NCBI GenBank assembly: GCA_016869145.1
Contig: VGEU01000006.1
Span: 2,210 to 66,209, forward strand
DNA: 64,000 nucleotides
Source of the DNA: Alphaproteobacteria bacterium
GTDB taxonomy: Bacteria; Pseudomonadota; Alphaproteobacteria; MPNO01; VGEU01
Direction: 5' to 3'
Part shown: piece after piece, positions 1 through 64,000 of the stretch
Position numbering within the stretch: position 1 is the stretch's first letter
Layout: each line of letters opens with the position of its first letter
Program-made: the position numbers and the translations under genes
Notes under the pieces: generated by a model
The model's input: only the letters and a program-made list of their open reading frames with translations
Told to the model about the DNA's origin: nothing
Databases searched by the model: none

Positions 1-1547
1 CGCATGGTGCCGGCCGCCTCGGTCTCACCCGCGAGGCGAAGCGGCACGGCCGCGCCGTCGGCCCCGATGAGGCCGACCGCGATCGGCAGATGGAGCGGTT
101 CCTTCGCGGGCTGGCCCGGCGTCGGGCGCGTCGTCTGGGCGAGCGTCAGATCGAGCGCGTGCGAGGCCGGGTCCCAACGCCAGCGCGCGGCGATCTCGGG
201 CGTGCCCGCCTGAACGTACCAGCGCTTGAAGCGTCCGAGATCGACGCCGTTCGCATCGGCCATCGCGGCGACGAAGTCGTCGCAGGTCACGGCCTCGCCG
301 TCATGGCGGGCGAAATAGAGGTCCATGCCGCGTCGGAACCCCGCCGGGCCGAGAATCCGATGCATCATGCGGATCACCTCGGCGCCCTTCTCGTAGACGG
401 TCGCGGTGTAGAAGTTGTTGATCTCGATGTAGCTGTCGGGGCGGACAGGATGGGCGAGCGGCCCGGCGTCCTCGGCGAACTGGCGGGCGCGGAGCGCGCG
501 CACCTCCTCGATCCGCTTGACCGAGGACGAGCGCATGTCGGCCACGAAGAGCTGGTCGCGAAAGACGGTGAGCCCCTCCTTCAACGAGAGCTGGAACCAG
601 TCGCGACAGGTCACGCGGTTGCCGGTCCAGTTGTGGAAATACTCGTGCGCGACGACGGCCTCGATCCGCGCGAAGTCGAGATCGGTCGCGGTCTCGGGAT
701 CGGCCAGGATGTAGCGGGCGTTGAAGACGTTGAGGCTCTTGTTCTCCATCGCGCCCATGTTGAAGTGCGACACGGCGACGATGTTGAACAGGTCGAGATC
801 GTATTCGAGGCCGAACGCCTCCTCGTCCCAGCGCATCGAGCGCTTGAGCGAATCCATCGCATAGTCGCAGCGCCGCTCGTTGCCGTGCTCGACATAGATG
901 CGGAGCGTCACCGTCCGCCCCGACCGCGTGACGAAACGATCCTCGACCAGCGCGAGATCGCCTGCGACGAGTGCGAAGAGATAAGCGGGCTTCGGGAACG
1001 GGTCGTCCCACACCGCCTCGTGGCGGCCGTCGCCGAGATCGGCCGTCGAAACGAGATTGCCGTTAGAGAGCAGCACCGGAAGGCTCGCCCGGTCGCCGCG
1101 CACGGCGACCCGATAGGTGCTCATGACATCGGGACGGTCGAGGAAATAGGTGATGCGGCGGAAGCCCTCGGCCTCGCACTGGGTGGTGAAGATGCCGTTC
1201 GAGAGATAGAGCCCTTCGAGGCGGGTGTTGCCGCGCGGATCGATGGTCGCGTCGATCTCGAGCGTGAAGCGCGCCGGAGGCCGGTGGATCGTGAGCCCGG
1301 TGTCGTCGACCGCATACTCGGTCGCATCGAGCGGCCGGCCGTCGATCCGGAGCGCGCGGAGCGCGAGATCGGCGCCGTCGAGCCGGAGCTCCGGGCCGGT
1401 CTCGCCCGCGGCGCGGATCGCGAGCGTCGCCGCGACGCGCGTCGCGCCGGGGTCGAGATCGACCTCGAGCGCCACATGGTCGATGCGGTAGTCGGGCGGA
1501 CGATAGTCCGCGAGCCGCGTCGCCCTTGGTCCCTCGGTGGCGTCCAT
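1..1547 (-). CDS. pepN: aminopeptidase N (N-terminal ~515 aa; C-terminus lies beyond window start)
   Basis: Minus-strand reading from ATG (complement of cat at ~1545-1547), preceded by GGAGGAGA RBS. Translation contains GAMEN and HEYFHNW (HEXXH) zinc-aminopeptidase motifs. The long antisense + ORF 90..1619 is consistent with a real gene on the opposite strand. There is no stop in the window, so it is not in the ORF track. Confidence 0.85.
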   Translation of the reverse strand, partial: MDATEGPRATRLADYRPPDYRIDHVALEVDLDPGATRVAATLAIRAAGETGPELRLDGADLALRALRIDGRPLDATEYAVDDTGLTIHRPPARFTLEIDATIDPRGNTRLEGLYLSNGIFTTQCEAEGFRRITYFLDRPDVMSTYRVAVRGDRASLPVLLSNGNLVSTADLGDGRHEAVWDDPFPKPAYLFALVAGDLALVEDRFVTRSGRTVTLRIYVEHGNERRCDYAMDSLKRSMRWDEEAFGLEYDLDLFNIVAVSHFNMGAMENKSLNVFNARYILADPETATDLDFARIEAVVAHEYFHNWTGNRVTCRDWFQLSLKEGLTVFRDQLFVADMRSSSVKRIEEVRALRARQFAEDAGPLAHPVRPDSYIEINNFYTATVYEKGAEVIRMMHRILGPAGFRRGMDLYFARHDGEAVTCDDFVAAMADANGVDLGRFKRWYVQAGTPEIAARWRWDPASHALDLTLAQTTRPTPGQPAKEPLHLPIAVGLIGADGAAVPLRLAGETEAAGTM

Positions 1548-1627
1548 CCGTCTCCTCCCGTGCTGACCGTCTCTTGCATCGCGACGTCGTTGCGATCATA
1601 TCCGCTGGCCACAGTATAAAGCAGCCG

Positions 1628-4171
1628 ATGTCCGATCCGCGCATCGCCGTCCCGAAGGCGGCCTCCGAGCTTCCGATCGCCGAGGTGCTGGACGAGATCC
1701 GGGCCGCGCTCGCGACGCGACCGTCATGCGTCCTCTCCGCTCCGCCCGGCGCCGGCAAGACGACGGTCGTGCCGCTCGCGCTCGCCGAGGCGCCCTGGCT
1801 CGGCGGCGCGAAGATCGTGATGCTCGAGTCGCGCCGTGTCGCCGCGCGCGCCGCCGCGCGCCGCATGGCGTATCTCATCGGCGAAGGCGTCGGGGGCCGG
1901 ATCGGCTACCGCACCCGCACCGACACCCGCGTTGGTCGCGACACCCGGATCGAGGTCGTCACCGAGGGCATACTCACCCGGATGCTGCAGCGCGATCCGG
2001 CGCTCGACGGTGTCGGCGCCCTCGTCTTCGACGAGTTTCACGAGCGCTCGATCCATGCCGATCTCGGCCTCGCGCTCGCGCTCGATGCGCAGGCGGCGCT
2101 CCGTCCCGAGCTCCGCATCCTCGTCATGTCGGCGACGCTCGCGGCCGAGCCGCTCGCCCGCCTCCTCGGTGATGCGCCGATCGTGCGGAGCGCCGGCCGC
2201 GCCTTTCCCGTCGCGACGCGGCATGCCGAGCGGCGGCCAGCGGGTCCGATCGAGCCGGCGGTCGCGGCTGCGGTCGTCCGCGCGATCGAGACCGAGCCCG
2301 GCAGCGTGCTCGTCTTCCTGCCCGGCGAGCGCGAGATCCGCCGCGTCGCCTCGAGCCTCGCCGATACGGTCCCGTCGGCGATACGGATCGAGCCGCTCTA
2401 CGGCAACCTCGACCCGGCCGACCAGGACCGCGCCATCGCGCCGTCGCCCCCGGGCGTGCGCAAGATCGTCCTCGCGACCGCGATCGCCGAGACGAGCCTC
2501 ACGATCGAGGGCGTTCGGATCGTCGTCGATAGCGGGCTTCGTCGCGCGCTCCGCTTCGATCCCTCGACCGGTCTCGAGCGGCTGGCGACGGTGCGCATCT
2601 CGGCAGCGGCGTCCGAGCAACGGCGCGGGCGCGCCGGTCGGACGGAGCCCGGTCTCTGCGTGCGTCTGTGGCCCGAGGCCGAGCAGGCGGCGCTCCGCCC
2701 CTATGAGCCGCCCGAGATCGCGACCGCCGATCTCGCGCCGCTCGCGCTCGAGTTAGCGGCCTGGGGCGTGAAAGACCCCGCGGCACTCCGCTGGCTCGAC
2801 CCGCCACCAGCCGGTCCCTATGCGAGCGCGCGCGAGCTTCTCGGCCGCCTCGGCGCGCTCGATGCGGACGGCGGCCTCACCGACCAGGGCCGACAGATGG
2901 CGCGGCTCGGCATGCACCCGCGGCTCGCCGCAATGGCGCTCCGCTGCCGGACCGATGGGCAGGGCGCGCTCGGCGTGGCGATCGCCGCCCTCCTCGGCGA
3001 GCGCGACATCCTCCGCGCCGGCCCGGCGCGCGACAGCGACCTCCGGCACCGGCTCGAGATCCTCGCCGGCCGCGACGACGCCGCGCCCGCCGGCGTCGAT
3101 CATGGCCTCGTGCGCCAGATCCGGATCGCCGCCCGCCACAACGCCCGTCTCCTCGCGCTCGAGGCCGGCGCCGATACGCTCGCTTCCGGCGATATCGCCG
3201 CCGCCGGTCGGGCGCTCGCCTATGCCTATCCCGACCGGATCGCGCTCCGCCGCCCCGGCACGACCGGACAATTCCTCCTCAGCAATGGCCGCGGCGCGAC
3301 GCTGGCGCCGATCGACCCGCTCGCCGCCGCGGACGCGCTCGTCGCTGCCGATATCGACGGAGCCGGCGCCGATGCCCGAATCCATCTCGCCGCGCCACTC
3401 GCCGTCGAGGACATCGCCGAATTGCGCGCGGACGAGATCGTGAACGAGGAGATCGTCGCCTGGGACGGCCGCACCCGATCGGTCGCGGCACGGCGGCGGC
3501 GGCGCTTCGGCGCGCTCGTGCTGCGCGACGAGCCGATCGTCGGCCTCGATCCGGCGCGACGGGCGCAAGCGATGCGCGACGGGGTGCGCGCCCTCGGCCT
3601 CGGCGTCTTGCCGTGGACGCGGGAGGCGACGCAGCTCCGCGCGCGTATCGCCTTCGCCGGCCATCATGGCGCCGCGCCGGGCGATTGGCCGGACGTCTCG
3701 GACGAGGCCCTCCTCGCCGATCTCGACGCCTGGCTCACCGGGGCGCTCGGCGGGTGCTCCAAGGCCGACGATCTCGCGCGGCTCGACCTCGTCCGCCTCC
3801 TCCGCGACCGGCTCGACCACGCCCAGCGCGCGAGCCTCGACCGGTTTGCGCCGACCCATCTCGTGGTCGCGAGCGGCACGCGCCTGCCCCTCGACTACGA
3901 GCCCGGCGCCGTCCCCGTCCTCGCCGTCCGCCTGCAGCAGATGTTCGGCACCACTCGCCACCCGGCCGTCGGCGACGGCCGCGTGCCGGTCGTCCTCCAG
4001 CTCCTGTCGCCGGCCGGCCGGCCGGTCCAGATCACGCGCGATATCGCCGGTTTCTGGCAGGACAGCTATCGCGCCGTCCGGCGCGAGATGTTCGGTCGCT
4101 ACCCCAAGCACCCGTGGCCCGAGGACCCGCTCGCGGCACCGCCGACCAATCGCGCGAAGCCCCGGCGATGA
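1628..4171 (+). CDS. hrpB: ATP-dependent RNA helicase HrpB
   Basis: ORF 1526..4171. Internal ATG at 1628 (MSDPRIAVPK) gives 847 aa. Walker A (PPGAGKTT) and DEFHERS (DEAH-type) motifs; typical HrpB length. Confidence 0.85.
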   Translation: MSDPRIAVPKAASELPIAEVLDEIRAALATRPSCVLSAPPGAGKTTVVPLALAEAPWLGGAKIVMLESRRVAARAAARRMAYLIGEGVGGRIGYRTRTDTRVGRDTRIEVVTEGILTRMLQRDPALDGVGALVFDEFHERSIHADLGLALALDAQAALRPELRILVMSATLAAEPLARLLGDAPIVRSAGRAFPVATRHAERRPAGPIEPAVAAAVVRAIETEPGSVLVFLPGEREIRRVASSLADTVPSAIRIEPLYGNLDPADQDRAIAPSPPGVRKIVLATAIAETSLTIEGVRIVVDSGLRRALRFDPSTGLERLATVRISAAASEQRRGRAGRTEPGLCVRLWPEAEQAALRPYEPPEIATADLAPLALELAAWGVKDPAALRWLDPPPAGPYASARELLGRLGALDADGGLTDQGRQMARLGMHPRLAAMALRCRTDGQGALGVAIAALLGERDILRAGPARDSDLRHRLEILAGRDDAAPAGVDHGLVRQIRIAARHNARLLALEAGADTLASGDIAAAGRALAYAYPDRIALRRPGTTGQFLLSNGRGATLAPIDPLAAADALVAADIDGAGADARIHLAAPLAVEDIAELRADEIVNEEIVAWDGRTRSVAARRRRRFGALVLRDEPIVGLDPARRAQAMRDGVRALGLGVLPWTREATQLRARIAFAGHHGAAPGDWPDVSDEALLADLDAWLTGALGGCSKADDLARLDLVRLLRDRLDHAQRASLDRFAPTHLVVASGTRLPLDYEPGAVPVLAVRLQQMFGTTRHPAVGDGRVPVVLQLLSPAGRPVQITRDIAGFWQDSYRAVRREMFGRYPKHPWPEDPLAAPPTNRAKPRR

Positions 4172-4673
4172 ACCGAGAATACCTTGATCGTGCCGCGTCC
4201 CGGCCGCAATCGGGTCCGAGGAAATAGGGGTCGATCGGAGCCCGACCCATCGCTAGAGTTGCGGCCGGGTGGCGGATACGACCGAAACAAAGAAACGAGT
4301 GGCGGACAAGTCGGTGTACAGCGGTATTCGACGTGACCACGGGCCGGCCGCGCGCCGCGGGCCGGCCGGCTCATCCGGCGCCCGCGCGCAAGGCTCCGTT
4401 AACGGGGCTCGGACAGGATGGTGGCTTCGGGTCGACCGTGCGGTTGGCCGGAACGCCGGTTCGGGGCGTCCTTCCCGATCCGGCCACGGCGTAGTTGCGT
4501 AGGTGCGTATCATGTCGACGCGTCGCTCGGGCCTCATCGAGTAGGCCGCCCCTGATCCGAAGACGTTCGCCGAGCGTCTGGTCGGCCACCTCCGCTTCCT
4601 GACCGGCAAGGACCCGGGCCACGCCGAGCCGCGCGACTGGTTCATCGCGACCGCCGGCCTCGCCCGCGAGGGC

Positions 4674-7070
4674 ATGGTCAAGCACTGGTCGCCGAGCGGG
4701 CGCGAGCGCGACTGCTGGATGGGCAAGCGCGTCTACTACCTCTCGATGGAATTCCTGCCGGGCCGGCTCCTCTCCGATACGCTCCGCAATATCGGCCTCT
4801 ACGACAACGTCCGCGACGCGCTCGCGATCTACCAGGTCGACCTCGAGGCGCTCGGCGAGTTCGAGCACGATCCCGCGCTCGGCAATGGCGGCCTGGGCCG
4901 GCTCGCGGCCTGCCTCCTCGATGCGATGGCGACCGTCGGCTATTGCGGCGGCGGCTACGGCATCCGCTTCGAGTACGGCATGTTCACCCAGAAGCTCGAG
5001 AACGGGTGGCAGGTCGAGTATCCCGAGCTGTGGCTCCGCCACGGCAATCCGTGGGAGTTCCCGCGCCCCGAGGTCGCCTTCCCGATCCGCTTCAACGGCC
5101 GTGTCGTCGATTCGCGCGACAACTACGACCGTCCGATCCGGCGCTGGATCGACACCGAGGAGGTGACGGCCATCGCCTATGACGTGCCCGTCGTCGGCTA
5201 CACGGGCGAGACCGTCAACACGCTCCGCCTGTGGTCCGCGCGCGCCCGCGAGGAGTTCGATATCGTCCGTTTCAACGAGGGCGACTTCAACCGCGCGGTC
5301 GAGAGCCGGACGGCGTGGGAGAACCTCTCGCGCGTGCTCTACCCCAGCGACGCGACGCCGGCCGGGCGCGAGCTCCGATTCAAGCAGGAGTACTTCTTCG
5401 CGACCGCCTCGATCCACGACATCCTGGCGCACTATCTCCACAACCACGAGACGATCGAGACGCTCCCCGACCACGTCGCCATCCAGATCAACGACACCCA
5501 TCCCGCGATCGCGCCGGTCGAGATGATCCGCGTGCTGGTCGACGATCACCGTGTCGACTTCGACCGCGCGCTCGAGATCACCCGGCGCACCTTCGGCTAC
5601 ACCAACCACACCCTGATGCCCGAGGCGCTCGAGGTCTGGCCGGTCGCCTATTTCGAGCGCTTCCTGCCGCGCCATCTCGAGATCATCTACGAGATGAACG
5701 AGCGGCTGATCCGGGAGGCCTCGCGGACGAATCCCGGCGACTTCGCTTTCCTCGAGCGCGTCTCGATCATTGGCGAGAACGGCGAGCGCCATGTCCGCAT
5801 GGCGCATGTCGCGTTCGCCACGTCGCACCGCGTCAACGGCGTGTCGCGCGTCCACACCCGGCTCATGCAGGAGACGGTGTTCCGCGATCTCAACCGGCTC
5901 CATCCCGATCGGATCGTCAACATCACCAACGGCGTCACGCCCCGGCGCTGGATCGCCGGGTCCAATCCCGGCCTCGCCAAGATCATCACCGACCGCATCG
6001 GCGACCGCTGGCTGATGCGGCTCGACGATCTCGAGGCGATCGCGCCGCTCGCCGACGATCCGCCCTTCCGCGCCGCCTTCCGCGCCGTCAAGCACGCCAA
6101 CAAGGAAGCGCTCGCCCGCCACATCGCCGAACGCTGCGGCATCTCGATCGATCCGCACTCGCTGTTCGACGTCCACATCAAGCGGCTGCACGAGTACAAG
6201 CGCCAGCTCCTCAACGTGCTCCACGTCGTCACGCGCTACTACCGGATCGAGGCGAACCCGCAGAGCGTCCACCAGCCGCGCACGGTGATCTTTTCCGGCA
6301 AGTCGGCGCCCGGCTACGCGATGGCGAAGCTCACCATCAAGCTGATCAACGAGGTCGCCCACGTCGTCCACACCGATCCGATGGCGCGCCACCTCCTCAA
6401 GGTCGTGTTCCTGCCCAACTACAACGTGAGCCTCGCCCAGCGGGTCATCCCGGCGGCCGATCTGTCGCAGCAGATTTCGACCGCCGGCACCGAGGCCTCG
6501 GGCACCGGCAACATGAAGCTCGCCCTCAACGGCGCTCTGACCGTCTGCACGCTCGACGGCGCCAATATCGAGATCGCCGAGGCCGTCGGACGCGAGAACA
6601 TGTTCATCTTCGGGCTCTCGGTCGAGGAGATCGTGGCGCTCCGGTCCGCCGGCTACGACCCCAACACCTTCATCCACGAGAACCACGAGCTCGGCGTCGT
6701 GATCGACATGATCGCGTCCGGGCTGTTCTCACCGCGCGAGCGCGACCTGTTCCGCCCGCTCGTCGACTCGCTCCGCCACGGCGACCGCTACATGTTGTGC
6801 GCGGACTATCGCGGCTATGTCGACTCGCAGGACCGGATAGACGCGGTCCATCGCGACCGGGACGAATGGACGCGGCACGCGATCCTCAACGTCGCGCGCA
6901 TGGGCCGGATGTCGTCCGACCGCGCCATCGTCGAGTATGGGCGCGAAGTCTGGGGCCTCGGCGGCGATCCCGGCGCGCTCGCCGAGAGCGAGGCGCGCGC
7001 GATCGAGCAGCGTCGCCGCCAGGCGCAGACTGCCGGCATCCTGCATCTGGCCTCAACGACGGCGCACTGA
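4674..7070 (+). CDS. glgP: glycogen phosphorylase (GT35, PLP-dependent). The intact ORF begins at an internal Met; the authentic N-terminus (ATG ~4512) is cut off by an in-frame TAG at ~4542-4544
   Basis: 798-aa ORF with the EASGTGNMK pyridoxal-phosphate lysine motif. The upstream in-frame region (PDPKTFAERLVGHLRFLTGKDPGHAEPRDWF) aligns to the conserved phosphorylase N-terminus but follows a TAG. Confidence 0.8.
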   Translation: MVKHWSPSGRERDCWMGKRVYYLSMEFLPGRLLSDTLRNIGLYDNVRDALAIYQVDLEALGEFEHDPALGNGGLGRLAACLLDAMATVGYCGGGYGIRFEYGMFTQKLENGWQVEYPELWLRHGNPWEFPRPEVAFPIRFNGRVVDSRDNYDRPIRRWIDTEEVTAIAYDVPVVGYTGETVNTLRLWSARAREEFDIVRFNEGDFNRAVESRTAWENLSRVLYPSDATPAGRELRFKQEYFFATASIHDILAHYLHNHETIETLPDHVAIQINDTHPAIAPVEMIRVLVDDHRVDFDRALEITRRTFGYTNHTLMPEALEVWPVAYFERFLPRHLEIIYEMNERLIREASRTNPGDFAFLERVSIIGENGERHVRMAHVAFATSHRVNGVSRVHTRLMQETVFRDLNRLHPDRIVNITNGVTPRRWIAGSNPGLAKIITDRIGDRWLMRLDDLEAIAPLADDPPFRAAFRAVKHANKEALARHIAERCGISIDPHSLFDVHIKRLHEYKRQLLNVLHVVTRYYRIEANPQSVHQPRTVIFSGKSAPGYAMAKLTIKLINEVAHVVHTDPMARHLLKVVFLPNYNVSLAQRVIPAADLSQQISTAGTEASGTGNMKLALNGALTVCTLDGANIEIAEAVGRENMFIFGLSVEEIVALRSAGYDPNTFIHENHELGVVIDMIASGLFSPRERDLFRPLVDSLRHGDRYMLCADYRGYVDSQDRIDAVHRDRDEWTRHAILNVARMGRMSSDRAIVEYGREVWGLGGDPGALAESEARAIEQRRRQAQTAGILHLASTTAH

Positions 7071-7079
7071 CCGACGCGG

Positions 7080-9248
7080 CTATTCGGCCCGGGTCGCCCC
7101 GATCTCGGCCGCAACCCTCCGGACAGATTCGTCGCTCTCCAGCGTCTCGACGGCGGGCTCGAATTTCCGCCGCCAGTTCGGATGCTGATCGGTCGTTCCC
7201 GGCACATTGATCTGCGCGGTCTCGCCGAGAATGTCGCCGAGATGAACGCTCATCAGCATCGACGGCGTGCGGGCGAGGAACAGGTGGACCGCGCGCATGA
7301 CGGACGGCGTCAACGCGTCGTCCTCGGGCTCGTGCGGGCCGATCAGCGCCTCGCGCCGCAGGGCTTCGATCAGCCCGCTCCGGTCGCGCCAGCGCTGGTC
7401 CAGGATCCGCGCCGCCGTCTCCGCATCGGGAAAGAGCCCGAGCGTCGCCCGCAACACGATGTCCTCGCCCCGCCACCACGCGGCGAGCGTCGCGAGATCG
7501 TGGGTCGAGACCGTGACCGTCGCTTGTCGTGGATAGTGCGTCGGCTTCCGGTAGACCGACGGCGCCTCCTGCTCGAAGAAGAGGAGCCGATAGGAAAGGA
7601 TACCGGCGCGTGCGAGACGCTCGCGAAACCCGCGCGGGACGGTGCCGAGATCCTCGCCGACGACCATGGTCCGCGCCCGACGGCTCTCCAAGGCGACGAT
7701 GCCGGCGAGCTCGTCGAACCGATAGCGGACGTAACAGCCTTCGTCGGCGCGCGCGCCTCTCGGGATCCAGTAGAGCCGGAGAAGGCTCATCACGTGGTCG
7801 ACGCGGAGCGCGCCGGCATGGCGCATGTTGGCGCGCACCGTCTCGATGAAGGGCGCGTAGGCGGCGTCGCGAAGCGCCTGCGGCCCGTAGGGCGGCAAGC
7901 CCCAGTCCTGACCGAGGCGGTTCCAGTCGTCGGGCGGCGCCCCGAGGCTCGCCCCGGTCGCGATCAATGCACGGTTTGCCCACGTTTCTGCGCCGCCACC
8001 GTCGGCACCCAGTGCGAGATCGCGATAGAGGCCGGGCACCATGCCCGATGCGGCGGCGCACTTGGCCGCGCGCGCGAGCTGGCGGTCGGCCTGCCATTGC
8101 AGCCAGGCGTAGAACTCGACGCTCTCCGGCGCCTCCGTCGCGACCGCTCGCGCCGCGGCGGCAGCCGGGTCATGAAACGGTTCCGGCCAGGCCGGCCAGC
8201 CGCCGCGGTCGGCGAACCGCTCGGCGAGCACCTCGTAACGGCAATAGGTCTCGAGCGATGCACCACCCGAGCGTCGGAACGCCTCGAATGCGGGCCGCGC
8301 CGCCCCGTCGCCCGAGGCGCGGAACGCACGGTGGAGCGCCTCGAACAGCGGCCGCTTCAATTTCGAGACCGCCGGGTAGTCGACGAGGTCGGCCGCGCGG
8401 GCGCGTGCGAGCGTCGCGCGGAACGCGGGATCGGCGCGGATCGCATCGATCTCGGCCGCGCCCGCGAAGCCGTCGATCGCCGCGGGGTCGATGGCGGCGG
8501 TGTCGAGGAAGGCCCGATGCGAGGGCGCATAGGGCGAGGCGTGCGCCGGGTTGGCGGGAAAGCGCTGGTGCAGCGGGTTGAGGCCGACGACCGCGGCACC
8601 GAGCCGTGCGCTCGCCTCGGCGAAGGCCGCGAGATCGGAGAAATCGCCGACACCGAAGTTCCGCGCCGACCGGAGCCCATAGAGCTGGATCGAAAAGCCC
8701 CAGCGCCGCGCGCCCTCCACCAGACCCGGCGGCAGGAACGCGACCGCCGGCACGACGATGAGACGGGTCGTCGTGCCCGGATGATCGCCGAGACCGTCGA
8801 GCGCGACGTCGTGGTAGCCGAGCGGCGGCGCGACGGGGAGGACGAAGCGCCGGGTCTCGTGGCGGATACCATCGATGCGCCGCGCGGCGATGACCGGAAG
8901 GCTATCGACCCGGACCGAGCCCGATCGCGTCTCGCCCGTCTCGGCCCGGAGCGTCCACGACAGGACGACGCCGCTCCGCGTGGCCGCCAGCGTCAGCGGC
9001 ACCGAGACGGCGCCCGCCACATCCTCGACCGCCATGACGACCGGCGGCAATACGCGATGCCAGCGGCGCGCGATAAGGCGTCGCCGGCTCGCCTCGACCG
9101 CCGCGGGCGTGTCGATCGGAAGGCCGAGGGCCGCCATGACGGCCGCGACGACCTCGGGCACGGCGTGGCGACGCCCGCCCCAGGCATCGCGATAGGCAGC
9201 GCGCACGCCGGCGCGGCGGATGAGCGGCGCTGTCGGGAACCCGGTCAT
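7080..9248 (-). CDS. malQ: 4-alpha-glucanotransferase (amylomaltase)
   Basis: ORF 7080..9545. Internal Met ([10 protein letters not shown]) at 9248 overlaps the glgX stop (ATGA). GH77 family sequence (FSIQLYGLRS...GVGDFSDL...LNPLH). Confidence 0.8.
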   Translation of the reverse strand: MTGFPTAPLIRRAGVRAAYRDAWGGRRHAVPEVVAAVMAALGLPIDTPAAVEASRRRLIARRWHRVLPPVVMAVEDVAGAVSVPLTLAATRSGVVLSWTLRAETGETRSGSVRVDSLPVIAARRIDGIRHETRRFVLPVAPPLGYHDVALDGLGDHPGTTTRLIVVPAVAFLPPGLVEGARRWGFSIQLYGLRSARNFGVGDFSDLAAFAEASARLGAAVVGLNPLHQRFPANPAHASPYAPSHRAFLDTAAIDPAAIDGFAGAAEIDAIRADPAFRATLARARAADLVDYPAVSKLKRPLFEALHRAFRASGDGAARPAFEAFRRSGGASLETYCRYEVLAERFADRGGWPAWPEPFHDPAAAAARAVATEAPESVEFYAWLQWQADRQLARAAKCAAASGMVPGLYRDLALGADGGGAETWANRALIATGASLGAPPDDWNRLGQDWGLPPYGPQALRDAAYAPFIETVRANMRHAGALRVDHVMSLLRLYWIPRGARADEGCYVRYRFDELAGIVALESRRARTMVVGEDLGTVPRGFRERLARAGILSYRLLFFEQEAPSVYRKPTHYPRQATVTVSTHDLATLAAWWRGEDIVLRATLGLFPDAETAARILDQRWRDRSGLIEALRREALIGPHEPEDDALTPSVMRAVHLFLARTPSMLMSVHLGDILGETAQINVPGTTDQHPNWRRKFEPAVETLESDESVRRVAAEIGATRAE

Positions 9249-11380
9249 GGCACGCGCATCGCCTGGACCGGCCGCTGCGCGAGAACCACCATGCTCGACG
9301 CGGTCACAGTCATCGATCCGCGCACCGCTACGGGCACCCCGTCGACGACGCCGGTCGCGGTGTCGAGGACCGTGACCCAGTCGTGATCCGCGCCGGGCGC
9401 CGGCAGCGTCCAGACGATCGCCGTCTCCGCGGCGTTCATGAGGAAGAGATAGGTCTCGTCGATGCGGCCCGGCGCCGTTTCGTCCGCATAGGCGCCCTCT
9501 CCCGAAAGCACGAACCCGAGCGCGCGCGTCTCCGCCGCGTGCCAATCGGCGACCTTCATCGTCCGCCCCGACGGATGCAGCCAGCGGACGTCATGGTCGG
9601 CCGGATCGGCCGTTTCCCCCCCGCGCAGGAAGCGTGAGCGACGAAAGCTCGGATGACGGCGACGCAGCTCGATCAAGGCGTGGACGAAGCGGGCGAGATC
9701 GGCGAAGCCCGGCGACGGCTCGGTCCAATCGATCCAGCCGGTCGCGTTGTCCTGGCAATAGGCGTTGTTGTTGCCGCCTTGGCTCCGGCCGCGCTCGTCG
9801 CCGGCGAGGAGCATCGGCGTTCCCTGCGCGAGGAGAAGCGTGGCGAGCATGTTGCGCATGTCGCGGAGACGCGCGGCGCGGATCACCGGATCGGGGCTTT
9901 CGCCTTCGACGCCGTGGTTGCGGCTGTGATTGGCGTCGGTGCCGTCGCGGTTGTCCTCGCCGTTCGCCTCGTTGTGCTTGGTCGCGTGGCTCACGAGATC
10001 GCGCAACGTAAACCCGTCATGTGCGGTGACGAAGTTGACGCTCGACCACGGCCGCCGTCCGGCGCGGCGGAAGAGGTCGCTCGATCCTGCGATGCGCGAG
10101 GCGAGCGGCCCGACGAGCCCCGGCTCGCCCATCCAGAAGCGACGCACCGTATCGCGGAACTGGTCGTTCCACTCCGACCAGCCGGGCGGGAAGCCGCCGA
10201 GCCGGTAGCCGCCGAGGCCCAAATCCCACTGCTCCGCGATCATCTTGACCCGACCGAGGACAGGATCCTGGGCGAGCGCCTGGAAGAAGGCCGCGCGGGG
10301 ATCGAACGCGCCGCGTTCATCGCGCGCGAGCGCCGGCGCGAGATCGAAGCGGAAGCCGTCGACGCCGATGGTTGCGGCCCAGTAGCGGAGCGAATCGAGG
10401 ACGAGCTGCATGACACGCGGATGCGACACGTCGAGCGTATTGCCGCATCCCGTGACGTCGACATGGCGCGACCGGTCGGCGGGGTCGAGGCGGTAATAGA
10501 CCGCGTTGTCGAGACCGCGGAACGAAAGGGTCGGCCCGTGCTCGTTGCCCTCACCGGTGTGGTTGAACACGACATCGAGGATGACCTCGATCCCGGCGGC
10601 GTGCAGGAGCGCGACGAGGGCGCGGAACTCCTCGCTATCGCCGCTCGCGAGAAAACGTGGCGCGATCGCCTGGAACGCGATCGGGTTGTAGCCCCAGTAG
10701 TTGCGGAGCCCGCGGCCGACGAGATGGTGCTCGTCGATGAAGGCCTGCACCGGCATCAGCTCGATCGCGTTGATCCCGAGCGCGACGAGATAGTCGATCA
10801 CGGCCGGCGTCGCGAGCCCCGCCGCGGTGCCGCGCAGTCGCGGCGTCACCGCCGGGTGAAGCCGCGTGAACCCGGCGAGATGCATCTCATAGATCACGCT
10901 CTCCGACCACGGAACACGCGGACGCGCCTGTCCGCTGTCATCCGAGGCCGCGACGATGCGGCACTTGGGCACGACCGGCGCGCTGTCGCGCCGGTCGAAG
11001 GACTTCGTGCCGTCGGGATGCCCGACCACGAACCCGTAAAGGGCGTCGTCCCAGACGAAGGAGCCGACGAGCGCCCTGGCGTAGGGATCGATGAGGAGCT
11101 TGTGATGGTTGAACCGATGGCCGGCGGCGGGATCGCAGGGTCCGTGGGCGCGGAGCCCGTAGAGCATGCCGGGGCGGAGGTCCGGGAAATAGCCGTGCCA
11201 GACCTGGTCGGTGTATTCGGCGAGGACGGTGCGCGACCGTTCGACCATGCCGGTCTCGTCGAAGGTGCAGAGCTCGACGCGCAGGGCGTTCTCGGAGAAG
11301 ACCGCGACGTTGACGCCGCGGCCGTCCCACGTCGCGCCGAGCGGCGCGGGCTCGCCGGCGAGAACCCGGAGCGCCGTCAT
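9245..11380 (-). CDS. glgX: glycogen debranching enzyme GlgX (GH13)
   Basis: ORF 9245..11851. Start [30 protein letters not shown] matches the E. coli GlgX N-terminus. ATG at 11380 overlaps the glgB stop (ATGA). Confidence 0.85.
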
Positions 11381-13557
11381 CCCGGCCGCCCAATGTCGCC
11401 TGAGCCCGGCGACAGGAAGACGACCGCGGCGAGCGGCGGCAAGGTGAGCCGGACCGACCAGGCGTGGCCGTGGCAAGCCACCGCCTCGGCCGCGACGCCG
11501 CCCGCGTTCCCGACCCCGCTGCCGCCATAGATCACGGCATCGCTGTTGAGACGCTCGCGGTAGAAGCCCACCTCTGGCACGCCGATACGATAGTCGCGCC
11601 GGACGACCGGGGTGAAATTGCACGCGACGACGACGAAGGCGCGATGATCGTCGCCGCGCCGGATATAGGCGACGACCGAGCTCTCGGCGTCGGTGCAGTC
11701 GATCCAGGCGAAGCCGTGCGGCTCGTGATCGGCCTGATGGAGCGCCGGCAATCCGCGGTAGATCGCATTGAGATCGCGCACGAGATCGCGCACGCCCCTG
11801 TGCATCGGATCGTCGAGGAGCTGCCAGTCGAGACCGATGTCGTGGTTCCATTCGCGCACCTGCGCGAACTCACCGCCCATGAACAGGAGCTTCTTGCCGG
11901 GCTGCGTGTAGAGGAACGTGTAGTATAGACGGAGGTTCGCGAATTTCTGCCAGCGGTCGCCCGGCATCTTCGACCATAGCGAGCCCTTGCCGTGCGCCAC
12001 CTCGTCGTGCGAGAGCGGCAGAACGAAATTCTCGTTGAACGCGTAGAGGAGCCCGAAGGTCAGCTTGTCGTGATGCCAGCGGCGGTGGATCGGGTCCTCG
12101 CGCATATAGGCGAGCGTGTCGTACATCCAACCCATGTTCCACTTGAAGCCGAAGCCGAGACCGCCGGCATGCACCGGGCGCGACACCATCGGCCACGCGG
12201 TCGATTCCTCGGCGATCGTCACGAGCCCCTCGTTGCGGCCGTAGACAAGCGTGTTGAGCCGGCGCAGAAAGGCGATCGCCTCGAGGTTCTCGTTGCCGCC
12301 GTAGCGGTTCGCGATCCACGATCCCGGCTCGCGCGAATAGTCGAGATAGAGCATGGACGCGACGGCATCGACGCGGAGACCGTCGATGTGGAAGACGTCG
12401 GCCCAGTAGAGCGCGTTGGCGACAAGTTAGTTGGCGACCTCGTTGCGGCCGAAATTGTAGATCAGCGTGTTCCAGTCCATGTGGCGGCCCTGGCGCGGGT
12501 CGGCATGCTCGTAGAGATGCGTGCCGTCGAACCAGCCGAGCCCGTGCGGATCGCTCGGGAAATGGCCCGGCTCCCAGTCGACGATGATGCCGATCCCGGC
12601 ATCGTGGAACCGATCGACCAGTGCGCGGAAATCGTCGGGCGAGCCGAACCGGCTCGTCGGGGCGAACAGCCCGATCGGCTGATAGCCCCACGAGCCGTCG
12701 AACGGATGCTCGGCGACGTAGGGCACGAGCTCGTCGGCGAGCTCGCCGTACCAGAGAGGGCGTCCGCCTTCGTCGAGCCGTCGCCGCCAAGAACCGAGAT
12801 GGACCTCGTAGATCGCCATCGGCGACCGCCGCGGATCGTTGCCCGCGCGATGCGCCCGCCACGCCGCATCGCGCCAGATGTAGCGGGGCGGGTCGGTCAC
12901 GATGGCCGCGTTGCCGGGCGGACGCTCGAAGAAGAGCCCGCACGGGTCGGCCTTGAGCGGCAGGAGTGCCCCGTCGCGGCCCTTGATCTCGAATTTGTAG
13001 AGCGTGCCGGCGCCGGCCCCGGGGAGCAATATCTCCCACACGCCGTTCCGGTTCCGCATCGGGTTGACGCGACCGTCCCAGCGATTGAAGTCGCCGACAA
13101 CGCTGACCCGTCGCGCGTTCGGCGCCCAGACCGCGACCGCCGTGCCCACGACGCCGGCGACCTCGACCACGCGCGCGCCGAGCGTCTCGTAGAGGCGGAG
13201 ATGGTTGCCCTCGGCGATCAGATGGACGTCGAGCTCGCCGAGCACCGGCGGGAAGCGGTAGGGGGCGTCGCGCTCGACGGCGCCGTTGCCGTAGTCGATG
13301 TGGAGCCGATAGGGGATCGGCCACACACGCGCATCGATCGGGCCGGCGAAGAACCCCGTCTCGTGGCTGAGGCGAAGATCGCCGAGGCTCACGCCGGTCT
13401 CGTCGATCACCGCGACCGAGCGGGCGTCGGGCTCGAACACCCGCACCGCGACGGTGCCGTCGGGAGCGCGATGCGGACCGAGGATGGCGAACGGGTCACC
13501 GTGTTCGCCGGCGACCAGGGCCGCGATAGAATCGGCTGACGGGAGCGATGCGGACAC
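11377..13557 (-). pseudogene. glgB: 1,4-alpha-glucan branching enzyme GlgB, interrupted by an in-frame TAA at 12427-12429
   Basis: Two same-frame minus ORFs (12427..13557 and 11377..12354) with 24 in-frame codons between them. The read-through gives [42 protein letters not shown], colinear with GlgB across its catalytic core. Confidence 0.8.
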
Positions 13558-13569
13558 CGCGGCTACCGG

Positions 13570-15264
13570 CTAGCGCAGATAGGCTTCGGTCGCGTAGCGG
13601 CGCATCATGCGCTGGCTGTTGAAGTAGGCGGGGATCTTGCTGATCGACTCTTTCATCATGAAGACCCATCCCGCCCGATCGGCGTGGAACTTGGGAAGAA
13701 CCACGGCATCGAGCTTGTCATAGAGCGAGACCGCGTGTTCGGCGGGGGAATCGCCCGCCGCGCCGACCGCCCAGCCGGTGCGGCCCTCGATCCACGCCTC
13801 CATCCACCAGCCATCGAGGACACTGAGATTGAGGACGCCATTCAACGCCGCCTTCATGCCGCTCGTGCCCGAGGCCTCGAGCGGCGGCATCGGCGTATTG
13901 AGCCAGACGTCCGCGCCTGCGACCAGAAGCTTCGCCATCGCCATGTCGTAGCCGGGGAGGAAGACGATCGGGATGGTGCCCTGGAGCGCGCGAATCGTCG
14001 CGTGGATCTCCTCGATCAAGCGTTTGCCCTGCTCGTCGCGCGGATGCGCCTTGCCGGCGAGAACGACCTGGAACGGGTGGCGGCGACGGATCGCCTTGAG
14101 CCGGGCGAGATCGCTGAACAGGAGATCGGGGCGCTTGTAGCCGGTCATCCGGCGCGCCAATCCGATGATGGGCTGATCGAGCGCGAAGCCGAGGCCGGTC
14201 GCGGTCCGGACATGGTCGATCAGCCGCCGCTTGGCCTCGACATGCGCCGACCATATGGCAGCATCATCGAGGAGATCGGCCCGCATCAACGACTCAGGTT
14301 CGTGCACCCAGTTCGGGAAGTGGCGATCGAACAGCGCGGCGAAGCTCGGCGCCGCCCAGGTCCCGACGTGGATGCCGTTGGTGATGGCGCGGATGCGGTA
14401 GCCCGGATAGAGCCGGTGCGCCGTGCGCGCGTGCTGCTCGGCGACACCATTGACGTAACCCGAGAGCGATAGAGCGAGCTGAGTCATGTTACACCGCTCG
14501 GCTCCGGCCAGAAGCCGCAGCTGATCGATCTCGATCAGGCCGCCGAGCACACGCGCGACGAGCTCGTACGGGAACTGGTCGTGCGCGGAAACGACCGGCG
14601 TGTGCGTCGTGAAGATGCACCGCGCCTTCACGTGCGCGACATCATAGGCGCAGCCGTTTGCCGCGAGATCGGTCGAGGGCAGCCGCTCGCGGCGCAAGAG
14701 CTCCACCGCGAGCAACGCGGCATGCCCTTCGTTCAGATGGTAGGTCCCGACCTCGAAACCGAGCGCGCGAAACAGCCGGACGCCGCCGATCCCGAGAACC
14801 GCCTCTTGCTTCAGACGGTAGCCCTCGTCACGGCCATAGAGGCAGTGCGTGATCGTTCGGTCCTCGGCAGCATTGTCCTCTACGTCGGTGTCGAGGAGGA
14901 GCACCGGCACCGCCTCGCCGCTGCCGTCCTTGAGAAGATGGAGCCAGGCCCGCACCCATACCGGACGGCCGTCGAGATCGACGGTGATCTTGGCCCCGAG
15001 CGGCGCCGCCCACGCGGCCGGATCCCAGGGATCGTGGCCGTGGACCTGAAGTCCGGCAGCGTCGATCTCCTGACGCAGATAGCCGAACCGGCTGACCAGC
15101 GTGACGAACACCACCGGAAGACCGAGATCGAGACACGAGCGCGCGGTATCGCCGGCGAGCACGCTGAGACCGCCGCTATAGGTGTGGATCTCGGGATGCA
15201 ACGCGATCTCCATCGTGAAATAGGCGATGCGCGTGCGCGCGACGATCGCGTCGAAGGGCGTCAC
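13570..15264 (-). CDS. alpha-glucan family phosphorylase (short GT35 maltodextrin/glycogen phosphorylase type)
   Basis: 564-aa ORF. Contains the SGTSGMKAALNG PLP motif. Immediately upstream of glgB on the same strand. Confidence 0.8.
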   Translation of the reverse strand: MTPFDAIVARTRIAYFTMEIALHPEIHTYSGGLSVLAGDTARSCLDLGLPVVFVTLVSRFGYLRQEIDAAGLQVHGHDPWDPAAWAAPLGAKITVDLDGRPVWVRAWLHLLKDGSGEAVPVLLLDTDVEDNAAEDRTITHCLYGRDEGYRLKQEAVLGIGGVRLFRALGFEVGTYHLNEGHAALLAVELLRRERLPSTDLAANGCAYDVAHVKARCIFTTHTPVVSAHDQFPYELVARVLGGLIEIDQLRLLAGAERCNMTQLALSLSGYVNGVAEQHARTAHRLYPGYRIRAITNGIHVGTWAAPSFAALFDRHFPNWVHEPESLMRADLLDDAAIWSAHVEAKRRLIDHVRTATGLGFALDQPIIGLARRMTGYKRPDLLFSDLARLKAIRRRHPFQVVLAGKAHPRDEQGKRLIEEIHATIRALQGTIPIVFLPGYDMAMAKLLVAGADVWLNTPMPPLEASGTSGMKAALNGVLNLSVLDGWWMEAWIEGRTGWAVGAAGDSPAEHAVSLYDKLDAVVLPKFHADRAGWVFMMKESISKIPAYFNSQRMMRRYATEAYLR

Positions 15265-15469
15265 GGTACCGTCTCTACGGAGGTGGGGCGGTCATTCTTG
15301 ATCCCGATCAACTGTCGCGCCGGCGCTTGGCTCGATCGCGCGAGCCTAAAGTCACACGGCGGTCATCGCGCCTGATGTACGTTAAGGACTCGTAAAGCAA
15401 ACCTGTTGCAGAAAGACGAAACAGCGCCGGTCCGCGCACACCGCGCGGCCGCCATTCGGGGATCGGCCC

Positions 15470-16972
15470 GTGCGCACACTCTTCGTCTCGTCGGAGATCT
15501 ATCCGCTCGCCAAGACCGGCGGTCTCGCCGACGTCAGCGCCGCGCTCCCCGCCGCCCTCGCCGGGCAATGCACCGACATGCGGCTGTTGCTGCCGAGCTA
15601 TGTCCCGGCGCTCGACCAGGCCCGGTTGACTGGGCGCGATGTCGATCTCGGCGAGATTCTGGGGTTCGGACCCGTGCGTCTCCTCGGCGCGCGCACGCCC
15701 GACAGCGACCTGCCGCTCTGGCTCGTCGACTGCCCGGCACTCTTCCGGCGCGACGGCACGCCCTATCAGCAGGCGAACGGGGCCGACTGGCCGGACAATC
15801 ATCTCCGCTTCGCGTTGTTCGCCCATGCCGCGGCGCGGCTCGCGCTCGATCGCGCCGGCCAGGACTGGCGGCCGGACGTGCTCCATCTCAACGACTGGCA
15901 GACCGGGCTCGTGCCCGCCATCCTCGCGGCCCAGGCGCGACCGCGCCCGCGCACGCTCCTCACCATCCACAATGTCGCGTTCCAGGGGGATTTCCCCGGA
16001 GGCGTCTTCCCCCGGCTCGGTCTCGCGCCCTGGCTCTACAGCCCCGACGGGATCGAGTTCTACGGTCAGGTCTCCTTCCTCAAGGCCGGCATCCGGTTCG
16101 CCGACAAGTTGACGACGGTCAGCCCGACCTATGCGCGCGAGATCCTGACTCCCAAGCGCGGCTGCGGCCTCGACGGCGTCCTCGGAACGCGCGCGCGCGA
16201 TCTCGTCGGCATCCTCAACGGCGTCGACTACAGTGTCTGGTCGCCGACGCACGGGCTGAACCTCGCCGCGCGCTTCGGTCCGCAGGATCTCGTCGGCAAA
16301 GAGGCGTGCAAGGCGTCCCTCCAGCGCGAGCTCGGCCTCGAGACGTCCGAACGGGCTCCACTCCTCGTCTTCGTCAACCGGCTCACCGAGCAGAAGATGG
16401 CCGATGTCCTGCCCGACGCGGTCGCCTCGATCTGCCGCCGTGGTGGCCAGCTTGCCGTTCTCGGTCGCGGCGATCCCGGCATCGAGGCGCGGGTGCGCGC
16501 GATGGGTCGCGAACAGCCCGGACGGGTCGCGGTCCGCATCGGCTATGACGAGCCCTCCGCGCGCCGGATGAAGGCCGGTGGCGACTTCTCGCTCGTGCCG
16601 TCGCGGTTCGAGCCCTGCGGCCTGACCCAGCTCTACGCCATGCGCTATGGCGCGGTGCCGATCGTGAGCCGCGTCGGCGGGCTCTCCGATACGGTCGTCG
16701 ACACCGACGACACCACCGTCTCGACCGACACGGCGACCGGTGTCGTGTTCGACGCGGTCGATCTCTCCGGCCTTCTCGGCGCGATCGACCGAGCCTTCGC
16801 CCTGTTCGAGAGCGACGAGACCCTGCGACAGGTCCGCCGCCGCGGCATGACGGTCGATTTCGGCTGGAGCCGCTCGGCGGTGCGCTATCGCGAACTCTAT
16901 GAACTCCTCGCCGGCACGTCGGATCGAGCCCCCGAAGGACGCGCACCGTCGATCGCCGACGCCGCCGCCTGA
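15470..16972 (+). CDS. glgA: glycogen synthase (ADP-glucose type, GT5)
   Basis: 500 aa. N-terminal SSEIYPLAKTGGLADV motif. Divergent from the minus-strand glycogen operon. Confidence 0.88.
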   Translation: MRTLFVSSEIYPLAKTGGLADVSAALPAALAGQCTDMRLLLPSYVPALDQARLTGRDVDLGEILGFGPVRLLGARTPDSDLPLWLVDCPALFRRDGTPYQQANGADWPDNHLRFALFAHAAARLALDRAGQDWRPDVLHLNDWQTGLVPAILAAQARPRPRTLLTIHNVAFQGDFPGGVFPRLGLAPWLYSPDGIEFYGQVSFLKAGIRFADKLTTVSPTYAREILTPKRGCGLDGVLGTRARDLVGILNGVDYSVWSPTHGLNLAARFGPQDLVGKEACKASLQRELGLETSERAPLLVFVNRLTEQKMADVLPDAVASICRRGGQLAVLGRGDPGIEARVRAMGREQPGRVAVRIGYDEPSARRMKAGGDFSLVPSRFEPCGLTQLYAMRYGAVPIVSRVGGLSDTVVDTDDTTVSTDTATGVVFDAVDLSGLLGAIDRAFALFESDETLRQVRRRGMTVDFGWSRSAVRYRELYELLAGTSDRAPEGRAPSIADAAA

Positions 16973-17059
16973 TACGAACGGATCCCTTGCGATTCTCACC
17001 CGCGCGGCCGCACGATCGCGCGGCCCCTGCCCGTCAACAACGAGCCTCTCTAGACCACC

Positions 17060-17791
17060 ATGGACGTCAAGGAAGAGGAGATCCTCGGCGAGCATGTATC
17101 GTCGCACTGGTACTATGTGAGCAAGGGCCGAGCGCTCCGTGCCTTCGTCGCCGGGATCGCGCCGCGCTCGATCCTCGACATCGGCGCCGGCTCGGGCATC
17201 TTCTCCAAGCTCCTGATCGAGCACGGCGCCGCCGAGGCGACACTCGTTGACACCGCGTATGAGAACGACCGCGACGTCGACCATCGCGGCAAGCCGATCC
17301 GATTCCGGCGCCACATCGAGGCGACCGAGGCGGATCTCGCGCTGATGATGGACGTGATCGAGCACGTCGACGACGACGTCGGGCTGATCCGGAGCTATGC
17401 CCGTCTGATGCGGCCGGGATCGCACGTGCTGATCACCGTGCCCGCGTTCCAGGCGCTCTTTTCCGCCCACGATCTCTTTCTCGAGCACCGCCGGCGCTAC
17501 GGCCGCCACCAGCTCGAAAACGTGGTCCGCGCCGCCGGCCTCGAGCCGGTACGAACCCGGTTCTTCTTCGGGCTGATCCTGCCGCTCGCGGCGTTGCAGC
17601 GTCTCGTCGAGCGGGTCGCGATGGCGCGCGGGGCGATGGTGCCGAAGAGCAGCCTCAAGCGCCACGGCGCGGTCGTCAACCGCGCGCTGATCGCCGCGCA
17701 CGCGGCCGAGCTCCGGTTCCTCGGCCTCAACCGCTGGCTCAGGCTCACGATCTTCTGCCTCGCCAGGGTGCCGGCGGGCGGCCTGCGTTGA
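17060..17791 (+). CDS. class I SAM-dependent methyltransferase
   Basis: 243 aa. Glycine-rich SAM motif DIGAGSG. Confidence 0.65.
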   Translation: MDVKEEEILGEHVSSHWYYVSKGRALRAFVAGIAPRSILDIGAGSGIFSKLLIEHGAAEATLVDTAYENDRDVDHRGKPIRFRRHIEATEADLALMMDVIEHVDDDVGLIRSYARLMRPGSHVLITVPAFQALFSAHDLFLEHRRRYGRHQLENVVRAAGLEPVRTRFFFGLILPLAALQRLVERVAMARGAMVPKSSLKRHGAVVNRALIAAHAAELRFLGLNRWLRLTIFCLARVPAGGLR

Positions 17792-17850
17792 AACCGGTCG
17801 CCCGCCTGTGTAGATAGGCCCGGCGACGGTCCCGCGGCGGGACCAGATCG

Positions 17851-18849
17851 ATGCGGGAGACGGCGATGGCCAAACTACCCCTCACCTTCGCGTGCGGCCC
17901 CTATGACCGCATGGAGGCGCTCAAGACCGGCGCCGTCCTGCCCGAGGGCATCGACCTCAACTTTCTCGAGATCCAGGCGCCGCGCGAGATCTTCGACCGC
18001 ATGTGCGGCCGGCAGGAGTTCGATCTGTCCGAGCTCTCGGCCTCCGAGTTCATCACCCAGACCGGTCGCGGCACATGCCCGTTCGTGGCGTTGCCGGTGT
18101 TTCCCTCGAAGGTGTTCCGCCACGGCTTCATGTTCGCCAACCGCAAGGCCGGCATCCGGACGCCCAAGGATCTCGAGGGCAAGCGCGTCGGGATCCCGCT
18201 CTACACCCAGACGGCCATGATCTGGGTCCGCGGTCACCTCCAGCACGAATACGGCGTCGATCTCCGGAAGATCCGCTGGGTGCAGGGCGCGGTCGAGAAG
18301 GCGGGCACGCACGGGACGCCGCACGCCCTCCCCCTCCTCAAGCCGGTCGAGATCGAGGTCAACCGGAGCGACAAGTCGCTCGGCGATCTCCTCGCCGAGG
18401 GTGCGATCGACGCGATCGTCGGCTCGCGCGCGCCCGACAATCTCGGCAAGCACCCCGATGTCGTCCGCATCTTCCCCGACTACCGCGCGGTCGAGCGCGA
18501 CTACTACAAGCGGACACGCATCCACCCGATCATGCACCTCGTCGCGATCCGGAAGGACGTCTACGCGCGCAACCCGTGGATCGGGAACAGCCTCTACAAG
18601 GCATTCGAGGCGGCGAGGCGCCGCGCGCTCGAGGAAATGCGCTTCTCCGGCGCGCAGAAGCTCATGCTGCCCTGGCTCTATCCCGATCTCGACGAGATCG
18701 ACGAGCTGTTCGGCGGCGATCCGTGGCCCTATGGCGTTGAGGCCAACCGGCCGACGCTCGAGGCCATGGTGCGCTACATGGTGGAGCAGGACTTCATCGC
18801 CAAGCCGATGGCGATCGAGAGCCTGTTCGTCCCCGTCGACGTTCACTGA
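17851..18849 (+). CDS. 4,5-dihydroxyphthalate decarboxylase-like protein (PhtD family, binding-protein fold, no signal peptide)
   Basis: 332 aa. Strong similarity pattern to the PhtD family (CPFVALPVFPS.VFRH...KDLEGKR.G.P.Y..TA..W.RG.L...YGV). Confidence 0.65.
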   Translation: MRETAMAKLPLTFACGPYDRMEALKTGAVLPEGIDLNFLEIQAPREIFDRMCGRQEFDLSELSASEFITQTGRGTCPFVALPVFPSKVFRHGFMFANRKAGIRTPKDLEGKRVGIPLYTQTAMIWVRGHLQHEYGVDLRKIRWVQGAVEKAGTHGTPHALPLLKPVEIEVNRSDKSLGDLLAEGAIDAIVGSRAPDNLGKHPDVVRIFPDYRAVERDYYKRTRIHPIMHLVAIRKDVYARNPWIGNSLYKAFEAARRRALEEMRFSGAQKLMLPWLYPDLDEIDELFGGDPWPYGVEANRPTLEAMVRYMVEQDFIAKPMAIESLFVPVDVH

Positions 18850-19289
18850 CGCGCATCACCCAGCGTCCGACGATAGAACGCCGCCGCATCGCGCATGAAG
18901 TCGATGCGCGAGGCGGTGTGGGTATAGAACATGTGGCCGCCGTGATAGTTGGTGAGGGCGACGTTCCGGCGCAGCTCGGGCGCGAGCGCCATCTGGCTCA
19001 CGACATAGCTCGACGCGAAATACGGCGTGATGATGTCGAACCAGCCATGCACGACCCAGCGCCCGAGACGCGGGTTGCGCGAGAGCGCGAGCTTGAGCGC
19101 ATCCGCGCTGCCGGCGAAGCCCTGCTGCCGGTCTCCCCGCCCCGAGCGCCAGTTCCAGGCATTGCCGACCTCGCCATTGAGGATGAGATAGGGTATGTCG
19201 GTCTTGACGCCGAGCTCGCCCTTGGCATGCGCGTTGAAGCCGGCGGCCGAGGCCGACCGGCTGCCCGCGCTCGAGGCGCTGATCGAGCG
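18843..19289 (-). pseudogene. C-terminal remnant (~148 codons) of an S10-family serine carboxypeptidase-like hydrolase
   Basis: Open frame directly following the dioxygenase TGA, in the same frame. Ends ...NYHGGHMFYTH... (carboxypeptidase catalytic His region). No plausible start or N-terminal 350 aa. Confidence 0.4.
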
Positions 19290-20213
19290 TCAGCGCTCCT
19301 CGTAGTTGGTGACGAAGGACTCCGGCGCCGGCCCGTCGACCGACCACATATAGAGGCTGTCCTCCGGGGCCCACGCGCGCGGCTCCCACGGCTGGTCGGC
19401 GGCGATCCAGTCGATGTCGCAGAACATCTCGACCAGGCTGTTCCACGGGTCTCGGATGTAGTGGTAGAAATTCGACCCGATCACGTGGCGGCCGAGGCCC
19501 CAGCCATGGCCATAGCCCTTGTCGAGCATGGCGGCCGCCCCCATCGCGATCTCGTCGACCGAGCCGACCTCGAAGGATGCGTGATGGAAGCCGGGGCGAT
19601 CCGACTTCAGGAGCGCGAGCACGTGGTGGTCGCTGTCGCCCACACAGCGCATGAAGGCGATGATGCCGCCCTCGACGGTGTCCGAGATACGCATGCCGAG
19701 GACGTTGGTGTAGAACGCGGTCTGCTTCTCGACATTCGGCGTGAACAGGATCATGTGGCCGAGCCGGCGCGGCCGCACGCGGACGCCGCGCGGCGGACAG
19801 CCGCGCGCATTCACCCGCGGTCGGTGACCCGGCGTATTGAGGTCCCACCGTTCGGTCCGGACCGGCGTCGCCTCGGCGATCCGGATGTTCACCAGATGGC
19901 CGTCGAGATCGCGGAGCCAGAGACCATCCGGCGCGCCGACGAAGGGCGGATCGACGAGCTTGACGCCGGACGCCTCGATCCGGCGCTGCATCGCCCCGAT
20001 CTCGTCGGCGCGGGTGCCGAACGAGACGTGGTGGAAGCGCTTCTTCTTGCCCTCGACCAGGACGATCTGGTCCTGGTCGCGCCCGGCGCAGCGCAGGATC
20101 GCGCGGTTTCCCTCGGCACGACCCTCGAGGCCGAAATCGGTATAGAACGCGAGGCCGAGGCCCGGGTCGGGCACGGCAAGGCCGTAGTGCTGGAACGAGC
20201 GGATCATGGGCAC
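19290..20213 (-). CDS. type I extradiol ring-cleavage dioxygenase (VOC superfamily, catechol 2,3-dioxygenase-like)
   Basis: 307 aa, two-module VOC architecture with conserved His/Glu-containing segments. Confidence 0.75.
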   Translation of the reverse strand: MPMIRSFQHYGLAVPDPGLGLAFYTDFGLEGRAEGNRAILRCAGRDQDQIVLVEGKKKRFHHVSFGTRADEIGAMQRRIEASGVKLVDPPFVGAPDGLWLRDLDGHLVNIRIAEATPVRTERWDLNTPGHRPRVNARGCPPRGVRVRPRRLGHMILFTPNVEKQTAFYTNVLGMRISDTVEGGIIAFMRCVGDSDHHVLALLKSDRPGFHHASFEVGSVDEIAMGAAAMLDKGYGHGWGLGRHVIGSNFYHYIRDPWNSLVEMFCDIDWIAADQPWEPRAWAPEDSLYMWSVDGPAPESFVTNYEER

Positions 20214-20437
20214 TCCCCTCTCGCGGCGCCATCGTTCACACTACCACTATAGGGCGAGGTTGGCCCGTCGTCACAGGGTTCGGGGCATGGCCCGTGCCCA
20301 CGACGCAGCCACTCTGCCGATCGGCGATGCACCGGCGCTTCGGCGCCGGGATTCCGATTGACCGTGCGGAGGCGCGCAACCATGCTCGCCCCCGGTGCTG
20401 GTCATCGAGACGTCGCACCTGTGGGGGAGACCGTGTC

Positions 20438-21505
20438 ATGACCATCCGAAAACTCGGACGCGCGCTCGCCGTTGTCGGGATCGGTATCGCGGCGGCGATG
20501 GGATCAGCGGCGGCGCAGACACCGAAATACACCTGGAAGCTGACCACCTTCGTGCCCGAAGGAACCAGCACCTACCGCGACTACATCCAGGTCTTCATCG
20601 ACAACGTCCACGCGGTCACCGAGGGCGAGGTCCGCATCCAGGGCTTCGGGGTCGGCGTCATCGCGGGCTTCGCCGACAGCTGGAAGGCGGTCCAGCAGGG
20701 CACCGCCGACATCGCCTACACCTATCCCGGCTTCGCGCTCAACATCGACCCGGCCAATACGCTCCTCGCCGGCTTTCCCGGCGGCATGACGTCGGACGCC
20801 TTGATGCACTGGGCCTACCAGGCCGACGGCTACAAGCTGTGGCAGGAGTTCCGCCGCCAGACCATGGGGCTCAAGTCGATCCTGACCGGCACGATCCCGA
20901 CGGAGGTGTTTCTCCACTCCCACAAGAAGGTCGAGACGGCCGAGGATCTGAAGGGCATGAAGATCCGGACCGCCGGCGCCTGGGCCGACATCCTGAAGGC
21001 GTTCGGCGCGACACCGACGATTATCGCGCCGTCCGACATCTTCTCGGCCCTCGAGCGCAAGGTGATCGACGGAACGGAGTTCATCACGCCGGCCTCGAAT
21101 ATCTCGCAGGGCTATCACCGCATCGCCCGCTACATCATCGTGCCCGGTGCGCACGCGCCGTCCGGATTCCACGAGGTCGCTTGGAAGGCCGACGTCTGGG
21201 ACGCGCTGCCCAAGAAGCTCCAGGATCAGATCGAGATCGCCGGCAAGCTGTCCGGCTTCGACAGCTTCCTCCGCGTCGGCATGAACGACATCGCGGCGAT
21301 CAAGGAAATGAAGAAGGGCCGCAACGAGTGGGTTTCGCTCAAACCCGAGCTCCTCACGCAGATCCGCGAAGAAGGCCGGAAGTGGGCGGCCGCCAAGTCC
21401 AAGGAGCAGGCCGACAAGGGCAATGCGTGGATGGAGCGGATCAGCAAGTCCTATTTCGCCTTCATGGACGAATGGGAGGCGAACGCCGAGTACCGCATGA
21501 AGTAA
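20438..21505 (+). CDS. dctP: TRAP transporter substrate-binding protein (DctP family), paralog 1
   Basis: ATG at 20438 preceded by GGGGGAGA. Signal peptide then AAQTPKYTWKLTTFVPEGTSTYRDY. Family-level call. Confidence 0.85.
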   Translation: MTIRKLGRALAVVGIGIAAAMGSAAAQTPKYTWKLTTFVPEGTSTYRDYIQVFIDNVHAVTEGEVRIQGFGVGVIAGFADSWKAVQQGTADIAYTYPGFALNIDPANTLLAGFPGGMTSDALMHWAYQADGYKLWQEFRRQTMGLKSILTGTIPTEVFLHSHKKVETAEDLKGMKIRTAGAWADILKAFGATPTIIAPSDIFSALERKVIDGTEFITPASNISQGYHRIARYIIVPGAHAPSGFHEVAWKADVWDALPKKLQDQIEIAGKLSGFDSFLRVGMNDIAAIKEMKKGRNEWVSLKPELLTQIREEGRKWAAAKSKEQADKGNAWMERISKSYFAFMDEWEANAEYRMK

Positions 21506-21557
21506 CGGCGAGAGCGATAGAGCGCGCGCGAGCGCGAGAGAAACAGAGGTTTAGAGA

Positions 21558-21580
21558 GCCGGAGCGGTCGCCGCTCCGGT
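21558..21580 (+). other. intercistronic stem-loop between dctP paralogs 1 and 2
   Basis: ccggagcg-gtcg-ccgctccgg perfect 8-bp stem. Confidence 0.4.
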
Positions 21581-21608
21581 GTGAACGGCAAACACAGGGA
21601 GAAACCTG

Positions 21609-22679
21609 ATGACGCTGAGGACCGTACTCCGCACCGCGACCCTAGCCGCCGGCGCCTGCGCGCTGCTGGCGAGTGCCGCGGCCGCCCAGCAGACGCCGAA
21701 GCACAACTGGAAGCTCACCACCTACGTTCCGGAAGGCACCTCGACCTACCGCGACTACATTCAGGTCTTCATCGACCACGCCCACGCGATAACCGACGGC
21801 GAGGTGCGCATCCAGGGCTTCGGCGTCGGCGTCATCGCAGGCTTCGCCGACACCTGGAAGGCGGTCCAGCAAGGCACCGCCGATACCGCCTACGCCTATC
21901 CGGGCTTCGGCCTCAACATCGATCCGGTCAACGCGATATTCGGTGGTTTCCCGGGCGGAATGACCGCGGATGCGATGATGCACTGGGTCTATCACGGCGA
22001 CGGCCTCAAGATCTGGAACGAGTTCCGCCGCGCAACGACGGGGCTTCACTCCGTCGTCACCGGCACGATCTCAACCGAGATATTCCTCCACTCGCACAAG
22101 AAGGTGGAGACGATCGACGACCTCAAGGGCATGAAGATCCGGACCGCCGGCGCGTGGGCCGACATCTTGAAGGCGTTCGGTGCGACGCCGACCATCATCG
22201 CGCCGGCCGACATCTTCTCCGCGCTCGAACGCAAGATCGTCGACGGGACGGAGTTCATCACGCCCGCCTCCAACGTCTCGCAGGGCTTTCATCGCATCGC
22301 CCGCTACATCATCCTCCCCGGCATCCACGCCCCGGCCGGCCTGAACGAGGTGGTGTGGAAGGCCGAAGTGTGGGACGCGCTGCCCAAGAGCCTGCAGCAG
22401 CGCCTGACCATGGCCGGCCAGCTCGCCGGTTTCGAGACCTATCTCCGCACGGGCATGGGCGACATCGCCGCGATCGAGGAGATGAAGAAGGGCCGCAACG
22501 AGTGGGTCACGCTGAAGCCCGAGTTCCTCAAGGCGGTCCGCGACGAAGGCCGCAAGTGGGCTTTCGCCAAGGCCAAGGAGCAGTCCGACAAGGGCAATCC
22601 CTGGATGCAGCGGATCGCCGATTCCTATTTCGCATTCCTCGACCGTTGGGAGGCGAACACCGAGTATCGGTTGAAGTGA
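21609..22679 (+). CDS. dctP: TRAP transporter substrate-binding protein (DctP family), paralog 2
   Basis: 356 aa, about 80 percent identical to paralog 1. Signal peptide present. Confidence 0.85.
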   Translation: MTLRTVLRTATLAAGACALLASAAAAQQTPKHNWKLTTYVPEGTSTYRDYIQVFIDHAHAITDGEVRIQGFGVGVIAGFADTWKAVQQGTADTAYAYPGFGLNIDPVNAIFGGFPGGMTADAMMHWVYHGDGLKIWNEFRRATTGLHSVVTGTISTEIFLHSHKKVETIDDLKGMKIRTAGAWADILKAFGATPTIIAPADIFSALERKIVDGTEFITPASNVSQGFHRIARYIILPGIHAPAGLNEVVWKAEVWDALPKSLQQRLTMAGQLAGFETYLRTGMGDIAAIEEMKKGRNEWVTLKPEFLKAVRDEGRKWAFAKAKEQSDKGNPWMQRIADSYFAFLDRWEANTEYRLK

Positions 22680-22725
22680 GCGCGCCGTCGAGCGGGCGCC
22701 GAAACGAAGAGCACGGAGGACGGTA

Positions 22726-23787
22726 ATGGGCAAGGTGAAAGCGGGAATCGCGGTCGCATTCGCCGCCGCAATGGCTGCGGCGATGCCGGCGGTCGCACAG
22801 ACGGCGAAGTATAATTGGCGGCTGACGACGTTCGTTCCGGACGGATCGTCGACCTACCGCGACTATATCCAGACCTATATCGACACCACGCATGCGCTGA
22901 CCGACGGCGAGGTGCGCATCCAGGGCTTCGGCGTCGGCGTCATCGCGGGCTTCGCGGATACGTGGAAGGCGGTGCAACAGGGCACCGCCGACCTTGCCTT
23001 CGCCTATCCCGGCTTCGCGCTCAACGTCGATCCGGCGAACACGTTGATCGCTGGGTTCCCGGGCGGGATGAGCGGCGATGCCCTCCTCCACTGGATCTTC
23101 CAGGGCGACGGCTACCGACTGTGGCGCGAGTTCCGCCGCGCGACGACCGGGCTGCATCCGGTCATCACCGGCTTCGGCCCGACCGAGATCTTTCTCCATT
23201 CGCACAAGAAGGTGGAGACGGCCGAGGATCTGAAGGGGATGAAGATTCGGACCGCCGGCGCCTGGGCCGACGTGCTCAAGGTGTTCGGCGCGACGCCGAC
23301 CATCATCGCGCCGGCCGATATCTTCTCAGCCCTCGAGAGAAAGATCGTCGATGCCACCGAGTTCGTGACCCCGGCCTCCAACATCTCGCAGGGCTATCAC
23401 CGGGTCGCCCGTTACATCATCCTGCCGGGCGCCCACTCGCCCGCGCACGTCAACGAGATCGTGTTCAAGACCGAGACGTGGGACGCGCTGCCGAAATCGC
23501 TGCAGCAGAAGCTCGAGCTCGCCGGCCGGATGGCGGGATTCGAGTCCTATCTCAAGGTCGGCATGGCCGACATCAACGCCATGAAGGAGATGAAGAAGGG
23601 CCGCAACGAGTGGGTCAACCTCAAGCCCGAGTTCCTGAAGCAGATGCGCGACGAGAGCCGCAAGTGGGCCTACGCCAAGGCCAAGGAGCAGTCCGACAAG
23701 GGTAATCCCTGGATGCAGCGCATCACCGATTCCTACTTCGCATTCCTCGACGAGTGGGATGCGAACACCGACTACCGGTTGAAGTGA
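22726..23787 (+). CDS. dctP: TRAP transporter substrate-binding protein (DctP family), paralog 3
   Basis: 353 aa, about 80 percent identical to paralogs 1 and 2. Confidence 0.85.
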   Translation: MGKVKAGIAVAFAAAMAAAMPAVAQTAKYNWRLTTFVPDGSSTYRDYIQTYIDTTHALTDGEVRIQGFGVGVIAGFADTWKAVQQGTADLAFAYPGFALNVDPANTLIAGFPGGMSGDALLHWIFQGDGYRLWREFRRATTGLHPVITGFGPTEIFLHSHKKVETAEDLKGMKIRTAGAWADVLKVFGATPTIIAPADIFSALERKIVDATEFVTPASNISQGYHRVARYIILPGAHSPAHVNEIVFKTETWDALPKSLQQKLELAGRMAGFESYLKVGMADINAMKEMKKGRNEWVNLKPEFLKQMRDESRKWAYAKAKEQSDKGNPWMQRITDSYFAFLDEWDANTDYRLK

Positions 23788-23796
23788 GGACGTCGC

Positions 23797-23820
23797 GCCG
23801 GCCCCCGTGACGGGGCCGGC
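23797..23820 (+). other. intercistronic stem-loop between dctP paralog 3 and dctQ
   Basis: gccggccccc-gtga-gggggccggc type 10-bp GC stem, GTGA loop. No U-tract. Confidence 0.45.
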
Positions 23821-23837
23821 CCGCTTCCCGGTCTCGC

Positions 23838-24380
23838 ATGCAGATGACCCGTCTTCTCGCCGCCGTCGACAGGTTCACGCGATTCCTCGCTGGCGTCGCG
23901 ATGATCCTGTTCGTCGTTCTGATCTCGGCCATGGTGTTCGAGGTCGTCGCGCGCCGCGTCTTCAACAGCCCGACGATCTGGGCGTTCGACATCTCCTACA
24001 TGACCAACGGCTCGGTCGTGTTTCTCGGCGCCGCCTACACGCTGCTCCGCAACGAGCACATCCGTATCGATTTCCTGGCGAGCCGATTCCCGCTTCGCGT
24101 CCAGGACATGATCAACGCCGCGTTCTACATCTTCGCCTTCCTGCCGGCGCTCGGGGTGATCACCTGGACGGCGCTCGGCGAGGCATGGCGGACGTTCATC
24201 ACGGACGAGCTCGAGCGGGTCAGCACCTGGGCGCCGGTGAGCTGGCCGTTCTACACCGGTATCGCGATCGGCCTCGTCGGCTGGTGGCTGCAATCGATCG
24301 CGGCGACGATCCGCCATGTCCTGGCCGTGGCCGGTCGCGGGCCCTCGCCGCTTCGCCCCGGCGAGGCCGGATCGCACTGA
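23838..24380 (+). CDS. dctQ: TRAP transporter small permease (DctQ family)
   Basis: 180 aa, four hydrophobic segments. Stop overlaps the dctM start. Confidence 0.8.
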   Translation: MQMTRLLAAVDRFTRFLAGVAMILFVVLISAMVFEVVARRVFNSPTIWAFDISYMTNGSVVFLGAAYTLLRNEHIRIDFLASRFPLRVQDMINAAFYIFAFLPALGVITWTALGEAWRTFITDELERVSTWAPVSWPFYTGIAIGLVGWWLQSIAATIRHVLAVAGRGPSPLRPGEAGSH

Positions 24381-25702
24381 TGGCGGAGCTCCCGATCGCG
24401 GCGTGGATGTTTCCCGCCCTCTTTCTCCTAGTCTTTCTCGGCATCCCGGTCTCATTCAGCCTGATCGTCACCGCGCTCGGCTTCGGCTTCGCCTTTCTCG
24501 GCACCAAGGTCACCGGCCAGTTCCACAACGGGCTGATCGGGGTCGCGTCGAACTTCGTCCTCGCGGCGATCCCGCTCTTCGTCTTCATGGGCTCGGTGCT
24601 CGAACGGTCGGGGATCGCGAAGCTTCTCTTCGACGCGATCCGGCTGTTCCTGGGGCGATTGCCGGGCGGCCTCGCGCTGACGACGACCGTCATGTGCGCG
24701 ATCTTTGCCGCGAGCGCGGGCGTCGTCGGCGCGGTCGAGATCCTGGTCGGGCTGATGGCGATCCCGGCGATGACGAAGGCGAACTACAAGCGCGATCTCG
24801 CGGCCGGCACGATATGCGCCGGCGGATCGCTCGGCACCATGATCCCGCCGTCGATCGTCGTCGTGATCTACGCCTCACTCGCCGACATCTCGATCGGCGA
24901 CATGTATGCCGGCATGATCATTCCAGCCGCGGTCATGGTGTGTCTCTTCCTCCTATACATCCTGATCCGCTGCACGATCGACCCCGCGAGCGGACCCGGC
25001 ATACCCTCGACCGAGGTCGACATGACCTTCGGTCAGAAGGTCGTACTCGTCATCAAGGCCTTCATTCCGGCGATCGCGCTGATGATGGCCGTTCTCGGGT
25101 CGATATTCGCCGGCGTCGCCTCGCCCTCCGAGGCGGCCGCGCTCGGTGCGCTCGGGGCGGTGATCCTCAGCATCTGCTACCGGCAATTCTCGATCCGGAT
25201 GATCATCGACGCGATGCGCCAGACCATCCTCATCTCGTCGATGGTGCTGATGATCGTCGTCGGCGGCGTGATGTTCACGGGCGTGTTCATCCTGACCGGG
25301 GGCGGCCAGCTCGTGCGCGAGCTCGTCACGCAGAACCAGCTCTCGCCCTACATGGTGATCTTCCTGTTCCTCGCCGTGATCTTCGTGCTCGGCTTCATCC
25401 TCGACTGGATCTCGATCGTCCTGATCACGATCCCGATCTTCGGCCCGATCGTAAAGACGCTCGGGATCGACCCGGTCTGGTTCGGGGTCCTGGTCTGCAT
25501 CACCATCCAGACGTCCTACCTCACGCCCCCGATGGCGCCCTCGATCTTCTATCTCAGGGCGATCGCGCCCCCGAGCATGACCTATATGGACATGTATAAA
25601 GGCGTGATCCCGTTCATCCTGCTCCAGATCGCAACCCTCGCCTTTGTCGTCTTGTGGCCGAAGAGCGCGACATATCTTCCCGACATCCTGTTCGGGTTCT
25701 GA
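24380..25702 (+). CDS. dctM: TRAP transporter large permease (DctM family)
   Basis: Internal ATG (MAELPIAAWMF) in ORF 23807..25702, TGATG overlap with dctQ. 440 aa polytopic membrane protein. Confidence 0.85.
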   Translation: MAELPIAAWMFPALFLLVFLGIPVSFSLIVTALGFGFAFLGTKVTGQFHNGLIGVASNFVLAAIPLFVFMGSVLERSGIAKLLFDAIRLFLGRLPGGLALTTTVMCAIFAASAGVVGAVEILVGLMAIPAMTKANYKRDLAAGTICAGGSLGTMIPPSIVVVIYASLADISIGDMYAGMIIPAAVMVCLFLLYILIRCTIDPASGPGIPSTEVDMTFGQKVVLVIKAFIPAIALMMAVLGSIFAGVASPSEAAALGALGAVILSICYRQFSIRMIIDAMRQTILISSMVLMIVVGGVMFTGVFILTGGGQLVRELVTQNQLSPYMVIFLFLAVIFVLGFILDWISIVLITIPIFGPIVKTLGIDPVWFGVLVCITIQTSYLTPPMAPSIFYLRAIAPPSMTYMDMYKGVIPFILLQIATLAFVVLWPKSATYLPDILFGF

Positions 25703-25784
25703 TCCGGAGCGCCGGGGGCTGGTCAAAGCCCTCGGCCATCCCTAAACTCGCGCCCCAGTTGCGTCCGACCGGAGCGGAGGAGTC

Positions 25785-26972
25785 ATGAAAGTCTATCTGT
25801 TCCACCTCATGCCGTATGCGTATCTCGACCTCGACTACGACAAGCAATACAAGTCGTGCTGGGTGATTTACCCCAACACGAACTTCGATCCGGTCAAAGG
25901 ATACGAGCTCTATAACCGCTACCTCGACGAGCTCGAATATGGCGAGCAGCTTGGCTTCGACGGCCTCTGCGTCAACGAGCACCATCAGAACGCCTACGGC
26001 CTCATGCCGTCGCCGATCGTGCCCGCCGCGGCGCTCGCGCGGCGAACGACGAAGGCCAAGATCGCCATCCTCGGCTCGGCCTTCGGGCTCCGCGATCATC
26101 CGCTGACGCTCGCCGAGGAGCACGCGATGATCGACTGCATCACCGGCGGCCGACTGATCTCGGGCATGGTCCGCGGTCTCGGCTGCGAATACTATTCGAT
26201 GGGTGCGAACCCGGCCCTCTCGCATGCCCGGTTCCAGGAGGCGCACGATCTCGTCGTCCAGGCCTGGACCCGTCCCGGCCCGTTCGCGTTCGAGGGCAAG
26301 CACTATCACTTCGAGTACGTCAATTTGTGGCCGCGCCCCTATCAGCGCCCGCACCCGACGATCTGGATTCCGTCGCAGGGCTCGACCGAGACCATCGAGT
26401 GGTCCTCGCATCCCGCGCGCAAATACACCTACCTCCAGACCTATTCGCCGTTCCGCAACGTCAAGCGCTTCCACGATGCCTACCGGCAGCAGGCGCACGA
26501 CTACGGCTACACCGCGACGGCCGAGCAGCTCGGCTGGGCGGCCCCGATCTATGTCGGCGAGACCGACGAAGAGGCGCGGCGCGAGGCGGCGCCGCACATG
26601 GAGGCCTTCTTCAACAAGTTCCTCCGCTACCCGGCCGAGATGCTGCTGCCGCCCGGCTTCCTGTCGCTCAACTCGATCAAGCGGGTGATGAAGACGAAAT
26701 CGAGCCTCAAGAACACCCACACCATCGACACGCTGATGGCCGAGCGCGTGGTGATCGTCGGCAGCCGCGAGACCGTGCGCAAGCAGATCCTCGAGGCCCA
26801 TGCCGAGGTCGGCCTCGGCTATTTCCTCGGCATGTTCCAGACCGCGACCATGCCGCACGACATCACGATGCGGAGCATGGAGCGCTTCGCCCGCGACGTG
26901 ATGCCGGCGCTCCAGGCGTCGACCGGCGAGGGCCGCTGGGAGCCGAGCAAGGGCGTCGTCGCCGCCGAGTAG
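25785..26972 (+). CDS. LLM-class flavin-dependent oxidoreductase (luciferase-like monooxygenase)
   Basis: 395 aa. Luciferase-like family sequence. Confidence 0.7.
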   Translation: MKVYLFHLMPYAYLDLDYDKQYKSCWVIYPNTNFDPVKGYELYNRYLDELEYGEQLGFDGLCVNEHHQNAYGLMPSPIVPAAALARRTTKAKIAILGSAFGLRDHPLTLAEEHAMIDCITGGRLISGMVRGLGCEYYSMGANPALSHARFQEAHDLVVQAWTRPGPFAFEGKHYHFEYVNLWPRPYQRPHPTIWIPSQGSTETIEWSSHPARKYTYLQTYSPFRNVKRFHDAYRQQAHDYGYTATAEQLGWAAPIYVGETDEEARREAAPHMEAFFNKFLRYPAEMLLPPGFLSLNSIKRVMKTKSSLKNTHTIDTLMAERVVIVGSRETVRKQILEAHAEVGLGYFLGMFQTATMPHDITMRSMERFARDVMPALQASTGEGRWEPSKGVVAAE

Positions 26973-27000
26973 GCCGGATTAACCCTCAAAGAGACCCTGG

Positions 27001-27040
27001 AACCGCCCTGCCCCTGTCGCGGGCCGGGCGGTTTCTGTTA
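27001..27040 (+). terminator. putative rho-independent terminator after the LLM gene
   Basis: aaccgccc...gggcggtt 8-bp GC-rich stem followed by tttctgtt. Confidence 0.45.
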
Positions 27041-27085
27041 TGGTCCCGCCTTTGACGACGGCGACAGAGTGAACCGGAGCGAGCG

Positions 27086-28129
27086 GTGACCCGGCGCGGC
27101 CACAAAGACAAGACCCCGCAAGCCCGACCGGACAAACCGGCGGTGCGCGCGGCTGCGGGCGGGGTGTCGTCGACCCTGATGGGGATCGCTGGCCAGACGA
27201 AGATCGTCGCACCGGACTTCGACAAGCTCAGCGCCGAGGTTCGCCACGACGAGAGCGAGCAGCACGCACGCCAGGCGTTCGGCTGGGCGCGACAGCGCGA
27301 GGAGATCGACCGCATCATCGCCGATTGCCGCGCCAAGCTGATGATCCGCCCCAACGAGGTCGGTGTCCTGTTCAACCTCGGCGAGGCGCTGCGCCAGATC
27401 GACGACCATGACGGCGCGATCGATGCGTTCCGGCGCGCCCACGCGATCAACCCGAAGCTCGGCAGCGACTTCTATCTCGCCGCCCTCGGCGTCGGCGAGC
27501 CGCCCGATCGCATGTCGCCGAAGCTCGTGACTGCGCTATTCGATTCCTACGCCGGGGCGTTCGACAATCACCTGACGCGGACGCTCAAATATCACGGTCC
27601 GACCAAGATCGCGGGGATCCTGCGCGAGGTGCTGGGCCCCGATCATCGCCCGCTCGATGTGATGGATGCGGGCTGCGGCACGGGCCTCGTCGGCGTCGAG
27701 CTCCGCGCGCTCGCGCGCCGGCTCGACGGCGTCGATCTGTCGTCGAAGATGATCGAAAAGGCGCGTGAGAAGGCCATCTACGATCGGCTCATCGTCGACG
27801 AGCTGTGCAACAGCCTCCGCGACAACCCCCGCCGATACGACCTCGTCGTCGCGGCCGACGTCCTCAACTATTTCGGTGAGCTCGGCGAGCCCTTCGCCGC
27901 CGCGCACGCCGCGCTCCGGAACGACGGGCACTTCGCAGTCTCGCTCGAACGGGGCGAAGGCGGCCGCCCGTCGCTCGGCTCGATCACGCGCTTCCGCCAT
28001 CCCGCCCCCTATGTCGAGCGCATCGCCGCCGAGGTTGGATTCGCGGTGGTCCGCCGCGACGAGTTCGCGATGCGGTTCGAGAAGGGCAAGCCGGTCGAGA
28101 GCTGGGTCTACGTGTTCAAGATCGGATGA
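27086..28129 (+). CDS. SAM-dependent methyltransferase with N-terminal TPR-like region
   Basis: 347 aa. DAGCGTG SAM motif in the C-terminal half. Exact start uncertain. Confidence 0.6.
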   Translation: MTRRGHKDKTPQARPDKPAVRAAAGGVSSTLMGIAGQTKIVAPDFDKLSAEVRHDESEQHARQAFGWARQREEIDRIIADCRAKLMIRPNEVGVLFNLGEALRQIDDHDGAIDAFRRAHAINPKLGSDFYLAALGVGEPPDRMSPKLVTALFDSYAGAFDNHLTRTLKYHGPTKIAGILREVLGPDHRPLDVMDAGCGTGLVGVELRALARRLDGVDLSSKMIEKAREKAIYDRLIVDELCNSLRDNPRRYDLVVAADVLNYFGELGEPFAAAHAALRNDGHFAVSLERGEGGRPSLGSITRFRHPAPYVERIAAEVGFAVVRRDEFAMRFEKGKPVESWVYVFKIG

Positions 28130-28202
28130 CCGCGAAGGCAGGTTGCGCGCCCCCGTGGATGGGGGGCATTCTCGGATGCTCTAGCTGGCAAGGGAGGAAC
28201 GG

Positions 28203-29051
28203 ATGGCGATCGCGGTGGTACCACTGTCGGATGCGTGCGGCGCCGAGATCCGCGACGTCGATCTTCGCGAGCCTCTCGACCCGGCCGCCGTCGCGACGAT
28301 CCGGAAGGCCTGGCTCGATCACCTGGTGATCCTGTTCCGCGATCAGAAGCTCGCCGACGAGGACCAGATCCGCTTCGCCGGCTATTTCGGCAAGGTCGGC
28401 GACTATCTCCGCCCGAAGAACCTGCGCAATCCCGACCATGACACCTATCACCGGTCGGTGATGCTGATCACCAACATCCGCGACGACCAGGGCCGGCCGA
28501 TCGGCGCGCTCCCCGACGGCGAGATGATGTTCCACACCGACACCGTCTACGACGCGAACCCGCACGCCGCGACCTCGCTCTACGCGATCGAGATTCCGAC
28601 CAAGGGCGGCCACACGCTGTTCTCGAACCAGTACATGGTCTACGACGCCCTGCCGGCCCGCATCCGCGACCGCCTCGCCGGCCGGCGCGCGATGAACGTG
28701 TTCGAGTTCGGGACGACGATGAAGACCAAGGAGAAGTTCGACCGCTCGGTCGCCCCCCATTACCCGCACCCGGTCTTCCGCCGCCATCCCGACACCGGGC
28801 GTCTCGCGGTCTATGTCAACGAGCTCACCACCGAGGAGGTCGTCGACTTCCCCGAGACGGAGGGCAGCACCCTCCTCCGCGAGATCTACGAGCTCCAGCG
28901 CGAGCCGCGCTTCGTCTACGAGCACAAGTGGCGGATCGGCGATCTCCTGATGTGGGACAATCGCTGCACCATGCACGCACGCACCGACTTCCCGCGTGCC
29001 GACCGACGGCTTCTCCGCCGTGTGACCATCGAGGGCGATCGCCCGGTCTGA
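28203..29051 (+). CDS. TauD/TfdA-family alpha-ketoglutarate-dependent dioxygenase
   Basis: 282 aa. HTD...H 2-His-1-carboxylate facial triad pattern (MFHTDTVY ... TMHAR). Confidence 0.75.
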   Translation: MAIAVVPLSDACGAEIRDVDLREPLDPAAVATIRKAWLDHLVILFRDQKLADEDQIRFAGYFGKVGDYLRPKNLRNPDHDTYHRSVMLITNIRDDQGRPIGALPDGEMMFHTDTVYDANPHAATSLYAIEIPTKGGHTLFSNQYMVYDALPARIRDRLAGRRAMNVFEFGTTMKTKEKFDRSVAPHYPHPVFRRHPDTGRLAVYVNELTTEEVVDFPETEGSTLLREIYELQREPRFVYEHKWRIGDLLMWDNRCTMHARTDFPRADRRLLRRVTIEGDRPV

Positions 29052-29068
29052 CACGAGGGAACACGACC

Positions 29069-29815
29069 ATGGCCCAGACCGTTCTCGTCACCGGCGCCGC
29101 GAGCGGCATCGGCAAGGCGTGCGCCCGCATGCTCCTCGACCAGGGCAACGAGGTCGTCGCGCTCGACCTCAAGCGCGAGGCCCTCGCCGCGGCGCTCCCG
29201 CCCGACAATCAGGGCCGGCTCAAGCTCGTCGCGGGCGATGTGTCGCAACCGGCGGACTGCACCGCCGCGGTCGCCGCTGCGGTGAAGCGCTTCGGCAAGC
29301 TCGATGCGCTGATCCACTGGGCGGCGGCGCATTCGTCGAAGTTCTGGACCGAGCTCGGCGCCGACGAGATGAATCGCATCCTCGCGGTCAACGTCACCGG
29401 TTCTTTCCTGATGGCGCAGGCGGCCGGCCGCCACATGCAGACGCGCAAGAAGGGCGCGATCGTCCTCACCGCATCGGGCTCGGTGCTGCTCGGCGCGACG
29501 GGCGGACCGTCGGGCCAGGGGGGGCCGGCCTATGTCTCCTCGAAGGCGGCGATCACGGGGCTCGTCCGCTCGCTCGCGCGTGCGATGGGACCCGATGGAA
29601 TCCGCGTCAACGCGGTCGCGCCGGGCGTCACCGACACGCCGATGATCAACTCCTACTCGGCCGAGACCAAGGCCGCGCAAGGCGCGCGCTTCCCGCTCGG
29701 ACGCATCGCGCGGCCGGAGGAGATGGCGGCGGTCGGCTGCTACTTGATCTCGGATGCCGCGAGCTTCGTCACCGGCGAGGTGCTCGTCGCCAATGGCGGC
29801 TCCAATTTCGGCTAG
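29069..29815 (+). CDS. SDR-family oxidoreductase
   Basis: Internal ATG (MAQTVLVTGAASGIG) in ORF 28928..29815. TGxxxGxG and YxxxK motifs. Confidence 0.75.
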   Translation: MAQTVLVTGAASGIGKACARMLLDQGNEVVALDLKREALAAALPPDNQGRLKLVAGDVSQPADCTAAVAAAVKRFGKLDALIHWAAAHSSKFWTELGADEMNRILAVNVTGSFLMAQAAGRHMQTRKKGAIVLTASGSVLLGATGGPSGQGGPAYVSSKAAITGLVRSLARAMGPDGIRVNAVAPGVTDTPMINSYSAETKAAQGARFPLGRIARPEEMAAVGCYLISDAASFVTGEVLVANGGSNFG

Positions 29816-29826
29816 GCGTCAGCGTC

Positions 29827-30765
29827 ATGACGGCGCGCTTCGGATATCTCCTGCCCACCCGTGAACGGGTGATGGAGGGGCGGCCGGCGGCGGCACCGCT
29901 CCTCGATCTCGCCGTGCGCGCCGAGGCGATCGGGTTCGACTCGGTCTGGATCGGCGATTCGCTGATCGACCGGCCGCGCCACGAGCCGCTCACCATGCTG
30001 GCCGCGGCCGCCGCGCGCACCCGGCGCGTCACGCTCGGCACCGCGGTGCTCCTGCCGATGCTGCGCAACCCGGTCCTCCTCGCCCACCAGGCCGCGACGG
30101 TCGACCAGATCAGCGGGGGGCGCCTCGTCCTCGGGATCGGCATCTCCAACGACACACCCGGCATCCGCGCCGAGTTCGAGGCCGCGGGCGTGCCGTTCGA
30201 GAAACGCGTCGGCCGCGTCATCGAAGGGATGGCGCTGTGCAAGGCGCTGTGGACCGGAAACAAGGTCGACTGGAACGGCCGCTGGCGCCTCGAAGGCGCG
30301 ACGATCGGGCCGGTCCCGCATCGCGCCGGCGGCCCGCCGATCTGGATGGGCGGGTCCTCGCCCGGCAGCGTTCAGCGCGCCGGCAAGTACTATGACGGCT
30401 GGTTTCCGATCTCGACCCCGCCGGCGAAGTTCGGCGAGATGTGGGCCGAGGTGATGACGGTGGCGCGCGCCGCGGGGCGCGAGCCCGGTGCGATCGTCGG
30501 CGCGATCTATCTCACGATTTGTATTGACGAGGATCGCGCGCGCGCCGAGGAGCGCATCGGCGCGTTCCTCGAGAGCTACTATCCCGGCCGCGGCGCGCTG
30601 ATGAAGCGGCTGCAGGCCTGGTATGCCGGCCCCAAGGCCGGCGCGATCGCGTGGCTGTCGGCCTATGTCGCGGCCGGCGTCGGGCACTTCATCCTGCGGT
30701 TTCCCGGCGACCACGAACGCCACATGGACGCGATCGCCGAGATCCGCACCGCTGTTACCGGCTGA
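29827..30765 (+). CDS. LLM-class (F420/FMN-type) oxidoreductase
   Basis: Internal ATG (MTARFGYLLP) in ORF 29119..30765. Luciferase-like TIM-barrel family. Confidence 0.7.
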   Translation: MTARFGYLLPTRERVMEGRPAAAPLLDLAVRAEAIGFDSVWIGDSLIDRPRHEPLTMLAAAAARTRRVTLGTAVLLPMLRNPVLLAHQAATVDQISGGRLVLGIGISNDTPGIRAEFEAAGVPFEKRVGRVIEGMALCKALWTGNKVDWNGRWRLEGATIGPVPHRAGGPPIWMGGSSPGSVQRAGKYYDGWFPISTPPAKFGEMWAEVMTVARAAGREPGAIVGAIYLTICIDEDRARAEERIGAFLESYYPGRGALMKRLQAWYAGPKAGAIAWLSAYVAAGVGHFILRFPGDHERHMDAIAEIRTAVTG

Positions 30766-30771
30766 GCGCGT

Positions 30772-31731
30772 CTACTCGACGATGCGCACGAGGTCGCGGA
30801 GCTCCGCCTCGTTCGGCGCGCGGGTGATGAATTTCGCCTCGATCGCATCGGCGGCGTTCTTGTCGGTGCCGATGACCCGCCGCTCGACGAGCCGCTCGCG
30901 CGGATAGAACTGCGGCACCTCGCGCGCGACCTCGATCGCGGTCTCGGTATAGGCGGCATAGGCCGCCGCCGCAGCGTCCCTCTCCTCGTACATCCACGCG
31001 AGCGCCTTCTCGTAGGCGCGGTTGAAGCGGCGGATCACGTCGGGGCTTTTCTCGACGAGGTCCTTGTGCGCGACGTTGACGCGGATGGTCTGCTGCTGAA
31101 GCTCCGGCACATCTGTCGCGCGGAACACGATCCGCGCCTCGCCCGAGCGCACGAGGTCGAGATTGAACGGCGGGATCGAGTAGCTCACGTCGATCTGATT
31201 GGTCATGAGCTGGGTGCGGCTCGCCGAGATCGCGCCGGTCGAGACGAGCTCGGGCTTGATGTCGAATTTCCGCGCCATGGTGAGGACGATGAGATGCGTC
31301 GTCGAGCCGGGGCGCGAATAAGACACCTTCTTGCCGTTGAAGTCCTTCACCGACTGGATCGGGCTCGCCGCGCGCACGATCCAGAAAGATTCCGGCGCGC
31401 CCAGGATCTGCGAGCGGTATATGACGATCGGCGCGCCCTTCGAATGGGCACCGAGCACGCCGAGGATGCCGGTGCCGATGATGATGTCGGTCGAGCGGCT
31501 GACGAGGGTCTGAATCGTCTCCGTGCCGCCACCGGTGAAGAGATAGCTGACATCGAGGTTCTCGGCCTTGAACAGGCCGCGCTCGGCCGCGAAATAGGCG
31601 ACCGCCGTGTCCCAGAGGCCCTTTTGCGAGATCGCGATCTTGATCTTGTCCTGCGCCGCGGCGGCGCCGGCGAGCACGAACGCGGCGATAGCGGCCGCCA
31701 CGCCCCAGAGCATGTCCGTCTTCTTTCGCAT
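30772..31731 (-). CDS. ABC-type (NMT1/THI5-like, nitrate/sulfonate/bicarbonate family) substrate-binding protein
   Basis: Start MRKKTDMLWGVAAAIAAFVLAGAAAAQ (signal peptide) in ORF 30772..31923. Confidence 0.65.
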   Translation of the reverse strand: MRKKTDMLWGVAAAIAAFVLAGAAAAQDKIKIAISQKGLWDTAVAYFAAERGLFKAENLDVSYLFTGGGTETIQTLVSRSTDIIIGTGILGVLGAHSKGAPIVIYRSQILGAPESFWIVRAASPIQSVKDFNGKKVSYSRPGSTTHLIVLTMARKFDIKPELVSTGAISASRTQLMTNQIDVSYSIPPFNLDLVRSGEARIVFRATDVPELQQQTIRVNVAHKDLVEKSPDVIRRFNRAYEKALAWMYEERDAAAAAYAAYTETAIEVAREVPQFYPRERLVERRVIGTDKNAADAIEAKFITRAPNEAELRDLVRIVE

Positions 31732-31757
31732 GGTCCCTCTCCTTGCTGCTTTGGTTG

Positions 31758-32615
31758 TCAGGTTCGCGGCTTGTGACCACGCCCCTCCTGGCCCGGAGGC
31801 ACGGCCCAGCCGGCCGGATGCCCCGCCTTGGCCGCCGCGTCGGCAGGCGGCAGGCTCGGATCCCAATCCCGGCCCAGAAAACGCCGCATCGTGACGCCGT
31901 CGGAGGCCGCCGACATCAGCCACAGGATCGGCGCCCGCATCACCGATGGATCGAGGAACGGAAAATCGGGCGCACGGCGGCCGAACCCCGCGGGCTCGGG
32001 GATAATCGCGGTGTCGGCGGCACCGCCCGGCACCAGCACATTGACGATGACGCCGGTGCCGTCGAGATCGCGCGCCCAGATCATCGTCCCGGTCTCGAGT
32101 CCGGCCTTGGTCATCCCGTAAGGCGAATAACCCTTGCGCTGCATGGTGCCGTAGCTCGTCGTAACATTGACGATGCGGCCCCAGCCTTGCGCGACGAGAT
32201 GCGGCGCCGCGGCCCGCGCCATGTAATAAGGCGCGTTGAGGTTGACGTCGATGACCGCGCGCCAGGATTCGACCGACACCTCGTAGAAGGGCGGCCGGAG
32301 GAAATACTGCTTCGGATCGTTGAAGCGGGCATCGATGCCGGCATTGTTGACGAGGCCGTGGGGCGCGCCGAAATGGCCGCGCATCCGCTCGACCGCGGCC
32401 GCGCAGGCATCCGGGTCGCAGAGATCGAGCGCGACCGGGAGTGCCGTGCCGCCCGTCGCGGCGATCTCGTGCGCCACCGTCTCGACCTCCGGTTTCTCGA
32501 GCGCGAGGAGGCCGACCCGCGCGCCGGCCGCCGCGAGCGCGCCCGCCATCGCCCGGCCGAGCCCACGCCCACCGCCGGTCACGATCACCACCTTGTCATC
32601 GAGCGTTGGCGCCAT
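31758..32615 (-). CDS. SDR-family oxidoreductase
   Basis: 285 aa. VIVTGGGRGLG Rossmann motif. Confidence 0.75.
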   Translation of the reverse strand: MAPTLDDKVVIVTGGGRGLGRAMAGALAAAGARVGLLALEKPEVETVAHEIAATGGTALPVALDLCDPDACAAAVERMRGHFGAPHGLVNNAGIDARFNDPKQYFLRPPFYEVSVESWRAVIDVNLNAPYYMARAAAPHLVAQGWGRIVNVTTSYGTMQRKGYSPYGMTKAGLETGTMIWARDLDGTGVIVNVLVPGGAADTAIIPEPAGFGRRAPDFPFLDPSVMRAPILWLMSAASDGVTMRRFLGRDWDPSLPPADAAAKAGHPAGWAVPPGQEGRGHKPRT

Positions 32616-32630
32616 CGTGTCCTCTCTCCT

Positions 32631-33947
32631 TCAACGCCCGATGATGGTCGGAAGCCAGGTCGCGAGACCCGGGAAAGCCATCACCAGCATCACCGTCACG
32701 ATCTGGAGTCCGATGAACGGCGCCGCCGCCCAGCAGATCTCGCGCATGGTCGTATCGGTTGGCGCGACGCCCTTCATCACGAACAAGAGAAGCCCGAACG
32801 GCGGCGTCGTGAATCCGATCTCGAGCGCGATCAGCATCATCAGCCCGAACCAGATCGGATCGATCCCCGCCGTGCTGACGAGCGGCATGAAGAACGGGAT
32901 CGTGATCATCATCATGCTGAGCTGATCCATGAACGTCCCGAGGATCAGGAGGATCGTGAGCATGCCGACGACGAGCCAGATCGGCGCGATATCGACGCCC
33001 TCGACGATCGCGAGGAGACCGTCGGTCGCGCCGGAGAAGGCGAGGATCTGTGAATAGGTGATCGAGGCGCAGATGATGAAGAGGATCATCACCGACACCT
33101 TGGCCGTCTCGGTGAGCGCGATCGAGAGCGCCGTCCACGTCAGCGTGCGGTAGGCGGCGGCGGCGACGATGGTCGCGAGCGCGCCGAGCGCCGCCGATTC
33201 CGTCGGCGAGGCATAGCCGCCGAGAATGCTGCCGACCACGACCACGAAGATGCCGAGGAGCGGCACCACCTCGACCAGGATCGGCCGCAGGCGCTGCAAC
33301 AGCGTGAACTTGCCGGCGTCGTAGCCCGGCGCGAGCGTCGGGTCGAGTGCGCAGCGCACAACGACATAGACGAAAAAGAGCCCAGCCATGACGAGGCCCG
33401 GGATGATGCCCGAGATCAGGAGATCGGCGACCGAGATCATCGCGAGACTAGCGAGGATGACCGCGAGCGCCGACGGCGGGATCAGCATCGCGATGCCGCC
33501 CGTGCCGAGGATCGGGCCCATCGCGATCTTCTTCTCGTAGCCGCGCTTGCGCATCTCGGGCAGAAGCGTCGAGCCCAGCATTGCGGTGTTGGCGATCGTC
33601 GAGCCCGAAAGCGCGGAAAAGATCGTCCCGCTCACGATCGCGACGAGCGACAGCCGGCCCGGAACGCGCGCGATCAGCTTGTCGACGGCATCGATCGCAC
33701 GGTGCGCGAGGCCGGTGTGGTAGAGCACCTCGCCCATCAGGAGAAAGAGCGGGATCGGCGTCAGCGCGAACGACGAGACCGCGTCGACCGCGTTGCGCAC
33801 GACCTGCGCGAGGCCCGGCTCGCCGCCGAGAAAGTAGAGCGCGCCCAGGATGTTGACGGCGAAGAAGGCGAACGCGACCGGAAGCCCCAGCATCAGGAGG
33901 ACCAGAAGCCCGCCCACCATCAGCGACAGCGCCCAGTACCACGCCAT
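32631..33947 (-). CDS. dctM: TRAP transporter large permease (DctM family), second system
   Basis: 438 aa polytopic membrane protein. Confidence 0.85.
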   Translation of the reverse strand: MAWYWALSLMVGGLLVLLMLGLPVAFAFFAVNILGALYFLGGEPGLAQVVRNAVDAVSSFALTPIPLFLLMGEVLYHTGLAHRAIDAVDKLIARVPGRLSLVAIVSGTIFSALSGSTIANTAMLGSTLLPEMRKRGYEKKIAMGPILGTGGIAMLIPPSALAVILASLAMISVADLLISGIIPGLVMAGLFFVYVVVRCALDPTLAPGYDAGKFTLLQRLRPILVEVVPLLGIFVVVVGSILGGYASPTESAALGALATIVAAAAYRTLTWTALSIALTETAKVSVMILFIICASITYSQILAFSGATDGLLAIVEGVDIAPIWLVVGMLTILLILGTFMDQLSMMMITIPFFMPLVSTAGIDPIWFGLMMLIALEIGFTTPPFGLLLFVMKGVAPTDTTMREICWAAAPFIGLQIVTVMLVMAFPGLATWLPTIIGR

Positions 33948-33949
33948 CG

Positions 33950-34471
33950 CTAGACGCCGCGGTGGTCAAGATCGGGGCCCGTCTCGGCGCGCCGCTCGCG
34001 CCCGGCCGAGGCGAGCCGGCGCGCGAACTCGATCACGAGAAGGAGCGCGGTCCAGGCGACGAAGGCGAAAATCCACCATTCGGGGAAGATGAACTCCTTG
34101 ATCACCCGCGCCCCTTGCGCCCGCGAGGCGAGTGCGACGGCGGCCGCGTAGTAGAGGATCACGAGCGAAACCGCGAGCCCGATCGCATCCCCGATCGCCT
34201 CGCATCGTGCGCGCGCCCGGGGCGGAAGTCCGGTCAGCACGATATCGACGCGGACATGGCCGCCGAGCCGCAAGACCCACGGCGCGCCGAGGAAGGCGAG
34301 GACGAACATCGCGTACTCGCTCGCCTCGAGGATCCACGGGATCGAGCCCCAGCGCAGATTGCGGAGCACGATGTCGATCGACACACCGACCGTGATGAAG
34401 GCGACGGCCAGCCATGCGCCCATGGCGAGGAGGCGATGGACGGCGTCGTACAACCGGGCGGCGAGCGTCAT
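33950..34471 (-). CDS. dctQ: TRAP transporter small permease (DctQ family), second system
   Basis: 173 aa hydrophobic. Confidence 0.75.
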   Translation of the reverse strand: MTLAARLYDAVHRLLAMGAWLAVAFITVGVSIDIVLRNLRWGSIPWILEASEYAMFVLAFLGAPWVLRLGGHVRVDIVLTGLPPRARARCEAIGDAIGLAVSLVILYYAAAVALASRAQGARVIKEFIFPEWWIFAFVAWTALLLVIEFARRLASAGRERRAETGPDLDHRGV

Positions 34472-34511
34472 GTGGTCGGCGCGGGCGTAGGCGTGGGCGC
34501 AGCCGTTTCTG

Positions 34512-35489
34512 TCACTTCGTGATCAGGGCCTTGAGTTTCGGCGCGTTCTCGGGGTCTAGCTCCATCGCCTCGGCCCAGCCGGATTCGTATGCGATGCGGA
34601 CGTAGTCCTCGGCCATCTTGCCGGTGAGCACGATAGGCTGGATGCCGGCGTCGTCCTGCTCCTTGCGGTAGGCCTTGTCGAGATCGGCGGCCTTGACCAG
34701 CATCTCGTCTTCGAAATCGCGCATGGTCTTGGTCAGGAGGTCGCGCTGCGTCTGGGTCAGCGACTGCCATTTCGCGACGTTCATGATGATGCCGCCCTGG
34801 ACGTTGTAGAACGGCGGATCGACGCGATACTTGATGTGCTTCTCCCACCCCAGGCTCTTGATGTCCCAGGTCGGCCAGCCGAGCCCGTCGATCGTGCCGC
34901 GCTCGAGGCCGACATAGACCTCGCCCGGCTGCATCTGGACCACGGTGGCGCCGAGCGCCCTGAAGAACGCGCGATAGACCGGCGTGATGCGGATGCGGAG
35001 GCCGTTGAGATCGATGTTGTCGATCTTCTTGTCGCGCAGATAGAGGTGGAACGGCACGTTCGAGCCCCAGTGGCCGATATAGACGAGCCCGGCCTTGTCC
35101 ATGTGGAGCTTGTTGATGAAGTCCATCGCGCCGTTCTCGCGCATCTCCTTCGGCGACTTCTGGATCATCTTGAGCGCATCGCCGACCGGCAGAAGGTTCT
35201 GGTAGAAGGTCGACGGCAGGTTGGCCATATCGACGACGCCGGTCTTGACCGCGTTCGCCATCGTGAACGGCGACATCGACCCCGAGGCCTTGATCTCGAT
35301 CGACATCGAGCCCTTTGCGGCGGCGTTGAGCTTCTCGACGAATTCGACGAAGGGCTTGCCGAAGGCATTGTTGTTGGGGACGAAGCTGACCGCGCCGAGC
35401 TTCACCTCCTGCGCCGCGGCGGCGGGCGCGAACGCGGCGAGACAGGCGGCGGTCGTTGCGGCGAGGATGGCGGTCGAGCGGTGGATCAT
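34512..35489 (-). CDS. dctP: TRAP transporter substrate-binding protein (DctP family), second system
   Basis: Internal ATG (MIHRSTAILAATTAACLAAFAPAAAAQ signal peptide) in ORF 34512..35834. Confidence 0.8.
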   Translation of the reverse strand: MIHRSTAILAATTAACLAAFAPAAAAQEVKLGAVSFVPNNNAFGKPFVEFVEKLNAAAKGSMSIEIKASGSMSPFTMANAVKTGVVDMANLPSTFYQNLLPVGDALKMIQKSPKEMRENGAMDFINKLHMDKAGLVYIGHWGSNVPFHLYLRDKKIDNIDLNGLRIRITPVYRAFFRALGATVVQMQPGEVYVGLERGTIDGLGWPTWDIKSLGWEKHIKYRVDPPFYNVQGGIIMNVAKWQSLTQTQRDLLTKTMRDFEDEMLVKAADLDKAYRKEQDDAGIQPIVLTGKMAEDYVRIAYESGWAEAMELDPENAPKLKALITK

Positions 35490-35580
35490 GGCGACGTCTC
35501 CCTGATGGCGGACCGGTCGTTCTTCTTGTCCCGAGGCATCATCATAGCAAAACCGAGCAACGGGTGAACAGAGCGAGGGA

Positions 35581-36885
35581 ATGGTCATGAGGCTCAACGA
35601 AATCGGCGTCGTCGAGGCGGCGCGCCGCATTGCCGCCGGCTCGCTCTCCTCGGAGGCGCTCGTCACCGCCTGCCTCGATCGCATCGCGCGCCGCGAGGCC
35701 GCGGTCGGCGCGTGGGAGTACCTAGATCCCGCCGCGGCGCTCGCCGCCGCGCGCGCATGCGACCGCGCGGCGCCGCGAGGGCCCCTCCACGGGGTGCCGA
35801 TCGGCATCAAGGACATCATCGACACCGCCGACATGCCGACCGCCTACGGCTCGCCGATCTACGCCGGTCACCGCCCGGCCGCGGACGCGGCCGCGGTCGC
35901 GCTTCTCCGTGAGGCGGGCGCGGTGATCATCGGCAAGACCGTGACCACCGAGTTCGCGGCGCTGACACCGGGCAGGACCGCGAACCCGCATCACACCGGC
36001 CACTCGCCCGGCGGCTCGTCCTCGGGCTCGGCCGCGGCCGTCGGCGATGGGATGGTACCGGCCGCGCTCGCGACGCAGACCATCGGCTCGACCATCCGCC
36101 CGTCGACGTTCTGCGGCGCGGTCGGCTTCAAGCCGACCTACGCCACGTTCGCCCTCCAGGGCGTCAAGGGCCAGGCGCCCTCGCTCGACACGCTCGGCAT
36201 CATTACGCGCTCGGTCGAGGACGCCGAGGTCCTGAGCGCCGCCCTCCTCGGCATCGCGCAGGCTTTCCACGACCCGCTGCCGCCATCACCGCCGCGCCTT
36301 GCCTTCTGCGGCTCGCCGCACTGGCCGAAGGCAGAGGCCTCGACGCGCCGTGTGATGACCGAGGCGCGGGCGATGCTCGCCGACGCCGGCATGCCGACCG
36401 AGGAGATCGTGCTCTCGGACGGGTTCGCGCGCGTGCTCGAGGCGCAATGGACGATGATGATGTTCGAGTTCGCGCGCGTTCTGACGTTCGAGCGGACGAT
36501 GCGGCGCGCGGGCCTGAGCGACCGACTCCGCGCGCTCCTCGACGACGGGATGAAGGTGCCGGTCGCCGAGTATCGGGCCGCACTCGCACTCGCCGAGGCG
36601 TGCCGGCGCGAGATCGCGCCCGTGTTCAATCGTGTCGATGCGATCCTGACCCCCGCCGCGGCCGGCGAGGCGCCCGAGGGTATCAACGCGATCAGCGATC
36701 TCCTGTTCCAGCGGCTGTGGACGGTCCTCCATCTGCCGGCCATCACGCTGCCGGGCTACCGCGGCGCAAAAGGCCTGCCGGTCGGCATCCAGCTCGTCGG
36801 CCGCCACGGCGGCGACCGCGCGCTCCTCGCGGTCGCGCGACGCATCGAGGCGCTGATGCCGCGGCTTCCTGTTCCAGGTTCCTGA
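35581..36885 (+). CDS. amidase (amidase-signature family)
   Basis: 434 aa. GGSSSGSAAAV signature and a Ser-cisSer-Lys triad context. Confidence 0.8.
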   Translation: MVMRLNEIGVVEAARRIAAGSLSSEALVTACLDRIARREAAVGAWEYLDPAAALAAARACDRAAPRGPLHGVPIGIKDIIDTADMPTAYGSPIYAGHRPAADAAAVALLREAGAVIIGKTVTTEFAALTPGRTANPHHTGHSPGGSSSGSAAAVGDGMVPAALATQTIGSTIRPSTFCGAVGFKPTYATFALQGVKGQAPSLDTLGIITRSVEDAEVLSAALLGIAQAFHDPLPPSPPRLAFCGSPHWPKAEASTRRVMTEARAMLADAGMPTEEIVLSDGFARVLEAQWTMMMFEFARVLTFERTMRRAGLSDRLRALLDDGMKVPVAEYRAALALAEACRREIAPVFNRVDAILTPAAAGEAPEGINAISDLLFQRLWTVLHLPAITLPGYRGAKGLPVGIQLVGRHGGDRALLAVARRIEALMPRLPVPGS

Positions 36886-36948
36886 CCGCACCGGCGATCG
36901 TGTAGGATCGTGTCCGCTCTAGCGAGCCGCATCGACAGGAGGGACGCC

Positions 36949-37269
36949 ATGCCCGTGACCGCCATCGTCCGGTTTCCGTTCCCGAAGGGCCGCGACCGCG
37001 CCGAGGTCGCCAAGATGTTCGAGGCCTCCGCACCGCGCTATCGCGCCGCGCCGGGGCTGATCCGGAAATACTACCTACTCGCCGAGGACGGCGCCTCGGC
37101 GGGCGGCGCCTATCTCTGGGAATCGAAGGCGAAGGCCGCGGCGTTCTATGACGCCGCCTGGCGCGCCTCGATCCGCGAGCGCTTCGGCGCCGATCCCGAG
37201 ATCAGCTATTTCGACAGCCCCGTCATCGTCGACAACGCGCTCGGCACCGTCAGCGCGGCGGCCGAGTAG
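36949..37269 (+). CDS. YdhR-like putative monooxygenase (small dimeric alpha+beta barrel), copy 1
   Basis: Internal ATG (MPVTAIVRFPFP) in ORF 36910..37269. 106 aa. Confidence 0.6.
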   Translation: MPVTAIVRFPFPKGRDRAEVAKMFEASAPRYRAAPGLIRKYYLLAEDGASAGGAYLWESKAKAAAFYDAAWRASIRERFGADPEISYFDSPVIVDNALGTVSAAAE

Positions 37270-37288
37270 CACGACAGAGGAGCAACCG

Positions 37289-37612
37289 ATGCCCTGCACC
37301 GCGATCGTCCGTTTCGCCGTCTCCCGCGCCGGCGTCGACCGCGCCGAGATCGTCAAGCACCTCCAGGGCTCGGTACCGAAATTCCGCGGCATGCCGGGGC
37401 TGATCCGGAAGTACTACCTCCTCTCCGACGACGGCAAGACCTCGGGCGGCGCCTATCTATGGGAGACGCGCGCGGCGGCCGAGGCCTACTACACCCCGGC
37501 GTGGAGGGCCTCGATGAAGGCGCGCTTCGGCGCCGAGCCGACGGTCGAGTATTTCGAGAGCCCGGTGATCGTCGACAACGCGATCGGCGCGGTCAGCATC
37601 GCCGCCGAATAG
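37289..37612 (+). CDS. YdhR-like putative monooxygenase, copy 2 (tandem paralog)
   Basis: ATG at 37289 preceded by AGAGGAG. MPCTAIVRFAVS..., about 60 percent identical to copy 1. Confidence 0.6.
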   Translation: MPCTAIVRFAVSRAGVDRAEIVKHLQGSVPKFRGMPGLIRKYYLLSDDGKTSGGAYLWETRAAAEAYYTPAWRASMKARFGAEPTVEYFESPVIVDNAIGAVSIAAE

Positions 37613-37627
37613 CGCGGGCGACGGCCC

Positions 37628-37810
37628 CTATTTCCGCACGGCGACGAAATTGCCGTCGTCGTCGCGCGTGAGGAGATCGGCCGCGCGGAGCTCGCCCCAG
37701 GCGTAGAGGAACGTGCGCCACGGCACCGCGCGGTGGGCGTCGACGATCTCGTCGAACTGCTGCGGGCGGGCGGTAATCTCGGCGAGGAGCGTCGTCGCGA
37801 GCGGGCTCAT
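37628..37810 (-). CDS. hypothetical small protein (60 aa) translationally coupled to UbiD-family decarboxylase
   Basis: ATG overlaps the UbiD stop (ATGA). Sequence MSPLATTLLAEITARPQQFDEIVDAHRAVPWRTFLYAWGELRAADLLTRDDDGNFVAVRK, no Cys. Confidence 0.45.
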   Translation of the reverse strand: MSPLATTLLAEITARPQQFDEIVDAHRAVPWRTFLYAWGELRAADLLTRDDDGNFVAVRK

Positions 37811-39168
37811 AGATAGTCCTCCAGCTTCACGCGGTCCTTGCCGTAGGTCTTGATGCGCCGGTAGAGCTTCTTCGGCACGCCTTCGGGGATCGTCGCATCG
37901 ATCCCCATCTTGGCCGTCGTCGGCAGCCCGCCTTTGCCGAGCTCCCACGACTTGATCGACGGGTCGATGTGCTTGCCGCGCGCGCCCGACAGGATGATCA
38001 CGTCGCGGTCGGCCTGGACGCGGAACGTCATCGCCCACTCGAGATCGTCGGGATTGTGGATGTCGATGTCGTCGTCGGTGACGATGACGTGCTTGACCTC
38101 GGCGACCGAAAGAAGCGCCAGCACCGCGTTCTTGCCCTCGCCGGGGCGCTTCTTGATCGAGGCGACGAGCGACCAGTAGCCGCAGCCGCCGACCGGCGCG
38201 CGGATCGCGACCGGCTCGACGCTCGCGATGCGGAGCGCCTGGAGCCCGGCCGCCTCCGTCACCGGGGCCGCCAGCCAATCGTTCTCCCACGGCATCTGCA
38301 GGAGATAGAAGATCGGGTTCTTCCGGTGCGTGATGCACTTGAGGCGGAAGATCGGGTTCCACTTCACATCGCCCGAGATCTGGCTGAACTCGCCGAACGG
38401 CCCCTCGTCCGCCGTCCAGCCGATCGGCAGGAGCTCGCCCTCGAGCACGAGCTCGGCATCGGCCGGCACCTCGAGATCGACGGTCTTGCATTTCACCAGC
38501 GCGACCGGCGCGCCGTGCAACCCGCCCGCGATCGAATATTCCGACTGGTTGATCGGCGCCTTGTAGGACGCCGCCAGCATGTCCTTCGGGTGCACGCCGA
38601 TGCAGACCGCGATCTCGAGCGGTTTCCCCTTGTCGAGCGCGCGCTGGTAGTAGAACCGCATGTCCGACGGCGAGACGAGATCGATGCCGGTTTCCTTCGG
38701 CGTGCGGTACATCATGCGATACGAGCCGACATTGACGCCGTAGTCGGGGTCCTTCGAGACCACGAACGTGCCGCCGATATAGGGCCCGCCGTCGAAGAGG
38801 TGCATCAGCGGATAAGGCAGCCGGGTGAGATCGGCCGCCTCGCCCGTGTGCACAACCTCCTGGCACGGCCCGCTCGCCACCATCACGGGCTCGATCGGTC
38901 GCATCAGGCCGCGCTCGCAGGCCGCGCCGACGTCGTTCTCGGTCGAGCCCATCGCGATGGCGAGGCGCTTTCGCGACGACACGAGCGCACCCGCGAGGGT
39001 CCAGTCGGGATATTCCTTGATGGTCTCGAAGAACGCCGCCTTGGGCGTCTGCGCCATCAGGCCCGAGATGTCGCGGACGTCGACGGGCTTCCTGATGCGC
39101 AACAGCTCGCCGGCCTCCTCGAGCGCGCCCAGAAAGTCGCGAAAGCTCTGTTTTCCGGTGTTGTTCAT
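37807..39168 (-). CDS. UbiD-family (prFMN-dependent) aromatic acid decarboxylase
   Basis: 453 aa. UbiD family sequence throughout. Confidence 0.8.
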   Translation of the reverse strand: MNNTGKQSFRDFLGALEEAGELLRIRKPVDVRDISGLMAQTPKAAFFETIKEYPDWTLAGALVSSRKRLAIAMGSTENDVGAACERGLMRPIEPVMVASGPCQEVVHTGEAADLTRLPYPLMHLFDGGPYIGGTFVVSKDPDYGVNVGSYRMMYRTPKETGIDLVSPSDMRFYYQRALDKGKPLEIAVCIGVHPKDMLAASYKAPINQSEYSIAGGLHGAPVALVKCKTVDLEVPADAELVLEGELLPIGWTADEGPFGEFSQISGDVKWNPIFRLKCITHRKNPIFYLLQMPWENDWLAAPVTEAAGLQALRIASVEPVAIRAPVGGCGYWSLVASIKKRPGEGKNAVLALLSVAEVKHVIVTDDDIDIHNPDDLEWAMTFRVQADRDVIILSGARGKHIDPSIKSWELGKGGLPTTAKMGIDATIPEGVPKKLYRRIKTYGKDRVKLEDYL

Positions 39169-39291
39169 GGCTCGTCCGCTGGCCGCCGATCCGGCGCGAG
39201 ACTTGCACGGCGCCCCCGGGCCGGCAAGCCGGTTGTCGCGCCACGGGCGGGCGCGCTAGGATCGGCCTGCGATGTGCCACGGGAGATGCCC

Positions 39292-40320
39292 ATGACCGAG
39301 CGTCCGCCCCCCATCACCGGCCCGCAGGTCTGGACGGGTGCCGAGTTCGACCGCATCGACTGGGCGTTCCGGCTCGACGATCGCGATCGCGACGAGATCG
39401 ATCGCGCGCTCGCCGCGGTCAAGCGTTCAGGCATCGCGCTCCGCGACATCCGGCGCGAGCATTTCGTGCTGCCGACGCTCGGCCCGCGCCTCAAGGCGCA
39501 ATCGGATGCGGTCGAGGTCGGGCGCGGGTTCGCGCTTCTCAAGGGCATCCCGATCGAGCGCTACGACGAGGACGACAACGGCATCGTCGCCTGGGGCCTC
39601 TGCGCGCATTTCGGCAGCGGTCTGCCGCAGAGCCGCCAAGGCGACTACATCAACCCGATCATCGACCTCACCGACATCACCTCGACCACGCACAAGAGGC
39701 TGCAGCACATCGTCGCGCGCGGCGAGCTCCGCGTCAGCCATCACGGCGGCCGGCGCTACTGGCACACGGACACCGCCGACATCGTCGCGCTTCTGTGCCT
39801 GCGCATCGCGAAGTCGGGCGGCACCAGCCGGCTCGCCTCCTCGATGATGGTCCACAACATTCTCGGCGCCGAGTTCCCCGACGAGCTCGCCGCGCTCTAT
39901 GACGGCTTCTACTACCACATCCTTCCCGACGACACCGGCGGCGCGGCGTCGCTGTCGCAGGCCAAGGTCCCGGTGTTCAAGGAATATAACGGCGCGCCCG
40001 GCTGCTATTTCATCCCCGAGCCCGTCGAGCGCGCGATCACGCGCGAGGGCATCCGCTATTCGCCCGCCGCCGAGGCCGCGCGCTTCCGCATCGAGGAGAT
40101 CGCCGATCGTCCCGGCATGGCGCTCCGCATGACGCTCGAGCCGGGCGATCTCCAGATCATCAACAACCGGGTCCTCCTTCACGCGCGCGAGGACTACGAG
40201 GACTGGCCGGAGATCGAGCGGCGCCGGCTTCTCCTCCGCCTCTGGCTCCGCGTGCCGGGGCGTACGACCGCGCCCGAGATGCGCGTCCACTCGCAGTTCG
40301 AGCCGACCGCGTCCTACTGA
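39292..40320 (+). CDS. TauD/TfdA-like Fe(II)/2-oxoglutarate dioxygenase
   Basis: Internal ATG (MTERPPPITG) in ORF 37969..40320. 342 aa. Confidence 0.65.
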   Translation: MTERPPPITGPQVWTGAEFDRIDWAFRLDDRDRDEIDRALAAVKRSGIALRDIRREHFVLPTLGPRLKAQSDAVEVGRGFALLKGIPIERYDEDDNGIVAWGLCAHFGSGLPQSRQGDYINPIIDLTDITSTTHKRLQHIVARGELRVSHHGGRRYWHTDTADIVALLCLRIAKSGGTSRLASSMMVHNILGAEFPDELAALYDGFYYHILPDDTGGAASLSQAKVPVFKEYNGAPGCYFIPEPVERAITREGIRYSPAAEAARFRIEEIADRPGMALRMTLEPGDLQIINNRVLLHAREDYEDWPEIERRRLLLRLWLRVPGRTTAPEMRVHSQFEPTASY

Positions 40321-41168
40321 GCGGGCTCGGCGACGATCCCGTTCCGGAGCGTCCCGATCCCGTCGATCTCGACCTCGAGCACATCGCCCGGCTGGAGCCA
40401 GATGGGCGGCTTCCGCATGAAGCCCGACCCCGACGGATTGCCGGTGACCAGGATGTCGCCCGGCTCGAGCCGGGTGAAGCTCGAGACATAGGCGATCAGC
40501 GCCGGGATCGGGAACACGAGATCGGCGGTCGTGGCGTTCTGCATCTCGACGCCGTTGACGCGGCTCCGGAGGCCGAGCCGGCCCGGATCGCCGATCTCCT
40601 CGGCGGTGACGATCCACGGCCCGCAGCTCCCTGAGGCGAAGAAGTTCTTGCCGGCGAGGTTCTGCGCCGCACGCGTCTGCCAGTCGCGGATCGATCCCTC
40701 GTTGAAGCAGGTATAGCCCGCGACATGGGCGAGCGCGGACCCCGCCGCGATGTGGCGGCCGGCCTTGCCGATGACGACCGCGAGCTCGCCTTCCCAGTCG
40801 AGCTTCTCCGAGGCGCGCGGACGCTCGATCGCCTGGCCGTGCCCGACCAGGCTGTTGGCGAAGCGGGCGAAGAGGTTGGGGAATTTCGGCATCTCCTGGC
40901 CCATCTCGGCGATATGGGCCGCGTAGTTCATGCCGATCGCGATGATCTTCTGCGCATCGGGGATCGGGATGTCGAAGGCGATGTCGGCGAGCGCGAGATC
41001 GGCGGGCTCGCTCGCCATGCGCGCGATCCTGTCGAGCGCGCCGCCGGCAAGCGCCGCGCGCAGCGTCGGAAAGCGGGCGCCGAGCCGGAGCCCGCAATCG
41101 ACCACGCGATCACCCAGGACGACACCGAAGCTGGATCGTCCGCGGTGCCGGAAACTCGCGAGCTTCAT
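40314..41168 (-). CDS. fumarylacetoacetate hydrolase (FAH) family protein
   Basis: 284 aa. FAH-fold family sequence. ATGA overlap with the upstream amidohydrolase. Confidence 0.75.
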   Translation of the reverse strand: MKLASFRHRGRSSFGVVLGDRVVDCGLRLGARFPTLRAALAGGALDRIARMASEPADLALADIAFDIPIPDAQKIIAIGMNYAAHIAEMGQEMPKFPNLFARFANSLVGHGQAIERPRASEKLDWEGELAVVIGKAGRHIAAGSALAHVAGYTCFNEGSIRDWQTRAAQNLAGKNFFASGSCGPWIVTAEEIGDPGRLGLRSRVNGVEMQNATTADLVFPIPALIAYVSSFTRLEPGDILVTGNPSGSGFMRKPPIWLQPGDVLEVEIDGIGTLRNGIVAEPAQ

Positions 41169-42841
41169 GGCCTCTCCTCCCGCTCATAGACGACGCGGCC
41201 GCCGACGATCGTCGCCTCGGCGACGATATCGCGGATCGCGTCTTCGGGGCAGGTCAGGGGATCAGCCGACAAGACCGCGAGATCGGCGAGCTTCCCCGCC
41301 TCGATCGTCCCCTTCACCGCCTCCTCGCCCGTGAGATAGGCGCCGTTCGCCGTCGCGAGCCGGAGCGCATCCGCGCGCCCCATGCGCTGCTCGGGCGCGA
41401 TCACCTCGCCCGTGACGAGGCTCTTCCGCGCGATCGTCTGCCACACCGGCCACCACATCGTGGTCGGCACGTTGTCGGTCGCGAGTGCCACCGTGACGCC
41501 GCGGTCGGCGAGGCCGCGGATCGGCACGATCTCGTTGGCGCGCGCCGCGCCGAGCTGGCGGAGGGTCATGTGCCCCGCCTTGTATACATAGTTGTTGGTG
41601 TGGGTGGTGATGATGAGGCCGAGGCGCGCGATGGTGTCGCACTGCGCCTCCGTCAGCGTGTTGATGTGGCCGATTACCCAGCGCCGCCCGGCGAGCGCGA
41701 CCTCCTTGTCGACCGCGGCATAGATGTCGAGAAGATCGGCCGAGAGCGACACGACGCGGAGGTCGTGGCGCGCGGCGGCGATAAGAAAGTCCTTCATCTT
41801 CGCGCGCGGGACTCCGGCGTCGTAGAAGAACCCGGACCAGCCGGTATAGGGCGCGGCGGCGACGCGGAGGCGCTGCTCGTCGATGATGTCGGCTTGAGTG
41901 TGGAGGACCGAGATGCGGAGCCAGTCGTCGCCGAGGCCGCCGCGGCCGAGCCAGGCGAGCCAGCTCGGCAGGAACCCCGCCGGGTCTGGCTCGCCCGACG
42001 CCATCCAGGCGCAGCTATAGGCGAGCGTCGCCCGCACCGTCGCCGCGCCGGCATTGCGCACCGCCTGGTACGCGGCGATCAGCTCCTGCGCCGCGCCGTG
42101 GCCCTCGAACACGCTCGTCGTCCCGGTCGCGTTGTAGATGCGCATTGATTCCGCGAGCGCCTTCACGCGGTGCTCGTGGCGGAAGCCCGGCATCATCGAG
42201 AACAACGCGAGCTCGATCACCGGAACATAGGTGTTCTCGATGAAAATGCCGGTGGGCTCGCCGTTCGCATCCTTCTCGATCGCGACCGTGTCGCACGGGT
42301 TGGCGGTCGCGCGGCCGACGCCCGCGAGCGCGAGCGCCTTCGAATTGGCAACCGACACGATCGGCAGGATGTGGCGCCAATAGCCCCAGATCGGGCGGAT
42401 ATAGACCGGGTTCTGCGGTGACACGCGGTCGAGCTCCCAGCGCGTCGGCATCCGCTTCTCGCGGAGATTGTTGGGGACGTCCCAGTAGAACGGCGGCTCG
42501 CCGATCGGCATCGTGACGAGCCATTCGCCGGGCGCCTTGTCCTTGAGGAGCGCCTCGACCCGCATCAGCACGTCATCGATCGAGGTGCAGCCCGAGAGCG
42601 AGGGATAGACCGACTTGAGGCCCTCGCGGTCCATGTGCGCATGCGCATCGACGAGACCGGGTACCACCGCCCGGCCGCCGAGTGCGATCGTCCGCGTCGC
42701 CGGCCCGGCGAGCGAGCGGAGATCATCGGCGCGGCCGACGGCGAGGATGCGATCGCCCCGGACGGCGAGCGAGTCCGCGATGCGCCCGGCGCCGTCGAGC
42801 GTGATGATCTTGCCGCCGGTGAGGAGAAGATCGGCCGTCAT
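41165..42841 (-). CDS. metal-dependent amidohydrolase (YtcJ-like, amidohydrolase 3 family)
   Basis: Internal ATG (MTADLLLTGGKIITLDG) in ORF 41165..42901. VDAHAHM metal-binding motif. Confidence 0.75.
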   Translation of the reverse strand: MTADLLLTGGKIITLDGAGRIADSLAVRGDRILAVGRADDLRSLAGPATRTIALGGRAVVPGLVDAHAHMDREGLKSVYPSLSGCTSIDDVLMRVEALLKDKAPGEWLVTMPIGEPPFYWDVPNNLREKRMPTRWELDRVSPQNPVYIRPIWGYWRHILPIVSVANSKALALAGVGRATANPCDTVAIEKDANGEPTGIFIENTYVPVIELALFSMMPGFRHEHRVKALAESMRIYNATGTTSVFEGHGAAQELIAAYQAVRNAGAATVRATLAYSCAWMASGEPDPAGFLPSWLAWLGRGGLGDDWLRISVLHTQADIIDEQRLRVAAAPYTGWSGFFYDAGVPRAKMKDFLIAAARHDLRVVSLSADLLDIYAAVDKEVALAGRRWVIGHINTLTEAQCDTIARLGLIITTHTNNYVYKAGHMTLRQLGAARANEIVPIRGLADRGVTVALATDNVPTTMWWPVWQTIARKSLVTGEVIAPEQRMGRADALRLATANGAYLTGEEAVKGTIEAGKLADLAVLSADPLTCPEDAIRDIVAEATIVGGRVVYEREERP

Positions 42842-43269
42842 CGCCGTCTCAGGCGACCGGGTCGACGGCGATGACGTGCACCATGTTGCCCGCTTTCCCA
42901 ATTCCCATCTGCGTGTGTCCCGGCGTCGCCCGGTCGCCGAGCGCCCGAATCCCGAGCAACGAGAGCCCGACTACCGAGAGATAACCCAGCACGCTCACCG
43001 TCACAATCGCCACATCGATCGGCGCGCCGTCGAGAGAGACCCGCGCGATCGTCTTGATGACCACGATCGTGGCCGTCGTGATGGCGAGAAGGACGAGGGT
43101 CCGCGTCTTGCGTCGGGCGTGCCGAACGGCTCGTCCATCTGGCGCGCCGCGGGCCCGTTGGCGAGAGCGCGCCGCGCCGCGCGCCTTGCCTCGGCCGGCG
43201 TCTTGAAACAGACTCCCGGGCCGGGTCCAGCGTGCCGGAAGACACCTCGTCGCAGGGAGACAGGGAACG

Positions 43270-44118
43270 ATGACCGAGCCGAAGTTCAAGCGGGGCGAGC
43301 GGGTGAAGGACAAGATCGTGCTGGTCACCGGCGCCGGCTCGATCGGGCCCGGCTGGGGCAACGGCAAGGCGGCCGCCGTCCTCTATGGCCGCGAGGGGGG
43401 CCGGGTCTTCTGCGTCGATCGCGCCCTCGCCGCGGCCGAGGAAACCATGGCCATCATCGAGCGCGAGGGCGGCATCGCCGCAGCGCACGCCGCCGACGTC
43501 ATGAAGTCAGCCGACGTCAAGGCGATGGTCGATGCCTGCATCGCCCGCTTCGGCCGCGTCGACATCCTGCACAACAATGTCGGCGGGTCCGGGCCGGGCA
43601 ACACGCTCGCCGATACCGAGGAAGACGACTGGGATGCCGTGATGGCCCGCAACGTCAAGTCCGCCTATATGTGCTGCCGTGCCGTGCTGCCGCACATGGA
43701 GAAGCAGGGCGGCGGCGCGATCGTCAACGTCTCCTCCATCGTCGGCATCCGCCACGCGGGCTTCCACACCATGGCCTACTCGGCCTCGAAGGGTGCGCTC
43801 AACCAGTTCACCCAGAACATCGCCGTCCAGCTCGCGCCGAAGAACATCCGCGCCAATTGCGTGGCGCCGGGGCTGATCGACACGCCGTTCATCCATCGCG
43901 AGATCAACGGCGTGCCGGGCTACAAGCGGCGCGGCTTTTCCTCGGTCGATGAGTACCGCCACTCGCGCGATCACGCGATCCCGGCCGGCCGATCGGGCAC
44001 CGGCTGGGACATCGCCTTCGCATCGCTCTTCCTCGCCTCCGACGAGGCGTCCTACGTCACAGGCCAGCTCCTGACCGTCGATGGCGGCCTCACGAGCTCG
44101 GTCGGCAAGATCGACTGA
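43270..44118 (+). CDS. SDR-family oxidoreductase
   Basis: 282 aa. VLVTGAGSIGPG motif. Confidence 0.75.
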   Translation: MTEPKFKRGERVKDKIVLVTGAGSIGPGWGNGKAAAVLYGREGGRVFCVDRALAAAEETMAIIEREGGIAAAHAADVMKSADVKAMVDACIARFGRVDILHNNVGGSGPGNTLADTEEDDWDAVMARNVKSAYMCCRAVLPHMEKQGGGAIVNVSSIVGIRHAGFHTMAYSASKGALNQFTQNIAVQLAPKNIRANCVAPGLIDTPFIHREINGVPGYKRRGFSSVDEYRHSRDHAIPAGRSGTGWDIAFASLFLASDEASYVTGQLLTVDGGLTSSVGKID

Positions 44119-45476
44119 TGGCCCTTCTCGCGATCCATAACGCGCTCCTCGTCCTCGCCGGGGGCGAACGCCACGGCGGTGTCGTCGTCGGCGACGACGG
44201 ACGGATCGAGGCGGTCCTCGACGGCGCGCGCACCGCCTCGGCGGCAACCGTCGTCGATGCGCACGGGCGGCTTCTGTTCCCGGGTTTCGTCGACGCCCAT
44301 GTCCACATGCGCGAGCCCGGCTACACCCAGAAGGAGGACTTCACCTCGGGCACGCTCGCCGCGGCCGCCGGCGGCGTGACGACCGTCCTCTGCATGCCGA
44401 ACACGCGCCCCTCCATCACGGACTTCCCCGGGCTCGAGAACGCACGGCGGGCGGCGGAGGCGCGCGCCGCGGTCGATTTCGGCTTCCAGGCCGGGATCAC
44501 GCGCGGCAACCTCACCGACCTCGCGGGGCTTTGGAGCGCAGGTGTCACCTCGTTCGAGGCGTTCATGGCCGATGTGCCGGACGACGACCGGCTCGACACG
44601 GCCGAGCACCTGCGCGCCGCGCTCGCCGAGGTCGCGCGCTGCGATGCGATCGTCGGCGTCTATTGCGGCGCGCAGTCGGTCATCGCCGCCGAGCGCACGC
44701 GCCTCCAGCGAATCGGGCGGAACGATGTCCACGCCTTCGCCGAGGCACGGCCGGCCCTCAACGAGGTCGCCGGGCTCGCCCTCCTGCTCGAGATCGCCGC
44801 CGCGACCGGCGCGCGGATCGTCGTCCGCCAGGTGTCGAGCGGCCGCGGCGCCGCGCTCATCCGGCGCGCCAAGGCCGATGCGCTCTGCCGCCTGATCGCG
44901 GCCGAGGTGACGCCGCATCACCTCCTCCTCGATCGGAGCGCACTCGACCGGCACGGCACCGCGGCGCAGATGCTGCCGCCGCTCCGCACGCCGGCCGACA
45001 ATGCCGCCCTCCTCGCCGGCCTCGGCGACGGGACGCTCGATTTCGTCGCGAGCGACCACGCACCACATGCGCCGGCCGAGAAGGACCGTGCCGATGCGTG
45101 GTCGGCGGCGAGCGGCACGCCCGGCCTCGACACCCTAGTCCCCGCCGTCCTCCATTGCGCCCGCACCGCGCGGCTCACCTGGCCTCTTGTGGCCGAGATC
45201 CTCGCGCACCGACCGGCGGCGCTGTTCGGCCTCGACAAGCGCAAGGGACGCATCGCGGTCGGGCTCGACGGCGACCTCGTGCTGGTCGATCCCGATGCGA
45301 CACGAACGGTCGAGCGGGCGATGATCCGCTCGCGCGCCGGCCGCTCGGCCTTCGAGGGGACGACGCTGGTCGGCTGGCCCGTCCTCACCGTGCTCCGCGG
45401 CCACGTCGTCGCGGAGAGCGGCCGGCCGGTCCTCGGCCATCTGCGCGGGCGGCTCGTCATCCGCAACGCCGCCTGA
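44118..45476 (+). CDS. type I dihydroorotase-like cyclic amidohydrolase (DHOase/hydantoinase/allantoinase family)
   Basis: 452 aa. DAHVHMREPG...GGVTTVLCMPNT motifs. TGATG coupling with the upstream SDR. Confidence 0.75.
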   Translation: MALLAIHNALLVLAGGERHGGVVVGDDGRIEAVLDGARTASAATVVDAHGRLLFPGFVDAHVHMREPGYTQKEDFTSGTLAAAAGGVTTVLCMPNTRPSITDFPGLENARRAAEARAAVDFGFQAGITRGNLTDLAGLWSAGVTSFEAFMADVPDDDRLDTAEHLRAALAEVARCDAIVGVYCGAQSVIAAERTRLQRIGRNDVHAFAEARPALNEVAGLALLLEIAAATGARIVVRQVSSGRGAALIRRAKADALCRLIAAEVTPHHLLLDRSALDRHGTAAQMLPPLRTPADNAALLAGLGDGTLDFVASDHAPHAPAEKDRADAWSAASGTPGLDTLVPAVLHCARTARLTWPLVAEILAHRPAALFGLDKRKGRIAVGLDGDLVLVDPDATRTVERAMIRSRAGRSAFEGTTLVGWPVLTVLRGHVVAESGRPVLGHLRGRLVIRNAA

Positions 45477-45490
45477 ACAGCGAGGGCGCC

Positions 45491-46261
45491 ATGGCGCAGC
45501 AACCCGGCAAGATGACCTATATCCCGCCCGCACACGGCGCGGCGAGCGTGCTCGGCGAGAACGGCCGGATCGGGGTGATCGTGCCGGCCAACAACTCGGT
45601 GCTGGAGCCCGAGCTGTGGGCGCGGCTGCCGCCGGGCGTCGCGCTCTACGCGACCCGCATCCTCGCCCGCGGCAACCTCACGCGCGAGGCGGTGGTCGCG
45701 ATGGAGAAGTCCGTCGACCGCGCGGTCGACGAGCTGGTCGCGACGATGGTCGATGTCATCGCCTATGCCGACATGGTGACGACCTTCGTCATGGAGGACG
45801 GCTGGAACGAGAAGAAGACCGAGGCGATCGCGCGCCACGCCGGCGTGCCGTGCGTGTCGGCCTGGACGGCGCTCCGCGACGCGCTCGCCGCGCTCGAGGT
45901 CAAGAGGTTCGCGCTCCTCACGCCCTATCCGAGGCCGATCCACGCGCTGTGCCGCCCGTTCTTCGAGCACAAGGGCTTCACGCTGAGCGGCGAGGCGACC
46001 CTCGACATCCTCGCCATGACCGACGTGCCCAAAGTATCGGTCGAACGGGTGCGCGAGGCGGTCGAGGCGATCGACCGCCGCGAGGCGCAGGCGATCGTCG
46101 CGCTGGCGACCGATCTCCCGACATTCGCCGCGATCGCGATGCTGGAACGCCGCTTCGCGATCCCCGTCCTCACGTCGAACCAGACGCTTCTGTGGCGGGC
46201 GCTCCGCGCCGTCGGCTACAAGGGCGGCGTCGTTGGGCTCGGCGGCCTCTTCTCCGTGTAA
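45491..46261 (+). CDS. Asp/Glu/hydantoin racemase-family protein (maleate isomerase / arylmalonate decarboxylase / hydantoin racemase-like)
   Basis: Internal ATG (MAQQPGKMTYIPP) in ORF 44531..46261. 256 aa. Confidence 0.6.
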   Translation: MAQQPGKMTYIPPAHGAASVLGENGRIGVIVPANNSVLEPELWARLPPGVALYATRILARGNLTREAVVAMEKSVDRAVDELVATMVDVIAYADMVTTFVMEDGWNEKKTEAIARHAGVPCVSAWTALRDALAALEVKRFALLTPYPRPIHALCRPFFEHKGFTLSGEATLDILAMTDVPKVSVERVREAVEAIDRREAQAIVALATDLPTFAAIAMLERRFAIPVLTSNQTLLWRALRAVGYKGGVVGLGGLFSV

Positions 46262-46272
46262 GGACCACGCCC

Positions 46273-47424
46273 ATGGACCCGCGCCCCGCCGCCCTCCGGG
46301 CCCTGTCGATGCCGCGCTCCGCCATCCGCGAGATCATGGTGCTCGCGGCTAGCCGGCCCGACGTCGTCCATCTCGAGGTCGGCGAGCCCGATTTCGGCAC
46401 GCCCGACCATATCGTCGCGCGCGCGGTCGCAGCGCTCCGCGAGGGCTGGACGCGCTATACGCCGAACCCCGGCATCCTCCCCTTGCGCGAGCGCATCGCG
46501 GCGCGGTTCGCCGCAAGGCTCGGACGCGCGATCGCCGTCGATCGGGTGGTGGCGACGACGGGCGCCGTCGGCGCGCTCTACACCGCGGTCAATCTCGTCG
46601 CCGATGTCGGCGATGAGGTGCTGATCCCCGATCCGGGCTGGCCCAACTATCACAGCATGGTGCATCTCGCCGGCGCGGTGCCGGTGCACTATGCGCAGCC
46701 CGCCGCGATCGGCTACCTCCCCGACCCCGACCGGATCGCCCATCAGATCACGCCCCGCACCAAGGCGATCCTCTACAACACGCCGGGCAATCCGACCGGC
46801 GTCGTCTTTCCGCGCGAGATCGTCGCCGCGCTCGCCGGCCTCGCCGAGAAGCACGGGCTCTATCTCATCGCCGACGAGGTCTACGAGGACATCGTGTTCG
46901 AGGGCGCGCATGTCTCGGCGGCCTCGTTCGGGCTCGACGATCGGGTGTTCGTCGTCTCCGGCGCCTCGAAGAGCTATGCGATGACGGGCTGGCGGGTCGG
47001 CTTTCTTCTCTGCCCGCCCGCCCTCGGCCCCCTCGCCGCGATCCTGCAGGAGCCGGTCACCTCGCACACGGCCGCGGTGTCGCAGGTCGCCGCCGAAGCC
47101 GCGCTCGCCGGACCGCAGGACTGCGTCGCCGCCGCGCGCGAGACCTTCCGCCGCCGGCGCGACATCGTGCTCGACATTCTCGGCAATACCGGGCTTCTCG
47201 CCGCCCCGCCGTCGGGCGCCTTCTATTCGCTGGTCGGCATCGGCGATCGCCCGGCCGATTCGATGGCGTTCGCCAAGGCGCTCCTGATCGAGAAGGGCGT
47301 CGCGACCGTGCCCGGCTCGACCTTCGGCCCGTCGGCGGCGCGGACGGTCAGGATCGCGTTCACGACCGATGACCGCTCGCTGCGGACCGGGCTCGAACGG
47401 CTCCGCGATCAGGTCCTCGGCTAG
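46273..47424 (+). CDS. pyridoxal-phosphate-dependent aminotransferase (class I/II)
   Basis: Internal ATG (MDPRPAALRAL) in ORF 45616..47424. SGASKSYAMTGWRVG PLP-lysine motif. Confidence 0.75.
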   Translation: MDPRPAALRALSMPRSAIREIMVLAASRPDVVHLEVGEPDFGTPDHIVARAVAALREGWTRYTPNPGILPLRERIAARFAARLGRAIAVDRVVATTGAVGALYTAVNLVADVGDEVLIPDPGWPNYHSMVHLAGAVPVHYAQPAAIGYLPDPDRIAHQITPRTKAILYNTPGNPTGVVFPREIVAALAGLAEKHGLYLIADEVYEDIVFEGAHVSAASFGLDDRVFVVSGASKSYAMTGWRVGFLLCPPALGPLAAILQEPVTSHTAAVSQVAAEAALAGPQDCVAAARETFRRRRDIVLDILGNTGLLAAPPSGAFYSLVGIGDRPADSMAFAKALLIEKGVATVPGSTFGPSAARTVRIAFTTDDRSLRTGLERLRDQVLG

Positions 47425-48620
47425 GGGAGAATGCGCGCGACCGCGTCAGCGAGGACGCGGCAGCCGAGCACGATGTCGTCGTCCGCGGTGTTCTCGGCGA
47501 TATCGTGGCTGCGCCCGCCGATCGAGGGAATGAACAGCATCGCGGCCGGCATGTGACGCGCGAGCACGATCGCATCGTGACCGGCGCCGGAGGGCATTAC
47601 GAGAGGCTCGGCGCCGTGTGCGCCCGCGGCCGCCGCGAGATGCGCCCGGAGACCGGCATCCATCGCCGTCGGCGCGATCGCGGCCGTCCGCGTCGCCGCG
47701 ACCGTGACCGGCCAGCCGCCCATCTCGGCGACGAGCGTGTGGACGGCGCCCTCCATCGCATTGAGCACGGCGGGCTCGGTGTCGCGGCACTCGACGAGGA
47801 GCTCGGCGGATGCCGGCACGACATTCGCCGCGCCGGGTGCGAACGTCGCCGCGCCGAGATTCCACACCGTATCGCTCCGCGCGATCGCCCGGAAGGCACG
47901 GAGCAGCGCATGACCGAAACCGATCAGCGCCGCGCCGGCGTCCTTCCGCATCGCCATCGGGGTCGTCCCGGCGTGGTCGGCCTGGCCGGCGAAGCTGATC
48001 TTGTAGCGGCGGATGCCGACGATGCCGGTGACGACACCGATACGCCGGCCCTCGGCCTCGAGCCGCGGCCCCTGCTCGATATGCGCCTCGAGATAAGCGC
48101 GGTAACGGCCCGGCTCGTTGCGTGCCGGCCGCGCGCCCGCGAGCCCGCTCGCCGCGATCGCCTCGCCGAGGACGCGTCCGTCGGGTGAGCGCGCACCGGC
48201 CGCGCTCGCCGGATCGATCTCGCCGCAGAAGGCGAGGCTGCCGAGGAGGGGATGGAAGGCCCCCTCCTCCTCCTGGAACGAGATCACATCGACCGCCTTG
48301 CCCGCCGCGGTCGCCGCCCGCGCGATCGCGAGCCCGTACATCACACCGAGCGCACCGTCGAGCCAGCCGCCTTTGGGCACCGAATCCGTGTGCGAGCCGA
48401 CAAGGACGGACGGCCCACCGGCGCGCGAGCGCCCGAACACGTTGCCGACATTGTCGATCCAGCTGTCATGCCCGATCGCCGCGAGCTCGCCCGCGACCCA
48501 GCGTCGCGCCGCGAGATCGTCGGCGCTGAACGCCGGGCGGTTCACGCCGGAGCCCACCTTGCCGAACGTCGCGAGGCGGCGGAGATCGGCGAGAAGGCGC
48601 TCTCCGTCGATCGCGAGCAT
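47421..48620 (-). CDS. M20-family Zn-dependent amidohydrolase (allantoate amidohydrolase / N-carbamoyl-L-amino-acid hydrolase type), copy 1
   Basis: Internal ATG (MLAIDGERLLADL) in ORF 47421..48770. 399 aa. Confidence 0.75.
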   Translation of the reverse strand: MLAIDGERLLADLRRLATFGKVGSGVNRPAFSADDLAARRWVAGELAAIGHDSWIDNVGNVFGRSRAGGPSVLVGSHTDSVPKGGWLDGALGVMYGLAIARAATAAGKAVDVISFQEEEGAFHPLLGSLAFCGEIDPASAAGARSPDGRVLGEAIAASGLAGARPARNEPGRYRAYLEAHIEQGPRLEAEGRRIGVVTGIVGIRRYKISFAGQADHAGTTPMAMRKDAGAALIGFGHALLRAFRAIARSDTVWNLGAATFAPGAANVVPASAELLVECRDTEPAVLNAMEGAVHTLVAEMGGWPVTVAATRTAAIAPTAMDAGLRAHLAAAAGAHGAEPLVMPSGAGHDAIVLARHMPAAMLFIPSIGGRSHDIAENTADDDIVLGCRVLADAVARILP

Positions 48621-48637
48621 ACGGCGGCGTTCCGCGC

Positions 48638-49336
48638 TCAGCCGGGATACTCGGCGATGCCGCCGTGCTCGCGCGACCACACGATCGGATCGGCGAGAAA
48701 CTTCTTCACCTCGTCGATGGTCGCCTGGTCGAAATAGCTCCCGGCCTCGGCCGCCTCGACGACGTCCCACCAGGTCGCGAGATAGTGGAGCGTGATGCCG
48801 ATGTCCTGCATGATCTTCGCGGTGTGCGGGAATATGCCGTAGTGGAACAGCACGAAGGCATGCTCGACGGAAGCGCCGGCGTTGCGGAGCGCCTTGCAGA
48901 AATTGACCTTGCTGCGGCCGTCGGTGGTCAGGTCCTCGACCAGGATGCCGCGCCAGTTCTCCTTGAGCGCCCCTTCGATCTGCGCGAGGCGGCCGAACCC
49001 CTTGGGTTGCTTGCGCACATAGAGCATCGGGAGCTGCATGCGGTCGGCGATCCAGGCGGCGAACGGGATGCCGGCCGTCTCGCCGCCCGCGACCGCGTCG
49101 AGCTGCTCGAAGCCGACCTCGCGCAGGATGGTCGTCGTCGAGAAATCGATCAGCGCCTGGCGCGCGCGCGGATAGGAGATCAGCTTGCGGCAGTCGATGT
49201 AGACCGGGCTCGCCCAGCCCGAGGTGAAGATGAACGGCCGCTCGGCGTTGAAATAGGCGGCCTTCACTTCCAACAGGATTCTCGAGGCGACGTTGGCTAT
49301 TTGCTTCTTATCGAGCAGTTCGGCGCCTAAGTTCAT
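48638..49336 (-). CDS. pyrE: orotate phosphoribosyltransferase
   Basis: Internal ATG ([11 protein letters not shown]) in ORF 48638..49408. PRTase motif [10 protein letters not shown]. Confidence 0.7.
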
Positions 49337-49443
49337 CGAGATTTCCCGAGCGGTGCCGCCGGTGGCGCGTTTCCGCGCGGGCGGGGTCGGGGGATTGATT
49401 ACCGCCATTCGGAAAGGGCGGCAAACGGATTCTTCCGGCCGGT

Positions 49444-50487
49444 TCAGCCCGCTACGAGACGCCAGCGCAGGGTCTCGCCGGCGCGGAACGGGATCACCGC
49501 CTCACCCTCCTCGATCGCGACCGCGGCGGGAATGCGCGTGCCCGAGTTGACGAGCGAGATCCGCTGCTCGTTCGGCGGCATGCGATAGAACGCGGGCCCA
49601 TTGAGCGAGGCGAAGGCCTCGAGCGCGTCGAGCGCATTGTCCTCGTCGAAGACCTCGGCATAGAGCTCGAGCGCGCCCGGCGCATTGAAGATGCCGGCGC
49701 AGCCGCATGCGTTCTCCTTGTCGCGCAGGCGATGCGGCGCCGAGTCGGTCCCGAGGAAGAAGCGTGGATTGCCGGAAGTCGCCGCGCGCCGGAGCGCGAG
49801 CCGGTGCCGCTCGCGCTTGGCGATCGGCAGGCAGTACATGTGCGGGCGGATACCGCCCTGGAAGATGGCGTTGCGGTTGATCATCAAATGGTGCGCGGTG
49901 ATCGTCGCGCCCACCTGATGCGGAGTGTTTATCACGAACTCGACACCTTCTGCGGTCGTCACATGCTCGAACACGACGCGGAGCGTCGGCATGCGGTCGA
50001 GAAGCGGCGCGAGGATGCGGTCGAGGAACACCGCCTCGCGGTCGAACACGTCGACGTCCGGATCGACCACCTCGCCATGAACGAGGAGCGGCATGCCGAT
50101 CTCGGCCATCGTCGTGAGCACGCGGTCGATCTTGCGAATGTCGGTGACGCCGGCATGGGAGTTCGTCGTCGCGCCGGCCGGGTAGAGCTTCATCGCGATC
50201 CAGGCGCCCGACTTGAAACCACGCGCGACCTCCTCGGCTTCGATCGTATCGGTGAGATAGCCGGTCATCAGCGGCGTGAAATCGGCGCCGCGCGGCATCG
50301 CGGCGAGAATGCGATCGCGATAGGCCCGCGCCGCCCCCGCCGTCGTCACCGGTGGCACCAGATTCGGCATGATGATCGCGCGGGCGAAGCGCTCGACCGT
50401 ATAGGGAAGCACGTTCGACAGCATCGTTCCGTCGCGGAGATGGAGATGCCAGTCGTCCGGCCGGCGGATCGTCACCACCGCGGTCAT
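49444..50487 (-). CDS. pyrC: dihydroorotase, type II (homodimeric, E. coli PyrC-like)
   Basis: 347 aa. [15 protein letters not shown]-terminus nearly identical in pattern to E. coli PyrC. Confidence 0.8.
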
Positions 50488-50490
50488 CGG

Positions 50491-51801
50491 TCACGCCGCC
50501 GGATCGAGCAGCGCCGCCTGGAGGAGGTCGACGCCGCGCATGAAATCCTCGATCGCCATCGCCTCGCGCGGATTGTGCGAGCCGTGCGCGTTCCGAATGA
50601 AGATCATCGCCGACGGCACGCCGGCGCCGAGGAAGATCGCGGCGTCGTGGCCGGGCCCGGACGGCATGCGGCAGGTCGGGATCTCAAGCCGCTTGGCGAG
50701 CGCGTCGAGGTGCTCGATCCAGCGCTCGCCGATCCTCTCCGGCACCGCGAATACCCGCCGGTCGAACTCGAAGCGCACGCCGCGGGTCTTGGCGACCACG
50801 TCGCACTCGGTCTGCACCAGGCGATGGAAGGTCTCGAGCGTGTCGAGGCTGAGGCTCCGGAACTCGAGGCTGAACTCGACCTCGCCCGGGATACGCGACA
50901 TCGCGTGCCGGCTCGGATCGGTCGTGAAGATGCCGCTCGTGATGACGAGGTCGATGCCGCGCTCCATGAGAACGCGCCAGTGCTCGTCGAGCCGCATCAG
51001 GACGTCGGCTACCGCAAGCACGGAATCGTGGCGGAGCCAGCGCGGGATCGCGCCCGAGTGTCCGGCCTCGCCGTGGCAGACGATCTTCAGATGGCGGACA
51101 TAGCCACGGATGCCGGTGACGATGCCGACCGGCAGCGCGCGATCGACGAGGACGGGGCCCTGCTCGATGTGGACCTCGACGAACGCCGCGAAGTCCTCCG
51201 CCCGCGCCAAGGGCTCGCCCGAGGCGATCGCGACGATGTCGGCGCCGGCGGCTTCCATATAGGTCGCGAGCGGCTTGCCCGTATCGCGATGGCGGCGCTC
51301 GAGGTCGAGGGGATCGAGCCGGCCGAACAGCGCGCTCGAGCCGAGATAGGCCTTGCCGAACCAGGCGCTCTCCTCGCCGCGGATGCCGTAGAGGCGGATC
51401 GTCCGCCGCGGCGTGATCCCGGCCGCCTTGATCCGCGACAGCGCGACGAAGCCGGCGACGACACCGGCCGCGCCGTCGAAATTGCCGCCCTGCGGCACGG
51501 AATCGAGATGCGATCCGGTCGCGACGACAGGCCGTCCGGGCTCGCTGCCGGGCAGCTCGATCACGAGGTTGGCGGCGCGATCGCGCGCGACGGCGAAGCC
51601 GGCCTTGCGCGCCTCGGCGGCGATGAACTCGTGCGCCGCGCCCTCGCCGGCATCGTAGGAGGCGCGCGTGATGCCGACGCCGTCGAAGGACAGTCGACGG
51701 AGGCTGTCGAACAAAGCGCGCGCGAGCGCCGCGCCGTCGCCGGCACGCGCGAGCGAGCCCGCGGAATCCTGTGCGGCCGTCGTCGGACGATCGTCCGGCA
51801 T
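50491..51801 (-). CDS. M20-family Zn-dependent amidohydrolase (N-carbamoyl-amino-acid / allantoate amidohydrolase type), copy 2
   Basis: C-terminal 436 aa of read-through ORF 50491..52962, from ATG at 51801 (MPDDRPTT...). The upstream 380 codons are R/G-rich noise. Confidence 0.7.
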   Translation of the reverse strand: MPDDRPTTAAQDSAGSLARAGDGAALARALFDSLRRLSFDGVGITRASYDAGEGAAHEFIAAEARKAGFAVARDRAANLVIELPGSEPGRPVVATGSHLDSVPQGGNFDGAAGVVAGFVALSRIKAAGITPRRTIRLYGIRGEESAWFGKAYLGSSALFGRLDPLDLERRHRDTGKPLATYMEAAGADIVAIASGEPLARAEDFAAFVEVHIEQGPVLVDRALPVGIVTGIRGYVRHLKIVCHGEAGHSGAIPRWLRHDSVLAVADVLMRLDEHWRVLMERGIDLVITSGIFTTDPSRHAMSRIPGEVEFSLEFRSLSLDTLETFHRLVQTECDVVAKTRGVRFEFDRRVFAVPERIGERWIEHLDALAKRLEIPTCRMPSGPGHDAAIFLGAGVPSAMIFIRNAHGSHNPREAMAIEDFMRGVDLLQAALLDPAA

Positions 51802-51809
51802 GATGCGCC

Positions 51810-52745
51810 TCACGCCTCGCGGGCGCGACGGGCCGGCGCTGCGCTCGGCAGCGCGCGACCGATCAGATCGGTGACGCGGGCGATCTTGCGCTCGGTGCAC
51901 CAGGCCGCGAGCCCGTCGACGATCCGCACCATCGCCTTCGGATAGAGGAACGTCGCCGTGCCGACCTGGACCGCGCTCGCGCCGGCGGCGAGGTACTCGA
52001 CGACATCGGTCGCGTTCATGATCCCGCCCGAGCCGATGATCGGGATGCGGACGGCCTGTGCGCACTGCCAGACCATGCGGAGGATGACCGGCTTCACGGC
52101 CGGTCCGGAGAGGCCGCCGGTGCCGGTGCCGAGCTTCGGCGCGAGCGTCTCGAGATCGATCGCCATGGCGAGGATGGTGTTGGCGACCACGACCGCGTCG
52201 GCGCCGGCGGCCTCGGCGGCGCGCGCGCTCGCGGTCGCCGATCCGGTATTGGGCGTGAGCTTCGCCCACAGCGGCCAGTCGGTGCGGACCCGCATGCGGC
52301 TCACGACGTCGTAGGTCGCATCGGCCTCCATCGCGACGGCGTGTCCGCCCTCCTCGATATTGGGGCAGGAGATGTTGATCTCGATCGCAGCGACGCCTGG
52401 AACCGAGACGCGCTCGGCCATCATCGCGAAGTCCTCGGGCGAATCCGCCGAGACGCTGACGACGAGTGGCGCCGCATAGCGGGCATAGAACGGCACCGTC
52501 TTGGCGAGGAAGTGATCGATGCCCTTGCTCGGAAGCCCGATCGAATTGAGCATGCCGGACGGCGTCTCGGCGACGCGCGGTGTCGGGTTGCCGTCGCGGA
52601 AGCCGGGCGTGACGCTTTTCGTGACGTAGGCGCCGAGCCGGTTGAGGTCGACGACCCGCGCGAGCTCCTCCGAGAACGTGCCGGAACCCGGCATGATCGG
52701 GTTGCGGAGCGCGAGCGATCCGATGCGAACGCCGAGATCTACCAT
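51810..52745 (-). CDS. pyrD: dihydroorotate dehydrogenase class 1B catalytic subunit (PyrD-B like, FMN)
   Basis: Internal ATG (MVDLGVRIGSLALRNPIMPGSGTF) in ORF 51810..53213. Active-site Cys in NISCPN. Confidence 0.75.
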   Translation of the reverse strand: MVDLGVRIGSLALRNPIMPGSGTFSEELARVVDLNRLGAYVTKSVTPGFRDGNPTPRVAETPSGMLNSIGLPSKGIDHFLAKTVPFYARYAAPLVVSVSADSPEDFAMMAERVSVPGVAAIEINISCPNIEEGGHAVAMEADATYDVVSRMRVRTDWPLWAKLTPNTGSATASARAAEAAGADAVVVANTILAMAIDLETLAPKLGTGTGGLSGPAVKPVILRMVWQCAQAVRIPIIGSGGIMNATDVVEYLAAGASAVQVGTATFLYPKAMVRIVDGLAAWCTERKIARVTDLIGRALPSAAPARRAREA

Positions 52746-53584
52746 GACAACGCCTCGTGTAGTCCGAAGACAGGCCCGTCGCGGCAGACACGGAGATTGG
52801 CGACGGTGCCGTTGCGCTCGATCTGGCGCACGCAGCAGAAGCACATGCCGAGCCCGCACGCCATCTGCTGCTCGATCGCGACCTGGCCGCCGATCCCGTG
52901 CGCGCGCCCGAGCGTCTGGAGGAGCTTGAGGAGCCGGTTGGAACCGCAGGTGAAGAAGGCATCGGCGCGACCGGCCCGGATCAAGTCGAGCAGAAGCCGC
53001 TCCACCTGCGGCACGGCGCTCGTTCCCTCCTCGTCGGTGACGGTGAGGACCTCGGCACCGGCATCGGCGAACACCGACTGCGACATCAGATCGAGCTTGC
53101 TGCGCGCGCTCAAGACCGCGGTGATGGCGACGCCCGAGGCCTGTGCCAACTGGGCGAGCGGCGCGAGGGTGGCGAGGCCGACGCCGCGGGCGAGGACCAC
53201 GATGCGCCGCCACGCCGGATCGAGCGAGAAGCCGAGACCGAGCGGACCGAGCATGTCGAGCGTGTCGCCCGGCGCGAGAAGAGCGAGCGCGCGGGTGCCG
53301 GCGCCGGTCACATGGTACAGAAACTCGACCGTCCCCCCATTAGGATGCATCTGGTAGACGCTCATCGGGCGGCGCAGGAAGACCGCCTCGTCGGGTAGCG
53401 GCGGACAGAGGAGGTTGAAGAACTGGCCGGGCCGGATCTTGCGCGCCGCCTCGGGCGCCGACACGACGAGATGCTTGTAGCGGGCGTTGACGGCGGCGTT
53501 GACGAGGACCGTGCCGAGATATTCATCGCCCGGAACCGGCAGCGGCGTCGGGGCCTCGACGGCGGCGAGCGTATCGGCCCTCAT
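52739..53584 (-). CDS. pyrK: dihydroorotate dehydrogenase electron-transfer subunit (PyrK-like, FAD + 2Fe-2S)
   Basis: 281 aa. RRPMSV FAD motif and C-terminal CGLGMCFCC 2Fe-2S cysteine cluster. Overlaps the pyrD start. Confidence 0.75.
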   Translation of the reverse strand: MRADTLAAVEAPTPLPVPGDEYLGTVLVNAAVNARYKHLVVSAPEAARKIRPGQFFNLLCPPLPDEAVFLRRPMSVYQMHPNGGTVEFLYHVTGAGTRALALLAPGDTLDMLGPLGLGFSLDPAWRRIVVLARGVGLATLAPLAQLAQASGVAITAVLSARSKLDLMSQSVFADAGAEVLTVTDEEGTSAVPQVERLLLDLIRAGRADAFFTCGSNRLLKLLQTLGRAHGIGGQVAIEQQMACGLGMCFCCVRQIERNGTVANLRVCRDGPVFGLHEALSW

Positions 53585-53718
53585 CGGTCACTGCGCGGTG
53601 CGCGCGGGCCGGCGCATCCGCGCGCCCGCCGGTTGCGCCCCGTCCGTTCGGAATTCATCCGTGTCCCCATGCCTAGCCCGAGGCCGCCTTCCCGTTCACC
53701 GCCGTCTTGTTGCGGTCC

Positions 53719-53775
53719 TTGTTTTAAGTCCAATCGTTAAATGATTGAAAAATTTTAATACTAAACTCATCCTCA
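53719..53775. promoter_or_regulatory. AT-rich (about 25-30 percent GC) element in the divergent promoter region between the pyrK operon and a small hypothetical gene
   Basis: ttgttttaagtccaatcgttaaatgattgaaaaattttaatactaaactcat within a 70 percent GC genome. Contains TTGAAA / TAATAC-like hexamers. Confidence 0.4.
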
Positions 53776-53820
53776 GGCCCGTCAATAGGGTGTGCCGGCG
53801 CCACGATCGCTGTGTGGCGG

Positions 53821-53886
53821 CCGGCGGCGGCGCCGCCACGGCCCGCCGGAATGGTAGCCGATCGCCCCGCGGGCGGGCCCGCGGGG
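53821..53886. promoter_or_regulatory. GC-rich palindromes (ccggcgg...ccgccgg; ccccgcgggc-gg-gcccgcgggg) upstream of the small hypothetical gene
   Basis: Perfect 10-bp inverted repeat with 2-nt spacer at ~53865-53886 and a ggcggcgccgcc palindrome at ~53827-53838. Confidence 0.35.
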
Positions 53887-53958
53887 CGGGGCCATGACCG
53901 CTTGATTTATCCGCGCGATCCGGCAGCATCGCGCGATACCGGGACGGAGACGTGTTCG

Positions 53959-54270
53959 ATGACCTTGAACGAACTGTATGAAGGGCTGAAGCAGCGCGAC
54001 CGTGGCATGGCCGCGTTCGACCGCTTCATGCAGGATTGCCGGAGCGGGATCGAGAGCGACCGCGCCCACGCGGCCGCCTATCATCTCCTCCTCAGCATCA
54101 CCGCCCGGTTCTGCGACCGATACGACCGCGAGCCTCTTCCTCTCACGACCGCCCAGGAAGCCAAGGACGCCCTCCTCCGCCTCACCGACCAGGCCCGCGC
54201 CGCCGAGACCCGGAGCGCGGACGAGCAGATCCGAGTCCTCAACGCGATCGCGACGACCGAACTCGGCTGA
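53959..54270 (+). CDS. hypothetical small alpha-helical protein (103 aa)
   Basis: Internal ATG (MTLNELYEGLKQ) in ORF 53812..54270. No recognisable family. Confidence 0.45.
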   Translation: MTLNELYEGLKQRDRGMAAFDRFMQDCRSGIESDRAHAAAYHLLLSITARFCDRYDREPLPLTTAQEAKDALLRLTDQARAAETRSADEQIRVLNAIATTELG

Positions 54271-54275
54271 GGTCG

Positions 54276-55316
54276 TCAGGCGGCCTTGGGGCTCACCCGC
54301 CCTTCATAGAGATCACGCCCGAGCTTGAGCGCGCGGATCTTGCGGTCCGCGACATAGCGGCGGTGGTTCCACAGCCCGCAATCGGGGTGGATGTAGCGGA
54401 TCCGCTCGGGACCGAGGATCCCGGCCATCCGCTCGATGTCGCGCGCGATCTCGTCGGGGGATTCGGCGACCGTCGTCTTCACGTCGCACACGCCGACGCC
54501 GAACCCGATATCGGGACGGAGGTCGCGGAACACGACCAGGGTCTCCGGCGCGTGCATCTTGCACTCCATGATGATGTGGTCGACGTGGAGCGCGTTGAGA
54601 TAGTCCATCAGCCGGGCCCAGGTGCCGCGCTGCGAGCGCTGCCCGCCATAGTTGCCGAAACAGAGGTGGACCGCGGCGGTCGTCTTGACCGCGTCGAGCA
54701 CGCGGTTGATCGCGCTCGCCGCCCACTCCCACTCGTCCGGGTGGCCGGGAAGGTTCGCCTCGTCGAGCTGGATCACCGGCGCGTCGAGCCGGGCGACCTG
54801 CGCGGCGAGGAGATCGGCGATCGCATGGCAGAGCTGAGGCAGGTCCTTGTAGTGGTAGTCGACCAGGCTCTTGGCGATCATGTGCGGTCCGGTGACCGTG
54901 AATTTCAGCGGCACCGTCGAGAGCTCCATCGCCCGCTGGCATGGCCGCTGCAGGTTGAGCGTCCCGTTGCCGACTGGTCCGATCACCGCGCCGGCCGGGT
55001 TGCGGCGCCAGCGCAGCATGTCGGAATCGGCCTCGAACTTGACGAAATCGTCGAACAGGAGGTCGGATCGGATGCCCGACATCGGCCGCGTGAAATACTC
55101 GATCATGCCGTTGGCGTCGGGATGGCTGAGATCGTAGCGATAGACCTCGCCGTCGCACACGAGGTCGATGCCGCATTGCTCCTGCGTGTGGAGGATCACC
55201 CGCGTCGCATCGACGATCATCTGTTCCGAGGGCTGATGGCCGAACCATTCCGGGACCGGGTAGGACCCGACGACGGTCGTCTTGATGCACGGCGCGGCCA
55301 TGGCGACATCCTCCAT
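54276..55316 (-). CDS. cobalamin-independent methionine synthase (MetE) C-terminal-domain-like / UroD-fold methyltransferase-like protein
   Basis: 346 aa, IKTTVVGSYPVP N-terminal motif. Start may be the internal Met at ~55301. Confidence 0.6.
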   Translation of the reverse strand: MEDVAMAAPCIKTTVVGSYPVPEWFGHQPSEQMIVDATRVILHTQEQCGIDLVCDGEVYRYDLSHPDANGMIEYFTRPMSGIRSDLLFDDFVKFEADSDMLRWRRNPAGAVIGPVGNGTLNLQRPCQRAMELSTVPLKFTVTGPHMIAKSLVDYHYKDLPQLCHAIADLLAAQVARLDAPVIQLDEANLPGHPDEWEWAASAINRVLDAVKTTAAVHLCFGNYGGQRSQRGTWARLMDYLNALHVDHIIMECKMHAPETLVVFRDLRPDIGFGVGVCDVKTTVAESPDEIARDIERMAGILGPERIRYIHPDCGLWNHRRYVADRKIRALKLGRDLYEGRVSPKAA

Positions 55317-55342
55317 TGTCTCCCCCGGGCGGTCGACACCGC

Positions 55343-56146
55343 CTAGGGGCTCGTCTCGCGAAACGGAACTTCGCGCGGCCGCGGTGTCGCTTTAAAGGCC
55401 TGGCCGCGGCGCGCGCGTATTCGGACCACGGCGAAGACCATGCGGAGCCCGTCGCGCCACACCCGCACCTGGTCGAGCGGATCGATGCGCCAGATCACCG
55501 GCACCGCGGCGACCCGGTAGTCGCGCAGCCAGGCGAGGCGCAGGATCTCGACATCGAAGGCATAGCCGTCCTCGCGCGCCCGCCCGAAGAGATCGGCCGC
55601 GGCGGCGGCGGTGAACAGCTTGAACCCGCATTGCGTGTCCTCGAGCCCCGGCACCGCGAGCGCCCGGACGAAACCGCGGAACATGCGGCTCAGGCTGCAG
55701 CGCATCCAGTCGAGCCGTGTCCAGAGCGCCGCGTCCTGGCGGACGCCAACCGCGATGTCGGCGCCGGCCGCAATCTCCTGACGGAGCCGCGGCCACTGCC
55801 GGATGCCGACACCCCCGTCGGCATCGGCGAGAAGCCGGAGTGCGCCGCGCGAGGCGCGCATGCCGACCCGGGTCGCCGCACCCTTGCCGCGGTTGCGGTC
55901 GAGGCGGAGAAGCCGCACGTTGGGATGGAACCGCGCCCGCGCCAGCACGACCTCAGCCGTCTCGTCGCGGCTCCCGTCGTCGACCACCACGACCTCGAAG
56001 CTGAGGCCCTCCTCGCCGAGTGCCAACAGCGTGTCGTCGAGGAACGCCGGCAGCCGCGTCGCCTCGTCATGGGCCGGGACGACGACGCTGAGCCCGAGAT
56101 CGCCGGTCTCCTCGCTCGAAGAGCTTGTTTCTGTCGACGCAACCAT
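55343..56146 (-). CDS. family 2 glycosyltransferase (dolichol/polyprenol-phosphate mannosyl/glucosyltransferase-like)
   Basis: Internal ATG (MVASTETSSSSEETGDLGLSVVVPAHDE) in ORF 55343..56320. DDGSRD and LLADADG motifs. Confidence 0.7.
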   Translation of the reverse strand: MVASTETSSSSEETGDLGLSVVVPAHDEATRLPAFLDDTLLALGEEGLSFEVVVVDDGSRDETAEVVLARARFHPNVRLLRLDRNRGKGAATRVGMRASRGALRLLADADGGVGIRQWPRLRQEIAAGADIAVGVRQDAALWTRLDWMRCSLSRMFRGFVRALAVPGLEDTQCGFKLFTAAAAADLFGRAREDGYAFDVEILRLAWLRDYRVAAVPVIWRIDPLDQVRVWRDGLRMVFAVVRIRARRGQAFKATPRPREVPFRETSP

Positions 56147-56303
56147 GATGTTGTTCGTCGCGGGCCGTCGATTGTTCGCGTCGCGATGTACAGCGCTGTG
56201 CGGATGCAGAGCGGTCTGGAGTGTGACAGAATTCGGGTCGATTCGGTACGGATTGCTGATGACGGCGTCGCGAGCCGGCAATAGCGGGGCAAGGAGAGCG
56301 AGC

Positions 56304-57551
56304 ATGGCGACGGAGATCAAGGAACGGAGCGAGACCCGCGAACACTATGATGTCGGCGGCATTCGTCTCGAGCGGCCCTTCCGCATCCGGCGGATGGGCC
56401 ATTTCGGCTTCAACTGCCGGAATGTCGAGGGCAACCTCCATTTCTATGGCGAGCTCCTCGGCCTCTACCGCTCCGACCCGATCGACTTCGGCGCCCGCGT
56501 CGCCGACAAGTCGCTCCTCGCGGGCAAGGGCTCGACCATCGGCTGGTTCATGCGCCACGGCACCGATCACCACAGCTTCGTGGTGTTTCCAGGCCGCGTG
56601 CTCGACGTGCTCGCCGGCAGGCCCGACCATCAATCCGAGGTCACGATCAACCAGATCACCTGGCAGGTCGGCAGCCTCCGCGAGGTGACCGAGGCGACGC
56701 GCTGGCTCGGCCAGCGACATGTCAAGATTCGCCGCGTCGGGCGAGACACGCCGGGCTCCAACTGGCACTGCTACCCGATCGATCCTGACGAGCATGTCAA
56801 CGAGCTCTATTACGGGATCGAGCAGGTCGGCTGGAACGGGCACAGCAAGCCGCGCGCCATGTACGCACGCGGCTTCCAGGAAACGCCGAGCCTGCCGCAG
56901 ATCTCGGAGTTCCGCGAGGTCGAGGACGCGATGGCGCAGGGCATCGACATCGGATCGGGCTATCGCTCCCGCCCCGTGGGCGAGGCGCGCTATGACGTCG
57001 GCGGCATCCTCTTGCCGCGTCCGTTCAAGATCGTCCGGGTCGGGCCCGTGCATCTCTTCGTCAAGGACGTCGAGACCTCGGTCCGCTATTACCGCGACGT
57101 GCTCGGCCTTCAGGTCAGCGAGGAGATCACCTGGCAGGGCCACACTTGCGTGTTCCTCCGCTGCAACACCGAGCACCATTCGGTCGGGCTCTACCCGATC
57201 GCGCTCCGCGCCGTGCTCGGGCTCAGCGCCCACACGACGTGTCTTTCTTTCGGGATGCAGCTCGCCGAGTACCGCCAGCTGCGCGATGCGGTCTCCTGGC
57301 TCGGCGAGCGCGGTGTCACCATCAAGCACCTGCCGCCCGAATTGTTCCCGGGGATCGAGCACTCCGCCTTCGCGATCGACGTCGACGGCCATGCGATCCA
57401 GCTCTACCACGCGATGGAGCAGATCGGCTGGGACGGCCGGCCGCGTCCGGCGGCGCTCCGGCGCAAGATCGACAACGGGAACTGGCCAGAGTTTCTCGAC
57501 CCGCTCTCCGACAGCTACATGGGCGAGGCCTATCTCGGCCCGTGGGGCTGA
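56304..57551 (+). CDS. tandem two-module VOC-family protein (glyoxalase / extradiol dioxygenase-like)
   Basis: Internal ATG preceded by AAGGAGAG in ORF 55803..57551. Two homologous halves (YDVGGIRLERPFRIRRMGHF / YDVGGILLPRPFKIVRVGPVHLF). Confidence 0.7.
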   Translation: MATEIKERSETREHYDVGGIRLERPFRIRRMGHFGFNCRNVEGNLHFYGELLGLYRSDPIDFGARVADKSLLAGKGSTIGWFMRHGTDHHSFVVFPGRVLDVLAGRPDHQSEVTINQITWQVGSLREVTEATRWLGQRHVKIRRVGRDTPGSNWHCYPIDPDEHVNELYYGIEQVGWNGHSKPRAMYARGFQETPSLPQISEFREVEDAMAQGIDIGSGYRSRPVGEARYDVGGILLPRPFKIVRVGPVHLFVKDVETSVRYYRDVLGLQVSEEITWQGHTCVFLRCNTEHHSVGLYPIALRAVLGLSAHTTCLSFGMQLAEYRQLRDAVSWLGERGVTIKHLPPELFPGIEHSAFAIDVDGHAIQLYHAMEQIGWDGRPRPAALRRKIDNGNWPEFLDPLSDSYMGEAYLGPWG

Positions 57552-57570
57552 GCCGCGCGCGGGCGCAACG

Positions 57571-57603
57571 AAAAAGGGCGGGCCCGACGGACCCGCCCTT
57601 TCG
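57571..57603. terminator. bidirectional rho-independent terminator between convergent VOC and cupin genes
   Basis: aaaaa-gggcggg-(9 nt loop)-cccgccc-ttt: 7-bp GC stem flanked by an A-tract and a T-tract. Confidence 0.6.
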
Positions 57604-57623
57604 CGTTGTGGGACCGACCGCGA

Positions 57624-58196
57624 TCAGCTCGCCGAGCGCATCGCGCCCTGGGCCGCGGCGCCCGCCGACATGCCCTTGTTGGTGAACATCTTCTTCTGAT
57701 CGGCGTCGAAGCGATGGGTCTCGATCGTGTTGAGATCGGTGCCCGTCACGCGGACGAAGCGCGCGCCCTTCGGGAAGTTGATCTGGTGGATGACGCCGGG
57801 CTCGAACGTGCCGGCCATCGCGGGATCGAGGCGGAAGCGCCGCGCGATCTTGATGTCGGCAAAGCCGTCCTGCGTGCCGTCGTCCTTGCGCTCCCACACG
57901 GTCATGTCGGTGTGGAAGCGCGCCTGGCCGTAGACCGCCCAGGAATGGCCGTGGTCATGCGGCGGCGATTGCCGGCCTTCCTCGTAGACGTGGGACAGCA
58001 CGATGAAATCGAGCTCCTTGTCGCGGTAGAGCTCGTGCACGCCATAGTCGAGGGCGTCGCAGTGCGTCTTCACGAAGTCCTCGTTCTTGAGAAGCTTCTC
58101 GAGGTTCTGGCGGACCTTCTCGCGCCCGCCGGGCCCCTTGTCGGACGCGATCGCCGCATGGCAATCGCTCAGGAACTGGTCGAGGGTGTAGGCCAT
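57624..58196 (-). CDS. cupin-domain protein (cysteine dioxygenase-like)
   Basis: Internal ATG (MAYTLDQFLSD) in ORF 57624..58229. His-rich HDHGHSWAV cupin motif. Confidence 0.5.
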   Translation of the reverse strand: MAYTLDQFLSDCHAAIASDKGPGGREKVRQNLEKLLKNEDFVKTHCDALDYGVHELYRDKELDFIVLSHVYEEGRQSPPHDHGHSWAVYGQARFHTDMTVWERKDDGTQDGFADIKIARRFRLDPAMAGTFEPGVIHQINFPKGARFVRVTGTDLNTIETHRFDADQKKMFTNKGMSAGAAAQGAMRSAS

Positions 58197-58327
58197 GGCT
58201 CGCTCCTCTCGTTCAATGCGTCGTTGCATAGATCATAGCGGGACCGAGCCCCGACGCCCAAGCGCAACTTGTCGGGCCGCCGAGCGCCACGATAAGGTGA
58301 ACCCGCGCCGTCATCGGGAGGTCCACC

Positions 58328-59329
58328 GTGAAGATCGACGTGTTCAACCATATCCTGCCGCCGCGCTATTTCGCGCGGCTGAAGGAGATCGTCCCGGACA
58401 AGGCGATGCTCCGACGCTGGGAGGGCATCCCGACGCTCTGGGATATCGACCGCCATCGCCGCCTGGTCGAGGCCTATGACGACTATCAGCTCGTCCTGTC
58501 GCTCTCCAATCCGCCGATCGAGGTGCTGGGCACACCCGCCGACACGCCGGCGCTGGCGCGGCTCGCCAATGACGGCATGGCCGAGCTCGTCCGCAGATAT
58601 CCCGACCGCTATATCGCCTTCACCGCCTCGATGCCGATGAACAATCCCGACGCCGCGGCCAAAGAGGCCGAGCGCGCGATCCGCGATCTCGATGCGCGCG
58701 GCATCCAGGTCTTCACCAACGTGCTCGGCAAGCCGCTCACCGCGCCCGAGTTCCAGCCGCTGTTCGAGATCTGCTGGAAGGCCGACCTGCCGGTCTGGAT
58801 CCATCCGATCCGCGGCCCCAATTTCCCCGACTATCTCGGCGAGAAGGAATCGCGCGACGAGATCTGGTTCACCTTCGGCTGGCCGTACGAGACGAGCGCC
58901 ACGATGACGCGGCTCGTCTTCGCTGGTCTCTTCGATCGCTACCCGGGCATCAAGATCATCACCCACCACATGGGCGGCATGATCCCGTTCTTCCGCGGCA
59001 AGATCGCCGTCTCGTTCGAGCAGATATTCGCCGGCGGCGGTGCCGATCCGCGCCGCGCACCGGCCGGTCTCAAACAGCCGGCCGAGCATTACTATCACCT
59101 CTTCTACGGCGACACCGCGCTGTCCGGCTCGCTGGCAGCGACGGCGTGCGGGCTCGATTTCTTCGGCGCCGCCAACGCGCTGTTCGCAACCGATGCGCCG
59201 TTCGACGTCGAGGGCGGGCACTTCATGATCCGCGAGACGATCAAGGTCGTCGAACAACTCCCCATCGGGAGCCAGGACCGCACCAAGATCCTCGCCGACA
59301 ACACGCGCCGCCTGCTGCGGCTCGGTTGA
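58328..59329 (+). CDS. amidohydrolase-2 family protein (ACMSD-type metal-dependent decarboxylase/hydrolase)
   Basis: 333 aa, GTG start. Amidohydrolase_2 family pattern (FNHILPPRY ... HHMGG). Confidence 0.65.
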   Translation: MKIDVFNHILPPRYFARLKEIVPDKAMLRRWEGIPTLWDIDRHRRLVEAYDDYQLVLSLSNPPIEVLGTPADTPALARLANDGMAELVRRYPDRYIAFTASMPMNNPDAAAKEAERAIRDLDARGIQVFTNVLGKPLTAPEFQPLFEICWKADLPVWIHPIRGPNFPDYLGEKESRDEIWFTFGWPYETSATMTRLVFAGLFDRYPGIKIITHHMGGMIPFFRGKIAVSFEQIFAGGGADPRRAPAGLKQPAEHYYHLFYGDTALSGSLAATACGLDFFGAANALFATDAPFDVEGGHFMIRETIKVVEQLPIGSQDRTKILADNTRRLLRLG

Positions 59330-59421
59330 GGGCCGGCCGCGACGCGGCGCACCGCGATGGCCGAGGGCGCCCGCATCGCCGCGGCGCGCGTCTCGCCCAA
59401 GAGCTGACACGGGAGGATCGC

Positions 59422-60384
59422 ATGACCGTACTCATCACCGGCGCCGGGCTCCTCGCGACCCATGCCGGCAAGGCACTCGCGGACGGCGGCGAGCGCATCG
59501 TCTACTACGACGTCGCGCCGAGCGAGGCCTATGTCCGACAGGTCATGGACGACCGCCCCTACACGATCGTCCGCGGCGATGTGCTCGACATGCCCCATCT
59601 CATGCACACGATCGCGCGCGAGAAGGTGACGGGCCTCGTCCATAGCGCGGCGTTCCTGCCCGAGACCGCCCGCGAGCGGCCGTTCATGGCGACGCGCGTC
59701 ACGGTCGAGGGAACGGTCAACACGCTCGAGGCGCACCGGCTCGCCGGTCTCGGGCGCTATGTCCTCTGCTCGACGATCGGCATCTACGATGCGAGCGTCG
59801 ATACCGGGCGCGCGATGGAGGAGGACCAGCCGATCGGTCCCGACTCGTTCTATGGCTGCCTCAAGCTCTCCTCCGAGGTGATCGCGCTCCACTACCAGAA
59901 GGCCTACGGCGTCGACGTGATGGCGCCGCGTTTCTGCCCGGTCTACGGCCTCGGCCAGTGGTATTCCTCGGGCGGTGCGATCTTCATGGCGCGATGCATC
60001 GAGGGACCGGCGCTCGGCCGTGCGGTCGTGATCGACAAGCCGTTCTCGAACGTGAACCAGTATCTCTATGTGCTCGACGCCGCGCAGGCGATCGAGCGCT
60101 GCTACCGGGTCCGCGATCCGGCCGAGCGTGCGATCAATATCGGCTCGGGCGCCCTCCATTCGGCGCCGGACGTGATCGAGACGGTGAAGAAGGTGATCCC
60201 CGGCGCGCGGATCGACATCGACCCCGCTGCGTGGGCGAGCTCGAAGGACCGCGTCTTCGTCCGCCAGCCCTTCAGCCTCGCCCGCGCCCGCGCCGTCCTC
60301 GGCTTCACGCCCGCGTTCACGCTCGAGGCCGCGATCGCCGATTACGCGGCCAAGGTCCGCCGCCGCGCGCAGCAGCCCGTCTGA
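59422..60384 (+). CDS. NAD-dependent epimerase/dehydratase family protein
   Basis: Internal ATG (MTVLITGAGLLATHAG) in ORF 59146..60384. Rossmann GxGxxA. Confidence 0.7.
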   Translation: MTVLITGAGLLATHAGKALADGGERIVYYDVAPSEAYVRQVMDDRPYTIVRGDVLDMPHLMHTIAREKVTGLVHSAAFLPETARERPFMATRVTVEGTVNTLEAHRLAGLGRYVLCSTIGIYDASVDTGRAMEEDQPIGPDSFYGCLKLSSEVIALHYQKAYGVDVMAPRFCPVYGLGQWYSSGGAIFMARCIEGPALGRAVVIDKPFSNVNQYLYVLDAAQAIERCYRVRDPAERAINIGSGALHSAPDVIETVKKVIPGARIDIDPAAWASSKDRVFVRQPFSLARARAVLGFTPAFTLEAAIADYAAKVRRRAQQPV

Positions 60385-60396
60385 GCCCGTCCCCGC

Positions 60397-61959
60397 TCAC
60401 GCGCCGGGGTGCGTCTCGCGCCACAGAGCGCGGAGACGATTGCGGTCGATCTTGCCGCGGTCGTTCTTCGGGATCGCCTCGATCACGAAGATCTCGCGCG
60501 GCCGCTTGAACTCGGGGAGGCTCGCCGCGCAGTGTGCGCGCACCGTCTCAGCCACGAGCGCGCGGCCGGGCTTGGCCACGACATAGGCCGCGAGCTCCTC
60601 GCCGTAGATGCGGTCCGGGACGCCGATCGCGGCGGCCTCGAACACGTCCTCGCAGCGCATCAGCACGTTGTCGATCTCGAGCGGCGCGATGTTGACGCCG
60701 CCGCGGATCACGAGGTCCTTGGCGCGCCCGGTGACGACGAGACAGCCGTCCTCGTCGATCCGGCCGAGATCGCCGGTCCGGAGCCGTTTGCCGCGCACCC
60801 GCTCGACCGTGCCGTCCTCGAGGAGGTAGCCATAGGCGTTCTGCGGGCCGCCAATCTCGATCTCGCCCTCCGCGCCGGGCGCGACGTCCTTGCCGTCCTC
60901 GTCGACGATGCGGAGATTCTGCGCGAGCCCGGGCCGGCCGACAGTCCCGATCTTCCGCGCGAGCCAGTGATTGCCGCCGACCGTGCCGCCCTCGCTCATG
61001 CCGTAATGCTGGATCAGCTTGATGCCGTATGTCGTCTCGAACTTGCGGTGCTGATCGCCGAGGAGGGGCGAGGTCGAGCAGCTCATGAACCGGAGGCTCG
61101 CGAGCGCGTCGCTCCGGAGACCGACCGGGCGGTCGAGCAGCATGTTGACGACCGTCGGGACGCCGACCACGACCGTCGGACGATACGCGCCGATCCAGTC
61201 GAAGAACCGGCTCTGCGAATAGCGCCGTGCGAGCAGGAGCGTCTGGCCCGAGACGAGCGTCGGATGCAGCACGACCTGGTGCGAGGACGACCACGAGAGC
61301 GAGCGGTATTCGAGCACGCGATCGGTGGCGGCGAGGCCCCAGAGATAGACGGTCTGCTGGCCGATCAGGTCGAGATTGCCGAATGAGTGCATCACGCCCT
61401 TGGGCTTTGCCGTGGTGCCCGATGTGAAGCAGATCACGCACACGTCGTCCGGCCCGTTGACGGCCGGAAGCGGCGTGTCGGGAAGGCCCGCGATCATCCC
61501 GAAGAGGCCCGCGCCGCCGGTCTCGCTCCAGTCGCCGAACGCGATCCACTCGCCCGGCGCGCCGACCCCGAGTGCTGCGTCATCGAGCGCCTCGTGCCAG
61601 AGAACGAGCTTCGGTGCGAGCCGCTCGGTCATCTCGCGCACATGCGTGGCGTTGATCTCGACATTGATGGTGCAGAACGTCGCGCCATAGGCCTGGATGG
61701 CGTAATAGAGGATCAGGTTCTCGAGCGAGTTGTCGGTGAGCACCAGGACGCGGTCGTTGGCGCGGATCCCGCGCGCGGCGAGCAAGTGGCCGAGCCGGTT
61801 CGCGGTCCGCGCCAGCGCGCCCCAGGTGATCGAGCTCCCCTGGTCGATCGACACGAAGGCAATCCGATCCGGCATCGCGCCCGCGTGCGCCCGGAGCCGG
61901 TCGGCAACACTCCGGTATTCGGTCACGGGCAGGGGGGGATAGGCCTCTTCCATGGTCAT
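60397..61959 (-). CDS. AMP-dependent synthetase/ligase (acyl- or aryl-CoA ligase)
   Basis: 520 aa. FTSGTTAKPKGV AMP-binding motif. Confidence 0.8.
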   Translation of the reverse strand: MTMEEAYPPLPVTEYRSVADRLRAHAGAMPDRIAFVSIDQGSSITWGALARTANRLGHLLAARGIRANDRVLVLTDNSLENLILYYAIQAYGATFCTINVEINATHVREMTERLAPKLVLWHEALDDAALGVGAPGEWIAFGDWSETGGAGLFGMIAGLPDTPLPAVNGPDDVCVICFTSGTTAKPKGVMHSFGNLDLIGQQTVYLWGLAATDRVLEYRSLSWSSSHQVVLHPTLVSGQTLLLARRYSQSRFFDWIGAYRPTVVVGVPTVVNMLLDRPVGLRSDALASLRFMSCSTSPLLGDQHRKFETTYGIKLIQHYGMSEGGTVGGNHWLARKIGTVGRPGLAQNLRIVDEDGKDVAPGAEGEIEIGGPQNAYGYLLEDGTVERVRGKRLRTGDLGRIDEDGCLVVTGRAKDLVIRGGVNIAPLEIDNVLMRCEDVFEAAAIGVPDRIYGEELAAYVVAKPGRALVAETVRAHCAASLPEFKRPREIFVIEAIPKNDRGKIDRNRLRALWRETHPGA

Positions 61960-62102
61960 CTCCCTGATTCCGCGACAAGACTACCGGGCGTCGCCCGGCG
62001 TGCAAGCCCCTCTCGCCGCGATTGTATCGATGTCGGCCGGTCGGGTAAGCTCGGCCCGGTCACGATCGCGCGCGGGCTACGCGTTCACACAGGAGACGAT
62101 CC

Positions 62103-63341
62103 ATGGATCTGCCGACCGGGAGCGAACAATATTTCAAGATGAGCGTGAGCGAGTTCGACACGACCAAGCTTCTCGCCAAGGCCGCCCAGCAGCGTGACGA
62201 GCGCGGTCTCGACAAGCTCCTCGTCGTCGACGCCGACGCGCACCACTACGAGACCGAGTCGATGGGCGAGATCATCGACTACATCGAGGACCCGGTGCTG
62301 CGCCAGCTCGCGCGCTCGAGCCGCCAGGTCGGCCAGCGCGCCGGCATGTTCGCCGCCGGCGGCGTCGGCTACCAGGACATCGGCGGCCGTGTCACGCGCT
62401 ATCCGCTGCGCAATCTCGAGAAGACACCCGCCGACGGCCGCCACCGCGACATCCATCTGTCGCATCGCTGGATGGACGCGATGGGCGTCGACTACGCCTG
62501 CATCTTCCCGACCCCGATGCTCGCGCTCGGCACGCACCCGCAGCCCGAGGTCGAGCACCACTACGCGCGCGCGTATAACGGCTGGCTGTGCGACAAGATG
62601 CTGACCGACCCGCGCATCAAGTCGATGCTCTATCTGCCGTTCAACGACCACCGCGCCGCGTATCAGATGGTCAAGGACTTCGGCCACCGCAAGGGCGTGA
62701 TCGGCTTCATGGTCACCTCGGTGCGCCACACGCCGGTGCACCACAACGACTACATGAAGACCTACGCGCTGATCGAGGAGATGGGCCACCCGCTCGCCTT
62801 CCACGGCGGGTTCAACTGGGACGACCCGATCTTCCGCGTCTCCAACCGCTTCATCGCGGTCCACGCGCTCGGTTTCACTTGGTACAACGTCGTCCACTGC
62901 ACCAACTGGGTGGTCAACGGCCTGCCCGAGCGGTTCCCGAAGCTCAAGGTGATCTGGATCGAATCCGGCCTCGCCTGGATCCCGTGGCTGATGCAGCGGC
63001 TCGACACCGAGTACCGCATGCGCTCCTCCGAGTGCCCCTCGCTCAAGATGCTGCCGTCGGAGTACATGCGCCGCATGTACTACACGAGCCAGCCCATGGA
63101 GCGCCCCGATCATTCCGGCGAGCAGTATTTGCTCGAGGGCACGTTCAAGACCATCAACGCCGAGACCCAGCTTCTGTGGTGCTCGGACTACCCGCACTGG
63201 GACATGGATCTGCCGAGCGTGATCTACGACCTGCCGTTCCTCACCGAGAAGGCCAAGCGCAACATCCTCGGCGAGAACGCGCGCAAGGTGTTCAATCTCG
63301 ACGTCGCCGACCGGTTCCCGAACTACAAGCCACCGGTCTGA
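62103..63341 (+). CDS. amidohydrolase-2 family protein (ACMSD/gamma-resorcylate decarboxylase-like)
   Basis: 412 aa. Amidohydrolase_2 family pattern, HHYETE...HGGF...D-rich metal ligands. Confidence 0.65.
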   Translation: MDLPTGSEQYFKMSVSEFDTTKLLAKAAQQRDERGLDKLLVVDADAHHYETESMGEIIDYIEDPVLRQLARSSRQVGQRAGMFAAGGVGYQDIGGRVTRYPLRNLEKTPADGRHRDIHLSHRWMDAMGVDYACIFPTPMLALGTHPQPEVEHHYARAYNGWLCDKMLTDPRIKSMLYLPFNDHRAAYQMVKDFGHRKGVIGFMVTSVRHTPVHHNDYMKTYALIEEMGHPLAFHGGFNWDDPIFRVSNRFIAVHALGFTWYNVVHCTNWVVNGLPERFPKLKVIWIESGLAWIPWLMQRLDTEYRMRSSECPSLKMLPSEYMRRMYYTSQPMERPDHSGEQYLLEGTFKTINAETQLLWCSDYPHWDMDLPSVIYDLPFLTEKAKRNILGENARKVFNLDVADRFPNYKPPV

Positions 63342-63466
63342 TCGGCGCATGACGCGACCCGTGGCGGGGCGGCTTCGGCCGCCCCGTTCGTTGTCGCGGG
63401 CTCGAATCTTGCGCAAAGCACGCCGAGCGTGGACGATGGCGTCGTCGCAACGATCCGGGTGCTCCG

Positions 63467-64000
63467 ATGCTCAACGCCCTCCTCCGCGTCGCGGCCGTCC
63501 TCTGCGCTGTCGCCGCCTCGGATGCCGGCGCCGCCGAGCGCCGCTACTTCATCGCGATCGAGGAGATCGACTGGGACTACGCGCCCGCGGGTCGCGACCA
63601 GATGATGGGGATGGGCTTCCACGGCGATCAGCGCGTCTTCGTCACGCGGAGCGCGAACCGGACCGGACGGGTCTACCGCAAGGTGCTCTATCGGGAATAC
63701 ACGGATGCGAGCTTCACGACGCGGCAGGAACGGCCCGCCGCGTGGAGCCATCTAGGCCTCCTCCGACCGGTGATCCGCGCCGAGGTCGGCGACACCGTGA
63801 CGGTCGTCCTCCGCAACAAGGCGAGCCGGCCCTACAGCTTGCACCCGCACGGGGTGCGTACCGGAAGGACTCCGAGGGCTCGCCCTATGCCGACGGGACG
63901 TCGGGGGCCGACAAGGCCGACTACGGCGTGCCGCCGGGTGGCACCCACACCTATCGCTGGGGCATGCCGAACGCGCCGGACCCGGCCCCAATGACCCGAG
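63467..64000 (+). pseudogene. multicopper oxidase, N-terminal part with apparent 1-nt deletion frameshift near 63858-63861 (continues beyond window)
   Basis: Signal peptide, then cupredoxin domain ...RPYSLHPHGV. Downstream the family-colinear sequence (YRKDSEGSPYADGTSGADKADYGVPPGGTHTYRWGMPNAPDPAPM) continues only in the +1 frame. Confidence 0.5.

Follow-up and report, generated by a model that had tools for sequence, protein, structure and literature searches.

A probable pseudogene of glycogen branching enzyme in an alphaproteobacterium from Lake Tanganyika

The glgB gene described here is very probably a genuine, and probably recent, chromosomal pseudogene of a GH13 branching enzyme in a Lake Tanganyika alphaproteobacterium. 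Its sequence shows lesions of at least three classes that are predicted to be disabling: a nonsense codon of the TAC-to-TAA type, a 39-nt deletion, and radical substitutions at invariant positions. It is an ordinary dead gene, the outcome of an already known kind of event, and no new mechanism is involved. Positions are given throughout in the coordinates of the window, i.e. the whole stretch of 64,000 nt that was analysed, and the locus with its stop codon is laid out as follows.

11377..13566, minus strand: glgB pseudogene (GH13 glycogen branching enzyme), the entire frame colinear with GlgB
12427..12429, minus strand: ochre codon TAA in glgB, replacing a conserved F/Y at residue 380 of the read-through numbering
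12355..12426, minus strand: the 24 sense codons of glgB from the stop to the next in-frame start (ATG 12354..12352), including the nucleophile Asp

The minus strand from 12440 to 12420 reads ...GTC GCC AAC TAA CTT GTC GCC..., with the TAA at 12429..12427, and this codon splits glgB into two minus-strand ORFs, 12427..13557 (376 aa, GTG start) and 11377..12354 (325 aa, ATG start). The two lie in one frame and are 72 nt (24 sense codons) apart, as the first-pass annotation had stated, and the read-through peptide is exactly the one quoted there. The colinearity with GlgB that it claimed is borne out by the joined translation, which scores 934.7 bits (E 2.4e-281) against the NCBIfam GlgB equivalog NF003811; with a curated cut-off of 741 bits, this is far beyond chance. 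The domain architecture expected of GlgB is recovered from the fragments by Pfam, which places GlgB_N and CBM48 on the N-terminal ORF and Alpha-amylase_C on the C-terminal ORF, the catalytic-domain model PF00128 being unreported for either fragment alone. An alignment was built with the best 120 homologues from a 5.8-billion-protein collection, to which the joined translation is 61-68% identical; the column of the stop holds F in 67 sequences, Y in 52 and T in 1, and the residue opposite the TAA in the Cyanothece branching enzyme 5gqw is F434. The annotation was thus right to place the ochre codon at a conserved F/Y, and TAC to TAA is a single transversion.

Most of the conserved GlgB motifs and all three catalytic acids are kept in the read-through frame, namely D400 (GAT, 12369..12367), E453 and D521; in GH13 enzymes the nucleophile Asp is found on strand beta4, the Glu on beta5 and the other Asp of the triad on beta7 (PMC11239784). 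The nucleophile, which belongs to the motif GLRVDAV, falls between the TAA and ATG 12354, an interval that contains no in-frame ATG, GTG or TTG. An uninterrupted frame for a single polypeptide is therefore not available: the TAA breaks it, and the next start is already past the nucleophile. Translation from the normal start would end at the TAA and yield a fragment of 376-379 aa, made up of the N-domain, CBM48 and about one third of the barrel and devoid of catalytic residues; a restart at ATG 12354 would give a product without the nucleophile. Because neither fragment would be catalytic, we infer that no branching activity arises from the glgB locus.

The single in-frame ochre codon described by the first-pass annotation is present, but it is not the sole lesion in the gene, since a 13-codon deletion and four substitutions at invariant sites are found besides it.

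12712..12720, minus strand: junction of a 13-codon (39-nt) in-frame deletion in glgB, between LVPYV and AEHPF; a gap against all 120 homologues
12571..12573, minus strand: V332E in conserved region I of glgB, DWVPGHF to DWEPGHF (codon GAG); V in 120/120 homologues
13266..13264, minus strand: D101A in glgB; D invariant in the 120 homologues
13137..13135, minus strand: F144V in glgB; F invariant in the 120 homologues
13029..13027, minus strand: F180L in glgB; F invariant in the 120 homologues

Alignment with the solved structure 5gqw shows the same 13-residue gap. Of the positions lost, four (G, H, E and P) are invariant in 120/120 homologues. In an AlphaFold model of P0001, which is the closest glgB homologue and not the window's own product, the deleted segment corresponds to the end of helix 272-286 together with strand 290-294, the latter coming second in the catalytic barrel, next after strand 252-257. 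The region known as CSR-VI is strand beta2 of GH13 (PMC11239784), and the position and pattern of the deleted motif suggest that it is CSR-VI. A complete (beta/alpha)8 barrel, with beta2 and conserved region VI, would thus not be encoded even by the read-through frame, from which these 13 residues are missing.

Nor are the family-invariant residues all retained, as D101A, F144V, F180L and V332E attest. These are 4 substitutions in 189 otherwise invariant columns, where the other sequences have a median of 0 and a maximum of 3; taken together with the deletion, glgB departs from the strictly invariant columns by 4 substitutions plus 4 deleted positions, against that maximum of 3 in the others. 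Control proteins encoded on the same contig show no such changes (GlgX, 0/136 invariant columns; GlgP, 0/196). When the threshold is relaxed to 97% conservation, the numbers of unusual residues are 6 for GlgB, 6 for GlgX and 10 for GlgP, all three in the upper tail; because the GlgB excess at this threshold is not above that of GlgX or GlgP, part of the glgB signal reflects the isolation of the lineage. The relaxed selection or loss of function proposed in the first-pass annotation is, for glgB itself, strengthened by the beta2 deletion and by the four substitutions.

The source of the window is a metagenome-assembled alphaproteobacterium from Lake Tanganyika, a free-living planktonic freshwater organism that most likely belongs to Rhodospirillales. 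Its MAG contig of 68.9 kb (68,927 nt; BioProject PRJNA523022, proteins MBM3485524-MBM3485576) carries the lesioned glgB, and so do contigs from IMG and Logan. The IMG contig, Ga0194131_10005542 of 3300020193 (18.1 kb), is 100% identical at the nucleotide level and covers the stop, the deletion and the amber codon of glgP discussed below; the Logan contig SRR7990526_105020 (9.6 kb), likewise at 100% nucleotide identity, covers the glgB stop and deletion. Both glgB fragments are gene-called on the former and the N-terminal fragment on the latter. A set of 24 Lake Tanganyika metagenomes, to which IMG 3300020193, 3300020200 and 3300020197 belong, was sequenced on Illumina HiSeq (2x150) and assembled with metaSPAdes sample by sample (PMC8245535). 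The proteins deposited at NCBI run from MBM3485524 (HrpB), MBM3485525 (GlgP), MBM3485526 (MalQ) and MBM3485527 (GlgX) to MBM3485528 (short phosphorylase) and MBM3485529 (GlgA); no GlgB accession stands between MBM3485527 and MBM3485528, which is what would be expected if the NCBI pipeline took glgB for a pseudogene. Two features of a unitary pseudogene are present: homology to a functional family with at least one disabling lesion and, from the identity of the assembled contigs, a lesion that is real in the organism.

The genes around glgB that bear on the fate of the pathway are the following.

13570..15264, minus strand: alpha-glucan family phosphorylase of the TIGR02094 type, 564 aa, intact (486.9 bits, cut-off 191.7; MBM3485528)
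9245..11380, minus strand: glgX (debranching enzyme), intact (TIGR02100, 952.1 bits, positions 2-687 of 688)
7080..9248, minus strand: malQ (4-alpha-glucanotransferase), intact; 4-nt overlap between its start and the glgX stop
15470..16972, plus strand: glgA (glycogen synthase), intact (NF001899, 588 bits, positions 1-476 of 478; MBM3485529)
4512..7070, plus strand: glgP (GT35 glycogen phosphorylase), with TAG at 4542-4544 as codon 11 of the ancestral frame

The operon on the minus strand is ordered short phosphorylase, glgB, glgX, malQ, with glgA divergent and glgP convergent. A gap of 12 nt separates the short phosphorylase from the downstream glgB, with which it shares its frame, and the ATG of glgX overlaps the glgB stop by 4 nt. 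With the exception of glgB and glgP, every gene of the glg cluster has its full length and comfortably exceeds the cut-off of its family; as these neighbours are intact, no decay of the glycogen pathway as a whole has taken place. Elsewhere in the window, the genes (for TRAP transporters, amidohydrolases, a UbiD decarboxylase, monooxygenases and others) give full-length domain matches, and no further pseudogene is evident in the window because the tally of ORFs agrees with the run of NCBI accessions. Three other same-frame ORF pairs were considered as interrupted genes and rejected, each consisting of two different genes: 18843/19290 (a dioxygenase and an unknown), 31758/32631 (DctM and an SDR) and 35548/36886 (an amidase and an unknown). 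A scan for promoters and terminators over 9000-15600 returned nothing useful.

The amber codon reported in glgP by the first-pass annotation is real. The beginning of the gene, MSTRRSGLIE followed by the stop, is homologous to MLTRSTGLFDD of P0288, the 841-aa GlgP of the closest relative (contig L091), and 114/119 GlgP homologues begin upstream of the amber column; for these reasons we take ATG 4512 as the ancestral start and the amber as codon 11. The N-terminal stretch that contains the amber is variable and precedes the first conserved block (L..HL....GKD...RDW). The gene has no other lesion: its match to the TIGR02093 model spans positions 2-803 of 804 (1075.6 bits), and none of its 196 invariant columns is changed. 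The next canonical start after the amber is ATG 4674, from which IMG annotates a protein of 798 aa, while NCBI annotates 830 aa from CTG 4578 (MBM3485525); glgP may restart downstream of the amber.

Relatives of this lineage are distant. The best identities in the search of 5.8 billion proteins are 67-68% for GlgB, 64% for GlgX and 74% for GlgP, and a scan of genome contigs for glgB gave a best identity of 62% among the matches listed. The arrangement glgB-glgX-malQ is common in species-representative genomes of Rhodospirillales, e.g. Terasakiella (L003) and Magnetospirillum (L007). The closest syntenic contig, L091 (IMG 3300015615), encodes proteins 61-75% identical to those of the window and holds hrpB, glgP, malQ, glgX, glgA and a methyltransferase arranged as in the window; glgB and the short phosphorylase are absent between its glgA and glgX. 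That this relative has long kept glgA, glgX, malQ and glgP intact with no glgB at the locus suggests that this copy of glgB is dispensable in the clade, and the gene content suggests, as the simplest reason, that the clade may encode another branching enzyme elsewhere in the genome.

Two of the alternatives raised by the first-pass annotation would leave the organism with a working GlgB, and neither fits the data. A sequencing artefact, in which an intact glgB is obscured by a TAA and a deletion that are consensus errors, might be suspected from the source, a short-read metagenome assembly with no isolate, and from the fact that contigs of other assemblies break within the region, at 12187 and 15902, where no repeats explaining the breaks were found. 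However, the separately assembled IMG 3300020193 has the identical sequence at the TAA and deletion of glgB and at the TAG of glgP, and the glgB TAA and deletion are identical again in the independent Logan assembly of SRR7990526; the recurrence of the lesions in contigs assembled at 100% identity from independent samples, and by a second assembler, makes an artefact very unlikely, and we reject it. Random consensus error, moreover, does not give three kinds of lesion in one gene, and some 50 other genes of the window are clean. It is highly improbable, too, that read-through or a suppressor tRNA produces a full-length functional GlgB, attractive as this may seem with a frame that is otherwise open, a catalytic triad that is intact and a second gene of the cluster, glgP, likewise bearing a premature stop. 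The suppressor background finds no support: both codons serve as ordinary terminators, TAA for the DctP gene (20294..21505) and TAG for at least eight genes of the window, among them the phosphorylase just upstream of glgB, so that nothing points to suppression. The premature stops of glgB and glgP differ from each other (TAA and TAG), the 64,000-nt window contains neither tRNA genes nor Rfam elements, and 0/120 homologues are interrupted, a combination that matches neither programmed read-through nor stop reassignment; a read-through product would, in any case, still be without the second barrel strand, and its conserved region I would contain V332E. We give next to no credence to a split gene whose 376-aa and 325-aa polypeptides assemble into an active enzyme. 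Both ORFs are long, both have kept a GC3 of 0.87-0.88, and both were gene-called by IMG, but a two-piece GlgB is excluded because the nucleophile Asp (12369..12367) is in neither ORF product; none of the 120 homologues is split, and the beta2 deletion would remain.

A different question is whether the dead glgB belongs to a wider loss, with the lineage abandoning glycogen cycling and glgB and glgP as its first casualties. The first-pass annotation read the two stops in this way; both are real, but the loss of glycogen cycling is not supported, given that glgA, glgX, malQ and the second phosphorylase are intact. We regard this reading as unlikely, though it has some weight: of about 54 genes, the two that bear premature stops both belong to the six-gene glg cluster, an outcome whose chance with two random lesions is estimated, post hoc, at about 0.01-0.04; the closest syntenic relative is without glgB at the locus; and partial as well as complete glg losses are common in bacteria (PMC4301808). 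Against it stand the full length and high family scores of glgA, glgX, malQ and the short phosphorylase, the absence of any change at invariant positions of glgX, and a glgP that is undamaged save for a codon-11 stop in its variable N-terminus and may restart downstream. The long retention of the other four genes by L091 argues instead for a branching enzyme elsewhere. There is only a slim chance that alpha-glucan metabolism has been remodelled, with the classical branching enzyme and the GT35 phosphorylase switched off and glgA, glgX, malQ and a newly recruited TIGR02094-type phosphorylase kept for storing or processing mainly linear or short maltodextrin-like glucans in place of glycogen, or that a beta2-deleted GlgB is read through and serves a changed, non-canonical function.

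The reading that we prefer is that of a pseudogene, and probably a young one. Over about 726 codons the frame is interrupted by one stop, against about 15 that a random sequence of equal composition would have, and its third-position GC of 0.87-0.88 is that of the neighbouring genes; on both grounds the inactivation appears recent on an evolutionary scale. The lesion would be tolerated if this copy is dispensable, either because the genome encodes another branching enzyme at some other locus or because the synthesis of branched glycogen is being abandoned. For practical purposes, annotation of the MAG and metabolic reconstruction should not score the glgB locus as a branching enzyme, the IMG ORFs (376 and 325 aa) are pieces of a single dead gene, and inferences about glycogen storage in the host hinge on whether the genome has a further branching enzyme at another locus. 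The case also illustrates that one visible stop can hide further lesions, and that these decide between a pseudogene and an error. Its biological weight is small: it adds one case, from an uncultured freshwater alphaproteobacterium, to the lineage-specific inactivations of glycogen genes.

Compared with functional GH13 (subfamily 9) branching enzymes, e.g. those of Cyanothece (5gqw), E. coli (1m7x) and M. tuberculosis (3k1d), the window copy has the same order of domains (GlgB_N, CBM48, barrel and C-domain), and it is colinear with 5gqw over about 710 residues (780 bits); it differs from them in the TAA at the F/Y position, in the 13 missing residues, which include the second barrel strand, and in V332E and three further changes at invariant sites. 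The window resembles the glgB-glgX-malQ operons of Rhodospirillales in gene order and in having glgP nearby, whereas those relatives have an intact glgB, or none in the case of L091, and the glgB of the window is broken; a short TIGR02094-type phosphorylase directly upstream of glgB is found only in the window lineage when it is set against the relatives compared. Losses of glg genes have been surveyed in Gammaproteobacteria (PMC4301808, where a hypothesis of Henrissat et al. 2002 is cited). Unlike the cases treated there, the host here is a free-living planktonic freshwater organism, known from metagenomes only, that shows no sign of a parasitic or symbiotic lifestyle or of general genome decay, given that the remaining genes of the window appear intact; what it has in common with them is the pattern itself, in which one gene of the cluster is inactivated and the others are kept, in a lineage-specific manner.

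Damage to glgP is confined to its N-terminus: an amber codon occupies codon 11 of the ancestral frame, and beyond it the gene carries no damage. The ancestral ATG at 4512 is preceded by AGGTG, 6 nt upstream on the plus strand. The database annotations place the start at different positions, NCBI at CTG 4578 (a rare start; product 830 aa) and IMG at ATG 4674 (product 798 aa). A second, short phosphorylase gene shares the reading frame of glgB and precedes it by 12 nt.

4542-4544, plus strand: amber codon (TAG) of glgP
13570-15264, minus strand: alpha-glucan phosphorylase of the TIGR02094 type, short (564 aa)

This short enzyme may take over the role of the classical GlgP, which is damaged. None of 80 related glgB loci has a short TIGR02094-type phosphorylase directly upstream in such an arrangement.

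Seven or more samples or runs contain the organism at 100% nucleotide identity (window 43341-47476; loci L082-L086), namely IMG 3300020193, 3300020197 and 3300020200, SRR7990526, SRR7052762, SRR7053297 and ERZ27247963; its population appears to be very homogeneous. Contigs from IMG 3300020193 and from the Logan assembly of SRR7053297 share an exact end point at 15902, which falls in the part of glgA that encodes the conserved HLNDWQTG motif, and the Logan SRR7990526 contig stops at 12187, within the C-terminal part of glgB. No repeat that would account for these ends was found in the window; the ends may stem from k-mers common to other taxa or from a co-occurring variant.

The region from 17000 to 64000 is densely packed with catabolic genes, all of which appear intact.

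20294, 22726, 34512 (DctP genes) and 24316, 32631 (DctM genes): three TRAP transporter sets
37807..39168: UbiD-family decarboxylase (its cluster has one member named 2,5-furandicarboxylate decarboxylase)
within 17000-64000: several amidohydrolases and amidases
within 17000-64000: luciferase-like monooxygenases
within 17000-64000: extradiol dioxygenase
within 17000-64000: arylmalonate-decarboxylase-like gene

The closest syntenic relative (IMG 3300015615 contig Ga0183872_10171760, 7500-22157) contains neither glgB nor the short phosphorylase at this locus; its glgX-malQ and glgA are divergent and only 163 nt apart, and a PAS/GAF histidine kinase gene is inserted with malQ on one side and glgP on the other. 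The most similar GlgB, P0001 (68% identical; ENA ERZ27254885 k141_753968), is encoded in the cluster glgE, treS/mak, glgB, glgX, treZ, which is a GlgE-pathway context, in contrast to the classical glgB-glgX-malQ operon.

Follow-up and report, generated by a model that had tools for sequence, protein, structure and literature searches.

What do pyrimidine-biosynthesis paralogs do when they share an operon with carbamoylase-family hydrolases? The locus that raises this question lies in a 64-kb stretch of DNA, hereafter the window. The initial annotation had read ten of its genes as one system for the breakdown or salvage of orotate, a hydantoin or a related cyclic ureide. Genes were called by third-position GC frame analysis and reading of the open reading frames, and families were assigned with Pfam and NCBIfam. 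All ten genes were recovered, plus an eleventh, small gene (positions are those of the window):

43270–44118, plus strand: SDR oxidoreductase, 282 aa, at the head of the plus-strand operon (Pfam adh_short and adh_short_C2)
44118–45476, plus strand: cyclic amidohydrolase, 452 aa (passes TIGR00857)
45491–46261, plus strand: protein of the Asp/Glu-racemase, maleate-isomerase and Amdase superfamily (Pfam Amdase)
46273–47424, plus strand: class I/II aminotransferase, 383 aa (Pfam Aminotran_1_2)
47421–48620, minus strand: M20a, second carbamoylase-family hydrolase, 399 aa, final gene of the minus-strand operon (TIGR01879)
48638–49336, minus strand: PyrE, orotate phosphoribosyltransferase (OPRT), 232 aa (NF001729)
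49444–50487, minus strand: PyrC, homodimeric (type II) dihydroorotase, 347 aa (TIGR00856)
50491–51801, minus strand: M20b, Zn hydrolase of the carbamoylase/allantoate-amidohydrolase family, 436 aa (TIGR01879)
51810–52745, minus strand: PyrD, catalytic subunit of a class 1B dihydroorotate dehydrogenase (DHOD), 311 aa (NF005574)
52739–53584, minus strand: PyrK-like FAD/2Fe-2S electron-transfer subunit, 281 aa, at the head of the minus-strand operon (Pfam DHODB_Fe-S_bind)
53585–53958, no strand: intergenic region between the divergent pyrK and small gene, AT-rich in part, containing a sigma-70-like promoter and a short inverted repeat
53959–54270, plus strand: small all-helical protein, 103 aa, divergent from pyrK, of an undescribed family

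The genes are as tightly wired as first noted, with overlaps or gaps of a few nucleotides at several junctions. The pyrK and pyrD genes overlap by 7 nt, pyrD and M20b are separated by 8 nt and M20b and pyrC by 3 nt, the SDR and amidohydrolase genes share an ATGA, and the convergent plus- and minus-strand operons overlap by 4 nt. The reported absence of pyrB and carAB held for the genes called in the 64-kb window, among which there was also no pyrF or class 2 pyrD, and no importer or regulator gene was found beside the cluster in the window. The region is, in our judgment, probably two adjacent catabolic modules, of which module 1 would break orotate down to L-aspartate with M20b acting as the ureidosuccinase; dihydroorotate or carbamoyl-aspartate are possibly substrates as well. 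We propose that module 1, consisting of pyrK-pyrD-M20b-pyrC-pyrE and the divergent small gene, represents an accessory cluster that is widespread among proteobacteria.

The first step would fall to the PyrK/PyrD pair, and its annotation as a class 1B DHOD was borne out by profile searches. PyrD scores 346 bits against NF005574 (cutoff 269) and merely 140 bits against the PreA model (cutoff 335), which rules out PreA. Aligned with the PyrD subunit of L. lactis DHODB (1ep1; 236 bits, about half of the residues identical by eye), it conserves a Lys, the Asn of MLNSIGL, the catalytic Cys of SCPN and the Asn of ANT, and the orotate-binding Lys, Asn and Cys of 1ep1 are retained. PyrK matches the NCBIfam DHOD electron-transfer subunit over its full length, yet at 124 bits it falls below the cutoff of 270; its translation contains a C-terminal four-Cys 2Fe-2S motif and an RPMSV FAD motif. 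Reduction of orotate by NADH is favourable, and we propose that PyrD runs as an NADH-linked orotate reductase.

PyrC and PyrE in the window are canonical, bona fide, housekeeping-like copies, as had been stated for PyrC, and both exceed their equivalog cutoffs. PyrC reaches 446 bits against TIGR00856 (cutoff 293) and about 425–433 bits against the solved dihydroorotases 6cty, 4lfy and 1xge. PyrE reaches 375 bits against NF001729 (cutoff 245), is 66.5% identical to the solved OPRT 4ohc, and has both the catalytic-loop Lys (in a 10-residue stretch) and the PRPP motif. These scores, and the lack of an importer or regulator beside the cluster in the window, favour plain biosynthesis, in which pyrK/pyrD, pyrC and pyrE would be the de novo genes, class 1B would replace class 2, and the M20 genes would be unrelated neighbours. 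Because pyrC and pyrE are canonical, pyrC lies so close to M20b and no importer or regulator is nearby, the operon could also serve biosynthesis in the source organism.

The two M20 proteins had been described as N-carbamoyl-amino-acid/allantoate amidohydrolase paralogs, and both pass TIGR01879 (M20a 284 bits, M20b 273 bits, cutoff 204), with just 32% identity between them. M20b reached no equivalog cutoff in the NCBIfam search; its closest solved structure is the L-carbamoylase 3n5f, and all metal ligands are retained. Near the substrate site it has two family-specific arginines, Arg254 and Arg303, each at least 95% conserved in 120 homologs, which in the alignment stand where other carbamoylases have Met and Asn-Val. 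Judged from sequence, these arginines would fit a dicarboxylate substrate. Furthermore, a gene for aspartate ammonia-lyase (NF008909, 732 bits, cutoff 510) directly follows M20b in five Alcaligenaceae genomes and also lies inside the Pseudolabrys cluster, giving six species in all. To our knowledge, the ureidosuccinase gene has never been assigned; if our reading is true, M20b is a candidate for it.

Neighbourhoods were counted at 61 M20b-anchored loci from different species, each with at least 3 kb on either side. The pyrK-pyrD-M20-pyrC-pyrE core proposed at the outset does recur: a PyrE-type gene is near M20b at 52 loci (85%), PyrK/PyrD at 37 (61%; PyrK together with PyrD at 35–37), and PyrC, following M20b, at 17 (28%). 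Its recurrence in dozens of species makes a chance arrangement highly implausible. The commonest partner is thus the PyrE-type gene, above PyrK/PyrD. At 18 loci PyrE is the sole one of these partners beside M20b, a pattern left unexplained by a pathway that does no more than turn orotate into aspartate.

Transport and regulatory genes also accompany the cluster elsewhere. MFS genes were called at 28 of the 78 loci scanned, and the two examples tested match the aromatic-acid/H+ symporter model TIGR00895 at 354 and 345 bits, below its cutoff of 418.55. Regulators of the XRE type occur at 20 loci and those of the LysR type at 13, and porins accompany the cluster in Burkholderia and Variovorax. 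The cluster is found on 74 PLSDB records, 53 of them Klebsiella plasmids, where an MFS gene and pyrK-like–DHOD–M20–pyrC–regulator–small protein adjoin lacYZ; it is also on secondary replicons of Burkholderia, Variovorax, Roseomonas and Cupriavidus. Burkholderia sp. YI23 has porin-MFS-PyrK-PyrD-M20b only, a minimal reductive set. The Klebsiella hosts possess a complete chromosomal de novo pyrimidine pathway.

Plain biosynthesis is therefore very unlikely: M20b keeps its place between pyrD and pyrC in dozens of species, the module is plasmid-borne in hosts with complete de novo pathways, and pyrB, carAB and pyrF were never with it in the annotated loci inspected. Instead, the MFS genes, porins, regulators, aspartate ammonia-lyase and plasmids support the pyrK-pyrD-M20-pyrC(-pyrE) set as an accessory uptake and catabolic module. 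For this set, the dedicated module of the initial annotation stands.

A salvage role calls for closer weighing. Here orotate, dihydroorotate or carbamoyl-aspartate, all de novo pyrimidine intermediates, would be imported and converted to OMP via PyrC, an oxidative PyrK/PyrD and PyrE, with M20b as a mere overflow or nitrogen-release valve. PyrE is M20b's most constant neighbour and is canonical in the window, and M20b-pyrC-pyrE units without PyrK/PyrD lie in a housekeeping neighbourhood in Rhodospirillaceae. We nevertheless regard salvage as rather unlikely, because the importer, PyrK/PyrD and M20b persist in clusters that have no PyrE (Klebsiella plasmids, Burkholderia YI23, Pandoraea), the catalytic-loop lysine is lost from most cluster-linked PyrE paralogs, the hosts already have the housekeeping enzymes that salvage needs, and the aspartate ammonia-lyase linkage points to release of carbon and nitrogen.

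We infer that flux in module 1 runs toward orotate breakdown. The PyrK/PyrD flavoenzyme would reduce orotate with NADH to L-dihydroorotate, PyrC would open the ring to N-carbamoyl-L-aspartate, and M20b, as ureidosuccinase (EC 3.5.1.7), would irreversibly yield L-aspartate, CO2 and NH3. PyrE would provide a salvage branch from orotate to OMP. A literature search found no paper describing the cluster.

The small gene's product belongs to an undescribed family accompanying the pyr module. Its homologs sit beside the cluster at 24 other genome loci and also in the plasmid-borne clusters of Klebsiella and Variovorax. The protein had no significant match in Pfam or NCBIfam, and its AF2 single-sequence model, of low confidence (pLDDT 58), has five helices. 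Upstream of pyrK, a sigma-70-like promoter, TTGACG-16-TAGTAT, points at that gene on the minus strand (53785–53758). The inverted repeat CAATC-N7-GATTG, read directly from the intergenic region, may be functional.

The plus-strand genes form, together with M20a, a separate conserved module (module 2), probably an independent and unrelated cyclic-ureide pathway that happens to neighbour module 1; M20a belongs to it functionally despite its minus-strand position. Other than in the window, module 2 is beside the pyr module at one of 80 M20b loci (L058, a Xanthobacteraceae MAG) and is missing from 79. It occurs without pyr genes at L093 and at L094, where an ABC transporter and a GntR regulator of its own accompany it, and this distribution does not support the claim that the ten genes are one system. 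In L058, L092 and L094, M20a orthologs occur with the Amdase-like protein and the aminotransferase, whose gene follows the Amdase-like gene; the SDR holds the same position in L092, a syntenic Rhodospirillales contig that ends at M20a.

The SDR and the class I/II aminotransferase had been named correctly, and the best matches of the latter, sub-threshold, are aspartate aminotransferases (NF041091, 308 bits, cutoff 550). M20a has canonical PM and NVVP substrate motifs and scores 429 bits against NF009529, below the cutoff of 508. The description of the amidohydrolase as DHOase/hydantoinase-like holds at the level of TIGR00857 (301 bits, cutoff 279) but not beyond, as it stays below the allantoinase, hydantoinase, dihydropyrimidinase and ErtD equivalog cutoffs of NCBIfam. 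Its closest solved structures are L-hydantoinase 1gkr, then DHOase 3mpg, and its motifs are HVHMREPG, MPNT and SFE, the last kept in L092, L093, L058 and L094; overall it is L-hydantoinase-like, its substrate motifs are of the DHOase type, and Glu occupies the position of the carbamylated Lys. The supposed Asp/Glu/hydantoin racemase belongs to that superfamily but lacks both catalytic cysteines: Cys76 and Cys194 of its closest solved structure, maleate isomerase 2xec, align with Asp94 and Ala206, substitutions invariant in 120 homologs. Homologs are 237–241 aa long with about 93% query cover, and translation may in fact begin at Met8 (45512). Module 2 would open a carboxylated cyclic ureide, decarbamoylate it and transaminate the resulting amino acid.

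A single ten-gene pathway for another cyclic ureide, such as a 5-substituted hydantoin, 5-carboxymethylhydantoin or a dihydropyrimidine, would agree with the adjacency here and in L058. The DHOase-type Arg and Asn motifs of the amidohydrolase mean that its product could be N-carbamoyl-aspartate, the intermediate of module 1. Such a pathway is quite unlikely, given the separate occurrence of module 2, the orotate-binding residues kept by PyrD and the missing cysteines of the racemase-like protein.

Among known systems, the Hyu set of hydantoinase, hydantoin racemase and L-N-carbamoylase resembles module 2 in its amidohydrolase, nearest to 1gkr, its carbamoylase-family M20a and its racemase-superfamily protein. 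The likeness to the hydantoinase process that had been drawn is nonetheless weak: the racemase-like protein is without both catalytic Cys, the amidohydrolase carries the DHOase-type motifs HVHxREPG and MPNT, with Glu replacing the carbamylated Lys, and scores 232 bits against a hydantoinase cutoff of 393, and module 2 adds an aminotransferase and an SDR. ErtD (hydantoin-5-propionate amidohydrolase) and ErtE (N-carbamyl-L-glutamate amidohydrolase) are of the same two families and act sequentially on a carboxylated hydantoin. Their NCBIfam models match the amidohydrolase (218 bits, cutoff 600) and both M20 proteins (264–303 bits, cutoff 520), far below cutoffs, and no gene annotated in the vicinity of the cluster resembled ergothionase or a thiourocanate enzyme.

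Reductive uracil/thymine catabolism (PreT/PreA or PydA, dihydropyrimidinase, beta-ureidopropionase) likewise passes from a PyrD-family dehydrogenase to a cyclic amidohydrolase and then a carbamoylase, a series discussed as a 'reaction module' (PMC4016543). In some organisms the carbamoylase of that pathway is an M20 enzyme. Module 1 differs in that its PyrD is a DHOD 1B (346 bits, against 140 for PreA with a cutoff of 335) and pairs with a PyrK-like protein instead of PreT, and ring opening is by a true type II dihydroorotase.

Clostridium oroticum ferments orotate reductively through orotate reductase, dihydroorotase and ureidosuccinase, which were shown biochemically in the 1950s; the reductase was later assigned to class 1B DHOD. 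C. oroticum is a fermenting Firmicute, whereas the hosts of the module are mostly aerobic members of the Alpha- and Betaproteobacteria or, for plasmid-borne copies, of the Gammaproteobacteria. In these hosts it is accompanied by an MFS importer, a porin, regulators of the XRE or LysR type, a PyrE-type gene and a new small protein. The two are alike in a PyrK/PyrD-type NADH-linked flavoenzyme and in the same three reactions, predicted for module 1, from orotate through dihydroorotate and N-carbamoyl-L-aspartate to L-aspartate, CO2 and NH3.

In this window of roughly 68% GC, true reading frames were chosen by third-position GC and start codons were checked, giving eleven genes in the region. We refer to the minus-strand genes pyrK-pyrD-M20b-pyrC-pyrE, together with a divergent small gene, as module 1 or the pyr module, and to the plus-strand genes together with M20a as module 2. 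M20a and M20b are two hydrolases of the carbamoylase family (peptidase M20).

Genes of the region, in window coordinates.
43270-44118, plus strand: SDR (module 2)
44118-45476, plus strand: cyclic amidohydrolase AH452 (module 2)
45491-46261, plus strand: Amdase/Asp-Glu-racemase-superfamily protein (module 2)
46273-47424, plus strand: class I/II aminotransferase (module 2)
47421-48620, minus strand: M20a (minus-strand operon)
48638-49336, minus strand: PyrE (pyr operon)
49444-50487, minus strand: PyrC (pyr operon)
50491-51801, minus strand: M20b, 436 aa (pyr operon)
51810-52745, minus strand: PyrD (pyr operon)
52739-53584, minus strand: PyrK-like (pyr operon)
53959-54270, plus strand: 103-aa ORF, divergent from pyrK

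The minus-strand genes converge on the plus-strand genes with a 4-nt overlap. With its checked start, M20b is identical to a 436-aa NCBI protein of an Alphaproteobacteria bacterium MAG. Family models and alignments to solved enzymes agree on the assignments, and the gene list of the initial annotation is therefore correct. Its treatment of ten of these genes as a single system does not hold. A scan with an M20b alignment, taking one genome per GTDB species, yielded 80 loci, and only one of them (L058; L-numbers denote homologous loci in other genomes or plasmids, mostly anchored on M20b) has both modules adjacent.

PyrD scores 346 bits with the class 1B equivalog model NF005574 (cutoff 269), in contrast to 140 bits against the PreA model (cutoff 335) and at most 83 bits against class 2 DHOD models. 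These scores confirm the class 1B assignment proposed initially and rule out a PreTA or dihydropyrimidine dehydrogenase identity. Against L. lactis DHODB (solved structure 1ep1), PyrD scores 236 bits, with identity judged by eye at about one half. The Cys of SCPN, the Lys of VTKS and the Asn residues of MLNSIGL and ANT all align with this structure, and the catalytic Cys and the Lys/Asn residues around orotate are retained. PyrK possesses a Pfam Fe-S domain with a four-Cys motif visible in its sequence and aligns over its full length to DHOD-B electron-transfer models, yet its 124 bits fall below the cutoff of 270. We propose that PyrK/PyrD is a predicted NADH-linked enzyme that would interconvert orotate and dihydroorotate.

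PyrC passes the homodimeric dihydroorotase equivalog TIGR00856 (446 bits, cutoff 293) and scores 423-433 bits against the solved dihydroorotases 6cty, 4lfy, 1xge and 1j79. Likewise, PyrE passes the OPRT equivalog NF001729 (375 bits, cutoff 245), shares 66.5% identity with the solved OPRT 4ohc, and contains both an 11-residue motif and RKQPKGFG (PRPP motif, catalytic flexible-loop Lys). The pyrC and pyrE genes of the window look like housekeeping genes, and only 3 nt separate pyrC from M20b; the operon may therefore serve anabolism as well as catabolism in this organism. The absence of biosynthetic pyrB and carAB noted in the initial annotation was borne out, as neither these genes nor pyrF or a class 2 pyrD are among the genes called in the 64-kb window. 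That M20b can join a pyrC-pyrE pair amid housekeeping genes is shown by Rhodospirillaceae MAGs, where pcm, tolC and valS surround an XRE-M20b-pyrC-pyrE unit.

Of the three activities of orotate degradation, the reductase and the dihydroorotase are therefore present by homology, and M20b is a candidate for the third, ureidosuccinase. Both M20 proteins pass TIGR01879, the hydantoinase/carbamoylase family model (cutoff 204), with 273 bits for M20b and 284 bits for M20a. The di-metal ligands (His, Asp, Glu, His, His) are conserved, as are the motifs GSHxDS, EE, HIEQGP and SHNP. In the profile search, both proteins fell below the cutoff of every equivalog or named subfamily model, including AllC (201-224 bits, cutoff 598) and ErtE (264-303 bits, cutoff 520). 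What distinguishes the M20b family is a pair of arginines, each at least 95% conserved in 120 members. Arg254 lies in a PRW motif where the solved structures 3n5f and 1z2l and M20a have PM-x, and Arg303 lies in x-RIPG where N-[VS]-[VI]-P is found elsewhere. Both lie in segments that contact substrate in related enzymes, and the two extra positive charges would suit the second carboxylate group of carbamoyl-aspartate. Furthermore, an aspartate ammonia-lyase gene (732 bits, cutoff 510) directly follows M20b in five Alcaligenaceae genomes and another lies inside the cluster of Pseudolabrys sp. Root1462, a linkage that is expected if M20b releases L-aspartate. Gene context and family-specific arginines together make M20b a candidate N-carbamoyl-L-aspartate amidohydrolase (ureidosuccinase).

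Many M20b homologs were found, at 50-73% identity. The 80 loci come from Acetobacteraceae/Roseomonas, Bradyrhizobium, Pseudolabrys and Rhodospirillales, and from Burkholderia, Pandoraea, Variovorax, Pusillimonas, Bordetella and Comamonas; one Acidobacteriota MAG, one Vicinamibacterales MAG and one Maridesulfovibrio genome are also among the sources. Neighbors were counted by tblastn with ten window proteins at the 61 loci that have at least 3 kb on both sides of M20b. A PyrE-type gene is a neighbor at 52 of the 61, PyrK/PyrD at 37 and PyrC at 17.

Architectures at the 61 M20b loci.
PyrK/D + PyrE: 19
PyrE only: 18
PyrK/D + PyrC + PyrE: 11
PyrK/D only: 5
PyrC + PyrE: 4
PyrK/D + PyrC: 2
none of PyrK/D, PyrC and PyrE: 2

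It is awkward for an orotate-degrading role that the most constant partner of M20b is the PyrE-type gene, with 18 loci that have this pair alone. The PyrE-type genes at M20b loci fall into two classes. Canonical copies, including that of the window, are 60-72% identical to 4ohc and retain the loop Lys. Divergent paralogs are 39-53% identical to 4ohc and retain the PRPP motif, and most of them have Leu, Val, Ile or Met in place of the loop Lys, or lack part of the loop through a three-residue deletion. Across other genomes, a lost loop Lys beside an intact PRPP motif is the state of most cluster-linked paralogs, with loop variants that include RPLGIG, GWG and the three-residue deletion. Three scanned divergent copies with the loop Lys replaced or deleted all score below the OPRT equivalog cutoff, and a fourth, with Arg at the loop-Lys position, scores above it. 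The Lys-less PyrE-like proteins may be ligand-binding or neofunctionalized. PyrE-like loci were noted at L002, L005, L011-L016, L019-L022, L025-L026, L029, L031-L041, L043, L048-L050, L052, L056-L057, L059-L060, L062, L070-L072, L074-L075, L078, L080 and L083-L086.

Further partners were sought by clustering all neighboring ORFs at 78 M20b loci. An MFS transporter occurs at 28 of the 78, an XRE-type HTH regulator at 20 and a LysR regulator at 13, and porins and TctC-type binding proteins also recur; no homologs of the importers or regulators of other clusters were found in the window. Two MFS copies tested are closest to the aromatic-acid/H+ symporter family, with 354 and 345 bits, below the cutoff of 418.55. 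This importer family weakly favors a planar heteroaromatic carboxylate such as orotate over carbamoyl-aspartate as the imported compound. Annotated records give the order porin-MFS-PyrK-PyrD-M20-PyrC-HTH-OPRT-small protein in Variovorax, porin-MFS-PyrK-PyrD-M20 in Burkholderia sp. YI23 and LysR followed by PyrK-PyrD-M20-OPRT on a Roseomonas marmotae plasmid; a JGI metagenome contig has the same pyrK-pyrD-M20-pyrC order. Quinone-linked class 2 DHOD does not reverse in vivo, and PyrC is freely reversible. The YI23 set of importer, PyrK/PyrD and M20b is therefore precisely what housekeeping enzymes are unable to provide.

At some M20b loci (L023 3468-5554, L036, L059, L084, L088 12373-15735 and L090 12416-15182), genes of the oxidative pyrimidine or s-triazine catabolism type adjoin. 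They encode an AtzD/barbiturase-family ring-opening amidohydrolase with an OCD-like protein, and molybdopterin oxidoreductases, which suggests larger pyrimidine-catabolic islands around these loci.

The 103-aa ORF divergent from pyrK belongs to a family of about 100-108 aa that has no significant Pfam or NCBIfam match. Another 24 genome loci have a member beside the cluster, as do the plasmid clusters of Klebsiella and Variovorax; the loci include L005, L011, L036, L049-L051, L055, L058, L063, L066, L069, L082, L087, L088 and L090. AF2 modeling from the single sequence gives a five-helix bundle of low confidence (pLDDT 58), and the protein is accordingly only predicted to be all-helical. Within the 374 nt that separate the small gene from pyrK lies an AT-rich tract, where a promoter-like site points toward pyrK. 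A TCTCA-N4-5-TGAGA palindrome, which may be an operator, is shared by several alphaproteobacterial clusters and lies about 40-140 nt upstream of pyrK at L058, L065, L081 and L082, with a similar one farther upstream at L021. It is absent from the window, which instead has CAATC-N7-GATTG within the AT-rich intergenic tract.

The pyr module is also found on 74 PLSDB records, 53 of which are Klebsiella plasmids. On these the module lies about 1.4 kb from lacY-lacZ, and several records are milk or mastitis isolates. K. pneumoniae plasmid NZ_CP050823.1 (L087, 55981-75162), like 52 other Klebsiella plasmids, has an MFS gene and then the order pyrK-like, DHOD, M20, pyrC, HTH regulator and small protein. 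A megablast search of 5,426 complete E. coli genomes gave no match to this cluster. The Klebsiella chromosome encodes a complete de novo pyrimidine pathway, including class 2 PyrD, and the plasmid module is therefore accessory there. The pyr module is thus a conserved, mobile unit. Milk is rich in orotate, so the presence of the module beside lacYZ in some milk and mastitis isolates suggests a possible niche adaptation.

Module 2 has a distribution of its own. For its Amdase-like protein, hundreds of homologs were found, 60-75% identical to it. L092, from a Rhodospirillales MAG, is syntenic with 35.5-48.6 kb of the window, its contig stopping at M20a. A Pseudolabrys locus (L094) reads ABC transporter-Amdase-aminotransferase-M20-OCD-amidohydrolase-GntR and L093 reads OCD-amidohydrolase-Amdase; no pyr genes were found near module 2 in either. 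M20a has the canonical carbamoylase motifs and is only 32% identical to M20b.

The initial annotation had likened these genes to the hydantoinase process, with a racemase, a cyclic amidohydrolase and a carbamoylase. The superfamily fold of the proposed racemase stands, its nearest solved relative being maleate isomerase 2xec. However, the catalytic Cys76 and Cys194 of 2xec align with Asp94 and Ala206, both here and in all 120 closest homologs. Because both cysteines are replaced, the protein is not a canonical hydantoin racemase, maleate isomerase or Amdase; it is an uncharacterized subfamily, always accompanied by a DHOase-like amidohydrolase. That amidohydrolase, AH452, is closest among solved enzymes to L-hydantoinase 1gkr, and it scores below cutoff against both TIGR02033 (232 bits, cutoff 393) and TIGR03178 (309 bits, cutoff 358). 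It has the DHOase-type motifs HVHMREPG (HVHxR(E/D)PG in the subfamily) and MPNT; where hydantoinases have the carbamylated Lys that bridges the metals, it has Glu (SFE). This SFE is conserved in four orthologs (L092 6503-7858, L093 6631-7977, L058 5043-6290 and L094 12469-13761). The scores and the Glu speak against a D-hydantoinase/dihydropyrimidinase or an allantoinase, and with the racemase cysteines gone as well, the hydantoinase analogy is unsupported.

Module 2 chemistry is probably ring opening, decarbamoylation and transamination. Opening of a carboxylated cyclic ureide would give an N-carbamoyl amino acid; removal of the carbamoyl group would leave the amino acid, and transamination would turn this into a 2-oxo acid. 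One speculative substrate is 5-carboxymethylhydantoin, which opens to carbamoyl-aspartate and would account for module 2 sometimes lying beside module 1. Whatever the substrate, module 2 holds two undescribed enzyme subfamilies, namely a Cys-less racemase-fold protein and a Glu-for-Lys DHOase-like hydrolase.

Elsewhere in the window, pepN, hrpB and glycogen genes occupy 1-17 kb. A glgB-like gene (glycogen branching enzyme; 11377-13569, minus strand) has a single in-frame TAA at 12427-12429, within a conserved 16-residue stretch; possible explanations for this interruption are a pseudogene, strain variation and misassembly. From about 20 kb, a catabolic-looking stretch encodes two TRAP systems, luciferase-like monooxygenases, TauD enzymes, UbiD, an amidase, an Amidohydro_3 protein and an FAA hydrolase. 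The TRAP system at 20552-25702 (plus strand) has three DctP-family solute-binding genes in tandem ahead of dctQ and dctM, and the second complete one lies at 32631-35489 (minus strand).

In the pathway we propose for module 1, PyrK/PyrD would reduce orotate with NADH to dihydroorotate, PyrC would open this to N-carbamoyl-L-aspartate, and M20b would release L-aspartate, CO2 and NH3; in some genomes aspartase would then yield fumarate. Comparative genomics supports well the central idea of the initial annotation, a dedicated orotate-type catabolic or salvage module, and we consider it fairly probable, shorn of the single ten-gene system and the hydantoinase analogy. More tentatively, and short of calling it likely, we suggest that M20b is the missing ureidosuccinase gene (EC 3.5.1.7) and that with PyrK/PyrD and PyrC it forms a widespread, mobile, aerobic orotate-eating pathway, including on Klebsiella lac plasmids, with two new parts, non-enzymatic or neofunctionalized, in the Lys-less OPRT-like proteins and the helical protein of about 100 aa. 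Genes of these clusters are often named biosynthetically, as 'dihydroorotate dehydrogenase', pyrC or 'orotate phosphoribosyltransferase', and reading such genes as accessory paralogs would set metabolic reconstructions right.

The biochemistry of orotate breakdown was established in the 1950s in a single Clostridium, and to our knowledge the ureidosuccinase gene has never been assigned; M20b offers a concrete, directly testable candidate. The searchable literature, in which subscription journals are mostly outside coverage, describes no orotate-catabolic gene cluster or ureidosuccinase gene. Other PyrD-like families, X1 and X2, occur in gene contexts unlike the pyr module (PMC4016543). By its model scores module 1 is not a PreTA/Pyd system, and it parallels reductive uracil catabolism. 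Its proposed reaction sequence is the same as that of orotate fermentation in Clostridium oroticum, and the finding of an orotate module is conceptually unsurprising. The chemistry is known; what is new is the candidate for an unassigned gene, and its genomic and ecological setting.

Follow-up and report, generated by a model that had tools for sequence, protein, structure and literature searches.

The window, as we call the whole 64-kb stretch of DNA that was analysed, probably carries two adjacent modules for the breakdown of cyclic ureides. One is a pyr operon for reductive orotate catabolism, in which an M20 hydrolase, M20-B, would act as ureidosuccinase. The other is a convergent set of genes around a cyclic amidohydrolase, cycAH, which a second M20 hydrolase, M20-A, would serve.

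The genes of the pyr operon lie on the minus strand in the order pyrK-pyrD-M20B-pyrC-pyrE, with a pyrD of class 1B, behind one promoter-like site (Table 1). This site was the sole promoter-like match in a scan of positions 47000-54400, and no Rfam elements were found at the operon. The first-pass annotation had described two M20 genes flanking pyrE and pyrC; their coordinates and strand were confirmed. The operon starts further upstream than M20-B, at the pyrK-like gene and the class 1B pyrD. The pyrK/pyrD genes were not listed in that annotation. Intergenic gaps had been given as 4-20 nt, which holds for pyrD/M20-B (8 nt) and pyrE/M20-A (17 nt) but not for M20-B/pyrC (3 nt) or pyrC/pyrE. The last is 107 nt from the pyrE start at 49336, taken from the gene call on a JGI contig of the same metagenome (L001), or 35 nt from an alternative ATG at 49408. 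The pyrD start was also taken from L001.

Table 1. Positions and identities of the features of the two modules in the window.
Feature	Position	Strand	Remarks
SDR oxidoreductase	43270..44118	+	PF13561 188 bits; directly upstream of cyclic amidohydrolase
Cyclic amidohydrolase cycAH (DHOase / allantoinase / hydantoinase-like)	44118..45476	+	TIGR00857 301 vs cutoff 279
Amdase / maleate-isomerase / EutA-like protein (Asp/Glu-racemase superfamily)	45491..46261	+	PF17645 72.5 vs cutoff 25.9
Class I/II aminotransferase (aspartate-aminotransferase-like)	46273..47424	+	PF00155 201 bits; convergent with M20-A
M20-A, canonical L-carbamoylase-type M20 hydrolase	47421..48620	-	399 aa; TIGR01879 284 vs cutoff 204
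pyrE, orotate phosphoribosyltransferase, canonical alphaproteobacterial type	48638..49336	-	NF001729 375 vs cutoff 245
pyrC, type II (homodimeric) dihydroorotase	49444..50487	-	TIGR00856 445.6 vs cutoff 292.95
M20-B, candidate ureidosuccinase (N-carbamoyl-L-aspartate amidohydrolase)	50491..51801	-	436 aa; TIGR01879 273.4 vs cutoff 204
pyrD, class 1B dihydroorotate dehydrogenase catalytic subunit	51810..52745	-	NF005574 344.9 vs cutoff 269; PF01180 237 bits
pyrK-like electron-transfer subunit (FAD/NAD-binding, 2Fe-2S)	52739..53584	-	PF10418 48.1 bits vs cutoff 23.9
Sigma-70-like promoter site	53758..53785	-	TTGACG-16-TAGTAT; upstream of pyrK, AT-rich stretch; consensus match only
Small five-helix protein, divergent from pyrK	53959..54270	+	103 aa; no annotation

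In PyrD the catalytic Cys motif of class 1 enzymes is present (NISCPN). The pyrK-like protein reaches only 124 on the PyrK equivalog models, against a cutoff of 270, and carries a C-terminal Cys motif (MACGLGMCFCC...VCRDGPVF; four Cys); its sequence suggests a divergent PyrK subunit with a predicted 2Fe-2S site. An exact copy of the PyrC protein is present on L001, with gene order unchanged. The pyrC and pyrE of the window look canonical and might be the sole copies of the organism. Neither pyrB nor pyrF is present with the operon, and no transporter, regulator or aspartase of the kind found in relatives lies within the 64-kb window.

From the gene families, operon layout and linkage we infer which way the flux runs, what M20-B acts on and what PyrE contributes. 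Module 1 would consist of pyrK-pyrD-M20B-pyrC-pyrE and the small helical protein encoded divergently. In its first step, orotate would be reduced to L-dihydroorotate with NADH by the class 1B flavoenzyme PyrK/PyrD; PyrC would open the ring to give N-carbamoyl-L-aspartate, and M20-B would irreversibly convert this to L-aspartate, CO2 and NH3 (ureidosuccinase, EC 3.5.1.7). PyrE may take part of the orotate to OMP, maintaining the supply of pyrimidine nucleotides while M20-B drains a de novo intermediate. The best argument that the operon runs catabolically comes from the pyrK/pyrD genes. The orotate/dihydroorotate couple lies at about -0.25 V, such that orotate can be reduced by NADH and not by ubiquinol, and this would explain why proteobacteria have an additional class 1B enzyme.

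The same three-step route was reportedly demonstrated biochemically by Lieberman and Kornberg in the 1950s in orotate-degrading bacteria, namely Clostridium oroticum (Zymobacterium oroticum) and aerobic degraders, with an NADH-dependent dihydroorotate dehydrogenase, dihydroorotase and ureidosuccinase (EC 3.5.1.7). The three reactions proposed here are the same and in the same order, with aspartate as end product, and the first would likewise be catalysed by an NAD-linked flavoprotein of class 1B type that has a predicted iron-sulfur subunit. The C. oroticum-type pathway was defined biochemically, whereas the present module is known from proteobacterial genomes and, unlike the description of that pathway, includes pyrE, a transporter, regulators and the small helical protein. 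No gene assignment for ureidosuccinase was found in the literature searched, and we know of no reference sequence for the activity; M20-B is proposed for it because of its gene context.

This context is conserved. Among the 57 genome loci examined for the M20-B clade, 56 have pyrK/pyrD, pyrC or pyrE(-like) within 10 kb (pyrE or pyrE-like at 50, pyrK/pyrD at 27, pyrC at 14), as against 0/16 loci within 10 kb for the sister clade, from which the M20-B clade is separate in an NJ tree. By analogy, the sister clade, which adjoins a dihydropyrimidinase/D-hydantoinase gene (TIGR02033 441 against a cutoff of 393), suggests that the subfamily as a whole acts downstream of cyclic amidohydrolases, as M20-B would here. 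Cluster-linked pyrE paralogues elsewhere score 208-269 on NF001729, near or below the cutoff of 245. M20-B is kept with pyr genes in three classes of proteobacteria, with the gene order varying. The arrangement was found again on L001 and in the nearest relative (L082), and its M20-B part in dozens of genomes; it is thus not due to chance. Clusters of relatives add an MFS transporter of the aromatic-acid/H+ symporter type, XRE or LysR regulators and TctC binding proteins. Aspartate ammonia-lyase occurs in the cluster region of three relatives (L015, L036 and L041), and in L015 it lies between M20-B and pyrE (TIGR00839 688.6 against a cutoff of 681.2). The earlier idea that an M20 enzyme finishes the conversion of orotate to aspartate is strongly backed as a prediction for M20-B by the conserved synteny with pyrK/pyrD, pyrC and pyrE, and also by these transporters, regulators and aspartate ammonia-lyase.

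At 26 loci, SAR116 and several betaproteobacteria among them, pyrE(-like) and M20-B are found alone with no pyrK/pyrD within 10 kb, which indicates that the core link of M20-B is to pyrE. The catabolic model would account for this link through the inferred role of PyrE. These loci, some of which have LysR regulators and TctC-type carboxylate-binding proteins, and the frequency of pyrE(-like) as partner would also fit a pathway whose entry compound is exogenous N-carbamoyl-L-aspartate or dihydroorotate in place of orotate. M20-B would still be a ureidosuccinase releasing nitrogen, and PyrC, PyrK/PyrD and PyrE would be biosynthetic, salvaging the same compound to OMP. We regard such entry as unlikely, for it leaves a dedicated NAD-linked class 1B enzyme unexplained in proteobacteria having the class 2 enzyme, and the pyrK/pyrD pair is present at 27 loci as well as in the one Klebsiella plasmid module examined, which lacks pyrE.

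The two M20 proteins had been called paralogues. They do belong to one family (TIGR01879), but are distant (32% identity, E 2e-35) and have differing best models (NF009527 for M20-B, 401 against a cutoff of 461; NF009529 for M20-A, 429 against 508). The earlier view of them as carbamoylases and not peptidases agrees with their scores, both being above the TIGR01879 and PF01546 cutoffs, which places them by sequence in the hydantoinase/carbamoylase/allantoate-amidohydrolase branch. The di-metal ligands (His, Asp, Glu, His, His) and adjacent catalytic Glu are present in both by sequence alignment, and the motifs GSH(L/T)DSV, (F/L)DG, EE, HIEQG and GHDA align with 3N5F, 1Z2L and 4PXB. A two-domain M20 fold family is common to both proteins and to Geobacillus stearothermophilus L-N-carbamoylase (3N5F), AllC (1Z2L), UAH (4PXB) and yeast beta-alanine synthase (1R3N), whose metal ligands, catalytic pair Glu-Glu, dimer-domain His and substrate Arg line up with those of both. 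The similarity of M20-B to these structures is only 135-185 bits; the closest is 3N5F (E 1.8e-53, metal and catalytic motifs aligned). The closest solved structure to M20-A is 6C0D (373 bits), which is without assigned function. The pair contacting the substrate carboxylate, which we take to be Asn and Arg (N279/R292 in 3N5F numbering) with a His from the partner subunit, is found with that His in M20-A (ANVVP...ECRD; ADHAG). M20-B retains the Arg and His, and Ser-Arg replaces Asn-Val, as across its subfamily. Throughout this subfamily, unlike in the four structures, the position of the canonical substrate Asn is Ser, Ala or Thr, and a PRW-type motif follows the dimer-domain His.

These pocket residues do not appear to single out aspartate, and the clade-specific positions of M20-B are few (G142, W255 and E313) and uninterpretable without a structure. 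Its substrate could be another carbamoyl compound (N-carbamoyl-beta-alanine, another N-carbamoyl-L-amino acid or a substituted orotate-derived ureide), with the pyr-like genes acting on an orotate analogue. Members of the sister clade adjoin dihydropyrimidinase/hydantoinase genes, and JGI product names for many M20-B relatives are beta-ureidopropionase or N-carbamoyl-L-amino-acid hydrolase. A substrate of this kind is nonetheless rather improbable, as PyrD, PyrC and PyrE exceed curated equivalog or subfamily cutoffs of models for orotate-pathway enzymes and aspartate ammonia-lyase lies inside some clusters. Reductive pyrimidine catabolism (PydA/PreAT, PydB dihydropyrimidinase, PydC beta-ureidopropionase) follows the same logic as the orotate route proposed here, and the enzyme families of all three steps are homologous, namely a reductase similar to DHODH, a cyclic amidohydrolase and, for many bacteria, a carbamoylase of the M20 family. 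However, the present enzymes score as class 1B DHODH and type II DHOase and not as PreA (NF006183, 140 against 335) or dihydropyrimidinase; the substrate would carry an extra carboxylate, and the product would be aspartate and not beta-alanine.

M20-A meets the convergent genes at overlapping stop codons (CTAG at 47421-47424). Module 2 would comprise cycAH, the Amdase-like protein and the aminotransferase, with M20-A as its carbamoylase for some ureide, relocated behind pyrE in this lineage. The three proteins fall below the cutoffs of other models: cycAH on NF002668 (336 against 452) and an allantoinase model (309 against 358), the Amdase-like protein on TIGR02990 (81 against 318) and the aminotransferase on NF041091 (307 against 550). 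M20-A relatives lie directly upstream of cycAH orthologues at 13 metagenome loci, followed, where the contig is long enough, by an Amdase-family gene and/or an aminotransferase. The Amdase-like gene of related loci likewise stands between cycAH and the aminotransferase, and the latter is kept with cycAH at 60-67% identity. This favours the earlier suggestion that the second M20 copy may serve the DHOase-like enzyme across the convergent junction. In L082, the M20-A gene is outside the pyr operon. Judged by synteny, M20-A and M20-B belong to different modules, M20-A probably being a functional part of the convergent one though placed behind pyrE here. Whether the SDR oxidoreductase belongs to it is uncertain, a relative being near the module in one related locus only (L097).

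The architecture of module 2 is that of hydantoin- and ergothioneine-utilisation modules (hydantoinase, L-carbamoylase and racemase; ErtD/ErtE). Its scores are well below the Ert cutoffs (ErtD 218 against 600; ErtE 303 against 520, the N-carbamyl-L-glutamate amidohydrolase model NF058540 giving 302.6 for M20-A and 263.6 for M20-B). The racemase-like gene falls in the Amdase/EutA family, outside that of the classical hydantoin racemases, and, unlike those modules, there is an extra aminotransferase, with a TRAP transporter and OCD-like genes in fuller versions. Since M20-A is on the same strand 17 nt behind pyrE and probably co-transcribed, it might itself, alone or redundantly with M20-B, be the ureidosuccinase of the pyr operon. 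In L082 and L028 its relatives are a few kb or less from M20-B, and its partner aminotransferase is aspartate-aminotransferase-like. This is distinctly unlikely, as hardly any other pyr/M20-B cluster contains M20-A, the relatives of M20-A stand consistently next to the cycAH orthologue, and more distant homologues occur in unrelated contexts.

For the small protein divergent from pyrK, Pfam gave nothing above threshold and the PDB no matching fold; its AF2 model has a pLDDT of 96.5. It matches proteins of about 108 aa that end the Variovorax, Castellaniella and other clusters (hhalign probability 95.5%, E 1.6e-8), and an HMM of those proteins matches it alone among the window ORFs (E 5e-8). 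Its family comprises 53 cluster representatives, and L082 has the same gene at the equivalent place. It thus appears to be a conserved accessory gene of the pyr/M20-B module.

The module is carried on a 2.5-Mb Variovorax replicon and on a Roseomonas plasmid. On at least one Klebsiella conjugative plasmid, NZ_CP069904.1, it is complete, IS-flanked and next to lacYZ, and M20-B homologues are present in 53 Klebsiella plasmid records. From these locations the module is accessory in status. Enterobacteria already own chromosomal pyrC, pyrE and class 2 pyrD. An alternative set for de novo pyrimidine biosynthesis (for example low-oxygen and NAD-linked), with the M20 genes as unrelated passengers, would suit the canonical pyrC and pyrE and a window without transporter or regulator. 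It is very unlikely given this accessory plasmid occurrence, the absence of pyrB and pyrF, the retention of M20-B across three classes despite varied gene orders, and the transporters, regulators and aspartase that accompany it. Generic annotation would make the two M20 genes amidohydrolases for allantoate or ureidoglycolate in purine catabolism (NF006771 'allantoate amidohydrolase' subfamily model, 345 and 367 bits; AllC and UAH structures among the PDB matches). This is most improbable, since every allantoate-specific model is below cutoff (AllC equivalog TIGR03176, 224.1 for M20-A and 201.3 for M20-B against 597.75), the scan of the neighbouring genes identified no further genes of purine catabolism (such as those for urate oxidase or ureidoglycolate enzymes), and M20-B is without the canonical substrate Asn.

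The operon with M20-B suggests a candidate gene for ureidosuccinase, a long-known enzyme activity hitherto without one in the literature searched. We give an even chance to a broader proposal, in which the M20-B clade would be the gene for ureidosuccinase (EC 3.5.1.7). The pyrK-pyrD-M20B-(pyrC)-(pyrE)-small-helical-protein cluster would then be an operon for reductive orotate catabolism that is widespread in Alpha-, Beta- and Gammaproteobacteria and moves horizontally, also on conjugative plasmids of Klebsiella, and the tightly linked pyrE paralogue and five-helix protein would be new parts required for its function.

The six genes from pyrK to the M20-A gene are encoded on the minus strand. 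pyrK and pyrD overlap by 7 nt, and the gaps that follow measure 8 nt (pyrD/M20-B), 3 nt (M20-B/pyrC), 107 nt (pyrC/pyrE) and 17 nt (pyrE/M20-A). The first-pass annotation had placed both M20 genes exactly where they are found here and had put the gaps at 4-20 nt; most of them are indeed short, but the one between pyrC and pyrE is larger. A sigma-70-like site upstream of pyrK is the sole one in 47000-54400, and an Rfam scan of the whole window gave no match. Terminator-like matches within the M20-B coding sequence were dismissed as chance (4 found against 2.2 expected). The window is GC-rich (about 0.63-0.75) and matches a JGI freshwater metagenome contig as well as an NCBI metagenome-assembled genome. 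Its flanks (37807-43000 and 54276-63341) resemble a catabolic island, with genes for a UbiD-family decarboxylase, an FAA hydrolase, an Amidohydro_3 protein, a MetE-like protein, a GT2 glycosyltransferase, a glyoxalase-fold protein, two Amidohydro_2 proteins and an AMP-dependent ligase; in locus L082, the nearest relative, the positions of several of these genes with respect to the pyr operon are different.

Features of the pyr/M20 region and of related loci (L-numbers denote loci from the genome and metagenome scans)
Feature	Location	Strand	Place or content
pyrK-like gene	window 52739-53584	-	1st in transcription order
class 1B pyrD	window 51810-52745	-	2nd in transcription order
M20-B	window 50491-51801	-	3rd in transcription order
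type II pyrC	window 49444-50487	-	4th in transcription order
pyrE	window 48638-49336	-	5th in transcription order
M20-A	window 47421-48620	-	6th in transcription order
small-protein gene	window 53959-54270	+	103 aa, divergent from pyrK
small-protein gene	L082 4354-4665; L086 10999-11325; L087 10433-10759; L088 9005-9322		about 100-109 aa
module 2	window 43270-48620; also L093, L097, L099, L100-L102		M20-A-like carbamoylase, DHOase-like cyclic amidohydrolase, Amdase/EutA-family protein, aminotransferase

M20-A scores 284 bits and M20-B 273 bits with TIGR01879, the model of the hydantoinase/carbamoylase family, and both exceed its cutoff of 204; with AllC, ErtE and the other equivalog models both stay below cutoff. 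Since the two proteins share 32% identity and have different best models (NF009529 and NF009527 respectively), they are old paralogues and not the outcome of a recent duplication. Aligned to solved carbamoylases, M20-B retains the metal-binding residues, the catalytic Glu-Glu, the His supplied by the partner subunit and the substrate-binding Arg, and the canonical Asn is replaced by Ser-Arg, as it is in the sister clade of M20-B relatives. Residues G142, W255 and E313, which are clade-specific and adjoin the active-site motifs, may hint at specificity but are suggestive only. Assignment of a substrate from pocket residues was rejected, as the change of Asn to Ser with a following basic residue is subfamily-wide and includes members unlinked to pyr genes. 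The specificity of M20-B was thus inferred from gene context and not from the pocket.

A genome scan in which each species was represented once found 80 loci with M20-B relatives; the window proteins were mapped onto these, and an NJ tree was built. The M20-B clade comprises 57 loci (roughly 43-60% identity to M20-B), and pyr genes occur within 10 kb of the M20-B homologue in 56 of them. pyrE or a pyrE-like gene, the commonest partner, is found in 50/57 loci, pyrK/pyrD in 27/57 and pyrC in 14/57. None of these genes is present in the 16 loci of the sister clade, which adjoins a dihydropyrimidinase/D-hydantoinase gene. Gene order differs by locus: it is M20B-pyrC-pyrE-pyrK-pyrD in L023, pyrK/pyrD are divergent in Falsiroseomonas, and pyrE lies upstream of M20-B in Burkholderiales. 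This variation argues for selection on clustering rather than inherited adjacency. The clade extends over Alphaproteobacteria (Rhodospirillales, Acetobacteraceae, Bradyrhizobium, Methylobacterium, SAR116) and Betaproteobacteria (Variovorax, Acidovorax, Bordetella, Comamonas, Cupriavidus), and reaches Klebsiella via plasmids.

In the simplest reading, the pyrK-pyrD-M20B-pyrC-pyrE set (module 1) would run steps 3 and 4 of pyrimidine synthesis in reverse, followed by an irreversible pull. PyrK/PyrD would reduce orotate to dihydroorotate with NADH, PyrC would convert dihydroorotate and water to N-carbamoyl-L-aspartate, and M20-B would hydrolyse the latter to L-aspartate, CO2 and NH3; in some genomes aspartase would then turn aspartate into fumarate and NH3. 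Breakdown of orotate by way of dihydroorotate and ureidosuccinate is textbook biochemistry dating from the 1950s, when it was shown biochemically in orotate-degrading bacteria, and the reductive uracil pathway is an exact analogue of the proposed route. A class 1B NAD-linked enzyme is thermodynamically sensible here: orotate can be reduced with NADH, but the class 2 enzyme of proteobacteria, which is linked to quinone, cannot operate in reverse. We consider reductive orotate catabolism a reasonably probable mechanism for module 1.

The pyrE genes linked to these clusters are of two classes. The canonical class (375-395 bits with NF001729) is that of the window gene and of SAR116, with L054 11378-12073 among its members. 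The other is a divergent paralogue (L016 12324-13010, L018 11233-11925, L043 9297-9968) scoring 208-269 bits against the NF001729 cutoff of 245, which raises the question of whether its members are true orotate phosphoribosyltransferases. The least supported step is the role of pyrE, which would ensure that OMP is still made from imported orotate as M20-B removes carbamoyl-aspartate.

Further partners of the M20-B clusters were found by clustering the neighbouring ORFs and then scanning them. Those that recur are TctC-type binding proteins, a regulator of XRE or LysR type, and an MFS transporter whose closest family is that of the aromatic-acid/H+ symporters. Aspartate ammonia-lyase is present in the cluster region of L015, L036 and L041 (TIGR00839, 688.6 against 681.2), lying between M20-B and pyrE in L015. 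A search of the window for counterparts of these partners (MFS transporter, XRE and LysR regulators, TctC protein, aspartase) found none. The accessory genes appear catabolic.

Annotated records agree with this. In Variovorax paradoxus VAI-C the cluster (porin, MFS, pyrK, pyrD, amidase, pyrC, HTH regulator, pyrE, small hypothetical), whose M20-B orthologue is QRF62224.1, is located on a 2.5-Mb replicon, and a Roseomonas marmotae plasmid has LysR, pyrK, pyrD, hydrolase, pyrE and a small hypothetical gene. Among Klebsiella plasmids, 53 records contain M20-B homologues. The single Klebsiella plasmid examined, the conjugative NZ_CP069904.1 (229076-244257, L087; M20-B orthologue WP_204752700.1), encodes MFS, pyrK-like, pyrD, hydrolase, pyrC, HTH regulator and small hypothetical genes, with IS elements on the flanks of the module and lacYZ beside it; megablast of this module against complete E. 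coli genomes gave no match. As the chromosomes of Enterobacteria already carry pyrC, pyrE and a class 2 pyrD, the plasmid set is accessory and not biosynthetic.

The 103-aa ORF divergent from pyrK is a homologue of the 'hypothetical protein' of about 108 aa that ends related clusters. BLASTP between the two gave no match and the homology was seen by profile methods: hhalign aligned them with a probability of 95.5% (E 1.6e-8), and an HMM of the cluster proteins matched no other ORF in the window (E 5e-8). The gene has the same position in L082, and the protein is present beside pyr/M20-B clusters of several lineages. A full HMMER scan gave 53 cluster representatives of the family, against only 2 from a word-indexed protein search. 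AF2 modelling from an alignment gave, with high confidence, a bundle of five helices (pLDDT 96.5); the single-sequence model was unusable (pLDDT 58). No Pfam family scored above threshold, and a PDB fold search with the AF2 model found nothing significant (best, CheA P1, E 0.57).

M20-A appears to belong elsewhere. In L082 (72% identity) it is not behind pyrE but about 4 kb off, still convergent with the same aminotransferase, and more distant homologues lie in unrelated gene contexts. When the convergent DHOase-like amidohydrolase (44118-45476) served as query, a metagenome scan found 49 loci, in 13 of which an M20-A relative (45-52% identity) is directly upstream of the amidohydrolase orthologue. 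Where the locus is long enough, an Amdase-family gene (45491-46261 in the window, PF17645) and/or the aminotransferase (60-67% identity) follows; more complete versions also have genes for a TRZ/ATZ-type amidohydrolase, for TRAP DctP/DctM and for an OCD/mu-crystallin protein. The position in L082 and these 13 loci place M20-A in this hydantoinase-type module (module 2) and support its prediction as the carbamoylase. The pairing also supports the earlier proposal that the second M20 enzyme serves the DHOase-like enzyme across the convergent junction. In the window, M20-A has been relocated and probably rides on the pyr transcript. Its stop codon overlaps that of the aminotransferase gene in a CTAG palindrome (47421-47424), and there is therefore no space for a terminator between them.

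M20-A-like, OCD/mu-crystallin and TRZ/ATZ genes also lie beside M20-B/pyrE in L028 (6233-13500), L034 and L035 (~12400-16900), and module-2-type genes do so in L049, L050 and L068 (~8800-9960), the genomes being unrelated. Such recurrence hints that the two modules are linked in metabolism.

The chemistry and the enzyme families are already known. A full-text literature search, in which most subscription journals were outside coverage, found no gene assignment for ureidosuccinase (EC 3.5.1.7) and no description of the cluster, nor does PMC4016543, which deals with reaction modules of pyrimidine and purine metabolism, describe it. What appears to be new is the proposal that an M20 clade carries out the ureidosuccinase step, the finding of a putative orotate-catabolic operon that is conserved and mobile, and two conserved partners of that operon, the divergent pyrE paralogue and the small five-helix protein. 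The analysis also brings to light a second ureide-utilisation module, which holds M20-A. If the proposal is true, the cluster would supply a directly testable candidate gene for the last enzyme of orotate breakdown, and the routine labels 'pyrimidine biosynthesis' for pyrD and pyrC and 'Zn-dependent hydrolase / allantoate amidohydrolase' would be corrected. A catabolic mirror of pyrimidine biosynthesis would then be widespread among proteobacteria from soil, fresh water and the sea, and would also be carried by plasmids of clinical Klebsiella.
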